A DNA stretch of 63,361 bases, filler included, from Hyphochytrium catenoides (taxonomy: Eukaryota > Protista > Hyphochytriomycota): assembly GCA_900088475.1 (NCBI GenBank). It is 7 parts of 7 records of this genome, joined end to end, with 100 filler letters (N's around TTAATTAATTAA, not from the genome) between each part and the next. Parts side by side here need not be neighbours in the genome. Positions count along the whole stretch, not along the records: positions 32,176 to 50,593 come from FLMG01000060.1; 6 more parts are not named here. One strand, written 5' to 3'. The notes under the pieces are model-generated. The model made no database searches, had not been told where the DNA came from, and was given only the letters and a program-made list of their open reading frames with translations. Below are positions 1-63,361 of the stretch, piece by piece. Both the position numbers and the translations under genes were made by a program. How positions within the stretch are numbered: position 1 is the stretch's first letter; every line of letters begins with the position of its first letter.

Positions 1-462
1 TTTGTCCTTCTCGCGGCCTCCCATAGGACGATGCCCGCAAGACTCCTCTATAAGGTTTGACAGCTAACAGTGGTGAAGCGATCTGGGCAAAGAGAGCGAT
101 AGTTCTAGAATAGAGAAGATCAGCAATCAGCAAAGAGAAGGGAGAATCTCTAAAAAGATCCGTAATGAGAATAGTTTGTGCTCCGTCATTAGACTCACAG
201 CCTTATAAATCGAGCACTTCATTGCTGCAGTGCAAAGCGCGAACTGCTTCGAGTAAAACCAGCATTAGATACTTATCATCGGTTATCACTAAATGATTCT
301 CTGGTGTTTGAGGTTTGACAGACATTGTTCAAGGAGAGTATGATTTCTCTAACTCGCATGACAATAACACTCCTTGTTACAGCTACTGTAGGATCATCAG
401 GAGGTTTGCCCTCTGAATCATGCCACCGTCAGAACTCATCTCTTCTCTCTACCAAATCTTTG

Positions 463-1803
463 CGAGGAATTCTCTGATGTAAGCCCTTTTTGGCGTTTTT
501 TTTTCTGATGTAAACCTTAATGAAATTATGGCGTTTGAAGAGGAACCGCGAAACAAACAAGGTCAATATTTAAAGCACTCCTCAGAACCACAATTGATCT
601 TTGCAAGAACTGAAAGTTGATAATCCGTTCGAGGACCAAAATGTTATTTCAGAGTTTCCTTCTTTGGATTTTGTTTTCAGAGTTCCCGCCGCCGCCAGAA
701 GTCTTTCTCGTTGTTGAGCTCATCATTGAGCAGCTCATTGATGTTCGAGCCCCACTTGGAGCACGCCTTTTTGTCCCATGAGCTCCCTCTTTCTATGTAC
801 GAAGGCCCAAAGTTCCCGATTTTGGTGATGAGTCTCACACACCGCATCGGGTCTCTCTCTTCATGCGCCTGCCCTTCTTTTCTCTGCTGGTCTCTCTCTC
901 TTATGTGCTGGGTTTGCCTCTCTCCCTCCCTCTGCGCCTCTTACTCCCCTCTTTCTTCCTCCTGCCTCGCCGTCTTCCCTCTCTCTTTCGCTCCGTGCCA
1001 GTCTTCCTCTCTCCTCTCCCTTTCTCTCCTCTCCCTTTCTCTCTCTCTCTTCTCTCGCGTTCTCTTTCGTCTCTCTCTCCTCTTTGCTTCCTGCTCCTCC
1101 TCCGTGTCTAGCTATCCTCCGTGTTTATCGCTGTCTCTTCTTCCTTCCTCTGCCACTCTTACTCTCTTACTCGCTCCGTACAAACAAATCCCTCGCTCTC
1201 TTAATCTCTCCTTCTTCCTGCTGCCTCTGACCCACACCACGCACCAGAACTCCTCTATTTATTCTCTCTTCCTGCTGCGTCGTCGTCTGCCTCCTCTTCT
1301 GCTGTTTGTCTCCACTCTCCTCTTCTTTGCTACGGCCTACTACTGTCTAGCCACACTCTCTCTTCGTTTGCCTCTTCTCTCTCTATTCACTTCAGAACAC
1401 TTTTCATAGTAGTAGTGCTGATGAATCTTCTGTGGTGGTCGTCTCCGGAGGAGGATGATGATGGCAGGACTATGATGATCGATGACGATAGAATTGAAGA
1501 CAGCTCTAATAAAATGCAGATTTGTCGGTTGAAAGTCTTTGGCAGGTGAACAGAACACAATATCAGAAAAACCGGTTCAGTTGAAGTCTTTCGGAAAAGG
1601 TTACTAATAAGGCAGTTTAATGTATGATAATCAACTCAGCTCCATCCCAAATTTAGGGGCTCCCATTTCGGAGTCTGATCTGCAGAGAATGCTTTAAGCC
1701 GCAATCTTTCGCAGGTGAAGCTTTCGCACATTTGTCCGAAACAAACGAAAGTTTACATCAGAAAAAAAAACGCCAAAAAGGGCTTACATCAGAGAATTCC
1801 TCG
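463..1803. mobile_element. Non-autonomous TIR DNA element (MITE-like, ~1.34 kb) with 53-bp perfect terminal inverted repeats
   Basis: 463-515 (CGAGGAATTCTCTGATGTAAGCCCTTTTTGGCG-T9-CTGATGTAAAC) is the exact reverse complement of 1751-1803. The interior is CT-rich with no credible ORF. No clear TSD, so the superfamily is unassigned. Confidence 0.7.
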
Positions 1804-4455
1804 TCCAAGGAGGCCCTTTGCGAAAGCACCATCTGCGACACCGCTTCAGATCGTGCCCATGCATCCGATTAAATTAAAAATCTTTATCGAAAAAGATAAC
1901 AAACAAGCCTTTCTTTGACGATGTCCTCCAGCTACCAGTCGTAGTATCGCGGCAAGGCTCCTTTTCTTTCCTCCAGGCACAAATAAGTGCGTCAGTGGAA
2001 ATGGAGCAAGAGAAGAAGAGCCGACCACCGTCGTCAAATAAGAGGCAGCAATGGTGTACCTTCGAAATAGGAAACGATTCCCACCGAACATGTTCCCCGA
2101 TCCCATGCTCCTCTTCTTTTTCAGGGAGCAGCAGCTGCTGGCGGGCAAGCTGTTTGTACATTCTACATGGAGAATCAGAGGAGGAAGGAAGATCGATCTG
2201 CTGCTGCTGCCTCCTCCTGTTTGTAAAGGCCTTCTTGACACGTTATTAGTGAGACCTATTTATTGAAGATCTTTTTTCCTCCGCCAGCAACATGGCGGAC
2301 GAGCGGCTATCTGCTCACGGTTGTCTTATTTAGTCAAAGGAAACCCTTACTCCCTCATGTTGGGCAGCAGGGTTGCACCGCTTCCAGACGCGGGCGGCCG
2401 CCTCTTCATGAAGATCTCTCTGGCTCCATCCTGTTGGCTCCATACTAAAGCAGAAGATCTACTGGTGCTTTGGACTCGCCCTAGGCACTAGGCACACTGC
2501 TGCTGATGGACTGGCCGTCAGGCTCGCAGGCCAAAACTCAAGGTCGGTCGTCTTTTGACGAACAAGAGAGATGTCAGAACCGAGACAGAGCCCCCAGTTA
2601 CCGGTCAATTGACCCTACCGAGCATTGACATACATATAGGCGCCGGTGCTCTTCCGCTTCCTGTTTATTCAGTGACCAGGAGCTTGTTCTACAGATTGTT
2701 TAGAACTATCTAGGACGACCAGGCGGTCAGGTCTCCCCTACAGATATTATTACACGGTACAAACACACAGGGTATTAGAAATACAGACACACTATTGAGT
2801 CGCTAATTCCAAATAGAGCCGCTAGAGATCTATCATCAAGTGCACGAGCTGGGAGTTGGCCTGGGGGAAGAGTGGGGCACCGACCCGCCATCAAACAAAG
2901 ATCAGGGAGGGAGGGGGAGAGGGGAGCTTTGTGTACCGTAACACCAGGGGGAGGAGTGTGGAGGAAGGGAAGTTTCAAGTTCCATGACCCGTCCATCCAG
3001 GGCGCGGCACCATCACCACTATCACCACAGCCGCAGCAGGAAAGCGGGGAGGGAGGGACCGGAGACAAGTAAAGGGTTCCCTTTCCCAAGCTCGAGCGGC
3101 GCCAGCGGCACCGGCAGGCCGGGAACCCGCACTTTCCCATCGCGTCTCAGCATATCTTTTGACAAGCTACAAATGGAGAGGCAGCAGGAAGAAGAAAGGC
3201 TTCCTACATCACAGAGTGGCTTGTGAAGACATGACCTGTGATGATAGAGCCACCAGGAAGGGAAGCAACTAGAGTTGAAGGAAATGTTGCTCGTAGTGCT
3301 TGTTGCCCTTTTGCTAAGGTTGTTCTGCCTCTCAATCCATGGTTGACGGCTTCTTTGGCAATTATGATGGTGACCTTTCGTTGTTCCTGCTCAAGTTGTT
3401 GAAGCAGCAGGGGAACAGTCGAGTTCCTTGCTCTTATCAGAGTTGTACAAGCGAGGGTGGAGAGCTGGGTAGTAAGAACGTGATCTGCGGTGATAGCTGA
3501 TAGTGTAAAAGAGAAAAGAGCAGATGAGGGCAAGTAAGGGACTGAGGAGAAGCATAAAGTCCATTGTGCCTCTTCTTTCTGATGATGATGAGGAGACTAG
3601 GAAGGATTGATGGTGGTGGACTGCTACTCTGTCTTGTACAGGTACGAAGGTTAGCCCTACAAGTGGGAGATTTGGAACCGTGCCGAGGCAGGTGAGGGAC
3701 CCATTGGGTTCCCTTTCATGGTGCCAACATCTACGACTGTTCTCTCTGGCTCCTTGTTGATCCCAACGATATTTAGAGTCCTAGGCAGCAAGCAGGTTTA
3801 ATAAAATATCAGACAGCAATATATCCTCCTCAGAACCACGACGAGCTCTGGTGGCTAGCAGTAGTTTGGAAGCTGTTGATCACGATCTGTCCACAAGGGG
3901 AAGCGCTGTGGGTTATTATGCTCCTTAGCTAGAATTTGCAATAAAACAAAGGTCTTAGGGGAAGAGTGGGGTTAGTGGCATGTGGTGAAGGAGGGGAGGA
4001 CGGGAGGTGTATATGCGTGATCGTGGTGGACCAGCAGGCATTGTTATGGCAGCATTGCAACAAACTGAAGGCAAGAGCAGGAGAGTCAGACAAGTGAGCG
4101 ATAGATAACACTCAGAACTGAGTTCATGTCGCGTAGTTGGCGTCATCAACACCCCGGCCCCAGTCCTACTACTGCCACCAGCCATGCACCTCCACTTAGC
4201 CTTCCGCATTCGTACTTCAAGAATCTCAAGCACTCGGTATAGCATGCCCTTCAGTAAGAAGAAAGTAAAAAAAGCACGCCGTCAAACTTCTCATCACTTG
4301 GTATTTTTCCACCTACTTGGCGGTTTGGAGTCCAAAGGGAACGCGAGTCTGCGAGAACTACCTAGAACAACTCTACTCGCACGGCTGATATCAGCCAGCG
4401 CTTGCATTCTATCTCGTCGTCCTCGATTGCATAGTCTCCCAGCGCGAGCAGAGGC

Positions 4456-6767
4456 ATGGAGAAATCAAGCAGCGGCGGCGCCCAGCAGTGTGAGGTGATC
4501 ACCACGCCGGTGAAAGAGAAGGAGGAGGTGGAGGACCAAGGCATTGGCCTAGCGCTTCATGATGAGGAGCGAGCAAACAGCCAAAGCTTCTCCAGGCTGA
4601 CCTCCCCAGTCCCTCATGCTCCTAATAACACAGTCTTAGTTGGCAGCTCTTATTTCTTTGGTGGCAGTAAGGAAGACAGCAAGTACCTCGGTAACCCATG
4701 GCGTCAGGGACGGCTGCATTCTGCTCTTTCTTGGATCCTGGTTGGGGGCATGGCTCTTAGCGCTCTCTATGTGATCTTTGTCATGGCCACCTACACCAGT
4801 CCGGCCTACTACGCCTGGGAGAAAAAGTACGCCTCGTGGGTGAACAAGAACCTCGCCAGATTCTACTCGAGAATCTTTATCGAGTTCTTGCGCACGGGCG
4901 CCCCGATGCTAGTCTTCAGCCTCTGCGGCGTCATCTACATCCACAAGTCGAAGGGCTTCGTCAGCTCGGCTTCTCCTACATTTGGACGTATGATGCAGAC
5001 TCTCCGACGTCCGACCTTCTTCTTTACGCGTTGGTTTTCCTTGGGAGAGCTCATTTTCATTGCGTTTATTGGCATACTCGTCCCGCTTTGGACGTACCAG
5101 CTGGCGGACTACAGGTTTATCGCTGAAGATGTCATTGAAGGCAGCAAGCTCTCCCAGTGGATCGAGTTCTTGGGCCGCGGTTTTGGCTCTGCGGGCTACC
5201 TCTCCGGCTTTTTCATGCTTTTTCCCATAGCGCGCGGCGCCTTCTGGATGAAGCTACTGCACACATCCTATGATCAAGCAGTAAAGTATCACCGCTGGCT
5301 TAGCCGCGTTACCATCACCTGCTTTATCTTGCACAGTCTTCTCTACTATGTCGCCTGGTGGATGCGAGGAACATGGGTCACCTATGCTTTCCCAAGTGCA
5401 GAGTACGAGCGCGCTTGCGTCTGCGATGAAGTGGCAGCGCAAAAGAAGGAGTGCCTATGTTCCAGGCATATTCGTCATACTTGGCAAAATGTATACGGGC
5501 TCATCTCCTGCGTCCTCTTTGGAATTGTCTGGCTTACATCGCTAGAGATCGTCCGCCGTAAGAACTTTGAACTCTTCTACTATAGCCACTTTCTGTTCAT
5601 TCCCGCATTCTACCTGGGCATACTGCACAGAGAGAGCTTCGGCTTCTACTGGTATCCTGGGTTTATCCTCTATATGATTGCCAGAATCAAGATCGGAGTC
5701 ACCATGTCGCGGCACGTCGTCATCAAAGACTGCGATTACTGCGAGGAAAGTGGGATCTTTCGCATGGAGTTGCAGCGATCTAGGAGGAGAATTGACCAGT
5801 TCTCTGCCGGCCAGTACATCTTCATCAACGTTCCTGCACTGAGCGCCTTGCAATCTCATCCATTCAGCATCTCCTCCGCACCAGCCGATAATCCTGGTAC
5901 TTTGACAGTTCATGGTAAAGTGCTGGGGAACTGGACAGCCCAGCTTGCCGCTCTTATCCGCGAGCTTAAGCAGCAGGACGCGGCAGCAGAGAGTCTAGTT
6001 GTCAAAGCAGATGGCTACTATGGCAATCCTCCACCATGCAGTCTCTCTGAACATGTGGTGCTGGTTGCGGGTGGCATAGGAGTCACTCCTGTCCTAAGCA
6101 TCCTGAGCGATTGCTATCATCGGTACCTTGTGGACCCTCACAGCGCACCGAAGAGCGTCAAGATGTATTGGGCCGTACGAAGCAAGTCAACTGCCAAGCC
6201 CTTCATGGAGCTTCTTGAGAATGTCTCTAAAATCCCACATGTGTTTCAAATTGAGCTCTTCGTGACAAATCATAGCACCACCAGTGCATTGCAAGGCTCG
6301 GTCGACAGTGCAGCTCTTCCATCATTGCCTCCCTGCAACCCTGAGATGCTTCGGAAGATTCCTAGTAAGAAGCCTNNNNNNNNNNNNNNNNNNNNNNGCG
6401 AATCATCGAGCCTCTGCTATTCTTTGGCTTTGGCTCCTTATTTAGCTACCTCGTCTACACCAGGACCAAGACCTCTGATGAGGACATGACACCTCTTGCC
6501 GCTTCTATTGAGATGCAGAATCAATCCTCTTCTATTATGGTGAACAGTGTGTTATCGAGCACGGATGCAAACCTACGGATAGTCGAGAATGAGCGGCCAG
6601 ATATCCCTACGATTTTCAGGAGCTTACACGATGACCAGCCACCGTCCAGTCCTTACCAAGTCTTTGTTGCAGGCCCCACCAGTCTTCATAATGCTGTGAA
6701 GGAGAGCACACGCTGCCTTTCGAATCGTCATCTGTTTAGTATCCACTATGATCAGTATGAGCTATAA
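4456..6767 (+). CDS. FRO: Ferric reductase/oxidase (FRO; NOX/FRE flavocytochrome family), apparently intronless; frame break at assembly gap 6376-6397
   Basis: Bis-His heme motifs HRWLSRVTITCFILH and HFLFIPAFYLGILH, FAD motif HPFSISS, NADPH motifs VLVAGGIGVTP and YWAVRS. After the N-gap another frame is open from 6399 (RIIEPLLFFGFGSLFSYLVY...VFVAGP...HYDQYEL stop 6767). The hydrophobic segment within the NADPH domain resembles plant FROs. Confidence 0.9.
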
Positions 6768-9399
6768 GAAGGAAAGGAGGATGCCGTCCCTAGTGGTAGC
6801 AACTCATATCTCCTTGTCTTTATATAACAATACAAGCGTTGTGGTCAACGTTCTCTGTCGTTGATGGACTCAATAGCGTCCTGGGCATATCAAGCCGGGT
6901 AGAAAAGGAGCAGTGAAGAAAGGTGACCCCAAAGCCCTTGACTTCTGGCCGGGGGTGGGTTGAGCTTTACGTCACACACAAGAGGGAGAGCACAGATGCG
7001 CCTTAAGTAAGAAGGAAGGTAGATCTAAAACGGGTCATCAGGATTATAGGGAGTAGGTGCGCTGGCGGTGTTGTCGGCGACGAGCAGACCATCGCCTTCC
7101 CCTCTACCAAGAAAGAGGAAGAAAACAGTCAGCTGAGAGGACAATAGTAGTAGTGGGATGACGGTTCTGACATCGTTGACGAAGTAGGAGTTCCGTGAGA
7201 CCATGATGGGACATGGGAGAGGCTAGCTTCTCATTGCAAAAGGCTTAGGCCCATATATCCATTTTATCCTCGCTCCTCACTGCTGGAGGCAGAAGAGATG
7301 TGAAGAGTGCTTGCGAGGGCGGCTACGGGTCACGCGCGACCTGAATAAGTGTTGAGTGGTGAGGTTTTATTATTAGGCGATAAGCAAGATTCTTCCAAGC
7401 TGTTGCGCGTCAACCCTTCCAAGGACATCAATAATCAGCAGTGTTCTGTCTTAGTACATCCCTCAGCGGGTGAGCTGACAGCAAGAGCGAACCAAACTGC
7501 AATGGCGGTCATTATTATAAGCTTTCGTGGCCGCTGCCGACACATGCTATCTAGGGTGTCAAGAAGAAAGTCATTCAACAAACTCTGTTGGGGATAGCCA
7601 TTTTATACTCTCCAAAGCTCCACTGGGAGCAATGTTGCGGTGGTGAGCTGTCAGTGTATTCTAACACCTAAAAATCTCATCCGCACTGGCCAAGCCAGGA
7701 GAATCTTTTTCTGGCGAGTCCATAGAAAGTGTGGGTCATCAATAGGAAGACGTCCCACCATCCGCACCAGCGGTATGTAGAAGTTAGCCGGAGACCGACG
7801 GCGAGGTCCAATAAGAGTTTTTCTCATGGGGCTGAGCTTGTTACGTCAGTCCTTTCACTTCAGAAGGAGAGGAAAAGTAGTGAAGAAAGCAGTCTGCAAT
7901 CGCATTACTTCGACATGAGGGTTTCTTACCCTGCCCATTTGCTCCGCTGAGCGGCTTCTTCTACGATCTACGCCTCGCCCATCGTTTTGATTCTATACCT
8001 GCTTTTTCTAGTTCAAGACAATGGTTATATGTGTATCTCCTGTGACGGCTGCTAACCACCTGATTGCGCACTGGACACGGATCGGCCGGTGTATGGGATG
8101 TGCCCTCTCCTCTTTGTTGAGAGTACTCCCAGGGCGGGTAGTCCTGACTAGAGTCGGCAACGAATGGCTCTGACGAAGGATGCTCTCTTCCTTTTCCCTT
8201 TCAGCCCTCTTCCTCCTCTTTGCATGTTCTTAGAATAGCCTGTTTGTTCCCACAACTTCTCTTGCATGTTACTCCTTTATCTTTGCATTTCTCGGGTAGA
8301 ACTGACTCTCTCGTAAGGGAGAAGACTCCCTCTTACCCTCTGTCTATATCTCAGTTAATAAACTAGAAGATACTTTGTTACTTGCGCCTGTTCCCGCAAA
8401 GCCTTCCTCTGCGTGGTGCTTGTCTGAACTGAAGCCTGGCCCAGCCAAGGTACAGACAGAGCACCTTCTTCTCTCTCACTCCCTCGAGACCCGCCTCAGT
8501 CTCATATGTTACAAGAATGACCTCGTGCCCTTATGTTAAGACACAGTATTATCAGTAGGGCCCTAATTTTATTTAGCAAGAGCAGAAGAAGGAAGAGCTG
8601 CGACGTCTTGGGGTTCTTGAACGCTCTTCTTTTCGCCACATCATATCCGCAATAACAATGGGAGAGGCAGGGATGGAAGAATAGGCAATCCTGCCGTCAG
8701 CTGCTATAACATACTTACCCTTGGGTTGTTGCTCTTCTTATTGACTCTTCCTTGTGTGTTGTTCCGCCCATCCCTCTCAACCTACAACGTGTGGAGCGAC
8801 GCACATCGAATCTCTTGAGTGCCTGAGAATGCTCGTTGTCAGTCGTCACTCTCTATACACATCTCTCTCATTGACGTAGACGTTACCAAGGTGTTATGGG
8901 TGAAGAAGAGAGATGTTAAGAAGATTCTCATAAACTCTTCCTTCTTGTTAGCGCCAGAGGACAAAAGATTGTTAGGAGGACTGGGACGAGGGCAAGATGA
9001 ATCGGCAGAGCAGACAGACCTGTGCCTTTCAGTCAATGACATATCATCGTCATCACCAAGTCCCTTTGTTATCTGTTCATCTAGCTTAATAAGCTTAGAC
9101 AAAGCTTCAGACTCAAATCTACCTCTATAGAGTTTCATCAGATTATATTTGGCTCCCATTCGCCCTTGGTGACTGGTGCTTCGCTAGCTTCTCAACAACT
9201 GCCCGCTAGAGTGACGGTCTTTTTGTGTCAAAATGACATCAAAGGAAGGTAGAGTTCATCCGCACAATAATATCGCTGTTCTACGCCGCAAGGACCAGTA
9301 TCCTATCTGGCGGTCAAGCCGGGTACAAAGGTACCTGGATGATGAAAAAGTGGGACCCGCGGGCCCACATGGAGGATGAGAGTCAGGCACTGATGGCTA

Positions 9400-9760
9400 A
9401 TGGCAGCAGCAAAGACTCCCCTGGTCTGTAAGTATTTCAAAGAGACGAGCAAGAAGAACTGGAAGAGAATTAATCGGAAGGCGATCAACAAACTGGTTCC
9501 GCTTGTTTCTGATGAGCTCCTGTCGCTGCTGGAAGGGCAACAAACGGCCTACCCGGAGTGGATCAAACTGCAGGAGCAGATGGACGGAAGAGAAGGAGAC
9601 AGCAGCCTTCTCAGGCGGCGCCTACAGAGATCACTAACATTGCTACTACGTTTGATCCTCCTGGAGTTACGACTTCCCGGGGGCCCCACCTGAACATCAT
9701 ACCAAAGCAGAGGACAGTTGATGCTTCTAGAGTAATCTCTGAAGGGGGAAAGCAGAGCCA
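9400..9760 (+). mobile_element. Degenerate Ty1/copia gag fragment
   Basis: Nucleotide similarity (atcaacaaactggttcc...ctgtcgctgctggaagg...gagatcac) to 33389-33620 and, inverted, to 12050-12330. Confidence 0.65.
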
Positions 9761-10977
9761 AGGAAATAACTATGATATAATCCTGATAGTCTTGCCTCCT
9801 AGGGCAATCCTCGTCGTTGTTGTTGGCAGCAGTCAAAGGTCGTCGATTGTAATATGGCCGATGATGAACAGAGAAAATTTCTAGGTCCTTCAATTTAACT
9901 CTCCAGAATCTCACCTTCCTTGGAGTTGAAAAAGGCATTCTCAGCACGAGGATGATGGCCCTACTACAATTCAACATCATGAAGACAATTCACTATTATT
10001 ATGGAATCAAAAGACGGAGGCAGGCTGCTGCTGTGGAGGAGGAGGATAGGATTGTCTAGTAGATAGTATCTCGCGGTTCTGCTTTCTACCTTTAAAATTA
10101 GGAGATGGACTTTATAATAGTAGAAACATCTGTCCTCTACTGAGGATGAGGATGATGAGGATGGTCAGATGGTGGGGCTTCAGTGAAGTGGTACCTTCAA
10201 TCCTTAGCAACAGACCCTGTGTTATTCAAGTGATCGCTGTTGAGTGCTGCTACAATGTTAGTTGTGAGGAGTGCAGTAGTCATTCTGTACACACCTAGCT
10301 CTCATCAGGAACATAGACGTTACGGTTCACCTGGGGTATGGGAAAGAGAGGTGTGAAGAGAAGAATCATTAATTGGAAGAATCCCATGAACTCTTTCTTG
10401 TGAACGCCGGAGCACCAGGAGGGAGAGATGATGAGGGACAATGGGACGAGCAAGGATCTTGAGAGCAGACCCGACCGACCTCATGAGTCAGTCATTCAGA
10501 GAAATCTCAATCATTTATCCCTACCCCGCCCAATTTCCTTGTTATCGTTTTTTCATCTTCTAGACTGTGCTCATACAACAGAAGCTTCCACCCAGCTCTA
10601 TAAAAAACTTCATCAGGTTATGTTTGGTCCACACTCGCTCTTGGTCGTGACTGTTGCTTCTCATCTCCTCACTTGAGCTGCTAGAGTGACGATTATGGTG
10701 GCGCATCAAAAAAGGAAGGGGGAGTAGTGAGGTGATACAATGCTCATTGTCAGTACAGTAGTACTTTTCTACTTTTATTTACTTACTAGTTGGGGAAGCC
10801 TAATAATTGGAGTACTTGAACTACTGCTAGACTTTATGCAGGTAACATAGACTACTTACCACTTCTGTCTACTACTACTACTGAAGACCTCCTGCAACAG
10901 CACCTGGAAGCTGACCCAGGACCACATTCTCGATGTGCGCAGGACCAGCAGAACATTTATGAGACAATCCTCATCTC

Positions 10978-13030
10978 ATCAGTTCTCCAAAGCCTGCCTC
11001 CATCCTTTGACTCTATAGTGAGCCACCTGTAGGTCCTAGGGATTTCCTCTCTGGCTGCAGATGAGGTCATCGATTGTATTATGGCTGATGAACAGAGAAG
11101 AGTGTCTGGCTCTTTACAATCTCCGCCGGATACTCTATCTTCTTCGGACTTTAAATGCTCTCTCTGCTCCAAGGGAAAGGAAATGAGAAGAATCAGATCA
11201 GCGAAGACAGGAGAAACCTGCGCGTGGTAGCAGGCAGTGCGGCATCTGCCGGAAAAGGGACATAACAGCGCAGACTGTTTTGAGCTTCCGGAGAACGCTG
11301 CTCGCAGGCCAGCTGGCTGGAAGTCTCGCGTCCACTTGGACAAGTTGCCGTTGGCACAGGGGCTCAGTAAAGGCAATACTCAGCAACTTAGTGCGCTCTT
11401 AGCTGCTCTCCTATCCTCCACTTCTTCTTCACCAGGGGTTCTATCAGTTGACAATAATGAATTGGGGTTAGCCAATCAGTATGCGAAGTCTTCTGTCGAC
11501 TCTGGTGGATTCATTACCCTAGCTTCTATCCAGTAGGACATTTCTTAATTATTGTCACCTGATAGATCTCCAGGTGAAGAAGTGGAGGATAGAGAGCAGC
11601 TAAGAGCGCACTAAGTTGCTGAGTATTGCCTTTACTGGGTTCCTGTGCCAACGGCAACTTGTCCAAGTGGACGCGAGACTTCCAGCCAGCTGGCCTGCGA
11701 GCAGCGTTCTCCGGAAGCTCAAAACAGTCTGCGCTTTTATGTCCCTTTTTCCGGCAGATGCCGCACTGCCTGCTACCACGCGCAGGTTTCTCCTGTCTTC
11801 GCTGATCTGGTTCTTCTCTTCCTTTCCCCTGGAGCTCATCTCCAAAGGAGGTAGAGTATCCGGAGAGTGTACAGAGCTAGACACTATTCTCTGTTCATCA
11901 GCCGTAATAAGATCGATGACTTCATCTGCAGCCAGAGAGGAAGTCCCTAAGACATACAGGTGGCTCACTATAGAGTCAAAGAAGGATGGAGACAGGCTTT
12001 GGAGAACTGAAGAGTTGAGGATTGTCTCATAAATGTCCTGCTGGCCCTGTTTTTTTTCTCCTTCCGAAGATATTCTTTAGAGCGTCCGCCCTCTGTTTCA
12101 GGGTGGTCAGGTGGGATCTCAGAGGGGTGGTGCCTCCAGGATCTAACCTTGAGTTGGTGATCTCCTGAAGGCGTCTGAGGACGTTGTCCCCTTTTTTCCA
12201 TCCATCTCGTCCTGCAGTTTGAGCCATCCCGCGTAGGCTGATGGTTGTCCTTCCAGCAGCAGCGACAGGAGCCCATCAGAGACTAGGAGGGGAACCAGTT
12301 TTGTTGATCGTCTTCCGATCATTCTTCTTGTTGGATTATTGCGAGCCCGAAGGGCGAGGCTCAATTTCAACCCACAGGGGCTTCAGCACAAATGGACTTT
12401 TTCGTGTTGTCTGTGTGTCATCTGCAGCGAAGGCAGAAGCCGTCCAGAGCAGCCACAAATGGCTGCTAGACAGCAGATGCTCCAGTCACATTACTGGAAA
12501 TCGGCCACTCTTTCTCTCTTTCACTCCCATTGACCCTCTTCTCTTATCCTGCTGCCAATAGAGCTACTAAACCTCTCTACCTGCCGAAATGTGCTTGATG
12601 CACCAGGCTTCCCCAAGCATCGTCTCTCTATTGGGCAATACATCCAAGACTCCCCAGATGAAGCAGTGTTGTTTACCTCAAATGGAGCTTACACTCTCAG
12701 TCCTTCACTGTCAAGGACACTGCAAAGTCAACTTCACAGGGACAAGTGAGACGTATTGATTTGACAAATGGAACCGTTTATTACTCCTCCCATACGCCTG
12801 CTGCACAGGAGACGAGCGGCTCTTCCCCTCCAACTATTGATGCAGCCACAAGCAAGCGCGACGAGTCTATCACTCTCTGGCATAACGGGTTTATCATCTC
12901 AACCACACAGATATCAAAAGGGCTCGCCCTGCAGTCTTCCGGTATAGCCCTTGATAAAGCTTCTCAGCAGCCCTGTCTTTGTGAGACCTGCATTCTTGCG
13001 AAGCTAACTCGTAAGCCTTCTCTGAGGAGT
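10978..13030 (+). mobile_element. Degenerate Ty1/copia gag-protease-GAG-pre-integrase remnant, interrupted by an inverted copy of its own gag (11570-12345)
   Basis: Zinc knuckle CGICRKKGHNSADC (~11238), protease motif HKWLLDSRCSSHITG (~12455) and LCETCILAK (~12980). Colinear with the copy at 33389-34880. 10978-11440 recurs as a reverse complement at ~11570-12030. Confidence 0.8.
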
Positions 13031-13208
13031 ACTTTGGTTCACCGCTTCAGACCTCGTCTCAAGTGCGTGACTCTGTACTTCATCTCTTTGATGTACTCTA
13101 CGAGGACGACAGCTCTCTTCCCACCAAACAGGCTCCTCACGGGGATTCTGATCCGCAAACCTACCGAGTGCCTTCCCCTACGGAAACCCTCGCCAATCAT
13201 CCCGGTAA

Positions 13209-13455
13209 TGTTAGATTATATGCGATGATTGGACAATGTCATTAGATGAGAGTGCTCTACTTATAAGCCCAGCTGGGGTCCCATAATCTAGAGCTATCTG
13301 ACTATGCCAGCTACTCCTAATAAACCCTAAGATATTCAGTCATAGAGAAATCCCTGTCTAGAACAATCAGTCCTGAAGGTATTCCGGGGTACTGACCATA
13401 AGCCATAGATATAAACAGGGACATTTCGTTTGCTTCATATTTCGGATTCTACTGG
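13209..13455 (-). mobile_element. Partial LTR of copia family B
   Basis: Closely similar to 32627-32875 and 35524-35719 (ggacaatgtcattagatgagagtgctctacttataagccc...gatataaacagggacatttc). Confidence 0.8.
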
Positions 13456-14386
13456 CCGCTTACGGCAATCCTCTTCCATTGAAACTTTCGGAAATACTTC
13501 ATCGAGAACTTTGAGGAAACATTCGAAACATTGAAAAGCTTCATCCAATGTCATTAGATGAAAGTGCTCTACTTATCAATAGCTTTAGGGTAGTTTCCAT
13601 CGAGACTTTTTTTGGTAGCACGAGGTAGCATGCTACCAAATTGAGTTGGCTACATGCTACCAAATTGAGTTGGTAACGTCAATAATGTAGCATGCTACCA
13701 CAAAAAAATGTATCACGGTATCACATACCACAGCATGCGGACATTTGGGAATGACGATACTTTCCATGAAATATAGCAATTATTTCGTATCTTTCGCTTC
13801 AGCCTTGTAGGTCTCTAAATAAATGTCAGGCTCACATACCCCAAGCTTCTTCCGCCTTGGCACCAAATATTATGCGAGAGCAGGTGCTTCTGTCCTCTAG
13901 TTCGCCAGTGGTGCTTTTTGCCATCTCTTTGAAAGGAGGTTCGCAGTCAAGAAGGTTGTGAAGCAGAAAAAGACCATGAAGGCAAGCCAGAAAAAGAGGA
14001 GGCCATAGGCGGCATCATTAGAAGGTGAAGAGCTTTTCCTTCCTCTTGCCCTCATCTTCCTTTCTCTCCTCACAGCGCCCTTAAATCCAAGAGAAACAAG
14101 CGACTGCCCTTAGATGGCCCCGAAGAGGAGAACAGAGAGTCTGAAGGCGAGATTAGCCTACCTCAGGACCATCCTTTCACCTTTAAGCCTGTGTTTGGAA
14201 GCTGCTTTGCGAGGAGACCACCTTCTCCGAAGCACCACAAGACAGCAATAGCTGGTGAGGTAGCAGATTCAGTTCAAATGAGCAATGCTGGTTGAATTAA
14301 TGGCCTCCAGGAACCTACACGCCTCGTCAAGTCTCTGAAGCTNNNNNNNNNNNNNNNNNNNNNNNNNNNNNNNNNNNNNNNNNNNN

Positions 14387-14398
14387 TTAATTAATTAA
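14387..14398. other. Artificial contig-joining spacer TTAATTAATTAA within N-runs (also at 32120-32131, 50638-50649, 58740-58751, 60626-60637, 62229-62240)
   Basis: An identical 12-mer giving stops in all six frames, each embedded in two N-runs of similar length. Confidence 0.95.
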
Positions 14399-14792
14399 NN
14401 NNNNNNNNNNNNNNNNNNNNNNNNNNNNNNNNNNNNNNNNNNGAGAGAGAGAGAGAGAGAGAGGACACAAGGAGAGAGAAAATGAGTGAGAGGGAGTTAA
14501 AGAGACGACAGAGAGAAAGTGTGCGATAGCGGCGAGAGACTGGGTGTAGGACAACAACAAGGAAGGGCACAACTGTAGGAGGGCGTGAACGGAGAGGGAC
14601 AAAGGAAGAGAGAGAAAATAGACAGAGAGAGCGAGAGGAAAAGAGAGAGAAAGAGAGAGACAATAAGATAGAAGGCGAGTGGATGAGAGAGGAAACTTCC
14701 TGAAAGGGAAGAGTCGCTACCTCTTCATAACTCCACCAGAAGGTTCTTCTTCTCCTTCGCTCGCTGCTGTTCTCTTCATCGAGAGGGAGAGG

Positions 14793-14823
<31 letters not shown>

Positions 14824-15408
14824 GCTCTGAGGTAGGGACAGTAAGAGCAAGAGATGCAGGGAAAATTATAGAGAAAAGTAAGGAGGAGCAATGCGCGACG
14901 ATCTGTCTCTCTATGGATAGAAGGAGAGAGAAAGAGAGAGAGAAAATAGATGCTAACAGAGCAGCAGGACTGCAGGGGAAAGCGAGAGACAGATCAGACA
15001 ACGCAATAAAAGAAGGAGGAGGATCTTGGTCTATGGAAGCACACACAGACACACAGAGTGAGATGCTGAGACGGGAGAGAGAGACTCGCTCGAAGCTCTG
15101 AACTTGGATAAAGGTAACAATGTTTTGAGAGCAAGCACCCAACGAGTGAGGAGAGAGAAAGAGTTGAGTTGATTGACAATGGCGAGAACGGAAGCAAGGA
15201 ATGATGCTAGAGAAAGAGAGAGGAAAAAGGCGAGAGGGAGAAAGAAAGAGAGACAGAGAGACAGAGAGACAGAGAGATAGAGAGGCAGAGAGAGAGATAG
15301 GGAGAGGGAGAGACAGAGTGAGAGCAAGAGAGAGAGCGCAAAAGAGAGCAAGAGCGCGAGAGAGAGACAGAGAGGGAGAGAGAAAGAGAGGGAAAGAGCG
15401 AATAGAGC

Positions 15409-15452
<44 letters not shown>

Positions 15453-15858
15453 AAAGAGGTAAGGACAAACAGGGCAATGGAAAAGAGAGACACGTCTCAC
15501 TTGAGAGCGTACCACGCTCGAACAACATACAGCGGACTACGCACATACTAGCTTCAGCAATGGCCGCTAACGGCTCTCAGAAGATCTTTTCAAGTAAGAA
15601 CAGATCTTGCAGTTCTCTCTTCCAAGCTCTTCTCTGTCTCTCTCTCTCTCTCATTTCTATCCGTCTTTCTTACCTCTTTCGTTCTCTCTTTGCTGTTCTC
15701 TCCTCGTCTCTCCCCTCTTCTCTCCCCTCTTCTCTCTCCTCTTCTCTCCCCTTTGCTCTCTCTCATTCTTCAATCTTCCCCAGAACTTCATCTTGCCCAC
15801 CTAAGTGCTCTACTGCTCGAACAGAGAGAAAGATCGAAAAGAGAACGGCATTCAAACC

Positions 15859-16861
15859 ATGAGCATCGCATTAACTAGAGGTGCAGGGAGAAGGGTCAGC
15901 CTTCTGCTTTCCCATGTATCTGCCACTCGTGGGATGGCAGTGAAAGTGGGAGACAGACTTCCCAGCGTGAAACTCGCGGAGGATAAGCCAGACAACATGG
16001 TGGACATCACGTCTCTCTTCAAGAAGAAGAAAGGCGTTATCTTTGGAGTGCCCGGAGCCTTCACACCAAGTAGGCGTTCTGTCCTTCCTCACTCCCTCCT
16101 CTTCGCTCCAAGAGTCTTATCTCGCCTTGCACTTGTTTCTCTAACCGTCTGTTCTCTATCTATTCATATAAAGCTCTCTCTCTCTCGCCCTTCCCCGCAA
16201 GCCAAATCATTGTCTCCATCGACTCAGTCTCTTTCTTCGTGTTTCTCCTATAAACACCTTGGTAGCTTGCTCCAAGAGCCACCTGCCTGGCTATGTGAAT
16301 GACTATGACAAGTACAAAGAGAGAGGCGTCGACGTCATCGTCTGTGTGGCGGTCAATGATCCCTTCGTGATGTCGGTAGGTGTCTCTCTCTCTTCACTCT
16401 TTCAATCTCTCCTGCACTCTCTTCTCTCTCTTTCTCGCCGTTATGGAGGTGAAATCCTCCCCTTCCACTTGTTTAGTTCTTCCCTTCTTGGCAGTCGGAC
16501 CTTATGGTGACAACTACAACGGCTGCGGAGTTGTTCCATGCACTTTACCTTTCTCTCTCTCTCTCTTTCTCTCTCACTCTCTCTCTCACTCTCTCTTCTT
16601 TTTCTTTTCTCTCTTAAGGCCTGGGGCAAAGCTGAAGGCGCGACCGGAAAGGTTCGCATGCTGGCCGACACCAATGCGGAGTTCGCTAAAGCTCTAGGAG
16701 TAGACTTCAACGTCCCACCGTTGGGTGGCGTCCGCAATAAGCGCTTTTCTATGATAGTAGAAGACAATGTGATCCGCGCCCTCAATGTCGAGGCGGACAA
16801 CACGGGTCTCAAGTGCTCAGCCTCTTCTCTCATCCTTAAGGAGCTGGATGGGAAGAAGTAG
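15859..16861 (+). CDS. PRDX5: Type II / PRDX5-like peroxiredoxin, 3 exons (15859-16069, 16266-16375, 16619-16861), with an N-terminal transit-peptide-like extension
   Basis: GT-AG splicing yields [18 protein letters not shown] (peroxidatic Cys), [28 protein letters not shown] and GLKCS (C-terminal resolving Cys, as in PRDX5). Confidence 0.93.
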
Positions 16862-17345
16862 CAGACAGAAGAGAAAATTGAGGAAAAGTGAAGGGGCAGT
16901 AGCACCTAAGGGGACAGGAAGCAAGAACAAGCTGACGCTAGCGAGAGAAGGAGAGAGAGAGAGAGAGAATGGGGAGAGGATTGAAGGAGACTGCTATTTG
17001 TTGTTTCTCTGGGAATAATAATATAAAGCCGTTGTTTTATACATAAAAAAGATGAACCAAGAGACACTTCCCCTGGTACTTCAGGACAAGGCAGAGACAG
17101 GCCGTCGAGGTCCTTCGCTTTCTCTCCTTTCTGGGTGTCTCCCTCTCATGATAGCACATGGTGGACTTAACTGACATACAGTTTGAAAGAATAAGGAACC
17201 CCAGTGGACTGGCTCCCAAACTGGCCACTAAGAGAGACACTAGGGTTGATCCTTCCCCTTTTGGCCGCTCCAGCAGCCGTGGTCGCTTTTCTCCTCATCC
17301 TCTCTCCTCTCTCTCTCTCTTCGACTGCGGTACGGCCATCCTGCT

Positions 17346-19801
17346 CTACCTCCGTAGCAGGCGCGGTCGTACTAGAAGAAGTAGAGCTCCAAGAGCCACT
17401 CCTCCCAAGAAAATGCCCACTGCCACAGGAATTGCAACGCCTTCTCCTGCTCTTCCCCTTTCTCTCCATCCGAGGCTCTGCTGTCGCCGTCTTTCCTCCT
17501 CCATGTCAGACTTCAACTAGGGGCAGAGGCGACAAGATATACAGCAAGAGTGAGGAGAACGAATGTGAAAGAGGCAAGGCAACGCCCCAGAGCATGGAAG
17601 GGAAGAGAAAGGCAGAGACAGAGGAAAGCGGCCAAGATTGAATGGGAAAGGCTCTCACGAAAAGAGAAAGAGGAAAGGGTTACGAGACCTTCATCGTAAG
17701 CTTGAGAATCTGTTCCTTCCACTCCGGCTTGGAAAGCATAAATACGTTCCTGGAACTGAGAATGGCCGCCTCTAGGTCCTGGAGAGAGACAGAGAGCGAG
17801 ACACACATACACAGAGAAAGAGAGAGAGATGGGAGGAGAGAGAGAGACACACACACACCAAGAAAAGAGGAAGTCAGGAGCTGCTCCTCCAGTCTGCGAC
17901 TTTTTCATGTGAAAAGGCGGTACGTCTGCTCCCTTACGCTGTCAAGCTTCTTCTCTCTGCCAGAGTCCTCTCTTTTCTACCATAGCTATTTTCTCCGTTC
18001 TCTTTCTCTCCAATGTTATTCTCCTTTCTCTCCAATGACATTTAGCCCCATCTTGCCTTTGAAGTTGTGGGCAACTTGTCCGCAATTTCACAGAGTGAGG
18101 TCGGGGGAGCCACAAATGTAGGGCTTTCATCCTCTTCTCTAGCGAATACAAAAGAGAGAGAGAGAGAGAAGTAAGCCAAAACCCGAGGGGAAGATTGAAG
18201 GAAGGACAAATGAAAGACTGGGGCAAGCTATGAAGTCAAAGAGAGAGCTTGAATATATGAGAGAAGTGAGAAAGAAAGAGGGACGGCGAGAGAGGTCTGG
18301 GCCTAGGGGGAAGGCAAAGCAAAAATTGAGGAGGAAAAACTTGGAGTGAGAAAGAAAGTAACAAAAGAGAAGCGAGAGAGAAAGAGAAAGAGAAAGTGAG
18401 GAAGAGTAGAAGGATGGAACGAGAGAAGAGGCGTTAAGCCTACCCCACAACGGTTGACCAATGACGCTTATGCGGACAGCAGTAGATAGACACGATCGAA
18501 GACTAAGAGTAAAGAAGAGAGAACAACCTTGCAATTCTATCTCTAAGGTTGTATAGTTGCTCAAGCAGCTGGCGCTGTGGCAGCTCCAACGGACCATGAA
18601 CCTTAGCATAACTCTTGATCGAGCGCATCAGTGCCTTGTCCTTCGTCAGAGGCTTGGGAGGAGCACGGGTATACTTCGATTATCAAGAAAGAGAAAGAGA
18701 GAGAGAGGCACACAGAGTGGACGGAGGAGTGCGTGTGGCCCACAAAGGTGCAAGGGAGGAGGGAAAAGGGTTGTGAGAGGACGTGTTGAGTGAGAAAGAG
18801 GAAGCCATGATCGTCAGCAGGAGCCCAGCCGGAAGAGGCCTAAAAGATTGGGCGGGATCATAGCAAATTGGATGGATAAGTAGATAGACAGGTAAGAGGG
18901 AGAGAGAGATACAGAGAGAGAGAGAGAGAGAGAGAGAAGAAAAAGAAGAAGAAGGAGCAAATTGAACAAGAGCTACCATGGCATGCTAGCACACAATTAG
19001 AAGATATGCAAGACCAGAAGCACCACAGCCTAGCATCTGACTCCAAGACTCAGCAGCCCCAAAGACAAAGACACATGGGAAAGAATCGAGATACCAGACA
19101 AAGAAATCACGCCATCTTGAGCTCGACGGCCAGAGGCCTAACAAACAAAAAAGAGAAACAAACAAGCCATCGAATAGGAGAGAAGACGAGAGTAACTCTC
19201 TATCTATCTTTTCCGCTAAATATGTTACCAGCTGCAGACATTTTCTTTGGCAAATCTCCCAGACACCGTGAAAAGCTTCTTCTCCTGCTGTTTCCGGTGG
19301 CACCCCAACATCGCTCTCATCTCCCTCACTTGCAGACGATAGACCTGGAAGAGAGATAAGTGTTAGAGACGATAGAGACGAAGAAGAGGAAGGAGAGAGA
19401 GAGACGACCTCGGATTTGAAAAGAGAAGAGGGAAAGGGTCACAGGAAGGGAGAGCGTTACCATCTATATGTAAAGTAAACCCTGATAGCTCTCGACACAT
19501 TCTCTCGAAAAGGAAGATAAGGTAATGAGAGTCCAGTCGCCCATACTTCAGCTGTTTAAGAAAGAAGAGAAGAGAAGAGATGACGGCGGGCATGTCAAAA
19601 GGGAAGAAGGGCGTGTCAGTTGAGACTCAAGTGATGAAGAAGATGCAAAGAGACGGATTGAAGGGAGAGAGAGACAGGTGAAGACGTTGACTTCTGGCAC
19701 AGAGGAGAGAGTGTAAGAGGAGTTTGAGAAAAGGAAAAGAGCTTGAAGGGGTCGGTGGGGTTGTGAGAACACCCCAGATTGGCGGAGTTCGGGCCTAAGA
19801 A

Positions 19802-19849
<48 letters not shown>

Positions 19850-19862
19850 CACNNNNNNNNNN

Positions 19863-19900
<38 letters not shown>

Positions 19901-20119
19901 AGAGGGACAGAGAGACAGAGAGACAGAGAGAGAGAAGGAGTACAAATGAAGAAAAACAGTGAAGCAGCAGGATAGGATGTGACACAAAGAAAGAAAAAGA
20001 GAAAGACAGACTCTTGGCCGGTCACTGACCTCGTCTACTCCGCAGTATTGCACTAAGAGGTTCGTAAGAGCAGTCTTGGAGATACCAAGCGCACCACAAG
20101 CTACGGAAGGGAAAGAGAC

Positions 20120-20154
<35 letters not shown>

Positions 20155-22644
20155 NNNNNNNNNNNNNNNNNNNNNNNNNNNNNNNNNNNNNNNNNNNNNN
20201 NNNNGCTTGCATGGGCACAGAAGCGATGCCAGAAAGCAATGCAACGAGCACTAGGTACGCACTCCATCTTTGTCCAATCCGACACCCTGCTACTTTGTGT
20301 GTGTGTGTGTGTGTCTCTCTCTCTCTGCCCTGGGATAACCCTCTCTCTTTACATGCCGCTCGTTTAAGATGTTCTTCTTCCGTCTCTAGTCGCTCGTATA
20401 GATAATAAGCCTTTACGCTTTGTCTCTCCTGCACCGCTTTAGGTTCTCTCTTTCTTACCTTCCTGCGTGTCAAAGAGATTCACCACGAATACTCCGAAGT
20501 CTCTCTGTAGCGCCATAAGATCACCATCTGCCGCATGAAAGACCTGGAAGTTGACAAGCAATGGAAGAGAGAAGGCGCAAGCGATAGGGTTAGCTGCTTG
20601 ATGAGCCGTTGAGAGAGCGTAAATAGTAGAACAACTAATAGCACAAGAGGAGGGGAAAAGAGAGAGAAAGGGGAGAGAGAAACAGAAGAGAGAACAAGAA
20701 CAAGAGGCGGCGGAGATAGGCGAGAAGCGGAAGAGAAGAGAGAGAAAGAGAGATAGGTGAACAGATATATAGAGATAGAGAGATAGAGAGGAGAAAGCGA
20801 AAAGAGTGATCACAAGCATCATAACCCTTCTTTTATACATGGAACTAGACTCACGGAGAAGGGAGACGAGTCTTTGCCTGGAAAGTAAAGAGCGAAGGCC
20901 GTTGAGCGGGGAAAGAGCCTGGAGAGAGAAGAGGACAGAGGAGAGAGTGGCGAGAGGGAGGGCGAAAGAAGCAAATGAGAAAGAGACGGCATGGCAGAGC
21001 CACAAGATGCCCACGACCTTTATGACTCTTCCATCAGCAAAAACAGGCTTCAGCACATCTGGTAGCTCATCCCACAAGCTCAGTGCGTCCACGATATAGT
21101 CCGTCAGCCTGCGCAGAGTAGAGGGCAGGCCCAATGAGCGAGGAAGGTGAGGCAGAAGTCAAAACTAGGGAGAGGAAGAATGAAGACCGCTGCGGCTCTT
21201 CCCTGTCTCTCTTCTGGAAAAAGTCGGCTTTCCCATATCCGTCTCCCCCTCTCGGTCATAGCCTTCAAGCCCTTCCCTGTTCTCGTACTCCATCTGTCCA
21301 CACTTCCGATGTCTCTTTCTTTGCCTCTTCCCTGTTTGCTCTCTCTCTCTCTCTCTCTGCCCTAGTTCTGTGCTTTTTCCACTTTCTCTCCTTTTGCCTT
21401 CTCCTTGTCTCTTTGTCGATCTGCCCCTCTCTCAGTCTGTCGGTCTGTCTCTCTCTCTCAGTCTCTCTCTCTCTCTCTCTCTCAATCTGTCTCTCTCTCT
21501 CTCTCTCTTCTGTCTCCCTTCCCCTTTGTACCGGGTAGAGATCTGTATCAGGCAAGTGAGCCCATAGTAAGAACGGAAGTTGTTGCTCTCTACGTCCACG
21601 CCAATAACGTCGGTCAGTGCAAGGTCCCGCGCCATGGCTTGCAGCTGCTCCGACGTTTCTACAAGCTTCCAGTTCGTCTCTTCGGGGTGTAGGCAGTTTA
21701 TACCTACCCAGGGGAAGAGAGGGATAGAGAGAGAGATAAAAGATCAAAGATGAGAAGCGATAGCAGCACGCTAGCCTATTTTAAAGTAGAAGAGAAAAGA
21801 GAGTGACATCAGGAGTATCAACAGACAGAACCACTAGAGGACGGACTCACTCTCTCTCTCTCTCTCTTCCCCCCCCTTTCTCTCTNNNNNNNNNNNNNNN
21901 NNNNNNNNNNAGAAGGAGAACAAGCAAGAAGACAAGGCTCAGCTCACCTCCGAATTTCGCGACAGCATGCCAATTGCACTGCAACTGCTTGATAGCGTCC
22001 GTGAGAGGATGGCGCAGGAGCTCAGGATTTTTGTCGGGAGTGTTCACTGAGAGAGAAAGGTAAGGCGCGGAGTCTGCTTCTCTGGACCCTTTTGCTCTCT
22101 CTCTCTCTCTCTTTCTTTTTTTCCCTTTTCTCGCCGAATCTCTTTAACGCGTTAGCTCACTTTTGCCCAGCCTCCTCTTTGCACTTTCTATTGTCGTACA
22201 TTGTATCTCCACTCTCCCCTCATCCCATTCACTCCGTCCCTTCTATTTTGCATCCTNNNNNNNNNNNNNNNNNNNNNNNNNNNNNNNNNNNNNNNNNNNN
22301 NNNNNNNNNNNNNNNNNNNNNNNNNNNNNNNNNNNNNNNNNNNNNNNNNNNNNNNNNNNNNNNNNNNNNNNNNNNNNNNNNNNNNNNNNNNNNNNNNNNN
22401 NNNNNNNNNNNNNNNNNNNNNNNNNNNNNNNNNNNNNNNNNNNNNNNNNNNNNNNNNNNNNNNNNNNNNNNNNNNNNNNNNNNNNNNNNNNNNNNNNNNN
22501 NNNNNNNNNNNNNNNNNNNNNNNNNNNNNNNNNNNNNNNNNNNNNNNNNNNNNNNNNNNNNNNNNNNNNNNNNNNNNNNNNNNNNNNNNNNNNNNNNNNN
22601 NNNNNNNNNNNNNNNNNNNNNNNNNNNNNNNNNNNNNNNNTTTG

Positions 22645-22675
<31 letters not shown>

Positions 22676-22968
22676 CCTTTTCTCGCCGAATCTCTTTAAC
22701 GCGTTAGCTCAAATTTGCCCCAGCCTCCTCTTTGCACTTTCTATCGTCGTACATTGTATCTCCATTCTCCCCTCATCTACCATTCACTCCGTCCTTTCTA
22801 TTTTGCGTCCTTTCACCTCTCCCTCTCTCGCTTGTCTTCTCTCTTGTTCTCTCTCGCTTTTTCTCGGTCCCTCTCTCTCTTTCTCTTTCTCTCTCTCTCG
22901 CGTTCCCTCTCTCACTTTCTCCGCTCACTTTCTCCGCTCTCTATCTCCCGTCACCTCTCTCTTTCTAT

Positions 22969-23006
<38 letters not shown>

Positions 23007-23967
23007 CGTTTCTCTGTGCACACTTCTCTGTCAGTGCCGTTCTTTGTCTCTTTGAATCACACAATTTCTCTTCCTTCCTTTCTTCCCCTCTCATAGGTTA
23101 GCTCTACCCCCGCCCCCATACCCCTTTTTCCTCTCTCTTCCTCTTTTTCTCTCTCTCTCTCTCACACACTCTCTCTCTCACACACACACAATTCATCGTC
23201 GCTATCTTTCTTCTCTCACTTACCCACTTTCCTCTTGAATTTGAGCTGTGGCTTGGGTAGCGCTTCTGTTCCATCAGAGCGCCAGAGGGGACGAGGCGCT
23301 GATCGCCACTCTGGAGGCTCTCCTGTCGTAGTTACCACGACCCGCCTGAAGCCACAGACAGAGAGAGAGAGAGAGAGAGAGGCAGAGGGGGAGAGAGAGA
23401 GAGAGAGAGAGAGATAGAGAGGGAGAGAGATAGAGATAGAGATAGAGAGAGAAAAGAGATAACAGAAAGAGAACAAAATGGGTGCATGTTGTGAGAGAGA
23501 AGGACAAACGTGAAGAGCGGGAGAAGAGAGAGAGAGAGAGAGCAATTTAGGAGAGAGAGAAAGAGAAAAGAACGTTAATCAGCCAGAGAAAGAGAGAGGA
23601 CAAGACTAGCGTGACAGTAAAGAAAAGAGAGGAGAGAGACGAGAGAGTGAGACGGATTTATCATTCAAGAGCTTCAGAGAAATGCAGTCAGATCTAGGGA
23701 GGGAGGAGAAGAACTGGGAGGAGAGAGCGAAAGGGATAGAGAGGAGCGAGAAAGAGAAGGACAAGAGAGGCTGGATCAGAGGGAGAGACAAGAAGAGAGA
23801 GAGAGAAGAGGCTAACCCTTTCGATAGGATAGCCTCTCCCTTCTGTGCTTACCGTTTGTGCCCCTGCTGCTCGCTGTCATGCCAAAGCCCAAACTTGTCA
23901 GCCAAAATATGAACTATCCGTCTCTCTGAAGCAGGCGCAAGCAATGTCAGAGCATACCCGTTCAAAC

Positions 23968-24016
<49 letters not shown>

Positions 24017-24273
24017 AGAGAGAAGAGAGGGAAGGAGGGAGAGAGCGAAGAAGTAGAACGAAAAGAGGGAATTCAGAATAGAAGAACGCTGTGATGACTC
24101 TGGGAGGAGAGAAGGACAGAGAGAGACAAAGAGAGGAGAGAGAGACAAAAGAGAAGAGAGGGAGCCAGAGAGCGAAGGAAGTAGAAGAAGAAAGGGAATC
24201 CAGAAAAGGAGCAAAAAAGTGCTCAAAGAGATAGAGACAAATAGACGGACAGTGCCTCTACGATGCGGGGGGA

Positions 24274-24340
<67 letters not shown>

Positions 24341-25491
24341 AGAGATGGCCACTTCTCTCACGTGGAGGGGAGAGAGAGACAGGAAACTCGATCTTGGTCT
24401 GCACTTCTCCATCCAGAATGTGCTCTCCCGCTTTCAGTTTGCAGAGTAGCTCGCTCACGGACTCGGCCCACTCGTCCCGACCTGTGGCCTTTAAAAGGCC
24501 ACGCAGGTAGAATGAGGGAAGGAGAGAGAGAAGGAGAGAGAGGTGGTAAGAGAGAGAGAAGAGAAAGAGAGGGAGTGCGAGAGAGAGTGTGAGAGAGTGA
24601 GAGGGAGAGAGAGAGAAANNNNNNNNNNNNNNNNNNNNNNNNNNNNNNNNNNNNNNNNNNNNNNNNNNNNNNNNNNNNNNNNNAGACGAGGAGAGAAATA
24701 GAGGGTAAGGCAAAAGAGAGACGTTGGAAGAGAGGAAAGAGAAAGAGGGAGAGGGAGACGCGAGAGAGGGAAAAGGTGAGAAATCAAAGGAGGAGAGATA
24801 GGACACAACGACCGAAAGAGTTAAGAGGTTAATGAGTGAAGTAAAAGAGGAACGATTTTCTTCTCTAACTTCACAAGACAAAAAACAGAGAACAGAGTGA
24901 GAGGGAGAGGGAGAGAGAGAGAGGGGGAGAGAGAGGATAACCGAGAGAGAGGGAGGAGACGGAGAGCGAGGGGGAAAGAGAGAGAGAGAGGAGCCGACAC
25001 GAACGAGTGAAAAGGGTGGCAGGCGAAAGCGAGAGAGACGTAGGCTGGAAGAAATCTAGGAAGAAGAGATCTTGGAGCTTGCCTTCGCTGCTGGGTTCGG
25101 CATCCTTCTTTCTCTTCTCTCCGCCGTCCCGACAGAGAAAGGCCGATTGTGCTAATCTAATGAACTCCACTTTCTTTCGTTCTCTCTCTCTCTCTCTCTT
25201 CTTCTCTTCTTCCTCTCGCTGGTTGCTCTCTCTATCTCTGATGCTCTTCTGCTCACGGATCCTCTCTCTCAAGGCTGGGGCTTGGCAGGTAGCTTGACTT
25301 GCCGATGACAGTCTCTCAGACGCACTGAGAAGACAAAAAGAAAAGATTTTATAGGAAGATTTGAAGAGACAACTGCAAGCAGGTGATCAGCACCATGAAG
25401 AGAGAGAGAGAGAATGGGAAAGAGAGAGAGAGAGACAGAGGAAGGAGAAAAGGAGAGCGGGACAACTAGATTGAAAGAAACGGTACGAGAC

Positions 25492-25536
<45 letters not shown>

Positions 25537-25610
25537 AAAGAGACAAAGGGCCGAAACTTGCGGTGCAGTACCCGAAAGTAATTGTTTATCAACATCTGTA
25601 TATCAGCCAT
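17346..25610 (-). CDS. RRP6: RRP6/EXOSC10-like 3'-5' exoribonuclease (DEDDy + HRDC), multi-exon; 5' exons uncertain
   Basis: Exon translations: PKPQLKFKRKV (~23240), IGVDVESNNFRSYYGLTCLIQIST (ExoI, ~21535-21610), DYIVDALSLWD..LKPVFAD (~21010-21100), VFHAADGDLMALQRDFGVFVVNLFDT (ExoII, ~20465-20545), LKYGRLDSHYL (ExoIII, ~19520-19550), HRDC LYNLRDRIAR/EEDESPTFVAP..EIADKLP (~18060-18560). Last exon 17346-17516. Confidence 0.85.
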
Positions 25611-26155
25611 TATCCTTGAAGAGAAAGAACTTTATTTTCGGGACTCGGACGGCATGATGATGATGATGATGGATTTATGCACTCTCTCTCTCTCGCTTCT
25701 TTCTCTCTCTCTCTCTCTTCTTTCTCTCTCTCTCTCTTATAGTAATATTCTAGGAAGTTATAAAGGGAGAAAACGCTGACGAGAGAGAGAAACCGGCAGA
25801 AGAAAGAGAAGAGAAGTCGGAGGATTACTCATCCTGTCGACTGGTAGGAGACAGGGGAGATACTAGCGAGAAGAAGAAAGATAAGCAGTAGGGCTCGACA
25901 GGGAACAAAGAAAGCCACGTTCACTGGATTGTTGAGAACAGACAGAGAAAGAGAGATAGAGACAAACAGACAGGCAGAGAAATTGGACGCGAGCTTTCCT
26001 TATGCTCTTCTGTCTTTACTGCTAAGTATCCTGCTCTATATACTATTTCTATAGACAAATGGGAAACCTATGAGCAAATCTAAATAAAAGGAGTGCTTGG
26101 GCACGTCAGGCTCGAAGAATAACCGAGAGGAGAGAGGGAACACCACGAAGAAAGA

Positions 26156-26189
<34 letters not shown>

Positions 26190-26245
26190 GACCAGAAGAT
26201 AAAAGAGATAAGTGAAAGAGAGTAGGATACTAGGGGAGACAATTG

Positions 26246-27664
26246 CTACGCCGTCGTGGCTGGTGGCCTAGAGGTCTCACGCACTCTTCCTGCTGCCATT
26301 CGAGAGAAAGAGAACTTGCCCGACTTAGGAGGAAGCTCCTTGATGGCTTCGAGCCTCACAGCGCTGCCACTCTCTCCCTTTTCTACCAGACAGTGGGAGG
26401 ACGAAGAGGAAGAGAAAGAAGAGGAAGAAGAAGCAGTAGAAATGGAAGAAGAGAGAGAGCTCATGCTCTCCAACCCCGTGTCCCCATAGGAAGAGAGCCA
26501 GGGATGCCTCATCGCCTGAGAGAGAGAGACGCGCTGCTTGGGATCCACCTCCAGCATAGAAGAGACTAAGTCCTGGAGAGAGGACGGCAGGAGAGAGAAT
26601 ATCTCCATCGATGTCTTATCAAACTTTTTTTCTGACAGATTCTTCATGAGGATCTTCTCCTCATTGCCGAAGAATGGTCTACGTCCACAGAGCATCGTGA
26701 AAAGACAGACACCTAAAGGAGAGAGCCACGTAAGAGGTCAGAAGCAGTAGGGAAGAAGGGAAGAGAGAATCGCTTTGGGAGATGAGGCGACGCGCAAATC
26801 GCTAGGTGGATCACAATGTCTCTCTCTCGCAATCTCTTTTCTCTCTTTTAATCTCTTTCTTTCCCTATTATTCGTTCCCTCTCGTACTTCCTCTGTCATA
26901 CTTCTTCTTTTTGCAATCCTTTCGCTTTCTTTTTCTCCTTGTCTCTCTCTTCTCTCTTTTTCTCCCTGTCTTTCTCTTCTCATCCTCACACTCTTTCTCG
27001 GCACTCTCATTTCCAAACTCTTCACCTCCTGCTCTGTCGCTTCGACTTCACTAGTTCTTCCCTCGGCTACTGAGGTGCCTTCTCTCCGTCTCTCTCAATC
27101 TGAAGCAGGCACTCACCCAATGAGAACACATCCGCAGCCTTAGAATAATGTCTGCATGTCCAAACCTCTGGCGCCATGTAGCCAATCTACAGAAACGAGA
27201 GAGACAGAAAGAAAGAGAGAGATGCGAGCAGACTTAGCGACTGAGTTCTGAGGTGTTGAAGTTGCCAGTTGACTAAAGATAAAAGAAAAGAGGGAGGAAG
27301 GCAGAGGAAGAGCAAGAGGAGGAGAGGGCAACGACAGAGACAGAGAGAGAGAGAGAGACAACCGAGGAAGACAAGGAGAGAAGGGAGTAAAGACAACTCG
27401 CGGTGGAGAGAGAGAAAAAGAAAAGAGAAGCAGTGAGAGGGAGAGAGAAGAGAACAAGGCACGCACCGTTCCTCTGGTGGATCTTGTCGGGTCTTGCAAA
27501 GCTTTATCCTCTACGTGCCGCGCATGTCCAAAGTCAATGATGAGGACGAAGGGAGGACAGCTAAAGAGCTTGGACGGAGGCGGCACGCGCTTCAAGACAA
27601 TGTTCTCAAGCTTGATATCCAACTGGGAGAGGACACAAACGTAGAGACAGGACGTCAGAATGTG

Positions 27665-27714
<50 letters not shown>

Positions 27715-28172
27715 TGTGTGTGAGAGAGATAGAGAGATAGAGAGAGGATAATAGAGTAAGAGCACATGAATATTGAGGTTCGGAGTAAGGAGAGAGAAGG
27801 AGAGAGAGAGAGAGCACTTACATGGAGAATATCAGCTGCGTGCAGGGCTCTGATGCCGCTGATCGCCTGAGAGATGATGGCCGCGGAGAGGCGGGGAGAG
27901 AGCCTCCCCATGGTGGTGANNNNNNNNNNNNNNNNNNNNNNNNNNNNNNNNNNNNNNNTGGTGTGTGAGCGAGAGCGTAAGAGACAGGTCACGTATGAGC
28001 AACCCCAACAAAACGCCGCGGATCGAGGAGAGGAGGGCAAGCCTGTTATGCTTGCCAACGAAACAGGGCGATGAACAAAGAGGTTGGAGAGAGAGAGAGA
28101 GAGCAATGAGGATAAAGGAGAGAGAGAGAGAGAAAGAAAGAGAAAGAGAGAGAACAAGAAAGAGAGAGAAAA

Positions 28173-28205
<33 letters not shown>

Positions 28206-30151
28206 AGCCGTACAAGGAGTTGTTCATCTGCCAGTGCGAGTAGACGTGTACGAGGTTAGGATGCCGGATCTTCTGCCGGAGAAGGAGCAAGATCTTCAGT
28301 TCACTGAGAGCGTGCCGTCTCTTGGCGCCCGAGGATGTGTCCAGCACCTTCACAGCATAGAGTTTCCGGGTCTGCTTGCTCTGACAGGGACAACAGAAGA
28401 CGATAAGAGAGAGAGATAATGATTGAAGGACGGAGCAGCAATGGAAAGAGGCAGAGCAGAGAGGTGAGGGACAAAAATAAAAAGAGATACAAGAGTAAAG
28501 AGACTGTTGGACGCCATTCTCTCGCATAAGCTTGGTCTCTGCCTCAACCTTCTCCGACTCCCTATGAATATGCCTCACTAATGAAGAGCTGCTGCCTCTC
28601 TCTCTCTCCCAATGCCACAACTATTGCAGTGTTCATAGTCTCTCTCTCTCTGTGTCACACACTCATTGTCCATCTCTTACTGTGTTTCTCTCTCTCACGC
28701 ACACACACGGACTCTCAAACTCTCAGTCCCTATGCCTTCCTCATTGTGTCTATCTGCATCCAAGTGGGCTCTCTCTCTCTCTCTCTCATCTTAGTTCTCT
28801 TCTCGTTTTCTGCTCTTTCTCCATTTTGTCTCTCAGTCTCAATTTCCTCTCTTTCCTCTTGGTTTCTCTCTCTCTCTCCTCTTGGTTTCTCTCTCTCTCT
28901 CTCTTACCATGATGACCTGGATTCGACGACTTCCTTTCTCGCTGAGTGTTCCTGTCACTTCAAAGTCTTCCTGCCACTTGAGCCCTTCCACCATCTCCTG
29001 CAGCACTCTCATCCAGCTTCTCTTCTCCACGGCACTCGAAGCACGGAATCTCCATAGTTTTGTAGGGTTAACTCTGACGTGGAACTCGTATTGAGAGAGA
29101 GAAGATGAAGAGTCTCTCTCTCTTCGAAGAGAAAAGCTTCTCTCCCCCCTGAGCGAGAGAGAAGTGTGTTCCGGTATGCTAGGATCTATGATTTTGGTGT
29201 GCCGCGTGAGAGAGATCTCTTCTGCGAGCTTCATGGAGGAGGAGGAAGAGAGAGAGGAAGAAGAGAGAGAGGAAGAAGAGAGAGAGGATACAGACTTTCT
29301 TGGTAGCTTGTAGCAGTAGAGAACGGAGCCCTGGAGGCTTAGCCAACGCTGAGACCACCGGGGAAATATCTTTCCTTCGTGTATTGACAGCCGGCCTAGG
29401 GAGAGAGAGAGAGGAGAGAGAAAGAGAGAGAGAGCGCGCGGGAGAGAGAGAGAGAAAAGAGAGAGAGAGAGAGAGAGAGAGAGAATGGGGCAGAGAAAAG
29501 AAAGATCGGTTCAGAGAGACAGCAAGAAATAAGAGTGAAAAAGAGAGGGAGAGCGAGAGAAAACGAGAGTCGAGAGAGCAAAGGTACTTAAAAGAGAGAG
29601 AGAGACTTCATTTAGCAAAGGATAAGGTGCGAGCCGTGCAAAATAGAGAGGAGGAGGGAGAAAGAGAGAGGAGAGACTCCCGAGTACGGGAAGGAACAGA
29701 GATGACTTCATACTTATCAGGGAAAGAGGCATTAGATCATTCTGAACAGCAGAGGCGTAGGAACGAGGGGGGAGACGAAGAGGAAGACAGACGAATTCAT
29801 CTTTCGCTCTCTCTCTCTCTCTCCCCCGTGTCTTTTCTTCCTACCTTCCAATGAAGATATGCTCTTATTCTGTTTGCCTGCGTTGGAGAGTGCAGACGAT
29901 GAGCCGGTAGAGGTAGAGTTGCCAATCAAGGGGAGAGACATCCCTTCTTCTCTCTCCTCTCTATCGTCCAGATTCTCTTCTCTATCTCTTCTCTTTTCTC
30001 TCGTCAGTATGTAAGGCACGGGCTCTGTCTTGCCCCTGAACAAGCTGGGCGTGTTCCTTCTAGGTCCGGCGCTTCTTTCTGAGAGAGAGGGAGAGACACA
30101 GCGTCTTCTCCTCCCCCTAGCCGAAGATGGAGAGAGAGAGACAGTCTCCAT
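26246..30151 (-). CDS. PH-domain Ser/Thr protein kinase (CAMK-like), multi-exon; start codon uncertain
   Basis: PH hallmarks GRLSIHEGKIFPRWSQRWLSLQGSVLYCYK and WRFRASSAVEKRSWMRVL (28910-29397). Kinase motifs YAVKVLD, RHPNLV, LH/LDIKLEN, IIDFG, GT/IGYMAPE, ADVFSLG, GRRPF and DPKQRVSLSQAMRHPWL lie on successive GT-AG exons. Confidence 0.88.
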
Positions 30152-30586
30152 CTCTGTAAGTCGAAGAAACAATGCAGGAAGAGAGAAAGAGAAAGGCACA
30201 AAATGATTTTTTCGCCAAGAGAGGGAAAGAGCGCTGCCCGTTGTTTCTTTCTCTCTTTTTACTTACAAAGTTCAGATTGCAGAGCTCAGGACAAGGTTAG
30301 CAAAGATGGAGAGACGGACATCAAAACTCTTTCTTCATCTCTCTCTCCCTCGGATATGCCTCTTCGTAAGCCTTTACATGGGGCTTCATTGGACGAGAGA
30401 CGGAAGAAACGGAGCAGAGGGGGAGAGAGAGGTGGTCCGACGAAGGGGAAACAAAGCGAAAAGAAAGAGAGAGAGAGACAGTTGCTTGCACAGCTGTAGG
30501 AGGCAGATAAACTGCTAGCCAAATAAGCGGTGGCAGGGAGGAAGGAAAAGTTGGACATGAAAGACAATGGCGTAAGGAGCTGTTCA

Positions 30587-30640
<54 letters not shown>

Positions 30641-30897
30641 CCAAGAATATCATAACTCTAGCAGCAGCGTAATGGATTGCTGCGGCCCGTTCGTTGCGAT
30701 GACCAGGGAAAAGAGAGAAAGGAGAAAGAGAAGAGGGAGAGGCAGAGATGAGGGAGAGAGAGAGAAAGAGGCGTGGATTCGTGTGCTGGCCGCAATTGGC
30801 CCAAGAACCTGCCCCCAAGAGAAAAGAACCATGAGGTCAATGACCGACGAGAGACAGAGCGAAGAAAAGAGAGACTTGTCAGAATAATAGAGACAGA

Positions 30898-30943
<46 letters not shown>

Positions 30944-31746
30944 GCGGAAGAGAGAGAGAGAAGGGACGAGACGAGAGCAAGCGAACGCACATAAAAGAAT
31001 CCCCAATCCTATGCCGTATATCGTATCTTAAAGAGCCATTTTACCATGTAAGATCTCAAGGCCATCTGTAGATAAGCCGCCTAGGACGAGCTACTACTAC
31101 GGAGGCTACTAGGGTTTCTCCGGTTTATAACTCATATTACTACTGCCCCTCTAGGGCTGTGGAGATGCAAATGAAGAATAGGAACACCGAAGGTGCGGTT
31201 CGTAGTAAAATGAAACATTGTTTCTTTCTTTTGTTGCTTTCATGCGTGGACCTATCACCTTCCTACAATAACATCAATCTGGACATGGAAACATTAGGAC
31301 GAATTATTTATTTCAAGAAACCTTGAACAGGCATCAGCCGTCTACGAAAGTGTTGGCGAAGAGTCGTCCCCGTCAAAGGGCTTTAAGTGCTGTGCGCTTT
31401 ATTGCTAGCACTTCTAGCTTAGAAGTGGTTGAAGCACATAAAGCACCTCTGAAGGCATAAAAATGAAACCCAAGTTTATACTCAACAAAATTTCGGGAGG
31501 CGGTATATTATTAGATTCTGGAGACCCGAATCTGCATCATTCTAGGCAAGGAAGGCGAATCATTAGGTTATAGGTTGTTTGCCACCGAATGTTGGACAGA
31601 AACTTGGTCATGGCGTCAGGAACAAGAGGAAAACTCTGAACATGGGGTAAACCATTGAACCTGTGCTTTCAGAGAACAAGGCTTTTATGTATGGACTATC
31701 AAACCCATTATGCGTATCTTTTTGACAAACGCTGGGAGGGAGAGAA

Positions 31747-31808
<62 letters not shown>

Positions 31809-32175
31809 AAGAGAGAGAGAGAGACATAGAACTACACACAACTGAAGTAGGAGTTTTCCAGAAAAGATCATGGCTTGCTTGTGATCAAAGGTCAGACAGA
31901 GTAGAGCTGATGAGCTGATAGTCTTCCTGGAGAGACTTGAAAAGAAAGAGAGACACTGCCTGTCAGGAGAGAGAGACAGAAAGGGTAGACGACAGAGAGA
32001 GAGAAGAAATGCGCAGAGAGAGCATTATTAATAAGTAGCAGGCCCGCTGTCGCGGTGCCGGGGGGCCCTTGGCCTNNNNNNNNNNNNNNNNNNNNNNNNN
32101 NNNNNNNNNNNNNNNNNNNTTAATTAATTAANNNNNNNNNNNNNNNNNNNNNNNNNNNNNNNNNNNNNNNNNNNN

Positions 32176-32219
32176 CAACCATCCGTCCTACCATCTCGTC
32201 CTACCGATAAGACTAACCC
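32176..32219. mobile_element. Orphan terminal inverted repeat of the PIF/Harbinger-like element
   Basis: caaccatccgtcctacc...ccgataagactaaccc matches the TIR at 38662-38705 and is followed by TCA (TNA-type target). Confidence 0.6.
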
Positions 32220-32612
32220 TCAGCGATGCCGATCTACCCCCTGTCACTCTTTGAAAGCTCCGAAAAGAGGTGATTTTGGGCCGAAATCGTGCCTGAAACT
32301 TTCCCTTTAAAAAGTGCTCGTATGGTTGAAATTTTCGGTGGCGGGGTTGAAATGTATACTGAAATTTTGGATGTAACTTTCAATGTTTCGAACGTTCCTT
32401 CGACGTGGAAATATTTCCGAAAGTTTCAATGGGACAGGATTGCCGTTAGCGGCTATATGACCGTACCGGTGAGACCCGGTAGCCGTTATTGCCCAGTGGA
32501 GCTCGTTGGCTGCTCCAGGGGGGCCGACTTGATCTTGGTCTCGATCGGGATCGCAATAGTCCAATGGTTGGCTCAGAGGCCTCAAGACAGGTTTCCGAGT
32601 CCTGAGGGACGC

Positions 32613-32947
32613 GTGGGACCATAACCTGTTGGATTATATGGGATGTTGGACAATGTCATTAGATGAGAGTGCTCTACTTATAAGCCCAACTGGGGTCCCA
32701 TAATCTAGAGCTATTCTGACTATGCAAACTATTCCTAATAAACCCTAAGATATGGAGTTATAGAGATATCCCTGTCTAGAATAGTCAGTCCTGGAGGTAT
32801 CCTGGGGTACTGACCATAAGCCATAGATATAAACAGGGACATTTCCTTTACTTCATATCTCGGCTTGTACTGGGAGTTTAGAGCTGAAATTTGGGTAGTT
32901 AAGCTTGCCAGCTTGTAGTCCACATAGCTGTGCCCGCAGACTCCAAC
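32613..32947 (-). mobile_element. Copia family B 5' LTR (~320 bp) plus half-tRNA-iMet-type PBS
   Basis: Minus strand GTTGGAGTCTG...ATAATCCAACA is followed directly by GGTTATGGTCCCAC (32613-32626), complementary to the tRNA-iMet anticodon region as in Drosophila copia/Ty5-type elements. Confidence 0.8.
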
Positions 32948-32949
32948 TC

Positions 32950-33388
32950 TTCCCCTCTGCGTCGTCCGCTGTACACGTTTTGGTTTCAGCGTCGATCACA
33001 GTCCAACACTCCCCCGGAATCTAGAGAACTCTGTGAGCTCTAGATTCAAATGGAACTGTGATGGTCATCCGTGGTCACAGAACCGAATGGCTCACTATAT
33101 TGCCCGAGTTAAATCGCTCGGAGCGTACACCATGTTAGATTTTATCATTTGGTGGTGAGCACTTTGAACTAATATTGGCGGGTGTCTGGATATACCGGAG
33201 AAAGGTTTTGTACGCTCCGGTATTCGAACCCAGGACCTCTGTCTTTGATGCCGACACCCTAACCAGTATGCACCATACACCAAACGTACACTTGACTAAT
33301 CTCCGTTTTTGTTTATATACCAGGGGTTTTCCCCTCTGCGTCGTCCGCTGTACATTTTTTGGTTTCAGCGTCGATCACAGTCCCGACA
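32950..33388 (-). mobile_element. TRIM family A, copy 1 (5' LTR 33133-33388, PBS 33119-33132, PPT, 3' LTR starting 33008 and truncated by LTR-B)
   Basis: LTR TG...TCTAACA, PBS TGGTGTACGCTCCG, ~124-bp non-coding interior ending in PPT CCGGGGGAG, then a repeat of the LTR start TGTTGGACTGTGATCGACGCTG. Confidence 0.85.
33209..33289 (-). ncRNA. tRNA-like module in the TRIM-A LTR (copy 1)
   Basis: Acceptor stem GTACGTT/AGCGTAC plus discriminator A, A-box-like TGGTGTATGG, T-loop/B-box GGTTCGAAT, and TATATAAA ~30 bp upstream. The anticodon arm is non-canonical. Confidence 0.7.
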
Positions 33389-34887
33389 CAATCAACAAAC
33401 TGGTTCCATTTGTGGCTGATGAGCTTTTGTCGCTGCTGGAAGGACAACCATCAGCCTACGCGGGTGGATAAAAGTGCAGGAGCATTTGGACGGATGAGAA
33501 GGGGACAACGTTCTCAAACGTCTGCAGGAGATCACCAACTCAAGGTTTGATGCTGACGATCCCATTTCCCTGAGGTCGCACTTGACTATGCTAAGGCAGC
33601 GAACAGATGCCTTGAAAGTCACCTTCGAGAGGAGAAAGGAGAACCAGCAAGTTATTTACGAAACTATCCTGATCTCTTCCATCCTACAAAGCCTGCCGGC
33701 GTCCTTCGACTCCATAGTGAGTCATCTGCAGTATGTCCTAGAAACTTCCTCTCTGGCTGCAGACGAGGTCATCGACCGGATTTTGGCCGATGAACAGAGA
33801 AGAGTGTCTAGCTCTTCTCACTCACCAGAGCTTCCACCTTCTTCTTCGGAGCTGAATGCACTCGCTGCAAGAGAAAGTGAACGAGAGAAAAGCGCAGCGA
33901 CGACAACAACAACCTGCTTGTGGTGGCAGACAGTGCGGTATCTGCCGGAAAAGGGGGCACAATAGCGCAGACTGCTTCGATCCAGAGAAGAATGCTGTGC
34001 GCAGGCCATCAGGCTGGAAGCCTCGCAGGCCTTGTCTGCTGCTCTCCTATCCTCCACTTCTTCTTCTCCCGGAGGGGTTCAAACTAATATATTGGTGGTA
34101 TTAGCCAATCAGTATGCAAGATCTTCTGCCAACTCTGGTGAATCTCTTACCCTAGCTTCTATCCAGCAAGCTGCAGCGAAGGCGAAAGAAGTCCAGTGCA
34201 GCCATAAATGGCTGCTAGACAGCGGATGCTCCAGCCACATTACTGGAGATCGATTACTCTTTTTTTCTTTCACTCCTATTGACCCTCTTCCTCTTTTACC
34301 GCTGACAACCGGCCAGTTTTGCCTTGGGAAAGTGAAGCATACTTCCCTGCCGCCAATAGAGCTACCACTCCTCTCTACCTGCCTAATGTGCTCTATGCCA
34401 GCCCAATAGATCCAAGAATCCTCTTCTGGTGAAGCAGTGTTATTTACCTCAATGGAGCTTACACTCTAAGTCATTCTTCACTAATCAAGGACATTGCAAA
34501 GTTAACCTCTCAAGAACAAGTGAGACGTATTGGTTTGACCAATGGAACCGTTTGTTCTCCTCGGACACTGGCGATGCACGGGGACAAAGTGACTCTTCTC
34601 CTCCAAGACTAGCCGCAGCTACGAGCAAGCAAGAGCCTATCACCCTGTGGCACAAACGGGTTAATCATCTTAATCATACAGATATATGAAGACTAACTGT
34701 ACAGGCTTCGGGTATAGCTCTTGATAGAGCTTGTCAGCAGGCGTGCCTCTGTGAGACCTGCATCCTAGCCAAGCTACTAAAACGTAAGCCTTACCACGCT
34801 CAGCCTCGCAAGACAACAAGACTGCTTGAACTTCTGCACGCTGACGTCGGCATTGTCAATACTCGTAGCTACCAAGCCCGCTATGTA

Positions 34888-35287
34888 TAGCGTCGATCAC
34901 AGTTCAACACTCCCCCGGAATCTAGAGAACTCTGTAAGCTCTAGATTCAAATGGAACTGTGATGGTCATCCGTGGTCACAGAACCGAATGGCTCACTATA
35001 TTGCCCGAGTTAAATCGCTCGGAGCGTACACCATGTTAGATTTTATCATTGGATGGTGAGCACTTTGAATTAATATTTGGGGGTGTCTGGATATACCGGA
35101 GAAAAGTTTTGTACGCTCCGGGATTCGAACCCAGGACCTCTGTCTTTGATGCCGACACCCTAACCAGTATGCACCATACACCAAACGTACTCTTGACTAA
35201 TCTCCGTTCTTGTTATATACCAGGGTTTTTCCCCTCTGCGTCGTCCGCTGTACACTTTTTGGTTTCAGCGTCGATCACAGTTCAACA
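34888..35287 (-). mobile_element. TRIM family A, copy 2 (5' LTR 35034-35287, PBS 35020-35033, 3' LTR internally deleted), 5-bp TSD ATGTA
   Basis: Same architecture as copy 1. ATGTA at 34883-34887 and 35288-35292; copia integrase coding remnants continue on both sides. Confidence 0.85.
35110..35190 (-). ncRNA. tRNA-like module in the TRIM-A LTR (copy 2, best preserved)
   Basis: GTACGTT-TG-GTGTATGGTGCATAC-...-AGGTC-CTGGG-TTCGAAT-CCCGG-AGCGTAC-A, with a fully paired T-stem, TATATAA at about -29 and TTTT starting 5 nt downstream (35102-35105). Confidence 0.75.
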
Positions 35288-35719
35288 ATGTATAATTTCT
35301 ACTCGTTGTAGATGATCACTCGCGGAGGTGCGTTTGTACAATTTCTTAGAAGAAAGCAGAGGCAGAAAGGAAGCTGGAGGAGCTAATTCTCCTTTATGGA
35401 GAAACAGACGGGTGAGCGCGTGAAGGAGATACGCTCCGGTCGCAGGGAAGAGTTCGTTAGCAGTGCTGTCCGCGGAGTGTGCTCTCGCCGAGGGATCCTG
35501 TACTCTACTACCCCTGCTTATTCTGTTATTTTATATGGGATGATTGGACAATGTCATTAGATGAGAGGACTCTCTCTACTTATTATAAGCCCAACTGGTG
35601 TCACATAATCTAGAGCTATTCTGACTATGCCAATTATTCCTAATAGAGCCTAAAATAATCAGTCATAGAGATATCTCTGCCTAGAACAGTCAGTCTTGAA
35701 GGTATTCCGGAGTACTGAC

Positions 35720-36583
35720 TGTTGAACTGTGATTAACGCTGAAACCAAAGAGTGTACAGCGGACGACGCAGAGAGGAGAACCTCTAGTATATAAACAAAA
35801 CGGAGATTAGTCAAAGTGTACGTTTGGTGTATGGTGCATACTGGCTAGGGTGTCGGCATCAAAGACAGAGGTCCTGGATTCGAATACCGGAGCGTACAAA
35901 ACCTTTCTCCGGTAGATCCTCCAGACACCCCCCCAATATCAAATGAAGTGCTCACCATCCACTGATAAACTCTAACATGGTGTACGCCTCCGAGCGATTT
36001 AACTCGGGCAATAGATTGAGCCATTCGGTTCTGTGACCACGGATGACCATCACAGTTCCATTTGAATCTAGCCTTACAGAGTTCTCTAGATTCCGGGAGT
36101 GTTGAACTGTGATCAACGCTGAAACCAAAGAGTGTACAGCGGACGACGCAGAGCGGAAAAGCCCTGGTATATAAACAAAACGGAGATTAGTCAAAGTGTA
36201 CGATTGGTGTATGGCGCATACTGGTTAGGGTGTCGGCATCAAAGACAGAGGTCCTGGGTTCGAATTAAAAACGCTTGGCGCTGATAACAATATTCTCCAC
36301 ACTTCTACCTAGCGCTGAAGCAATCAGACAATGTGCAATTTTCTGGAGATCTCGACGCGTTTATCAAAGAGGCTAAAGGAAACAACATCTCGCCACCAAC
36401 CTCGCTCTTCATCGTACATCGAGAAATCTATGCAATGTAAGCCCAAGAACCAAGTAATCTCGTTCTAGCGGGTCTTCTACAGCATGCGGGGAGGTGTTGA
36501 ATGTTCATCTTCGACCCTCCTTCACAATGGGGAGTTCGAGCTGCGGGGAGGTGTTGGAGTCTGAGGGCACGGAGACTCCAACA
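35720..36583 (+). mobile_element. TRIM family A, copy 3, chimeric (LTR 35720-35977, PBS from 35978, PPT, second LTR 36100-36265, then foreign copia-type 3' sequence), TSD CTGAC
   Basis: TGTTGAAC start, TCTAACA end, then TGGTGTACGC(C)TCCG. CTGAC at 35715-35719 and 36584-36588. Confidence 0.85.
35818..35898 (+). ncRNA. tRNA-like module in the TRIM-A LTR (copy 3); a truncated fourth copy lies at 36198-36265
   Basis: Same 81-nt module; TATATAAA at 35788-35795, exactly 30 bp upstream of G1. Confidence 0.7.
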
Positions 36584-36949
36584 CTGACCATAGGCCATAG
36601 ATATAAACAGGGCCATTCCGCTTGATTCATATCTCGGCTTCTACTGAGAGTTTGGAGCTGAAACTTGAGTAGTTAAGCTTGGCACCTTGTAGTCCACATA
36701 GCTGTGCCCTCAGACTCCAACATATTCACCCTCTAGCAACAAATGCTGTGAACGCTGGATGAGGACTGTCATTCAGCAGGCGGCGATATGCCTTCTGGTT
36801 GCTACTGACCTTCCTCGTTTGTTTGGGCACATGCATTGGCGTTTACAAGGGAAGAGTGGCGTTTACAAGGAAGAGTTGATACAATTCGAGCTAGGTGTGT
36901 ATAGAGAGTGATTACTGCACTACTGACAACGAGCATTTCAACATTATTC

Positions 36950-39147
36950 AACGGTTTGAGGGAACGGCTATGCGGACTGCAAGCTGGCAAGCTTAGCTAC
37001 CCAAGTTCCAGCTCCAAACTTCTAGTAGAAGCCGAGATATGAATCAAACGAAGTGACCTTTTTTATATCTATGGCCTTATCGTAAAGGCCCCCAAATACC
37101 TTCAGGACTGAGTGAGGGTTAGTCTTATCGGGGGGACGAGTTGGTAGGACGACCAGGGTCGTTAGCGGCTCAATCCAACCGAGAAGTGAGGGCTTCGACA
37201 AGACTCGCAATTTACCTGCTGGCGGTCGGACTGAGGGACGCAAAGCCTCAATTTCAACCCACAGGGGCTTCAGCACAAATGGACTTTTTCGTGTTTTGTG
37301 TGTCTGTGTGTGTGTGTGTTTGTGATCAAAATTTCACTATTTGGATTTTCACTAATCACTATTTGGGCTTTTTCTTTGGGTTTAAATCTGGGTACTTTGG
37401 GGATATAAAAGAGGTTAGACTAGAAGCGAAAGGGTTTCTATGAATATAACTCGAATTTGTAACGCGAGACGTATTACCATAACCGAGACACATCGCGTGC
37501 GTCCACGCGAATTTGTGCTGTAACCTCATATTACCTGAGACGTATCACCTACAATCCTGCGTCGTTAGCTGTACGAGTTGAGGGTGGGGGTGACATGTCA
37601 CGCAACTCCTGCAGCAGTCGAGAGTTGGAGAAAGTTTCGCCACTCACTCACTCACTCACTCACACTCACTCACTACTCGGTTGTAGGAAGCGTGGGTGAA
37701 GGAGTAGAGAGATCCTTCAGAGAGTGTGCCTATCTAGGAATTACTACGAGTACTGAAAGAACTAGTTCTCAGTTCTACAGGTTGTAGTTCTATAAGGAAT
37801 GAAGAGCTCCTGGTGTTACAAGTACAAGTACAACTAGATCAGTGATCCAAGCATCTTCCACTGATAATGCAGCCGAAGGCTGGATTACGCACTAGTAACA
37901 TCGGGCGAGCCCTAGGCGCAGCCTAAAGCTATTGATAACCAGAAACGAAGAGCAGCCCCTTGCAATAGTAGTAAGATGATGCCAGCAGCAACTAGCAAAT
38001 AAAGCGCAGAAGAAGAATTGTTTTCGGCAATTCGGATCCTTCCGAGTGACGGGAAGAAAGAGAGCTGGCAATTCGGCTTCCTTTGTTAGTCTGGTGGCTT
38101 GTTGTGTCCACTTCTTGGAAGAGGACAGAGGAGATGATGAGGAGAGCAGCGACAGCGGCCATCTGCTTTCTTGGCTCTTTTAATCAGTTAAAAAGAGAGA
38201 AAGAACCGGCGCATCAACACTGGGATTCCATTACAGTCTCTTGCCGCGATCAAAGAACAGAAGAAAGAGGAGGGTTCGTTGCTCTCTTCATTCATCTTTG
38301 AACAACCGCCCCAGTTAACTTTTGCAGTGCGCAGGAGGAGGAACGCGCCGCCCTCTTCTGCCGTACTGTTGATAGTCGGAAGAAAGAAAATCTCTTTACT
38401 CTGCACCTTTTCCTCTTCCTTTTTTAGAGGAGTGCAAGAAGAGATCGACACAAAGCCAAAAAAGTAAGTTGGTCCATCTACAATTCTTACAATCCCCCGA
38501 TTATTATTGCTTTCTGAAGCCCTTGAAGCTCGTCTCAACTTCCTCAACGGAAATTTTTGAAGCGAAGGTAATATTTTATTCATAATCGTCCTTGCAATAC
38601 CTCCCGTCCTAGCAAAATCTCCGTCCTACCGTCCAGCCAAAAATTTCACTTTCCCACGATCCAACCATCCGTCCTACCACCTCCTCCCCCCGATAAGACT
38701 TACCCTGACTGTTTTAGACAAGGGACATCACAATGACTGAATATCTTAGGATTTATTGGGAATATTTGGCAGGGTCAGATTAGCTTTAGATTGTGGGACC
38801 GCCGTTGGATGCTTCACTCAAGGGAGTTGGAGTGGCGGCAGGTGCTGAAGTCTGAGGGCCTATTTCTATGGGGTGCAAGCTGGCAAGCTTAGCTACCCAA
38901 GTCCTAGCTCCAAACTCTCAGTAATAGCCGAGACATGAGAACAATTCGATTTTTGGGGCCTGTTTGTTTCTACCGCTTAGGGTCAGGACCCCGGGTTAAC
39001 TTCAAAACTGACTGTTCAAAATATAAACATCTCTATGACAACCGACTGAGTATCTTCTTAGGTTCGATCATGGTTCAATATGAATAGGTGACATAGTAGT
39101 CAGAATAGGTCTAATTTGGAGAATCCCAGTAGTTTAGCTTACCAACA
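36950..39147 (+). mobile_element. Two further diverged LTR-B copies (~36950-37115 + 38706-38810, split by the Harbinger-like element; and ~38843-39147)
   Basis: Shared core caagctggcaagcttagctacccaag...agccgaga(t/c)atga...cttca(g/a)(g/a)actga; the second copy is preceded by a purine tract. Confidence 0.65.
37116..38705. mobile_element. Non-autonomous PIF/Harbinger-like DNA transposon (~1.59 kb)
   Basis: ~36-bp imperfect TIRs GGGT(T/A)AGTCTTATCGGGGGGA(C/G)GAG(T/G)TGGTAGGACG, TGA on both sides (37113-37115, 38706-38708), and the flanking LTR-B resumes on each side. No transposase ORF. Confidence 0.75.
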
Positions 39148-39224
39148 CCTCCCTGCAGCTCGAACTCCCTTCCATCCCGGCAGCTGGAACTCCGTTGAGC
39201 GGTCGAGGGTGAACCTTCAACATA

Positions 39225-39471
39225 AGGTAGTAGACAAAGATGATCTTTGACAAGCCGGGAATCGAACCAGGTCCTTCCTTCAGCAATGCCAGCACGCTAC
39301 GGCGTCTGCATCAATACACCAGGTGGCTGTTATTTAGTGATTTAGTGGGTCCTTATAGCCGTCTTCCTTCTGTGGTTTTAGCCGTGACCACCCCGGACCA
39401 GGAGCATACGCATTTAGAATGTGATGCGGACTAAGTTGAGCCTTACATTAGCCAATGTACAGATTCCAACA
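39225..39471 (-). mobile_element. Second tRNA-like-module LTR (family C), truncated
   Basis: Minus strand begins TGTTGGAATCT at 39471, with CTATAAG ~25 bp before TGGTGTATTGATGCAGAC...TAGCGTGCTGGCAT...GGTTCGATTCCCGG (39248-39331), similar to the family A module. Confidence 0.5.
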
Positions 39472-40117
39472 ACACTGACGACTCATATTATGTAAGACTC
39501 CAGATGAGTTGTCATTCACGGGCTAGATTCACAGTCATACCACCGTCGATCTCTTGTTGTGCTTTGTGTCGGTGAAGGGGAAGATCGTCGGTTGGTCGAA
39601 AACGGACGGGTATTCGCCACATAATCACACTAATAATAGAGGGTGCTCTGCAAAGAGATATGGGTCTAGCATTATTTTCGAAGTGGTGATTTCTTTATCG
39701 TGTCAGCCTCTTGAACGGGAGACCTGTGAGCGGCTAACTGGGTAAGATGTCGTGGTGTATTAGTATGTTATAAAACTCTGTTCGGGCTGATGTAATGAGA
39801 CGAAGAGGGTGGTCGTCGTCATCATCGTACAATAAAAAATAGGTCATTATGATACAATATAATGGTGGGATTCGGCAGGGGATGATGGCCCTTCTTCCTA
39901 AGAGTGGTGGAGGAGGACCTGCTGCTCAGGCCCTCCATCTGCTACAGTAGTCTCGCCCCATCCCTGTTGTTGCTTGCCGCCGCTTGATCTTCGAAAAGTA
40001 TTACATTGACAATTGCGGCGTCCTCTCTACTTCTGCAGTGGGCTTGGCTATTGTTGAATCGACCTCCTACTTTCAGATGCCTGGTAACTCAAATCAGCTC
40101 TTCCTGCTTTGATATTC

Positions 40118-41470
40118 TTACTCCACCAAAAGATTACGGAGACAGGCGTACAGAGGAATGAGAAAAATCGGCACTGCGTTTGATGGTGTCCAGTAAGCAG
40201 GCCGCATGGTTGACGCTAGTGAAGAGCTGGCAGTGGGTGATGTATTTCCAAGAATTTGGCTGTAAGCGCCGGGAGGATACACGCCCGGTAGATACACGAG
40301 GTAGCTCTTCTGAAAGTAGTCGTAGCTGTACGCTTGGTAGCTGCGTTGCATCTTGACAGTCATATTCGGTCCGGGAGAATTCAGAAAATCAGTAACCCCA
40401 GTCCAGATCATGATGCCCAAGGCGCTCTTGGCAGTGACAGTGGAGAGGTAGTCCCTATTGTCTTGGGCTGTGGGTCCCACTTCTGGCATAAAAGAGCATG
40501 AGGGTCCGATGCACGTCCCAATAGCAATGCGAGCAGGATGGACTCCCATTGCAACAAGACGGTCAAAGCTCTGCGGCACAGAGTCATAGTTCGCTCTCAT
40601 TCCCATATTGTAGGCCATCCAAAATACCATGTCAATCGCAGGCATCACGGCCATGAATGTGGGCTGATAGGGGCTCCAGCTCTCCTGTATTGTTGAGAAT
40701 GCAGACCACGAGATACATTTTCCTTGGCCGGACAGGGCAGCGCGGGTAGCACTGACGAAGCTGGCGGCAACGGAGGGATTTTGAGTCTGGTCGCTTTCGC
40801 TGTTCAGGCATTCATAATCAAAATCAACTCCGTCAAAGCCGAACTCCTGCACGTAACCACGCAGAGCACTTGCAAAAGCTACCGCTCTGCCCTGTAGCTT
40901 GGGACCGAACATGAAGTCACCGAACAGGCCAGCGCCGCAGTTACTAGCCCCGCCGACGGAAAGGAAGACTTTGGAACCCTTGGCGTGGAACATGTCAACG
41001 CCCTGACGCAGGGCTCTTCTGTCATTAAGGTAGGAGGCCGCGGGGTCAGCAGGTAGTCCTGAGCTATTGATCTGGGAAAAGGAAAAGAGTGCGATTTTGG
41101 GAAAATTCGGATAGTCAAAGAGCGAGACGTTGCCTAACTGCCAGGACTCGTAGTAGGCGACGATCAGCGGCAGATCAGAAGAACTCAATCCGCATTGAAA
41201 GCTGCCAGAAAAAGTGGCGAGGGAGGGTGCGGCGGGTGAGGCCGGGGAAGGCGAACCCCGCCCTTCCGTGCCCTCCCTGGTTGATCCCAACCCTACATCC
41301 GTTTGTTCCTGGAGCTGCTGACCCGTTGCAGGCATCATAATGATGGACGGAAGGAGGAGGACCAGTAGGGCAATATAAAAGTAGGCAAGGAAGCTCAAGA
41401 CGCGGAGAGGTCTCGTAGGAGGCAGCAGGCAGTCGAAGAAGAACGACGACGCCATAAGCCCGGAACACAT
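40118..41470 (-). CDS. GH18 chitinase, single exon, N-terminal signal/anchor and possible GPI-type C-terminus
   Basis: Catalytic FDGVDFDYE (DxxDxDxE), KVFLSVGG, WMAYN and GIMIW motifs. Hydrophobic VLSFLAYFYIALLVLLLPSII near the N-terminus; Ser/Thr-rich spacer plus hydrophobic C-terminal tail. First ATG at 41470. Confidence 0.88.
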   Translation of the reverse strand: MCSGLMASSFFFDCLLPPTRPLRVLSFLAYFYIALLVLLLPSIIMMPATGQQLQEQTDVGLGSTREGTEGRGSPSPASPAAPSLATFSGSFQCGLSSSDLPLIVAYYESWQLGNVSLFDYPNFPKIALFSFSQINSSGLPADPAASYLNDRRALRQGVDMFHAKGSKVFLSVGGASNCGAGLFGDFMFGPKLQGRAVAFASALRGYVQEFGFDGVDFDYECLNSESDQTQNPSVAASFVSATRAALSGQGKCISWSAFSTIQESWSPYQPTFMAVMPAIDMVFWMAYNMGMRANYDSVPQSFDRLVAMGVHPARIAIGTCIGPSCSFMPEVGPTAQDNRDYLSTVTAKSALGIMIWTGVTDFLNSPGPNMTVKMQRSYQAYSYDYFQKSYLVYLPGVYPPGAYSQILGNTSPTASSSLASTMRPAYWTPSNAVPIFLIPLYACLRNLLVE

Positions 41471-42568
41471 GGTTCTCTGTTTGCTACTCAAGAGGGACGA
41501 CACTAGTCCGAGCAAGGACTGCAGAGATCCAGCACTAAGACAGCAGCAGAGGACAGAATGAGATGTATGTTTAACTCCGGATAGGACCCTCAGACCTAAG
41601 CTACTTTTGCGCGGGGAAGAGGACTGATGGGTATCGAATAGATTGCAGACTGTGGCCACGGCAAAAGGAGTACTAAGCGCCTTACAAGGGAAAAGGAGGC
41701 GTGAAGCTGCATCGTCGTTCTAAAATCTTCACTTTTAAGCACCTACGCTGGACTCCAACATCCTCCTCTTCCTCTAACTAATAGCGCCAGCAGCGCCTTC
41801 CCACTCTTTCATTGTCCAACATTCTTCTTCTTCCTCCTCTTCCTATATCACTCTTCACTGCCCACCCACCGCCGCCCGTCATGTGGTGGGATCGTGTTGC
41901 TTTGCGCAGTGTCAGAGACCTTTGCTAACGGCGGCTGGCGGTGGCGGCCGCTGTGCTCTCTCCTCTGTGCTCTCTCAACCTCCACGCACAGCCCCGGCGG
42001 CCGTTGAAGGAAAGAATGGTTTGCAAGAAGCGAGAAAGAAAGGTGGGGAGGAGAGGACTTGGGAGAGGACTAGCGCTGGGGCCTGGCCGCCAAGGAAACA
42101 AAGGCTGGTCATCTAGTAAATAACACAAGGATGGGCGAGGCGAAGGAGAGCCGTTACCCGTCAAGTAAGTAGCCCTTCTTTCTTTCATTATTGATGACTG
42201 TAAGAATGCGCTCAGGAGCCTAAATGGCGATTTGGAAAAATTGATCAAGCACATTTCTTAGGTCTTGGCGAAGGTTTCATCGAAGATTCGAGGTTTATCC
42301 GTCCTGTGAGTTTATTAGTGAAACCTAAAATGCTTTCACTTTTCACTTCGAAACATTCACTTTCGTTGCTGCTTTAATATCCTTTGTACGGTGAGGCCTT
42401 AGAGTGCCTCGACCGCTGTCTGAATGACGGGCCTGAGCACTCCTGTCCTAACGCTGAGCGGAACAAGGGGCTTGGAGAAGGCGGCGAGGGAGCGGCCCGG
42501 AGCGGTGAGCGCGAGGTCTTCAGACTCATTTCTGGGACTCGGGCCCGCTTAGGAAGGAAGAGAGGAAG

Positions 42569-45500
42569 ATGACATCTCTGGCAGCAGAGACGGGGAGAGG
42601 GCGAGGGGGAGGAGTGATGCAGAAAGGCCAAGGGCGCCCAATAAACGCAAGCAGGGAGATCGGCAAAAGGGGAAGAAGAGGAAGAAGAAACTTCCGTCGT
42701 CAGTTGAAGAGATTGAGCACTACAGCTTTCGGCTTCCACTCACTGTCTCCCGCCGCCTTTCTTCCATCCCTTGTGCGTCCCAAAGAGTGGCAGTCCATGG
42801 TGCTTCAGCTCTTCCTTCTTCAACATGCTCCCGGTTCATCATCCTCTTTCCCTACCGGGTCCTCCTCTATTATTGTCCATCAGGATCCCACTTCTTGTTG
42901 ATTGCTTGTGCTGCTGGAAGAGGGCTACAGATTGTACTCTATAGGCAAGGGACCCTGTCTACCTCTGTGCTTAATGAGAGCTTTCAATTTCCTATGTGCG
43001 TGCGTTGTGACGTCAAGGGTACCTGCCCCTTCCGCCCACCCTCCCGTCCACTAGCCTTTTACGATCGTCCCTTTTTATATCACCATAAAGCTGCGCACTC
43101 AGCCTGGGCGGTCGCCTTCTACGTCTTCCTCGTGCTCATGTGCCCACGAAGAACCCCGCGTCCCACTTTTCAAAAGCTAACTTACGCTGCACATCTTACC
43201 GCTTCCTTTGCATATGGAGTACTCAAAGCTCTGGGAGTCGACAATGTCCTCCTATCCTGTCTCCAGCATAGCTTGCCAATGCTCGCAAACTCTGAAGCTG
43301 ATCGTATAGTTTTGACATTGATGCTTCCAGAGCTACTTTCGTCCCAGCCGCTTTAGTCCTCCTATTCTCTTCGCTCAGCGTTCCAAATGCATGAGTTCCC
43401 GTCAGCCCTGGCGCTCCGGGGGCTCGTGGTCTACGCGACCAATCCCCCGGGCTTCACCACCGTCCCCACCCCAGCCATAGGATCTGGTGGAACCTTTCCT
43501 CCTCCGCTGTTGCCGCTCACTCCCAGTAAGTACTAGCGCTCTTCTTTCTCTCTCTTTCTTGTGTGTCTCGCCGTTGCTCTGCTTAGGGGCGGGTTTGGCC
43601 TCCCGACAATTGGTCTTACGCTCTCACTCTCTTGTCTTAAGACAACCTCACCATAGTGCCATTCTTGGGTCCTCCCATGCGATTAGTGCGTTTATGCCTA
43701 GGTTTCCCCATCTCGCTCCTACGCCCTTTCCTCTTCTTCTTCTTCCACATTCGGCAGCTGTATCAGCAAGGTCGGACGATGTGTCACTGAGTTGTTTCTT
43801 CGTACACTTTCCTCGTTCCCACCTCAGGCCAAGAGAGTTATTCTCTGTATGACTGGGTCCTCACCTCTCTCATTGCGCTCCTGTTCTTTCTGGCCTTGGT
43901 GCATGCGCTGTGCAAGTTCGCTCTTAATCTCTACGTCATGGCGCTCGTCACTGTCCGGTCTGACAGCTGCCGCTCTGTCATCTCGCTCGTGCTTCTTTGC
44001 CTGTATGTGCCGTACACTTTGTTCGTCAACTACATCATGATTGACACCATAAACTGGGACGCGCTTCTACATCTCGATATCCCTCTTGCCTTTTCTCATT
44101 CTCTCTTCTCTCATCCTTGGAGAGTCTTTCTTCTTCCTGAGCTCTGTCTCCTCACCCTCCTCGGACTTGCACAAGTCCTCATAGCGCTCTGGGCCTGGGC
44201 GTCTGCGCCGTCAGAGAAAATGGTAATGAGGGAGATCCTCAATCAGCCTGTTCTGCCTGATGTGACAGTCGTGATGCCGATCTACAATGAGCCACTCCCT
44301 TCTCTCATGGCCGCTGTCAACAGCGTGGTAGCCTCTCTATACGCCAAAGAGACAGAGGGCAAACAGAAAAGGGGGAAGGTTGACCTCATTTTAGCTTTTG
44401 ACGAAGGGGAGATGACACCACTCTACCTCTCGACGCTGTACTGTTTCCTCCACTATGGCGATCCCCAGCGTAAGCCCCTCTCGTCTCTTGCTATGCAGGA
44501 CTACATGGGGATTGAGATGAACATCCAAAACCTTCAGCGCGCCGATCCCCTGCTCAAAGGGAGGAGCTTCTCCTCCATCCTTCCGCTGAAATATCAAGGA
44601 ATGGCCGTTACTCTTTGCCGCTTTCCGCACGGAGGGAAGCGCCACGCGCAACATTGTGCCTTCAGCCTTCTTCAGAACAGATGGGAACCGAAGGGACAGG
44701 CTCGAGAGGCGAGAGGCAACGAAAGACCTGGAGAAGACGAAGAACAGACGGGTAGTAAGCCTCTCCTTCTCTTTATCGACTCGGATATTGTCCTTCATCC
44801 CTCCGCAATGCACTTGCTAGTTTGGGACTTCATCAAGCCACTTCCAAACCGTCAGGCGCGTCCATGGGGAGTCACTGGACTGATTGTCTGTAAGACGAAG
44901 GGACAGTGCAGCATATTGGCAGCTCTGCAGGACGCAGAGTACATCGAGGGCCAGGTGTTTATCCGACAAATGGAGCATTGCCTTGGCTTCGTATCCTGCC
45001 TGCCCGGTGCCCTCACAATGATGACCTATGAGGCCCTCGAGGCAGTGCAGAAGGAGTACTTCTGCCCTCCAGAGCAGGGCAGAAGAAAGAAATCGACCGG
45101 TAAAGACAGAGGTAGCAGCGCTTACGACTTTGCTCGCACTCACTTGGGCGAGGACAGATATCTGACGCATCTCTTCATGGAGAAGAGCGGACGAAGGGGG
45201 ACAACAGCTTACCAAGCAGCGGCGCGATGCGAGACCGAGGGAGTCACTTCCCTCTTCGCCCTCATGAAGCAACGCCGCCGCTGGCTGCTGGGAGGTATCA
45301 CAAATGATATCTCGATGTATACGGATCCTCACCTTTGGAAGGCCTTCTACGTCCCTCTGTCTGTCGCACTAGTCAGGCAGTTTACAGGCCCTCCCATTCT
45401 TTGCTTCTACATCCTCTTCGCAGAGCTCGCGGTGGGAGAGATCTCCGCGGTCTGGTGGCTGTTACCCATGCTGGCAGTGCTCTGCCTCTCCTTCCTCTTC

Positions 45501-46211
45501 CTCACCGTGCACACAGCGAGGATTGGACACAAGCGGATCGTGCTCTTCTACCCTCTGCTCCGCCTCCTTCTCCCCCTCTTCTCTTTGTGCTTTGAAGTCT
45601 ACACTCTCTGTACCTTTGGCAAGCAGACCTGGGGAGGGCCGAGGGTCGGAGGAGAAGCGAAAGGAGCGCCACCAGGGAAGGAAGAACCCGGATTCCCTCC
45701 TGCTTCATCAGCTGACCCAGTCTCATTCTCATATTTTGGGAGCTTCACGTTGGCCAGTGAAAGGTCAAGGCGTTGTTTTAGGGGAGAAGGAGATAGGAAT
45801 ACGTTTCTTGGAGAATCTCTCTCTCGCTCTCTCTTCCAGTCCTCTCCCATCACTACTCCTCCTGCTGCCGTCTCGAGCCCGGTGTCCTCTCTGTATCAGA
45901 AAGAGCTACGAATAGGTTCTCCCTCCTGTGCGCGTACTCTCTCCTCCCAGCAGCACAGCATCAGACAGGATCCTTTGCTTTCTGAACAAGGAAGGAGAGA
46001 GATCACGCCGTCCTTTCTCTTTCTCTCTTCACCTGAGAGCCCCGCGACCTCAAGCCGGCAAGTCGACGAGGATAGAGTGCAAATAATGCTGGAGAGCGGG
46101 GGAGGAAGCAACACTGGAAGAGGTAGCTATCACCGTGTAGAGACGCCGAAGTCTAGCTGCATCCCCTCTCTTCCGGCTCGCTCAACTATTACTGCTAATA
46201 ACATAGTATAA
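42569..46211 (+). CDS. CHS: Chitin synthase (GT2), ChsD/class VI (division 3)-like; large final exon 43828-46211, upstream exons (e.g. 43379-43526) tentative
   Basis: VVMPIYNE, RFPHGGKRHAQ, LFIDSD, LQDAEY, SCLPGALT, HLGEDRYLTHLFM and KQRRRWLLGGITND, followed by TM helices and TWGGPR. Motif order and wording match my recollection of the fungal ChsD type. Confidence 0.88.
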
Positions 46212-47321
46212 GAGTGTCCGCATTGACATTGACTGGGCATTTGGGCATCTGGCGAGCGCGAGGCCCCTCTTCCGCCTGTTTAGGTTAGCAGGTAGATCGC
46301 TAGGGAAAGTCGTAGTGCGCCTCTATTGCCCATTATGATCTACTATATTTTTTTTTTCTTTCTGCCTCTGGCTCTCTATTCTGTCGCCAGGAGCGACTAA
46401 ATTAACTGCGTTCCTCCCGGGCATCGGACGCTGCAGCTAGCCTTGTGCTAATGATTGGGTTGTTATTAGAGAGGAAGAAGGAGATGAGCCACTGACGGTC
46501 CTGGCAGCAATGGCAGCGAGCACCAGTTGGAGCTCCGTCTAACAGGCTCATCCGCTCTCTCCTCCTCCCAACCCTGCACTAGCCGGTCCGTTACTTCTCA
46601 TAACCCTGAGGACAGCGCCCTCCTGTCACTCCCTCTCCCGTCTCCCCCACCTTCCTCCTCCCTCCCTCCCGCGCCTGCTGCTGCGCCGCCTCTGTCCCAC
46701 GCTGCCGGCTGCTCTTCCCCTCTTCCTCTTCCTCCTCTGTCTCTGCGTCTCTCTCTCTCCTGTGCTCGGGGGATGACCAACTAGAGGAACATTAAGCTGC
46801 AAGCGACCCCTTTGGACAGAGCAGAGCCATAAGATGTAGGGCTTACAGGTGAGGCTGACCCGCATATTCAGGCCCTAACCTCACCCTTCAAGAAGACCAG
46901 ATTTTCAAATTTCGGCGGGTAACGGACACTTCGGCCGCCTCTCTGCCCTGTCCCCGCCCCCTCTCCATAACTCACACACGCATATCTTATCCCCAAATAT
47001 TTTCTCTCACACTTGACCGTAGCCTAATCATCATGCTTTACCCGCCCTCTGTCTCGCAACCGGCTGCCATCTTCCTCACACATTCCTCCCTCTGTCTCAA
47101 TGGGTAGTCGCTCTGTCTCCGCTGCTCTTCCTCCCTCTCCCTCTCCCTCTCCCGCCTTTCGCCGACAATGCGAAAATTTGCCGATGAATCTGCGTTGAAG
47201 CGCCGTCTTCAGTATCTGCAAGAGCTTCACGTCAGCACCTGCAGGATATCACTCCTCAGGAAACCCCGCACACCAGCTAGCTCTGCCGGTAAGGCCCCTA
47301 AAGGAACAGTGAAAAGAAAAG

Positions 47322-49163
47322 ATGGCGTCCGCACAGTCCATAGTTTCGGCAGACGTGGACAAGCTAACTGGCATTATGGACAACACGCGCGCGGAGCTGG
47401 ACCGCTGGATTGCAGGGCAAAAGGACGCCATCGACAAAAAAGAAGCAGCACACTTCTCAGCCTTAAGAGGGCTGGCAGGTAAGAGAAGAAGCAAGTTGGA
47501 GGTACAGAGAAGAGGGGTATGACGGGCATAGAAAGAGTTTGAAGTCTGGCAATGGACGAGAGTCGCGAAGACTGGAGAGGGAGATAGAAGAGATAATCTA
47601 ATGTTCTCGCACATGATTGGCAGAGCGGCTTCGGACGCTGCGGCAGCAGGAACAGGACGCCACCAGTCGGCGGACTGTCCTTGAAGAACGTAAGGGCCAG
47701 TAGCCTATCTTATTGCCTTTCCCTAGTCAACTGCCGATCATCCTCCTCAGCACTATCTTGCACCGTCCCGTCCAGCTGCCACTAGTGGTGTCTGTCTACT
47801 CACAAACCAGGATCACCTGACGTCTTCATAACTTTCTCTCCTCCTACGTCGTCTCCCTATGGCCAGGACGACAGGCTCAGGAGAAAGAGCTAGCGGCCGC
47901 AAATGCGCAAGTAGCGGCGCTGCAGGTACAATGGAGTGGCTCTTCTCTACGGCCCTTATGCTAGAACTCTAACGTTGTCTTCGTGCTTTGCCACTAGCTC
48001 GAGGCTGACTCTCGGCTGCCCAAGCTGCGATCTCTTGAACAGCAGAAGGCAGATGAGCAGGAGAAGGTAGCGGCTTTGATGCAAGGTATGCGGGAGGAAC
48101 ATACTGAACACCAGGGAAACAGGGAGCGAAAGGCAGGAAGACACAGCGAACGAGAGGAGGTGGTGCTTGAGCTTTTTAACTTTAAGCTCTGTGCCCGCGC
48201 TTTTGGTTCTCGCCTCTCTTGTCCTTAGACCCTTGTCCCTCTTAGCTAGCGGCCCCTACAGGCGATGCTCTCTTCTTAGTTCCTCTCTGTTGGGCCCTCG
48301 CTCACCCCAGCCGGCCCTACTCCACGTCCTTCTCTATCAGCTCTGAGTGCCACGCAGTCGGCTGTAGAATTTGAGTCGGAGCAGCTGCAGAGAAGCTTGA
48401 GCCTGTACAAGCTTCTCGGCCTGGAGTTTGAACGGATCACTGGTGAGAACGCAGCGATCGCCCCATTTTCTTTTAGCCGGCTACTCTCCCTCTCTCTCTT
48501 ATCATCGCATACACTCTGGCCTGTCTCCCTCTTCGTGATGCTTCTCCCTGCTCTCCAAGTGATCTGTTACCTGCCCCGCTGACCGAAAAAGTACGGCTTA
48601 GAAAGGCTCTCTGGCGTGGGGCTTGCCACAGGTTCCTCATCTTCCTCTAATCTGTTCTCTCCCTTCTTACAAGCAGAGAGCCGCCTCCGTGTGACGTTCA
48701 CCAAGCTGGATCCTACCGCCCCAGCCAGAGCTTTCCATTTCTCTGTCAGGATCGATGCCTCAGACAAATATGAAGGTCCTAAAGCCCGTCCTATCTATTC
48801 TTTATATGCTGTTTAGTTTGGTTCTCACCTCTATGTCGGCTTTAGCTGGACTGTCTTTCTCTCTTTCTTTTTTCTGTTCTCACTCTCGTCGCAGCTCTCT
48901 CTCTCTCTGCAGCTGTTCTCCTTTCAGGAGTCACTTCTTGTGTCCTTGTTTGCTATCGCTCGTAAGTTGCCTTCGTCCCTCATTTTCTCTTCCTTTTTTT
49001 CTAACCCTCTCTCTATCCTCGTCTATCTTTAGTGACGGAGTGTGTGCCACATCTCGCCGTTCTCCCTGCGCTGCTGGAGGAGCTTAACCGCACGAATAAC
49101 TTCTCTCTCTTCGTGCGGACAATGCGCCAGCAATTTAAGGCTCTCCTTGCCAACGGGAGGTAG
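47322..49163 (+). CDS. SPC25: Kinetochore NDC80-complex subunit SPC25, about 7 exons
   Basis: N-terminal coiled-coil exons, then LYKLLGLEFERI / RLRVTFTKLDPTAPARAFHFSVRID..KYE / VTECVPHL..LLEELNRTNNFSLFVRTMRQQF (Spc25 RWD domain); GT-AG introns. Confidence 0.85.
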
Positions 49164-51257
49164 AGAGAGAGAGGAGCACAGAAACGTGCGCTGCCTGAAA
49201 AACTCGCGAGTGAAAATAAGAGAAGGAGAGAGAAACAAGGGAGAGAAGGAAGAGAGAAAGAGAGCATGGGAGTTCAAAAGGCCGACCAGAGAAGGACAGA
49301 CGGAGAGGAATACGCATTTTATGGGATCTCGCTGGGTAGCGGAGTAGTGAAGTGACAGTTGAGTTAGAGAGTGGCGCTGGTGAAGGCCTTAATAGGTCCT
49401 TCAGGCGCGCCAGGCAAGTGTATAATGAGCCCGTTGCAGGGCTAACAGTGTTTTGACTGCAATGATCAGCCCTAAGAAACCGAAAGTCTATTAAGAACAT
49501 GTCGCAAACAAGAAGAGGAAGAATGTCCAGCCCGAGGAGGAGGAGAGGACACGCTGTCGAGACAGAGAGCACAAGAAGTAAGGAAAGTGATCATCCGATG
49601 GGCAACGTCACGCTTCTCTCCTCTCGGGCCCCTAGGCAGTAGCTCCCTTCCCATTAAGCTTCTCGATCTCCCACAAGGGACAAAGGGCTCGCACCAAGCC
49701 CCAGCGGTCAGAAGCCCCAAGAAGGCCGGACTCCTAGTGAAGAGCCAGCTCCGTGACGACCTTTCCCTCAGCCTTCCAAGGGCGGCAGTGCCGTGGGCAG
49801 GAGAGATGTCTCTTCTGAGCCCGAAGATTTCCCAGTGAGCCCTGCGCTTGGTCCCCCATCTGTGTCAGGAAGTGCTACTATATGAAGTGATCATAATTTC
49901 TCTTTTGCTTTGCTTTGCTTTGCTGTGTCATTTATGTTCATAAGTGACAGGATGTGAAGTTAGGTTGCGAGGCTAGCATTATCTTGGACCATATCAGCTT
50001 GTAATTTACAGTCAGTGTGGAAAAGGGCTTACGAGAGGTGAAATAAGGTTGAAATACGCGGCTTGCTGTTCGTGGCTGGGGTTCTGGGGCCCCAACCAGC
50101 TTGAGAACACTTCATTAGCGAGAGAGAGAGAGAGAGANNNNNNNNNNNNNNNNNNNNNNNNNNGAGCAGAGAGAGAGAGAGCAGAGAGAGAGAGAGAGAG
50201 AGAGAGAGAAGGGAAGCGCACCAGCGGAGGAGAGAAATGTAAACTTCTTAGTTCTACTAGGACCGAGATCTGTCATTGCCAGTGCCTCTCAAGCCTGTTG
50301 CTGCTCAGCCCCAGACCGTCTGCCCTAGGCCAACCTGGGATATAGCTCTGATAGAGTCCTTATCCCTGCACCGCGCCCTGACACTTCTCACAGTGTCTGC
50401 TAACTCCACCCTCTAGAGGTACCGCTGCTGGCTGTCAGGCGCAGTGGCAGCCTCCCGCTCCTTCCTCACAGCATTATTTCCATCCTCCATCCTCTCTGAG
50501 TTAACACTGCGACTTCTCGTCACCAGCGACAAAGGCGGACCGGACCACCTAGGTTACATTCTCTGCTAGCCTTACCCGCTGTCTTCTTTCGCTNNNNNNN
50601 NNNNNNNNNNNNNNNNNNNNNNNNNNNNNNNNNNNNNTTAATTAATTAANNNNNNNNNNNNNNNNNNNNNNNNNNNNNNNNNNNNNNNNNNNNCTTGCTC
50701 TTGATCTGTACATCTGTCGTCTCTCCTCTCGCTCTCTCTCGCCTCAACTCTCTCTCTCTCTCCGTTCTTCTCTCTTCTTCCTCTTTCTGGTGGATGGCGC
50801 AAGCCTCAAGGAAAGAGAAGAGACGACAGCTTCAGACGATCTTTCCGTCATTGCGAATTCTGATGCAGAGAGACTGACTTGGGCCGTAGGAAGATAGTGA
50901 CTCCTCATCAACGGAAGCAGTGCCGTGCCGTCTCTTCACTTACATTATCCTCATCTAGAAGTCGTTGGTCTCTCTTCTACTCTTCTCTCTATCTACTTCT
51001 ACCTCCAGCTGCTCATTGTGTTAGCTGGCTATGGTGTTCTTTGGCATGGTTTCCTGACCTTATTGTCAGCAGACGTGGTCTCTTCTCTTCTTCAAGAGAC
51101 ATCGGAGGTCCTTGACCGATCGATCTCCCTTTCGATCTGGCTTTCGCGCCTCCCGCGCTTGGCACCTCCCTCTTTCTTTTTCGTTAGAGCGTCAGGAGCG
51201 GTGTAATGGGGCTGCCTCTCTCTTCTTCCCCGCCTTTCGCTGTACAATGACCGCACA

Positions 51258-52322
51258 ATGGCAGTAAGGCTCCAGGCAACTGCGCGCCCTCCCGGGCTGC
51301 ACCCTCTCCCATATTATTATCCTACGCCACCTCGGTTTCCCCTCGGTTCTCAGCAAAGCTCCCTCTCTATGGAGGAAGGTGAATCAGGAGACACAGGAGG
51401 AAGACATAGATATGGGAGAGAAAGAGAGAGAGAGAACGGCGACTTAGGAGTGGTTACTGTGGACGATATCCGGAGCACGATAGAGTTAGGCAAACGGTAC
51501 GATGACATCGTAGAGCACGATCAATCGGATTGGCGCCCATCCTGGCGCCCCGATGATAGCGTTGTGCAGCTTGCATTTGATGGCTTCCAACCTTCTGTTG
51601 CCTCCCCTACCGAGGCCAACTCACCTGCAGACAGCTGGGCTGCCTACCTAGAACGAGAGAGCTTTGAAGCGCAGGAGGCTGGAGAAAGAGAGAGAAACAG
51701 GAATGAAAAAACTGTTGTCACTGGAAGGAAACAAGACGCAGTGTCTAGCCAAAACCATTCCCTTATGTCTCCAGAAAGGTCGAAGAGTGTGGAGCCCGTT
51801 GCGTTGTTTCTCTCCGGCTACACAGAGCCAGTCTGTGAGCTTTATCGGGCTTTCTCCCCTCAGACCATTCACCTCGTTGCCCAGCAGATGAAGCGCTCTG
51901 TCCCCATTAAAGACCACCTCAGAGGTTTCCACAGGCATAGAAAGTGCTTCACAGGAAAAGAAGCCGTTCGGTGGCTGATACAAAGCAAAACAGTCAAGAA
52001 CACCGCCGACGCCATCCTCCTTGGCAAAGAGCTTTTGAGGAGAGGGTACTTCCACCACGTTAACTATAGAAAGAACTTTGATGCCAAGTCGTGGCTTTAC
52101 CGCTTTGAAGAAGATGAGGTGCCTTTCTCTCTCTCTCGGAAAAGTGTGATGGAGAGAGACTCGGGGTTTACTGAAGACTTGGCCTCGATGCGCACGCGCT
52201 CTCTCACAGAGCAAGAGGACGAACTGAGAGACAGCGAGCTGCTAGTGAGAAGACCTTCACAGTCATTAAGGCCGAGGAGAGGCACGTTTCCTCCTCCTCC
52301 TTCAACGCACATGGTCCTTTGA
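51258..52322 (+). CDS. DEP-domain protein (true N-terminus uncertain)
   Basis: IKDHLRGFHRHRKCFTGKEAVRWLI...AILLGKELLRRGYFHHV...LYRF matches the DEP consensus, within a 354-aa open frame. Confidence 0.75.
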   Translation: MAVRLQATARPPGLHPLPYYYPTPPRFPLGSQQSSLSMEEGESGDTGGRHRYGRERERENGDLGVVTVDDIRSTIELGKRYDDIVEHDQSDWRPSWRPDDSVVQLAFDGFQPSVASPTEANSPADSWAAYLERESFEAQEAGERERNRNEKTVVTGRKQDAVSSQNHSLMSPERSKSVEPVALFLSGYTEPVCELYRAFSPQTIHLVAQQMKRSVPIKDHLRGFHRHRKCFTGKEAVRWLIQSKTVKNTADAILLGKELLRRGYFHHVNYRKNFDAKSWLYRFEEDEVPFSLSRKSVMERDSGFTEDLASMRTRSLTEQEDELRDSELLVRRPSQSLRPRRGTFPPPPSTHMVL

Positions 52323-52942
52323 AAGCTGAAGCCATCTCCTTATAATTATTCAGGTCTGCCACTTCTCTCTTGGCACTAGGGTGCCCAGTACTGAGAGGAT
52401 GGAAGACCTATCCATGTGACTCATCGTACTACTTATTTATTCCTAACCTCTGCTACGCGTGTCAGCAGTGTAATAGATGTAGAGGATCACGCTGAAGAAA
52501 GGCTGTTGCCCTCGCCTACCCTGTGTAGTTTTGTTACCTGTGTTGCCCAACGTAGAAGCTCATCAGAAAGGACCAGTGTGCTTCGTGACTGGCTCTGCAG
52601 TTCTTTGTTCGCTATGTTCTCCATGTAGACCCTTACAAGGCTTTTCTTCTGTGAGCAAAGAAGGACAACTATGTTGAAGCCACTAGGAAGCGTTTAGCCG
52701 TCATCTCATTTCTCGTCCCATCTCTGACTCACGTGGAACTGGGCCATTGCACTTATATCCTTTGCTACTCCCATGACTGTGCTAAGCAGTAGTGTTCATT
52801 ACTCTTCATATGACACGAAAAGACTAACAGTATGGTGACATCAACCACCAAGGCAGGCGCTGTCATCGTCCTCAGCTGCTAAAAATATATAGAAGTGTAC
52901 AGACAGAATATAACTGTCGATTGATATTCCTTTTGACGTCGA

Positions 52943-54754
52943 TTACCGCTGATGTCGCAGCTTATGGACAGAAGGGTCCTGCGCCGCATATACCGCCAGC
53001 ATGGCTCTGTCTTCCTCGCCGTCGTCCTCTGCACGCTCTAGGGTTATTGAGGAAGTCTCTTCTTCCTTCACCCTCAGCCCTCCGCAGACGAAAGAAAAGA
53101 GAACAACAAGGGCTGCCATTATAACCAGCGCCTTCACTCTATCTCCCAGAAAAAGCAACAAGAAACCCCAGCTCATACCGCCAATGTTTCCTCCCGCACC
53201 TACAATGCCAGACACAGCTCCGACTGCATCAGGCCGTACATAGGGAACTACACCGAAGACTCCTCCGCAGGAAGCTTGGCAGAAAAAGCTAAAGAAAATG
53301 AGAGAGACAATGGCTGTAGGGATGGACTTGGAGAGAGCAAAGGCGAAAAGCGTGAGCCCTTCTCCCAATATGAGAGAGAACAGTACCCAGATCCTTCCTT
53401 TGAGCCCAAAGCGCCGATTGGCGAGGTCAGAGAAGAAGCCCCCAAGAGGACGTGAGAAGACGTTCATTAAGCCGAAAATGGACGCATAGAACTGAGCGTG
53501 GATCTTGTCCGCAACGATCCTGCAGGCCATAGGGTCTGTCACGGGATCGCAGTCGGGTTTCTTCAGCTCTTCATAGAAGTAAGCGCCAAGAGAGTTATCT
53601 ACTGCTAGTTCAACTCCGAAGCTGCAGGCGTAGGCTACTGCCAAAACGTAGGTGTTATGAGAAGTTGCCGCAGACGTAAAAGCTTCGTATGGAGACGGAA
53701 CACGCGCAGAGGTCCTGTCAGTCTTGATTTTCTGCTCCCGGCTCTCTAAGCTGTTCTGCCGTTCAAGCTCTACTACCGGTCTTTCTTTCTCTTCCCAATC
53801 TTGTTGCCTCTCTTCTCTTTTCTCCTCATTGCCATGCGGTCCCCCATGCAGTCCCCCATGCACACTGCCATGCACGCTCCCATGCATACTCCCTTCCAAC
53901 TTCTTCGGGTAGGGGCGGAGCTTCTTTGTCTGTCCATAGCTGCCAGTCGGGCAGTCATCTCCAAAGAGGTAGATCACCCCGGCCATCATCAGAAGAAGAG
54001 AGGCAGGGACGACCATCGACAGCCTCCAAGAAAGCTCTGTCGACAACCCTGCAACGTCATTAAACAACTGAAAGATGCCCGGCATAAGGAGATACGATAG
54101 TCCTCCTCCGACATTCCCCCAGCCCGCAGCCAGAGCGAGGGCCGTTCCGACAATACTCTTGGCGAAGAAGAGACTAGTCCAAAATTGACAGCATACAAAG
54201 GCACCTCCTAATATTCCTATGAAAAAGCGGACCACAATGAGGCCCGTTCCCCCTTGGATGAGGCCCGACAGACCAATTGGCAATGCACTAACTGCTAATA
54301 GTCCTCCAAAGGTCACTCTGGGCCCGTAGCGATCACATAGAGTTCCTAAGATTACTCGCGTCACGATGGCAACTGAGACGACGGCAATGTTAGACTTGTC
54401 CACATCTTCCTGGGAGACAGAGAGGGTCTCTTTGATGTAGATACTAATCGGAGGGATAGCGAACCAGCATGTAAACGCCACCAAGAAGGAGAGCCAGGCA
54501 ATGTGAAAGCTGCGCATGTGCGGGCGAGAAAGAGAGCAGAGCTTGATGTTTAGGGCTCTATACCCTTGGTCTGGATCCACCTTTAGGTCGAACTCATAAG
54601 GTAAGATATACTCTTGCTCATTGGCAGTGTAATGTGTAAGAGCACGAGGTGACCCAATGCTGACAAAGTCGCGGCTCGTGTCTCCTTCTGATGCTGCGCC
54701 TTGCTCCATGCTTGGTTTCTCAGTGTTGGTACCGGCACTTGGTGTGGCGGACAT
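52943..54754 (-). CDS. NRT2: High-affinity nitrate transporter NRT2 (MFS, NNP family), intronless
   Basis: RPHMRSFHIAW, CDRYGPR, nitrate-signature ALAAGWGNVGGG and GIVGAGGNIGG, FGVELAVDN, FGLMNVFSRPLGG; about 12 hydrophobic segments. Confidence 0.95.
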   Translation of the reverse strand: MSATPSAGTNTEKPSMEQGAASEGDTSRDFVSIGSPRALTHYTANEQEYILPYEFDLKVDPDQGYRALNIKLCSLSRPHMRSFHIAWLSFLVAFTCWFAIPPISIYIKETLSVSQEDVDKSNIAVVSVAIVTRVILGTLCDRYGPRVTFGGLLAVSALPIGLSGLIQGGTGLIVVRFFIGILGGAFVCCQFWTSLFFAKSIVGTALALAAGWGNVGGGLSYLLMPGIFQLFNDVAGLSTELSWRLSMVVPASLLLMMAGVIYLFGDDCPTGSYGQTKKLRPYPKKLEGSMHGSVHGSVHGGLHGGPHGNEEKREERQQDWEEKERPVVELERQNSLESREQKIKTDRTSARVPSPYEAFTSAATSHNTYVLAVAYACSFGVELAVDNSLGAYFYEELKKPDCDPVTDPMACRIVADKIHAQFYASIFGLMNVFSRPLGGFFSDLANRRFGLKGRIWVLFSLILGEGLTLFAFALSKSIPTAIVSLIFFSFFCQASCGGVFGVVPYVRPDAVGAVSGIVGAGGNIGGMSWGFLLLFLGDRVKALVIMAALVVLFSFVCGGLRVKEEETSSITLERAEDDGEEDRAMLAVYAAQDPSVHKLRHQR

Positions 54755-56960
54755 CGTAACGAGCGTTGTTTGCTCCGTCTTACGCTCTGTTATCTCGCTG
54801 TAGCTGCTGTCTCGTTTGTCAATTATGGAGCCTGCACTGAAGACTCGGCTGGAAGCTCGTCTGTTACTCTTGCGCCTCGGCTGGTGCCCTCAGAGGCAGA
54901 TAAAGAGTAGAGAAGAGGGTCTAGCAGACGGACAGCAACACTGAGAATGGTGGATCATATGGCGGAAGAGATATGAAATACGACGGGCACAATGAGTACG
55001 AGCCAAGACCTGCTGGCAGCTGGCTGTGAGCAGCTTTACTTTTGAAGGCTCTGCTTTACTGCTTCAAGCTCGTCGCTCACAGTAGAACCCATCATTCGCT
55101 CCGCCACCACTAATAGTCCTCGCCTGGTAGCTTCTGTTGCCCGTGCTCCTCTGCTAGTGGTCGCTCTATCCTTCCCCTTACTATCGTACTGACTCCTTGA
55201 CCGTACCAGCCGGTATCAAGCGCTAACAATTAGCTGCAGAACCTCAGAAAATGGGAGTGGAGGACCGGCCACAACTAGTGCGGGGAAGGAGTGGCAGAAA
55301 GGTGATGGTCATTGGAATCCGTAGACCAAAAGAGCGCCAGCCGCCTCCTTGGTCTAATCTAGCTTCTGTGCTCTCCAGTTTCTTCCATTAAAAACTCCTC
55401 TTCCTGTCAACGGTCCCTCTTTATAGCTTTGGGTCGCTGTCCCTGAGGCCAACAACAGGTCCGATACACTCAGCCACAACTGGATAGCTCCAGGGACATT
55501 GCCGTCTGCTGCTGCTGCTTGTCTCCTCACACTATGCTCTCAACAGTCTATTACTAAAGCCACCACAAGTCCTCCTTAGTCTCTCTCTCCTCTCATCGTC
55601 TGTCTCTGACCTCCTTCTCCTCCTTCTTTCTCCAATCTCTCTGTCGCCCTGTCTCACTGTTGGAGCGGGCATAATCTTCATACTTCATGCCTTAGCTACC
55701 ACTCTGTCTCCTGCCTCGACTACCCAGGAACTAGGAAGACCCTATCGCCCTTCCCTGCGCCTTCCACTCTCCCTCTCTCTCTCTCCACGGTGCGGGTCGA
55801 GCGTCTAACGATTTTCCTTTCGTCTCCAGCTGGTTGGGCTGGGCGTTGAACGTTGAAAGACTATAGAGCTTCTGCTCTCAGTCGCTCTCTCCGTAGGACG
55901 ATGCGCCAAGAGCCAAGAGTCTTGCCCGCTTCTCAGGTGACGGCCCGCGGCTGATGTCAACCACCACAGGCTCTCAAGCTCCTCTCTGCCATAGCTCTTT
56001 GTCCCTTCTCATAGCTCTATAATGTGCTCTCTCTACCTCTGTCTCTGCAGATCTCCTGGATTACCCTCTCTTTCTCCTTCTCTCTCTCCATGTCTCTCTC
56101 TCTCTTTCTCTCACTCTTTCTCTCTCCCTCTTCAACTTTTTCGTGCCTTTCTCTCCCTTTTTCTCTTCCTTCGATGTGCCCCTTAAACCTATATCTCACC
56201 CTTCCTCTGTCTCTTGAACTCTTCGCCTTAAGACCTTGTAAAGCAATAGTCCTCTAATCTGCCGCAATATCTCCTGCAGCTCGACCTCTTTCCATTTACG
56301 CGTTCTCACCTTTGTTTCTTGGCACCTCTCTTGCTATCTCTTCCCTTGGTTGTCACTTAGAATAAAGCCAGTCGTATGAACTCTGTCTGTTCAATATCAC
56401 TGCTCTGTCTCGTAGCTCGTGGCCCTTCTCACAGCCAGAATGTTTCTATGCTAAAATGATAGACTGGAGGTACCACCCCAGAAACGAGACAGGCCATTAG
56501 GTTTAGCCTGGAGAAGGTGGTACCCCCTCCATGGTTGGGGTCCGACGGTGTGCACTCAAGCTGTAGGATAGGGACTGGACGCCATCACCCCCAGGTGAGA
56601 CCCCTTCATTTAGAGTGTTCTGGGTTCTGAGGTGCCAATCAACGAATCTGGGCTGTCACTTGGATGTATCAAGGGAAGGCACTCCCTCCTACAATTGCCT
56701 ATTTAATTGAGAGGCCATCCGCAAAGTGTTATACACTATACATGTACGGCGGCAGCAATGATATGGTTATCGAAGATTAGGTAATGGTAGGTATTATATT
56801 AGGGGTTTGTTGAGTGAGTGGCTTTATATTGTCGCCTATGGAGCCGCTTCATTGGCTGTGTGAGCGCTCCGTTGTTCGTGTCTCTTCTCCCCTGTCTCTG
56901 TTTTGTCTTCTGGATTGAATGACCCTAGCTATGTTTTGGGTGCCCTCTGTGGGCCCTTAA

Positions 56961-58478
56961 CCCCCTAAGGATTCAGAATGTGCAACGCTTGCTGCTGCTG
57001 GTAGCAGAATAAGTTGTACTTCTATGGCGAATAGAGCTTTGAACTTGCCTAGGCCCATTCCGATACATCATAATACTGGCCATTTTTGGGTATAAGGTAC
57101 GGATATCCTTGTCTTATTCAGCAAAACCTCTTACAAGGGCGCTTTATGTAATCAAGCTTCTAGGAGGTGCTCAATGATGAAAGTACTCGCAACTCATACA
57201 ACTACATGCTGTAACCTAACAACAACAACAACCCAAAATGTCCAGAAGAGGCTCTTCCGCGGAAATTATTCTTTATTGTGACTTTTTGCAGGTACTATAC
57301 TCCACTCATCAAGAGAGAGCTGAGTGCTCCTCTCCTAGCCTTCCTTTCAGTTTGGCGGGCAGACGTCAGCTCAGATATACATACCGCAACGGAAAGATCT
57401 CATCATCATCATAACCTCAGGCCTTTTATATTGGAAAAAAGAAGGTTAGTAAAAACTGATCTGCCAATAATCGATCAAATAATCCATAAGCGGAAGATCA
57501 CTTCCTACTGGTTAACAAGGGGACACCCCCACCTGAAAAATGTAGAATAATAAATATGAGAGACAGAGAGAACACAGCTATTATGTTTTTGCCTAAAGAA
57601 AGAAGAAGAGAAGAGAAATCCCATCCTGAGGGCCACAAGTGGACTTCAGATGATCATCAATAGTGCCAGGACTACCACCCCTCTTTTTTCGCTTATTTAG
57701 GTTAAGTCCTATGCCTCGCACGCGAGAGCTGTGCTCCATACCCCACCTCCTGCTAAATGGAAGTGACGACAAATAGGCGCATGCAGGAAACCGGCACCTC
57801 TATTGTAATTATTTCTAGGAGGAGGAGTCTCAAGGAAAATTGTATGTTGCTCAACAAGAAAGTAGTACTACGGTCGTACGACGCGAAAGAAGAAGAGTAA
57901 TGAGCACGATATATCTGGGGAAGAAAAGCGGAGCCCCACTCCACTCCCAGCAGCAGCCGGCAATAGTACAACAACAACATGTCTTCTCGCTCGTAGTATA
58001 ATCGTGGAACAAGACGAGTGAGCACAAGTAAGGGCCTCTCGTAGAAAGAAGACTAGTCGTAAACATTACTTTCTTATAATTAGAAAGGCAAACAAACACT
58101 CCCGCGAGTATATCGCAGTGGCAATAGAGTGGAAGTAGCGGCGTCTGATTTTTCCTCACTAAAGCCACCATTACATGGTTGTTGACGATGATGAAAATTG
58201 AAGCTATGTAATGTACAGCTGTACTATTCTACTACTTACTATTCATGCTGGGCTTGGTGTGTTTGTCATTATTTCCCTCTATCAATCAACAGACAACAAC
58301 AAGATACAGTCAATGGTGGTCTGGTGGTAGTTTCTCCTAGTAGCGTCGTTTCGTCATTGATCTAGTTCTATTCATTCATCACATAGCATAAATTGTTCCA
58401 GCATGCCATGCTACAGCTTGCGCCACAGTATTCTTGACAACCAAAAGTCTGGTCCCTGATTAGTCATGCCTTAGGGGG
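56961..58478. mobile_element. Possible non-autonomous piggyBac-like element
   Basis: TTAA|CCCCCTAAGG ... CCTTAGGGGG|CTAA: 10-bp TIRs beginning CCC with a TTAA-like target. AT-richer non-coding interior. Confidence 0.4.
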
Positions 58479-58844
58479 CTAAGGCAAGTGGGGATTCTGA
58501 ATAGCTGTTCTGAATGGCAGGCTTTATTGGGCCTTTCACTGGAATAGGCCCGGTCCTCAGGCGAATAGCGTGCAGATTAGGAGGACAAGAAGTTACGGAT
58601 GTCCACAACTTAGATTCTGCATTCATGTGACCAAGGCTCCCACCCTAAGGGAAGCTATGAGTTCACTGGGGATAATTGTCTCTTACAATAGGGGANNNNN
58701 NNNNNNNNNNNNNNNNNNNNNNNNNNNNNNNNNNNNNNNTTAATTAATTAANNNNNNNNNNNNNNNNNNNNNNNNNNNNNNNNNNNNNNNNNNNNGAGTA
58801 TCCAACTCTCCTCCAGGATCGGAACCCGAAGACCATTGCCGTTA

Positions 58845-58893
58845 CATCTAATGACATTGTCCAATCATTCCATATAAATCCAACAGGTTATGG
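58845..58893 (+). mobile_element. 3' end of LTR-B plus start of the GGTTATGG PBS
   Basis: catctaatgacattgtccaatcattccatataaatccaaca-GGTTATGG matches the LTR-B end and PBS at 32619-32665. Confidence 0.65.
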
Positions 58894-58899
58894 CTTCAT

Positions 58900-60545
58900 C
58901 TTCGGAGTCGTCTTCGTACACCGAAATCTCTCCCCCTCGGTGTTGCCAAGGTTGGCTGGATCAGATATGTCTGTTGTTACTTCGACGCCAGGCCTATCTA
59001 TTAGTTGGGTTTCTTGGATCTTCGACTGGAGCTGGAGTCGGGTCGTGGGCTTCATTTAGTATCTCAAAGAGTATGTCAACGTTTTCGGGTGGGGGTGATG
59101 TTTCGACGTATCCGTTCTGGTTCTCGCTGAAGGCGACATCACGCCTTCAATGATTCTCTTTGTCTCTGGATCATATAAGCGATACGCTTTTGAATGATCT
59201 GCAAAACCCATGAAGACATAGTACTTAGCCTTAGCATCCATCTTGGTCCGCATCCTGGTCAGAGATGAGACCATAAGCTTGACAACTGAAGACACGCAGA
59301 TGACTCAAGTCAGGATTTTTACCCCCCCACATTTTATAGGGTGTGTTGTCCGTGTTGAGTGCTGAGGTGGGATACATGTTTCCAAGGTGAACTGCTGTTT
59401 TAAGGGCTTCTCCCCAAAAAGATAAGGGAAGCTTTGCAGCGTGGAGCATGCAGCGAGCGGACTCCACAAGACTGCGCTGTTTACGTTCAGCGACGCCATT
59501 TTGTGCTGGTGAATACGGGGCTGTGAGTTCATGGACTATTCCACGTGTTTTACAGTACTCCTTCATGGCTTCGGAGCAGTATTCTCCGCCTCGGTCGCTT
59601 CAATTTTCTGGATTTTACATCCAGTTTGTCGTCCCGCTGTCGCACAAACGTGTCCAGGTGAGTAATCACTTCATCTTTGGATTTCATCAAGTAGAGAAAC
59701 GTCCGCCGGGTGTGATCATCTACGAAGACAACATGGTAGCGGTGTCCTCCTAGGCTAAGGGTATTGACAACTCCCACATCGGAGTGAGCTAGCTCCAGGG
59801 ATCTCGAAGCTCTGCGAGTCGCTTTCTTGGGGAACCTAAGGTCTTGTGAGTTTGCCTAGAATACATCCGGAGCAGAACTGAGCGTCCTCATGATTGATCT
59901 GAATGCCTTCAGCGACTTTGGCTGGTTTCCTGAGGTCTGGAATGTTGAGGTGCCCCAGGCGGCAATGCCAAATGGTACCTACTTTGATTGGTATTGGTGG
60001 CTCAAATCCAGGCTGTTTTCGACGTGGTGTGGACCTATTATGGCGGACTTCTGACTTGTTCCTTTTGAGTAGAACAACGTACCGACGCGTGTGTCGAGAG
60101 TCGTGCGTGCACCTTGGGCTGTTGCTAGATGTGGTACGTTCTTCGGATAGGTAGTAGACGCCACCGCCTTGTGTGAAAAGTACATGACATCCCTTTTAAG
60201 TTTTTGTCCAATTGAGAGAAGATGCCATTTAAAGCCAGGTACCAACCGAGCAACAAATCTTCTGATAGCTTGGTCGTCTGAATTAAAGCATTCCTCCCTA
60301 TGACAACACCAGCCATCTCAGAATGGGTTTTCTGGACTACATCCAAAGACTGTTTAGGGTGCTCCATTCTGTGCCTTCCTATCACAGCAGCGGCTAAGGA
60401 CGAGACTGTGTTCACAAAGCGTCTCTGATAATGAGCGTTCCTTGTAGCGTCTGAGCCCTTCCCTCGGCTTCTACTTCAGTTACCTCTTTCGGATCAAGAA
60501 GCCGCAGTAGATCCTCAACGCAATCGTCAAACGCATTAGCGCGTT
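58900..60545 (-). mobile_element. Frameshifted Ty1/copia pol remnant (GAG-pre-integrase, integrase core, SH3-like region)
   Basis: VFVDDHTRRTFLYLMKSKDEV, HELTAPYSPAQNGVAERKQRSLVESARCML, FWGEALKTAV, KMDAKAKYYVFMGFADHSKAYRLYDP across several frames. Confidence 0.9.
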
Positions 60546-60681
60546 CAAAGCCCCTAGTGGCTGTTAGATTTTATTATTTGANNNNNNNNNNNNNNNNNNN
60601 NNNNNNNNNNNNNNNNNNNNNNNNNTTAATTAATTAANNNNNNNNNNNNNNNNNNNNNNNNNNNNNNNNNNNNNNNNNNNN

Positions 60682-60897
60682 GAAGGGGCTGAGGGACAGA
60701 GAAACCTAAAGGCTGATTGAGACTGAGGACTGAAGCACAGAGCGAATCCTGAAGGCTGAAGGACAGAGAGACCCTACAGGCTGAAAGCACAGAGAGAAAA
60801 CCTGAAGGCTGAAGGACAGGGAAAAAACGGCAGGGTGAAGGGCAGATAGAAAGCTACAGGATGAAGGAAAGTGAAGGTTGAAGGGCAAAAACCCTGA
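60682..60897. repeat. Degenerate ~25-28-bp tandem repeat (GAAGGCTGAAGGACAGAGA...CCT)
   Basis: About seven imperfect units visible by eye between two gaps. Confidence 0.6.
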
Positions 60898-61871
60898 NNN
60901 NNNNNNNNNNNNNNNNNNNNNNNNNNNNNNNNNNNNNNNNNNNCAGAGCTCGCAACCAAAGGTGGGAGCCATCATTTAGATCTTTTCTCTCGACTGGTGT
61001 GGATGCTGAGCCTATAATGGGAATTGAATGAGGCAAGGACCGGATGACGTAATCGCCATCAATAGACGGGAGATAGCTAAAATAAATAAGGACAGTTGAA
61101 AGACAGTAGGAAAAAGAAAGAGGAGAGAAAGAAGAAGATGTGGGAGAGAGCAAGAGTTACTAGCGAAAAGGACGATAGAGATGACGTTGTGAGAGTTAGC
61201 AGAACTGAGGAAGGACTGACGTGAAAGGATATAGGATTGCGGAAGGAAAGTGAGAATGAGGTGTGAGAAGAGGATGATGATGCGAGTACTGTAGCAGAGG
61301 AGAAAAATGACAGAGACGGGGAAGACTAGGGTTAACCCCTTTTCAGAGAGAAGAGAGTGCCAAGAGGAGAGAGCACCAGAGACTAAGAGCGACGAGCGTA
61401 AATAAAGAGCGTGAGAAGGAAGGAGCGTGGGAGGGAAGGACGTGGGTTGAAGAGGTAGAAGAATGCGGAAGGAGGAGCGAGAGCTGCTGGAACCTAACAA
61501 CGTTCACGAACCAATGTAGAGAGACTCGAAAATTTATTGCAGGGACACGCAGGGAGATGCTTTTCTTCCTACCAGTTCATATGGCGAGAGAGAAAACCGT
61601 AGGGTGAACGAGCGCAAGCGGGAGAGAGAAGCCCTACGAGAAGAGGCATATGCTAGAGGTACCGAGGGTACCGAGGCGGAGCTAAAGATAAGAAAGCGCA
61701 GAGCCGCAGAGCCGCAGGGGATTGGCAGAGGATCAGTTATTGTTGTCTCCTTTAAGGTCGTGCTTCCCTTTCTTTGTAGGCATGTTATGGGCCTACCCGG
61801 ACTGACTCTGCTAGAGGCAGATTCGCAGGATTGAGCCAGAGAGGGAGAGAGAGAGAGAGAGAATAAGAAAG

Positions 61872-62005
61872 AGAGAGAATGAGAGGAGAGTGTGTGAAAG
61901 AGAGAAAGGGAGAGAAAGGGGAAGAGTGAGAGAGAGAATGAGAAGAGAGTGTGTGAAAGAGAGAAAGGGAGAGAGAGGGGAAGAGTGAGAGAGAGAATGA
62001 GAGAG
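61872..62005. repeat. ~58-bp purine-rich tandem duplication
   Basis: gagagaatgaga(g/a)gagagtgtgtgaaagagagaaagggagaga(a/g)aggggaagagtga repeated about 2.3 times. Confidence 0.6.
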
Positions 62006-63361
62006 AAAGAGGAACGACAGAGAGAAAAAGAGAGAAGAGAGAGAGAGAGAGAGAACTGAAGGGTCAGCGGTATGAAGAGAAGCACTACCAGACACAGGGT
62101 TAGGTTGTAAATAAGGCTCCATTAGCTGCTCCATTCTGTTGAGAGCAGTCCGGTCACGACGTACCAACCGGCGCGCTAACAGAGNNNNNNNNNNNNNNNN
62201 NNNNNNNNNNNNNNNNNNNNNNNNNNNNTTAATTAATTAANNNNNNNNNNNNNNNNNNNNNNNNNNNNNNNNNNNNNNNNNNNNAGGGGCCTTCACTATC
62301 CCTGGACACAGAATACAAGCCTATATTGTTCTCTATTGCGAGAGCCTGTAATCGTTGCCCTTGGTCAAAATAGTTCCCAACAAAAACATCCGCGACTTGT
62401 AGTACTGTTACTTGTAGTACTTGTACTTGAAGGTTTACTTGCAGTGAAAGTGGAGTGGAGCCAATAATAATACGAAATGATGAATATTTATGCTCCTGCA
62501 AGTCTCAAGTCTGGCAGTTCGAAGACTTTAATTCTTGTAAGTACTTGGGCGTCGTCCATCATCGAAGATCAAGAAGAGCACGCTGAAGAGAGTCTGAAAA
62601 CTCAAAAAGAGCTTCAAAAAGGCAAAAACCTTGGGCACAGTCTCTCTGCCCTTGAGTCATAGCACGTTATCGACTCGAAGCTCAGCGCTGTTGCCGTGTC
62701 AGGATGTGGATGCGACAGCGCTCATTAGTAAGAGTTGAGGGACGGGACGGCCAACGATAGGCAAGGCAAGAGCTACTAACTAAGAAAGCTAGTATCTTTA
62801 TGGTCAAGAGATGACCTACTCGATCCTTGTCAGGTTTACAGTCTGTTCCATGTAAATGTTGGGATCTTGGGCTCGATCTCCTACCTCTCAAGAACTGCTA
62901 ATGAGAGGTACACCAGCAAAGGTATGGAGAGCTGCCATCTTCGAAGCATGAAGAACACAACCTACTCTTTTAATGCTTTGAATTCAGAAGGATAGCTACG
63001 ACTGGAGTCAATCTCTTTCTAGAAGCAAGGTCAAAGGCAAGCCAAATAGGACAGCAAACATTGGCCCGAATGTTTTGATGAACCACGAGACAGGGAGCTC
63101 AAAAGGTGCACTATTCAGTGCCACGTTCAGGAACCTCTTTGCTTGCTGGACGTCGCCAATCTGCAGGCTGGCTATTGCACCACGCACGCAGAGACGGACA
63201 GTACTTGAGCCATTAAATATCACTGGTGGAAGAGGCCGAGTAAGCTGGTGGCTCCCTCGTCGCTTATTGCGCTTTCCTCCTCTTGAAGTCCTCTTCTTTT
63301 GTTTACTCTCTTCATCCAAGTCGTAACCCAGGATCCTTAAGCAGCGCTTGTAGACAACCAA

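Follow-up and report, generated by a model that had tools for sequence, protein, structure and literature searches.

In the genome of Hyphochytrium catenoides (GenBank assembly GCA_900088475.1), a non-coding TRIM of ~630 bp carries a PBS, TGGTGTACGCTCCG, that matches as an exact complement the CCA-extended 3' terminus of a tRNA-like module contained in its own LTR. LTR retrotransposons and retroviruses are understood to rely on a primer tRNA taken from the host, and fold-back priming of the Tf1 type is, to our knowledge, the only exception. The complementarity suggests that an RNA derived from the module may be the primer for reverse transcription of the TRIM, a possibility to which we assign close to an even chance. 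The full scheme, in which this LTR element would own a primer gene, with the LTRs acting as Pol III units and a host-matured, CCA-tailed product annealing to the PBS and thereby freeing the TRIM from the primer tRNA of its autonomous partner, is a more tentative proposal.

Three copies of the TRIM, recognized by their alignment with one another, are located within positions 32948-36265 of the window, i.e. the entire analyzed stretch of 63,361 nucleotides, filler included (Table 1). The LTRs are 254-258 bp long and bounded by TG..CA, and the interiors of 122-124 nt contain the PBS and, just before the TGTTG of the 3' LTR, the PPT CCGGGGGAG. The 3' LTR is damaged in all three copies, with 61, about 20 and 166 nt left in copies A, B and C, respectively; in copy C, it ends within the T loop of its module. 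The sequence claims of the initial annotation on this three-copy anatomy hold, with small corrections to the coordinates, including the start of the span at 32948. The same annotation placed 5-bp target site duplications at two of the insertions: ATGTA indeed flanks copy B, and CTGAC flanks copy C together with a foreign tail of 318 nt, the second CTGAC coming after this tail rather than after the end of the TRIM LTR. The last part of the tail is an X-type LTR, from a different LTR family, with an internal deletion (TGTTGGAGTCTGAGGGCAC..GGAGACTCCAACA), and CTGAC comes directly after it.

Table 1. Coordinates of the TRIM copies and their parts, numbered along the window
Feature	Position	Strand	Remarks
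TRIM copy A	32948-33388	-	5' LTR 33133-33388; interior 33009-33132; 3' LTR stub 32948-33008
3' LTR stub of copy A			adjoins a neighboring X-type LTR (32630-32947) at its start
PBS, copy A	33119-33132	-	directly after LTR end ..TCTAACA; 0 mismatches
Module, copy A	33209-33289	-	81 nt; one G-A mismatch in T stem
TRIM copy B	34888-35287	-	LTR 35034-35287 (254 nt); interior 34910-35033; 3' LTR stub 34888-34909
PPT complement CTCCCCCGG, copy B	34910-34918		in interior
PBS, copy B	35020-35033	-	exact complement of module end plus CCA
Module, copy B	35110-35190	-	perfect T arm CTGGG/TTCGAAT/CCCGG; 7-bp acceptor stem; discriminator A
Target site duplication ATGTA, copy B	34883-34887 and 35288-35292
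TRIM copy C	35720-36265	+	5' LTR 35720-35977; interior 35978-36099; 3' LTR 36100-36265
PBS, copy C	35978-35992	+	one inserted C (TGGTGTACGCCTCCG)
Module, copy C 5' LTR	35818-35898	+	81 nt
Second module of copy C, truncated	36198-36265	+
CTGAC, copy C	35715-35719 and 36584-36588
Foreign tail joined to copy C	36266-36583	+	holds PPT-like GCGGGGAGG
TATATAA at -30 of module	35788-35794	+	equivalents 33313-33319 (-), 35213-35219 (-), 36168-36174 (+)

The coding capacity of the TRIM is limited to short chance ORFs: neither the longest of these nor a 62-aa ORF that runs across the module end and the PBS has relatives in the protein comparisons. Degenerate Copia gag and pol genes are present in the same window, and the TRIM shows the hallmarks of a Copia-mobilized element, namely the 5-bp duplication, the TGTTG..ACA termini, the PPT GGGGGAG and these nearby Copia sequences. 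The best named relatives of a chitin synthase ORF are plasmodiophorid proteins with 36-38% identity (one ENA protein reaches 48%), which makes a rust fungus an improbable host, and a GH18 ORF yielded no matches in the protein search and only vague leads from the Atlas.

The module combines the ends of a tRNA gene with a ruined center. The initial annotation described a tRNA-like module with a 7-bp acceptor stem, discriminator A, a TATA box at about -30 and A- and B-box-like motifs, and each of these features is recovered: each of the three modules forms the acceptor stem GTACGTT/AGCGTAC when folded at minimum energy, the B box is a perfect one (GGTTCGAATCC), and the A box TGGTGTATGG is only approximate (TGGTG vs TRGCY). 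All three modules end with CGGAGCGTACA followed by AAA, so that the CCA is not encoded. The D and anticodon arms are wrecked, with a duplicated D region (TGGTGTA/TGGTGCA) that, along with AGACAGAGGUC, is specific to this module, and with no valid anticodon loop. As a tRNA gene, the module lacks credibility: Rfam yields no tRNA match in the modules, only one to the T arm, the tRNA model being blind to them owing to the loss of the decoding features, and ARAGORN calls only one of the three modules, that of copy B, with a 4-base anticodon. What the module retains are the requirements for 3'-end maturation, that is, the acceptor stem in all folds and, in copy B, a perfect T arm. Copy B, like a near-identical copy on a metagenome contig, has a TTTT run that starts 5 nt downstream of its module, which would give a pre-tRNA-like transcript; the other two copies in the window have only TTT after the module. 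Otherwise, runs of four or more T are missing from the sense strand, compared with 4-6 such runs of A.

The match of the PBS to this module is both exact and in register. Stripped of the CCA, the complement of the PBS stops precisely at the discriminator base, and the 11 complementary nucleotides correspond to positions 71-81 of the module, which is separated from the LTR end by 76 nt. The 14/14 match reported earlier at 33119-33132 and 35020-35033, the extra C at 35978 and the unencoded CCA were all reproduced; because the extra C in the PBS of copy C comes without a matching change in the module, it looks like decay of that copy. Only 3 of 2000 shuffles contained an 11-mer of the LTR that was complementary, at any position, to the initial 25 nt of the interior, and the chance expectation in the observed register, from after the TGG to the discriminator, is 4^-11. 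Beyond the 14-nt PBS, the complementarity of the interior to the T arm of the module is not significant (1916 of 2000 shuffles were as good), and in the minimum-energy fold of the leader, the PBS is not paired with the module end. Given that AAA follows the module, the TGG of the PBS has no encoded partner, as would be expected if the partner were an RNA with a CCA tail and not if this were a plain inverted repeat. The initiator tRNA of eukaryotes requires U72 and, because the PBS implies a C at position 72, this tRNA is ruled out as the primer. The neighboring X-type LTR element has an iMet PBS (GGTTATGG.. from 32629 downward).

Population evidence comes from contigs of three DNA runs from the same organism that were placed on the window. 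In all three, contigs pile up on the TRIM, as is the case for a highly repeated family, and the points at which they diverge into diverse flanks are precisely 35034 and 35287, which supports the LTR boundaries of copy B. The empty site of copy B, the joint 34882->35288, is seen in the three runs; genomic contigs show an LTR-interior-LTR periodicity of 378-381 nt; and the loose ends at 35719 indicate that the X-type LTR is uninterrupted in other copies. The 40 best-supported differences in sequence among the genomic copies all lie outside the PBS and the last 11 nt of the module, and both are kept in a near-identical TRIM copy from an independent metagenome run. The copies are 92-96% alike, implying a recent common master.

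By its architecture, the element is a TRIM of the Helenus/TRIMp3 type: it is shorter than 1 kb and non-coding, and has two LTRs, a module with boxes A and B, a PBS, a PPT and a 5-bp target site duplication. As in Helenus, the tRNA-derived module is located toward the 3' part of the TG..CA LTR and precedes a short T run, the PBS and PPT occupy the ends of the interior, and the length of the duplication is that of the fungal and plant families (4 bp in the animal ones). The PPT GGGGGAG and the LTR end TCTAACA of the TRIM resemble those of the group of Helenus-5_PSt, 7_PHor and 3_PPol, in which the LTRs (246-262 bp) and interiors (115-120 nt) are also of similar length. Six diagnostic strings of the TRIM are absent from the published consensus file of Kojima, with only short terminal motifs shared with named Helenus families. 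The Helenus A box was given as TRGCY..YGG (PMC10886601), and the comparison with Helenus drawn in the initial annotation is correct.

The TRIM departs from Helenus in its duplicated D region, in the distance between the module and the LTR end (76 nt vs about 15-45 nt in the published fungal families compared) and, above all, in its PBS, which complements its own module plus CCA and is neither the 3' end nor the anticodon half of iMet. In the published fungal Helenus consensus sequences that were compared, the PBSs are of the iMet type and unrelated to the modules of the respective elements. [quoted passage not shown] The coupling is thus new for this kind of element, as the earlier claim that it had not been described would have it, and the match in the TRIM is not a general by-product of the Helenus architecture. 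Literature searches on primers encoded by an element and on the PBS sequence itself returned nothing relevant; a gypsy element of Culex that came up, at whose PBS there are CCA-ended tRNA copies, is a different thing.

How a module RNA might act can be outlined on the assumption that the TRIM is mobilized in trans by a Copia-type element. Every LTR would constitute a small Pol III gene, with the upstream TATA box, the internal A-like and B boxes and a T run after 5 nt, and Pol III would transcribe the module from any LTR, solo LTRs included. Thanks to the intact acceptor/T-arm minihelix, RNase P would cut at G1 and RNase Z after the discriminator A, and the CCA-adding enzyme would extend the end to ..CGGAGCGUACACCA, yielding a mature RNA of ~84 nt that is expected to end with GCGUACACCA. 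In the particles of the partner, this RNA would anneal to the 14-nt PBS of the read-through genomic transcript and prime the minus strand. Plus-strand strong-stop synthesis would then copy the 3' end of the primer, such that the PBS would be rewritten from the primer in each cycle, which would explain the exact match between the PBS and the module. A minor variant, in which the 5' module of the same transcript primes in cis by folding back through the 11 encoded bases, as in Tf1, lacks support from the leader fold, where the PBS and the module end are unpaired. More speculatively, an element of this kind might become independent of the host tRNA supply and escape silencing by tRNA fragments.

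The principal competing explanation, which we consider a substantial possibility if a less probable one than the proposed primer gene, is that a host tRNA ending with ..CGGAGCGUACACCA is the primer, the module being a decayed relative of that tRNA by common descent that serves as a Pol III promoter or has no function. A PBS that begins with TGG right after the LTR is the classic sign of a CCA-ended host tRNA, and every characterized LTR element with a PBS of this type that we know of primes on a host tRNA. Moreover, the TRIM relies on the particles of its partner, which package host tRNAs; Helenus modules come from tRNA genes and often retain the acceptor stems, so that the source tRNA may share the end; and a canonical tRNA ending with ..CGGAGCGTACA (GCGTACA), if present, would be the simpler primer. 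Priming by a module RNA faces difficulties of its own, given that processing by RNase P and RNase Z would extend to the modules of the genomic RNA and cut it there, that the A box is imperfect and that, in two of the three copies, the T run behind the module is no longer than TTT. The host tRNA explanation, however, requires either a mechanism of capture or a coincidence with odds of about one over the number of tRNA species, and a captured mature primer tRNA should carry the CCA, whereas the module ends like a gene, at the discriminator, with a T run behind it; capture of a mature primer tRNA into the LTR is, for this reason, thought to be unlikely. The last 11 nt would also have had to stay identical to the host tRNA while the remainder of the module changed so much that the tRNA model no longer recognizes it, and no published Helenus family shows a coincidence of this kind. 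In published Helenus families, the acceptor stems are paired and vary in sequence (e.g. GTGCACT/AGTGCAC), which indicates that module ends drift from the host tRNAs and makes an accidental match to one of these less likely. A metagenome scan with the pattern GTACGYT-N(50-80)-CGGAGCGTACA, which is too loose, gave at least 120 chance matches and is uninformative with regard to a host tRNA; among the matches listed, none is a TRIM copy and none overlaps a tRNA. The exact 22-nt module end has no matches in prokaryotic genomes and viral contigs, as expected of a eukaryotic repeat.

Two further interpretations carry far less weight. The module RNA or its 3' fragments could block the PBS, for copy control or silencing, or pairing within the genomic RNA could mask the PBS or aid packaging. 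Complementarity between the PBS and the module would suit an inhibitor equally well, and, in mammals, 3'-CCA tRNA fragments directed against PBSs are an established route of silencing. Regulatory pairing is improbable all the same: a family that inhibits itself is not expected to reach the observed abundance, pairing within the RNA is not favored in the leader fold, and the identity of the primer would still call for an answer. Even more improbable is a historical relic, whereby the match was installed once, by mispriming or recombination in a master copy, and persists in the recent descendants of that copy. The recent shared master implied by the similarity of the copies fits this scenario, and there is no subfamily diversity that would show maintained co-variation. 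Amplification to a high copy number, however, needs a PBS that matches a working primer; an RNA with this 3' end must accordingly exist, which leads back to the two main explanations, a module RNA or a host tRNA.

Cassandra and Ajax are also non-autonomous elements with a small Pol III gene inside the LTR that is thought to drive transcription, but the gene derives from 5S rRNA, has no 3' end fit for a CCA tail and has no reported relation to the PBS. Tf1 and Tf2 of Schizosaccharomyces pombe self-prime, i.e. the element gives its own primer, with 11 encoded bases complementing the PBS. In Tf1, the transcript begins with these bases, and the RNase H of the element releases them, whereas the 11 bases of the TRIM are not at its presumed transcript start but terminate a tRNA-like fold on the 3' side, 76 nt ahead of the PBS. 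In addition, the TRIM PBS has three more bases (TGG) that match only a post-transcriptional CCA, and the primer could, unlike that of Tf1, be supplied in trans from any LTR. In mascRNA from MALAT1 and similar RNAs, a non-decoding tRNA-like fold with acceptor and T arms is known to undergo cleavage by RNase P and RNase Z, followed by CCA tailing, and the T arm of the module gives a weak match to the corresponding Rfam family, RF01684; the homology is limited to that arm, and the setting (a mobile element) and the proposed use (a primer of reverse transcription) are different. With Ty1/Copia elements, the TRIM shares the TGG PBS directly after the LTR, the 14 nt of complementarity and the 5-bp duplications, the differences being that the matching RNA end is encoded in the element and that position 72 is occupied by C instead of the U of the initiator tRNA.

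Should a host tRNA prove to have the same end, what would remain of the finding is a Helenus family that is new and whose host probably lies beyond the range known so far. With the module RNA as the primer, this would be a third priming strategy of LTR elements, next to host tRNAs and self-priming of the Tf1 type, and the TRIM described here displays the complementarity exactly and in the right register, the non-encoded CCA included. Such priming would provide a reason why elements of this kind retain an intact acceptor stem, would make the PBS re-targetable in a single step by a co-packaged RNA, and would offer a compact system for the study of primer choice. It would also imply a new, abundant class of small RNAs with a CCA tail, to which tRNA predictors and small-RNA pipelines would assign wrong labels.

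Three copies (A, B and C) of one non-coding miniature LTR element (TRIM) of about 630 bp lie within 32948-36265, and their LTRs, each with an 81-nt tRNA-like module, are 92–96% alike (see the table). The 3′ LTR stub of copy A adjoins the start of an LTR of a different, X-type family (it runs TGTTGGAGTCTG..CCAACA and bears terminal inverted repeats), which is present at very high abundance in the DNA runs of the organism. Copy B, with ATGTA on both sides, has a degenerate Copia element as its insertion site, in the integrase region; the Copia element is split by this copy and truncated by an X-type LTR. The 3′ LTR of copy C breaks off within the T loop of the module and is followed by a foreign tail that contains a possible Copia pol C-terminus, a PPT-like GCGGGGAGG and a short TGTTGAATGTTCA.. 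unit, and ends in the terminus of an internally deleted X-type LTR. CTGAC borders the whole unit (copy C and the tail), which itself lies within another X-type LTR. Speculatively, this unit could be a recombinant cDNA of two co-packaged RNAs, which would suggest an X-type element, with its initiator-half PBS, as the partner of the TRIM; the GGTTATGGTCCCA that follows one X-type LTR resembles the PBS for the anticodon half of the initiator tRNA that is found in Copia and fungal Helenus elements.

Coordinates of the TRIM copies and of the features around them
Feature	Position	Strand	Remarks
TRIM copy A	5′ LTR 33133-33388; interior 33009-33132; 3′ LTR stub 32948-33008	-	stub of 61 nt; module 33209-33289
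TRIM copy B	LTR 35034-35287; interior 34910-35033	-	3′ LTR of ~20 nt; module 35110-35190
TRIM copy C	5′ LTR 35720-35977; interior 35978-36099	+	3′ LTR of 166 nt; module 35818-35898
Foreign tail	36266-36583		318 nt, follows copy C
X-type LTR	32630-32947	-	adjoins copy A stub; then GGTTATGGTCCCA
X-type LTR, in two parts	35519-35719 and 36589-36729		holds copy C unit
X-type LTR	38843-39150	+	
Degenerate Copia element	33389-35518	+	gag with zinc knuckle, protease/Pol_BBD, integrase; stop codons present
LTR-like unit	39130-39476	-	divergent tRNA-like module at ~39250-39330
GH18 hydrolase	40118-41659	-	host gene past the LTR debris
Chitin synthase	43896-46211	+	host gene past the LTR debris; intron-free ORF, 771 aa

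Nested LTR-element debris occupies 32176 to ~39500 of the piece 32176-50593; in a spacer within it, at 37290-37320 and 37640-37670, are the short simple repeats (TG)n and (CACT/CTCA)n. A PPT followed by about 20 nt of LTR start recurs at 34888-34909, 36503-36559 and 39142-39229, the latter two being short units with just these first ~20 nt; the 3′ LTR of copy B ends ~20 nt in, yet the duplication is retained. Such units reflect either internal deletions in which the final base was spared or a side product of reverse transcription. The two host genes are arranged divergently. The closest named relatives of the chitin synthase ORF are plasmodiophorid enzymes (36–38% identity) and those of chytrids, not Dikarya, with no close rust or other dikaryan protein among them, and the search for GH18 relatives at E<=1e-10 returned none. 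A tentative lead from these comparisons is that the organism probably lies outside Pucciniales and may be a sparsely sampled eukaryote that makes chitin.

The element was compared with contigs that three DNA runs of a single organism yielded; those of all three runs pile up on the TRIM and split into unrelated flanks at exactly 35034 and 35287, so that both ends of the LTR are fixed. The joint of 34882 to 35288, found in one contig per run in all three runs, shows other copies of the Copia element with the site of copy B empty, and an uninterrupted X-type LTR at 35719 is seen in other contigs. Joints that step back 378–381 nt imply that complete LTR-interior-LTR elements exist. An unrelated rhizosphere metagenome run contains a 411-nt contig with ~5 differences from copy B; the contig pile-up and such near-identical copies in independent data indicate that the TRIM family is real and highly repeated. 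The three insertions of the initial annotation are confirmed, and the contigs support the LTR limits and the copy B empty site.

The PBS, TGGTGTACGCTCCG, opens the interior immediately past the LTR end ..TCTAACA. It is complementary to CGGAGCGTACA+CCA, whose initial 11 bases equal the final 11 of the module, up to the discriminator, and the CCA has no encoded counterpart, in agreement with the original claim that the PBS is complementary to the module 3′ end plus an unencoded CCA. An 11-mer complement anywhere from the LTR to the interior start arises in ~0.15% of shuffles, and the expectation for an 11-mer match in the observed register is 4^-11. In copy C the PBS holds one additional C that its module does not mirror, apparently a sign that this copy has decayed. 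Of the differences between genomic copies, the 40 with the best support all lie outside the PBS and the last 11 nt of the module; this is weak evidence, as it covers these 40 and not the 53 with less support.

The module is preceded in each LTR by TATATAA at -30, has the layout GTACGTT..(B box GGTTCGAATCC)..AGCGTAC-A, and has AAAC behind it, then a short stretch of T (TTTT in the metagenome contig as in copy B, TTT in copies A and C). All three copies form the acceptor stem in their minimum-energy folds. The T arm is perfect in copy B; in A and C, pair 53:61 is its single mismatch. The T loop at 35126 (TTCGAAT in copy B) is TTCAAAT in most genomic copies (58–98% of contig depth in the three runs) and in the one metagenome contig covering this position; both are normal T-loop forms of tRNA. 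The D region includes TGGTGTA TGGTGCA, a sequence duplicated in tandem, and a proper anticodon loop is lacking. None of the modules was recognised by the tRNA model of Rfam, with the T arm alone scoring in a 141-nt search, and ARAGORN called a tRNA in one copy alone, with an anticodon of four bases. Rather than a decoding tRNA, the module is a promoter-bearing minihelix of tRNA-like form.

Helenus elements, defined as TRIMs with tRNA-like sequence in the LTR, occur in fungi, animals and plants, and are grouped with Cassandra and Ajax as TRIMp3 (Kojima 2024, PMC10886601). Fungal Helenus, most of which occur in Pucciniales, make duplications of 5 bp; their PBSs are Copia-like and in most cases fit the anticodon half or 3′ end of the initiator tRNA (PMC10886601). 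In the portion of the published consensus sequences compared here, the PBSs read TGGTAGCG.. or GGTTATGAG.., with no relation to the module ends, and the modules have a generally paired acceptor stem of family-specific sequence and a T run behind them. Like the present TRIM, these consensus sequences have GGGGGAG as PPT and LTRs that end in TCTAACA, and one group among them (LTRs 246–262 bp, interiors 115–120 nt) has the same dimensions; the diagnostic strings of the present TRIM are absent from the consensus file (PMC10886601). The TRIM is Helenus-type by every structural criterion tested, and its assignment to Helenus/TRIMp3 is supported; the initial comparison with Helenus is correct. The LTR-like unit 39130-39476 starts with TGTTGTTGGAATC and has a TATAAG box, followed by the module ..TGGTGTATTGATGCA..GGTTCGATTCCCGG..; the acceptor strands of this module are unpaired, and no complement to its 3′ end was found nearby. 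This unit probably represents a second family of Helenus-like elements in this genome and lends itself to comparison.

An element-encoded primer, including a small share for a cis variant like that of the self-priming element Tf1, has, judging from the sequences, close to an even chance of being correct; the mechanism is an unproven proposal, though plausible and open to test. The module RNA would be trimmed like a pre-tRNA, then CCA-tailed, and would act as the primer. The unencoded CCA points to a CCA-tailed RNA as the primer, which favors the module RNA, as does the exact retention of the end-processing parts of the module when the rest has decayed. The PBS also favors it, being, unlike those of neighboring elements and published fungal Helenus, not of the initiator type because position 72 is C; eukaryotic initiator tRNAs have U72. 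In the retroviral mechanism, plus-strand strong-stop synthesis rewrites the PBS from the 3′ end of the primer, so that one priming by co-packaged module RNA would install exactly TGGTGTACGCTCCG. What speaks against a module primer is that the genomic RNA would also be cleaved by the tRNA-processing enzymes and that some copies have a weak A box and a weak terminator.

Somewhat less probably, the primer is a host tRNA that shares the 3′ end of the module, and the module is a relative of that tRNA. Primer and module species would then coincide by pure chance, with odds of roughly one over the number of tRNA species, and acceptor sequences drift among Helenus families, so that a host tRNA identical over 11 nt is not what one would expect by default; no such coincidence is seen in Kojima's families (PMC10886601). 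A metagenome scan with a module pattern too loose to bear on a host tRNA gave chance matches only, among the matches listed, and the module end had no matches in prokaryotic and viral collections, as expected. Regulatory or relic readings take up the rest of the probability.

The possibility that the tRNA-like sequence is a primer was raised for Helenus by Kojima, who found no PBS complementarity and concluded that it has no role in initiation (PMC10886601). The PBS-module match sets the present TRIM apart from those families, and no later literature on an element-encoded primer was found, so that the coupling was rightly called undescribed. This exact complementarity of the PBS to the 3′ end of the TRIM's own module with added CCA is new for Helenus/TRIMp3 and is at odds with the negative statement that accompanied the definition of Helenus (PMC10886601).

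Follow-up and report, generated by a model that had tools for sequence, protein, structure and literature searches.

Divergently arranged chitin synthase-like and GH18 chitinase-like genes at a Hyphochytrium catenoides locus

The window analysed here is a stretch of 63,361 nucleotides, filler included, from the Hyphochytrium catenoides assembly GCA_900088475.1. In the part taken from FLMG01000060.1 (positions 32,176 to 50,593), a GH18 chitinase-like gene and a chitin synthase-like gene stand as divergent neighbours, both intact, between a repeat-rich left flank and the kinetochore gene Spc25. Coordinates along the window, strand and supporting evidence are as follows.

32678..36265, no strand: nested repeats of the left flank, a truncated Ty1/copia fragment with tRNA-like SINE pieces
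40118..41470, minus: single-exon gene for a GH18 chitinase-like protein of 450 aa, counted from the first ATG (ORF, Pfam, AlphaFold)
40139..40177, minus: GH18 C-terminal tail, weakly hydrophobic, preceded by a Ser-rich stretch, putative GPI signal (hydropathy 1.54)
40397-40414, minus: GH18 IMIWTG motif (motif scan)
40607-40621, minus: GH18 WMAYN motif (motif scan)
40811..40837, minus: GH18 catalytic motif FDGVDFDYE (DxxDxDxE), with D, D, D and E conserved in alignment A3
40949-40963, minus: GH18 LSVGG motif (SxGG; motif scan)
41336..41392, minus: GH18 N-terminal hydrophobic segment, putative signal peptide or type II anchor (19 residues, Kyte-Doolittle mean 2.45)
41471..43386, no strand: noncoding spacer between both start codons, 1.9 kb, candidate bidirectional promoter (no Pfam domain in its ORFs)
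43387..43525, plus: synthase predicted exon 1, ATG plus 46 codons, no homology (in-frame TAG upstream at 43354)
43526..43827, plus: synthase predicted CT-rich GT-AG intron, 302 nt, phase 1 (GTAAGT donor at 43526, CAG acceptor at 43827)
43828..46211, plus: synthase main exon, class VI/division 3 GT2 (ORF, Pfam, tree, alignment, model)
44772-44789, plus: synthase catalytic motif FIDSDI (invariant in the 62-sequence alignment A4)
44925-44942, plus: synthase catalytic motif LQDAEY (invariant in A4)
45144-45167, plus: synthase catalytic motif LGEDRYLT (invariant in A4)
45267-45284, plus: synthase catalytic motif KQRRRW (invariant in A4)
45624-45644, plus: synthase gating-loop motif QTWGGPR (motif scan, A4)
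47322..49163, plus: Spc25 (kinetochore), seven exons, 234 aa (PF08234, 4e-6, on 48616-48816; spliced model checked by script)

The gene pair is genuine. The GH18 ORF (40118-41659, minus strand) and the synthase ORF (43896-46211, plus strand) are separated by 2236 bp, and 1916 bp lie between the likely ATGs at 41470 and 43387, which agrees with a preliminary description that had placed a divergent pair 1.1-2.4 kb apart next to an intron-rich SPC25. That gene, the downstream neighbour of the synthase, carries six GT-AG introns of 72-257 nt within 705 nt of coding sequence. Coverage of 39600-45599 is even: contigs from three public DNA runs, representing two samples separated by six years, tile it (the public-run assemblies of the source organism total ~50-100 Mb). 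A single 3.3-kb record joins the intergenic region to the synthase; no record among the contigs of the three runs spans both genes. GC3 is 0.64 and 0.60 in the two chitin genes versus 0.61-0.73 in the Spc25 exons, and Spc25 and the flanking repeats have the same composition as the pair. Within those repeats the Ty1/copia fragment is of gag-protease-integrase type and is flanked by 300-nt direct repeats; as a search query it returned no match, and neither did an Rfam search. Between samples the spacer shows 14 SNPs or more, together with several frameshifting indels (41994, 42581, 42651, 42665 and 42846). A 189-codon ORF within it (42787-43356), in frame with predicted exon 1, was rejected as coding because it holds no Pfam domain and takes a 1-nt insertion at 42846 in runs X1 and X2.

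The synthase ORF comprises 771 codons and matches Chitin_synth_2 (PF03142, E 2e-15). Only GT2 and chitin-synthase families were matched in Pfam, without myosin, cytochrome b5 or MIT domains. Homologues reach E 5e-109, at no more than 48% identity to any known synthase. All columns invariant across 62 family members (42/42, alignment A4) are kept, in the motifs PIYNE, FD, RFPHGGKR, DSD, QDAEY, GEDR and KQRRRW, and the protein has every one of the DxD, QxxEY, (E)DR and Q(R/Q)xRW signatures of processive GT2 chitin synthases. At least six of the ten listed SNPs between samples fall at third codon positions. Three N-terminal and at least three C-terminal hydrophobic helices were found, the protein ending in a disordered Ser/Pro tail (~190 aa), and the AlphaFold model (pLDDT 86.7, pTM 0.88) fuses a GT-A domain to a membrane channel. 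An upstream intron is plausible because the conserved first membrane helix has no in-frame ATG ahead of it, and relatives require a start upstream of that helix. Where CT-rich GT-AG introns had been proposed, we predict one on the plus strand; its removal leaves the frame open in a model of 841 aa. Between samples this intron region varies by SNPs and a 3-nt indel, and it contains loose ends that look like repeats. Searches and fold predictions were run on continuous (unspliced) genomic references, and the spliced models of the synthase and Spc25 were built by script as a check of frame and hydropathy only.

By its homologue list and tree placement the synthase is a member of the class VI, “division 3” or “recCHS” (ChsD-like) group, as had been proposed; the tree covers this group only, with placement relative to classes I-V, animals and diatoms taken from the match list, and one copy of QDAEY was located, a duplicated QXXXY being the trait said to define recCHS. 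Together with two metagenomic eukaryote sequences (P0001 and P0002) it forms a clade (100/100) that is sister to Phytomyxea (Plasmodiophora and Spongospora; 100/100), with chytrids next; chytrid and Dikarya ChsD fall outside the grouping of the window with Phytomyxea. Among named sequences, the closest relatives come from plasmodiophorids (Rhizaria), organisms in which chitin is routine. Their family-1 chitin synthases (Plasmodiophora brassicae, Spongospora subterranea) make up this sister group, are 37%–41% identical to the window synthase over 97% of the catalytic region, and like it have no accessory domains and (almost) intronless genes. The window synthase differs in its N-terminal extension, its disordered tail and its own branch with the two metagenomic sequences, and it adjoins a GH18 gene, which the synthases at the Plasmodiophora loci examined do not. 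Plasmodiophorids encode this synthase family, and their resting spores contain chitin (Schwelm et al. 2015, PMC4471660).

Fungal class VI/VII enzymes (division 3, recCHS, ChsD) are 30%–34% identical to the window synthase and have in common with it RFPHGGKR, DSD, GEDR, QRRRW and TWGGPR, a single catalytic domain and membrane helices arranged as in hyaluronan synthase, but the window sequence lies outside their clades. Class VI/division 3 enzymes are the least understood chitin synthases, and their scatter over some fungi and plasmodiophorids has been put down either to an ancient origin or to transfer of the genes; the window locus and its two metagenomic relatives add a third deep branch outside both groups. 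Chitin synthase activity has never been demonstrated for class VI enzymes, whose distribution is patchy and for which transfers have been proposed (Goncalves et al. 2016, PMC5122149). Among solved structures, the model matches both chitin and hyaluronan synthases (E 1e-11 to 1e-12), the two groups level, with the Chlorella virus and Xenopus hyaluronan synthases on top (PDB 7sp7 and 8smn; E ~5e-12, TM 0.45-0.51). These are likewise processive GT2 enzymes with their own channel, but they are only ~15% identical to the window synthase, near whose gene no UDP-GlcA supply gene was seen.

The GH18 ORF remains open to a GTG at 41659 (513 codons). It matches PF00704 at E 3e-11 (44 bits versus a cut-off of 29.6) and contains LSVGG and DGVDFDYE, so that the catalytically intact minus-strand GH18 of the preliminary description stands; with the synthase motifs kept as well, both enzymes appear intact. 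In the X2/X3 sample the catalytic domain (~830 nt) has one listed difference and the spacer many. A further difference, at 41181, falls in the linker immediately upstream of the domain, and the tail region is highly variable, runs X2/X3 showing twelve differences within 40166-40244. AlphaFold predicts a TIM barrel (pLDDT 80.5, pTM 0.82) whose closest solved structures are bacterial single-domain GH18 chitinases. Fold matches 1 to 36 are all chitinases, the first endo-N-acetylglucosaminidase ranking 37th; by sequence, Endo H is about equal to chitinases (E 3e-4), and the Pfam EndoS barrel reaches 18 bits, below its cut-off of 27. Small bacterial chitinases (Bacillus cereus ChiNCTU2 3n11, Lactococcus 3ian, Serratia ChiC 4axn and Vibrio 9ojl; TM 0.62-0.67) resemble the window protein in having a TIM barrel that lacks the alpha+beta insertion, in the DxxDxDxE and SxGG motifs and in the conserved Tyr and Trp. 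They are 14%–19% identical to it, and differ in that the window GH18 has a putative eukaryotic signal or anchor and a tail. No chitin-binding module was found in the GH18. Given the hydrophobic N-terminal segment and the weakly hydrophobic C-terminal tail, tethering is possible, and the membrane-tethered chitinase proposed earlier is retained as that possibility.

This GH18 is a near-orphan. An exhaustive search of 1.84 billion representatives gave 94 matches, just four of them below 1e-10, and a word-index protein search with the domain gave none. In the GH18 tree the window sequence and P0121 are sister to a clade carried on giant-virus contigs, and Tupanvirus is the top viral fold match; the gene marks a very sparse clade common to eukaryotes and giant viruses. 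The giant-virus proteins (GVMAG-M-3300023184-29, Tupanvirus deep ocean) are just 25%–34% identical to it, and their loci have no synthase within 10 kb. Chloroviruses are known to encode chitin synthase as well as chitinases (PMC5408694). An endogenous giant-virus element was considered for the locus and rejected: none of the 22 ORFs scanned within the 18 kb examined has a viral hallmark domain (capsid, PolB or packaging ATPase), and composition is host-like, with a GC of 0.52-0.56 for the piece versus 0.24-0.27 in giant-virus contigs.

On balance we favour, at somewhat better than even confidence, a reading in which two intact nuclear genes of an intron-rich microbial eukaryote jointly build and trim a chitin-like layer, their adjacency being specific to the lineage and neither an inherited nor a transferred cassette. 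The probable role of the pair lies in a chitin-like wall or cyst. The synthase would be a membrane-embedded processive GT2 enzyme (three helices, a cytosolic GT-A domain, a C-terminal helix bundle and the disordered tail) that most likely polymerises UDP-GlcNAc and pushes the chain out through its own channel; the product would presumably be chitin. The GH18 would be a small single-domain endo-chitinase of the secretory pathway, perhaps membrane-attached, and the two would most likely work together in building and trimming such a layer, belonging to a wall, cyst or spore like the resting spores of plasmodiophorids. Their shared 1.9-kb spacer would permit common regulation without proving it. 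The synthase lineage would be an old eukaryotic one common to Phytomyxea, and the GH18 lineage one common to giant viruses. Bacterial BcsA/BcsZ, PgaC/PgaB and NodC/NodB are co-transcribed operons with proven functional coupling. They resemble the window pair in setting a processive GT2 beside an enzyme that cuts or modifies the product; the window pair differs in consisting of two divergent eukaryotic genes known from sequence alone.

Neither gene's relatives share this arrangement: both genes occur together at 0 of about 100 related viral and eukaryotic loci (synthase relatives L001, L002 and L099-L102, GH18 relatives L003-L096, and IMG/VR). The adjacency may therefore be functionally meaningless, the GH18 digesting prey or fungal chitin or processing glycans while the synthase acts elsewhere. 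An ordinary spacer, unremarkable at 1.9 kb versus 1.1 kb from the synthase to the next gene, fits such chance neighbours, as does a GH18 that lacks a chitin-binding module and is similar to secreted bacterial and viral chitinases. We consider this somewhat unlikely, since such an adjacency would be improbable a priori and the long N-terminal hydrophobic segment and hydrophobic tail suit surface retention better than digestive secretion. Another reading, put forward in the preliminary description, is that the pair was acquired horizontally as a single co-regulated chitin module; a giant virus or some chitinous lineage, for example, could have been the donor. The rarity of chance adjacency (perhaps below ~1%, a rough estimate from few copies each among ~10^4 genes) would speak for it, as would the giant-virus sister clade of the GH18, the proposed transfers of the patchy class VI synthases (PMC5122149), and the intron content (0 and 1 over 3.9 kb of coding sequence versus six in the 705 nt of Spc25). 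The last point is weakened because synthase relatives from Plasmodiophora and metagenomic eukaryote contigs likewise have few or no introns, which makes a low intron number a family trait and not a mark of recent arrival. Only one viral contig has a synthase relative, at 27% identity, and the piece is without viral hallmarks. Because the two genes differ in affinity (eukaryotes sister to Phytomyxea versus giant viruses), share no related locus and have the GC3 of the host gene Spc25, a single joint transfer is not supported, and we regard it as very unlikely. Separate old acquisitions are possible, since with 0 and 1 introns the two genes contrast with their six-intron neighbour.

Best fold matches to the Xenopus and Chlorella-virus hyaluronan synthases, level with chitin synthases, a TWGGPR gating-loop motif in place of WGTR, and the position of class VI enzymes nearest to hyaluronan synthases with activity unproven (PMC5122149; bioRxiv 10.64898/2026.02.21.705424) would suit another GlcNAc-containing product, either a hyaluronan-like polymer or short chito-oligosaccharides. 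We think this quite improbable: sequence profiles rate the protein as a chitin synthase, its neighbour belongs to a family that cuts GlcNAc-beta-1,4-GlcNAc linkages, and plasmodiophorids with this synthase family contain chitin (PMC4471660). Alternatively, the contig might belong not to the named organism but to a chitinous protist or a zoosporic fungus associated with it as parasite or symbiont, or present as a contaminant, in which case the pair, and the finding, would be ordinary. Parasitic plasmodiophorids and then chytrids are the closest named relatives of the synthase, and the organism's own proteins are absent among 5.8 billion database proteins, which leaves the assembly without annotation or vetting. 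Against a foreign contig stand the even depth in runs from samples years apart, the matching composition of flanking repeats and Spc25, and the low identity to any known synthase, which is contrary to a known contaminant; we judge it a decidedly weak prospect.

A further reading, which seems to us unlikely, is that a lineage without known chitin, possibly an alga, combined a phytomyxid-type synthase of division 3 with a GH18 of the rare virus-shared clade into a chitin module of its own. If so, it would indicate virus–host chitinase traffic beyond Chlorella, and, if the genes are also co-expressed, would give the first genomic-context evidence that the polymer of a division 3 recCHS is cleavable by GH18. 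A chitinase beside the synthase offers a testable hint about the class VI product.

The sequence examined was the piece from 32176 to 50593, in which nested repeats (GC 46%–48%) extend from 32.2 to ~39.9 kb and the sequence is genic (GC 52%–56%) from 40 kb onward. Its main features are these:

32988 and 34889: 300-nt direct repeats, 97% alike
33.5–34.7 kb: truncated Ty1/copia gag/protease/pre-integrase (integrase) fragment, inside the nested repeats of 32678–36265 and between the 300-nt direct repeats
40118–41659, minus strand: GH18 ORF, 513 codons, first ATG at 41470
43526–43827, plus strand: predicted synthase intron, 302 nt, CT-rich, phase 1, called from the sequence alone
43896–46211, plus strand: synthase ORF, 771 codons
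47322–49163: Spc25 (kinetochore), downstream of the synthase (PF08234, 4e-6)

The left-flank repeats at 32678–36265 also hold tRNA-like (B-box) SINE pieces, several copies of them inverted, and a degenerate tRNA predicted by ARAGORN at 35110–35190. At the other end of the piece, an N run flanked by GA/CT microsatellite (50138–50163) marks an assembly gap.

The preliminary description had reported divergent GH18 and chitin synthase genes with intact catalytic regions, beside the intron-rich housekeeping gene SPC25, and the ORFs (2,236 bp apart), Pfam matches and motifs bear this out. The Spc25 model, which is script-spliced only, is complete-looking, with seven exons, six GT-AG introns of 72–257 nt and 234 aa; these six introns make the host a eukaryote with dense spliceosomal introns. 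We used Spc25 as the reference for host intron density and codon GC3. Against its six introns stand no intron in the 1.35-kb GH18 gene and one, predicted, in the 2.5 kb of the synthase.

The synthase matches Pfam Chitin_synth_2 (2e-15) as well as solved chitin synthases, and keeps 42 of the 42 invariant columns of a 62-sequence family alignment, including PIYNE, RFPHGGKR, DSD, QDAEY, GEDR and KQRRRW. Its frame is open upstream of 43896; similarity to relatives begins at ...YDWVLTSLIALLFF, and there is no in-frame ATG before the conserved first helix. A predicted model with ATG at 43387 and an intron from a GTAAGT donor (43526) to a CAG acceptor (43827) is in frame and yields 841 aa with 3+3 hydrophobic helices, which favors the upstream GT-AG intron proposed earlier, as a prediction. 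The AlphaFold model (pLDDT 86.7, pTM 0.88) has equally good fold matches (E 5e-12 to 1e-10, TM 0.42–0.51) among hyaluronan synthases (Xenopus, Chlorella virus) and chitin synthases (Phytophthora, yeast, Candida). The fold is that of a processive, channel-forming GT2; it does not tell which product is made.

The window's own proteins are absent from the protein database searched. Among its entries, two proteins from eukaryote-like metagenomic contigs match the synthase best (48% and 45% identical), followed by Spongospora and Plasmodiophora (37%–41%) and then by chytrids and fungal ChsD/class VI/VII proteins (30%–34%); the named close relatives are Rhizaria only. In a maximum likelihood tree (LG+C20, 33 rows) restricted to this group and rooted on one distant viral sequence, the window protein groups with the two metagenomic proteins at 100/100; the sister of this group, again at 100/100, is the Phytomyxea clade, with chytrids next and Dikarya and Mortierella further out. 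The ChsD/class VI-like assignment stands by both matches and tree, and the protein represents a branch new to a known synthase class. Plasmodiophorid "family 1" synthases have been described as related to fungal class VI (Schwelm et al., PMC4471660). The group has been named recCHS, with chitin synthase activity unproven, an N-terminal half resembling hyaluronan synthases, and transfers suspected into Plasmodiophora, Batrachochytrium and Mortierella (Goncalves et al., PMC5122149). In a 2026 preprint (10.64898/2026.02.21.705424), division 3 consists of class VI alone, placed nearest to hyaluronan synthases, a closeness with which the equal fold matches seen here agree. On an 807-kb metagenomic eukaryote contig (L102, 2074–13892), some five class VI-type synthase genes or gene fragments stand in a tandem array.

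The GH18 gene is a single exon. Its ORF matches Pfam GH18 above cut-off (3e-11) and retains the motifs LSVGG and FDGVDFDYE together with the conserved Tyr of WMAYN and Trp of IMIWTG. From the first ATG, a hydrophobic segment of 19–23 residues, a putative signal or anchor, leads through a low-complexity linker to the barrel and then to a stretch rich in Ser and, at its end, weakly hydrophobic. Because 12 positions of that end differ between samples, a GPI signal there is only a possibility. The AlphaFold model (pLDDT 80.5) resembles small bacterial chitinases without the insertion domain, and the protein may be an endo-N-acetylglucosaminidase.

A word-index protein search with the GH18 domain gave no matches, and an exhaustive one against 1.84 billion representatives gave 94, only four of them below 1e-10: the homologues P0121 (43% identity), P0122 (34%), P0123 and P0124. 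P0121, which is secreted and has a Cys-rich domain, is encoded on a 2.6-kb contig (51% GC) from a public run; P0122 is found on AT-rich contigs. On one of these, L004, a giant-virus PolB of 1,687 aa with two intein regions (6770–11833) lies beside P0122. This PolB is 68% identical to that of the giant-virus bin GVMAG-M-3300023184-29, which also encodes the GH18 of locus L008. In the GH18 tree, the window protein and P0121 (90/79) are sister to this viral clade (100/97), all seven together receiving 95/84. Remoter relatives include Tupanvirus and Chlamydiae "chitinase D", and the best viral fold match is a Tupanvirus protein (1.4e-14). The GH18 is a near-orphan with giant-virus relatives.

The locus is found in three public DNA runs of a single study with two samples, dated 2011 and 2017. 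Contigs from these runs leave no 200-nt bin of 39600–45599 uncovered, and their depth is even; overlapping short contigs continue from the GH18 across the spacer, and a 3.3-kb record extends from 42518 into the synthase. Linkage is well supported, short of proof because no single record reaches across both genes. A contaminant origin of the contig is a minor possibility. Assembled totals of 49–101 Mb per run give a rough upper guide for genome size. Compared with the window, the older sample has numerous spacer SNPs and indels, only one listed difference in the GH18 catalytic domain and one more in the linker just upstream, and at least six of the ten listed synthase differences fall at third codon positions. 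Differences so distributed are what constraint on both genes would be expected to leave. The spacer, 1,916 bp given the predicted starts (ATG 41470 and ATG 43387), is probably non-coding, as its ORFs lack Pfam domains and it carries several frameshifting indels between samples. A long frame at 42787–43525, interrupted only by a TAG at 43354, continues into predicted synthase exon 1; with a 1-nt insertion at 42846 in two of the runs (X1 and X2), it is unlikely to be coding. Each of the three runs also has contigs that match as far as 44112, 43539, 43559, 43746 or 41824 and then go on into unrelated sequence; the break at 44112, in the synthase N-terminal membrane region, may point to a divergent allele or insertion haplotype, or to a second copy.

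The preliminary description had taken the two genes for a single, horizontally acquired module. Few or no introns in either gene, the viral sister clade of the GH18, the patchy distribution of the synthase class and the improbability of two chitin enzymes adjoining by chance (inferred, on a rough estimate, at <1%) would all suit that reading. However, synthase genes of the window clade are intron-poor in other eukaryotes also, and the trees called for earlier separate the two proteins, one being sister to Phytomyxea and the other to viruses; a synthase relative occurs on one viral contig only, at 27% identity. The proposed synteny comparison, made on loci around relatives, found both genes together in none of ~100 fetched, and no GH18 lies near the synthases in the Plasmodiophora loci or on the metagenomic contig with the five-gene tandem array. 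The GC3 of the two genes (0.64 and 0.60) is the same as that of the Spc25 exons, and no viral hallmark domains were found in the examined piece. Joint acquisition is therefore not supported, and we conclude from the differing affinities, the lack of a paired locus elsewhere, the host-like GC3 and the absence of viral hallmarks that the two genes came together in this lineage itself. Either gene may have been acquired separately, long ago.

With catalytic machinery intact, folds predicted and the constrained genes adjacent, the synthase would build a GlcNAc chain from UDP-GlcNAc on the cytosolic side and extrude it; the secretory pathway would bring the GH18 to the same surface, where it might trim or remodel the polymer, or free oligomers, as a wall, cyst or spore forms. 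Product, location, timing and coupling are in this scheme inferred, and co-regulation is not supported by present data. The locus brings together a synthase from a new branch of its known class and a near-orphan GH18 related to giant-virus proteins, a lineage-specific pairing. A rhizarian or other protist host, where chitin would surprise less, is at least as likely as the alga/plant-like one proposed earlier. Within the Phytomyxea clade of the synthase tree, a "chytrid" synthase with a polysaccharide deacetylase domain (PF01522), P0008 from Blyttiomyces sp. JEL0837, sits on a long branch, for which transfer, contamination and artefact are each possible.
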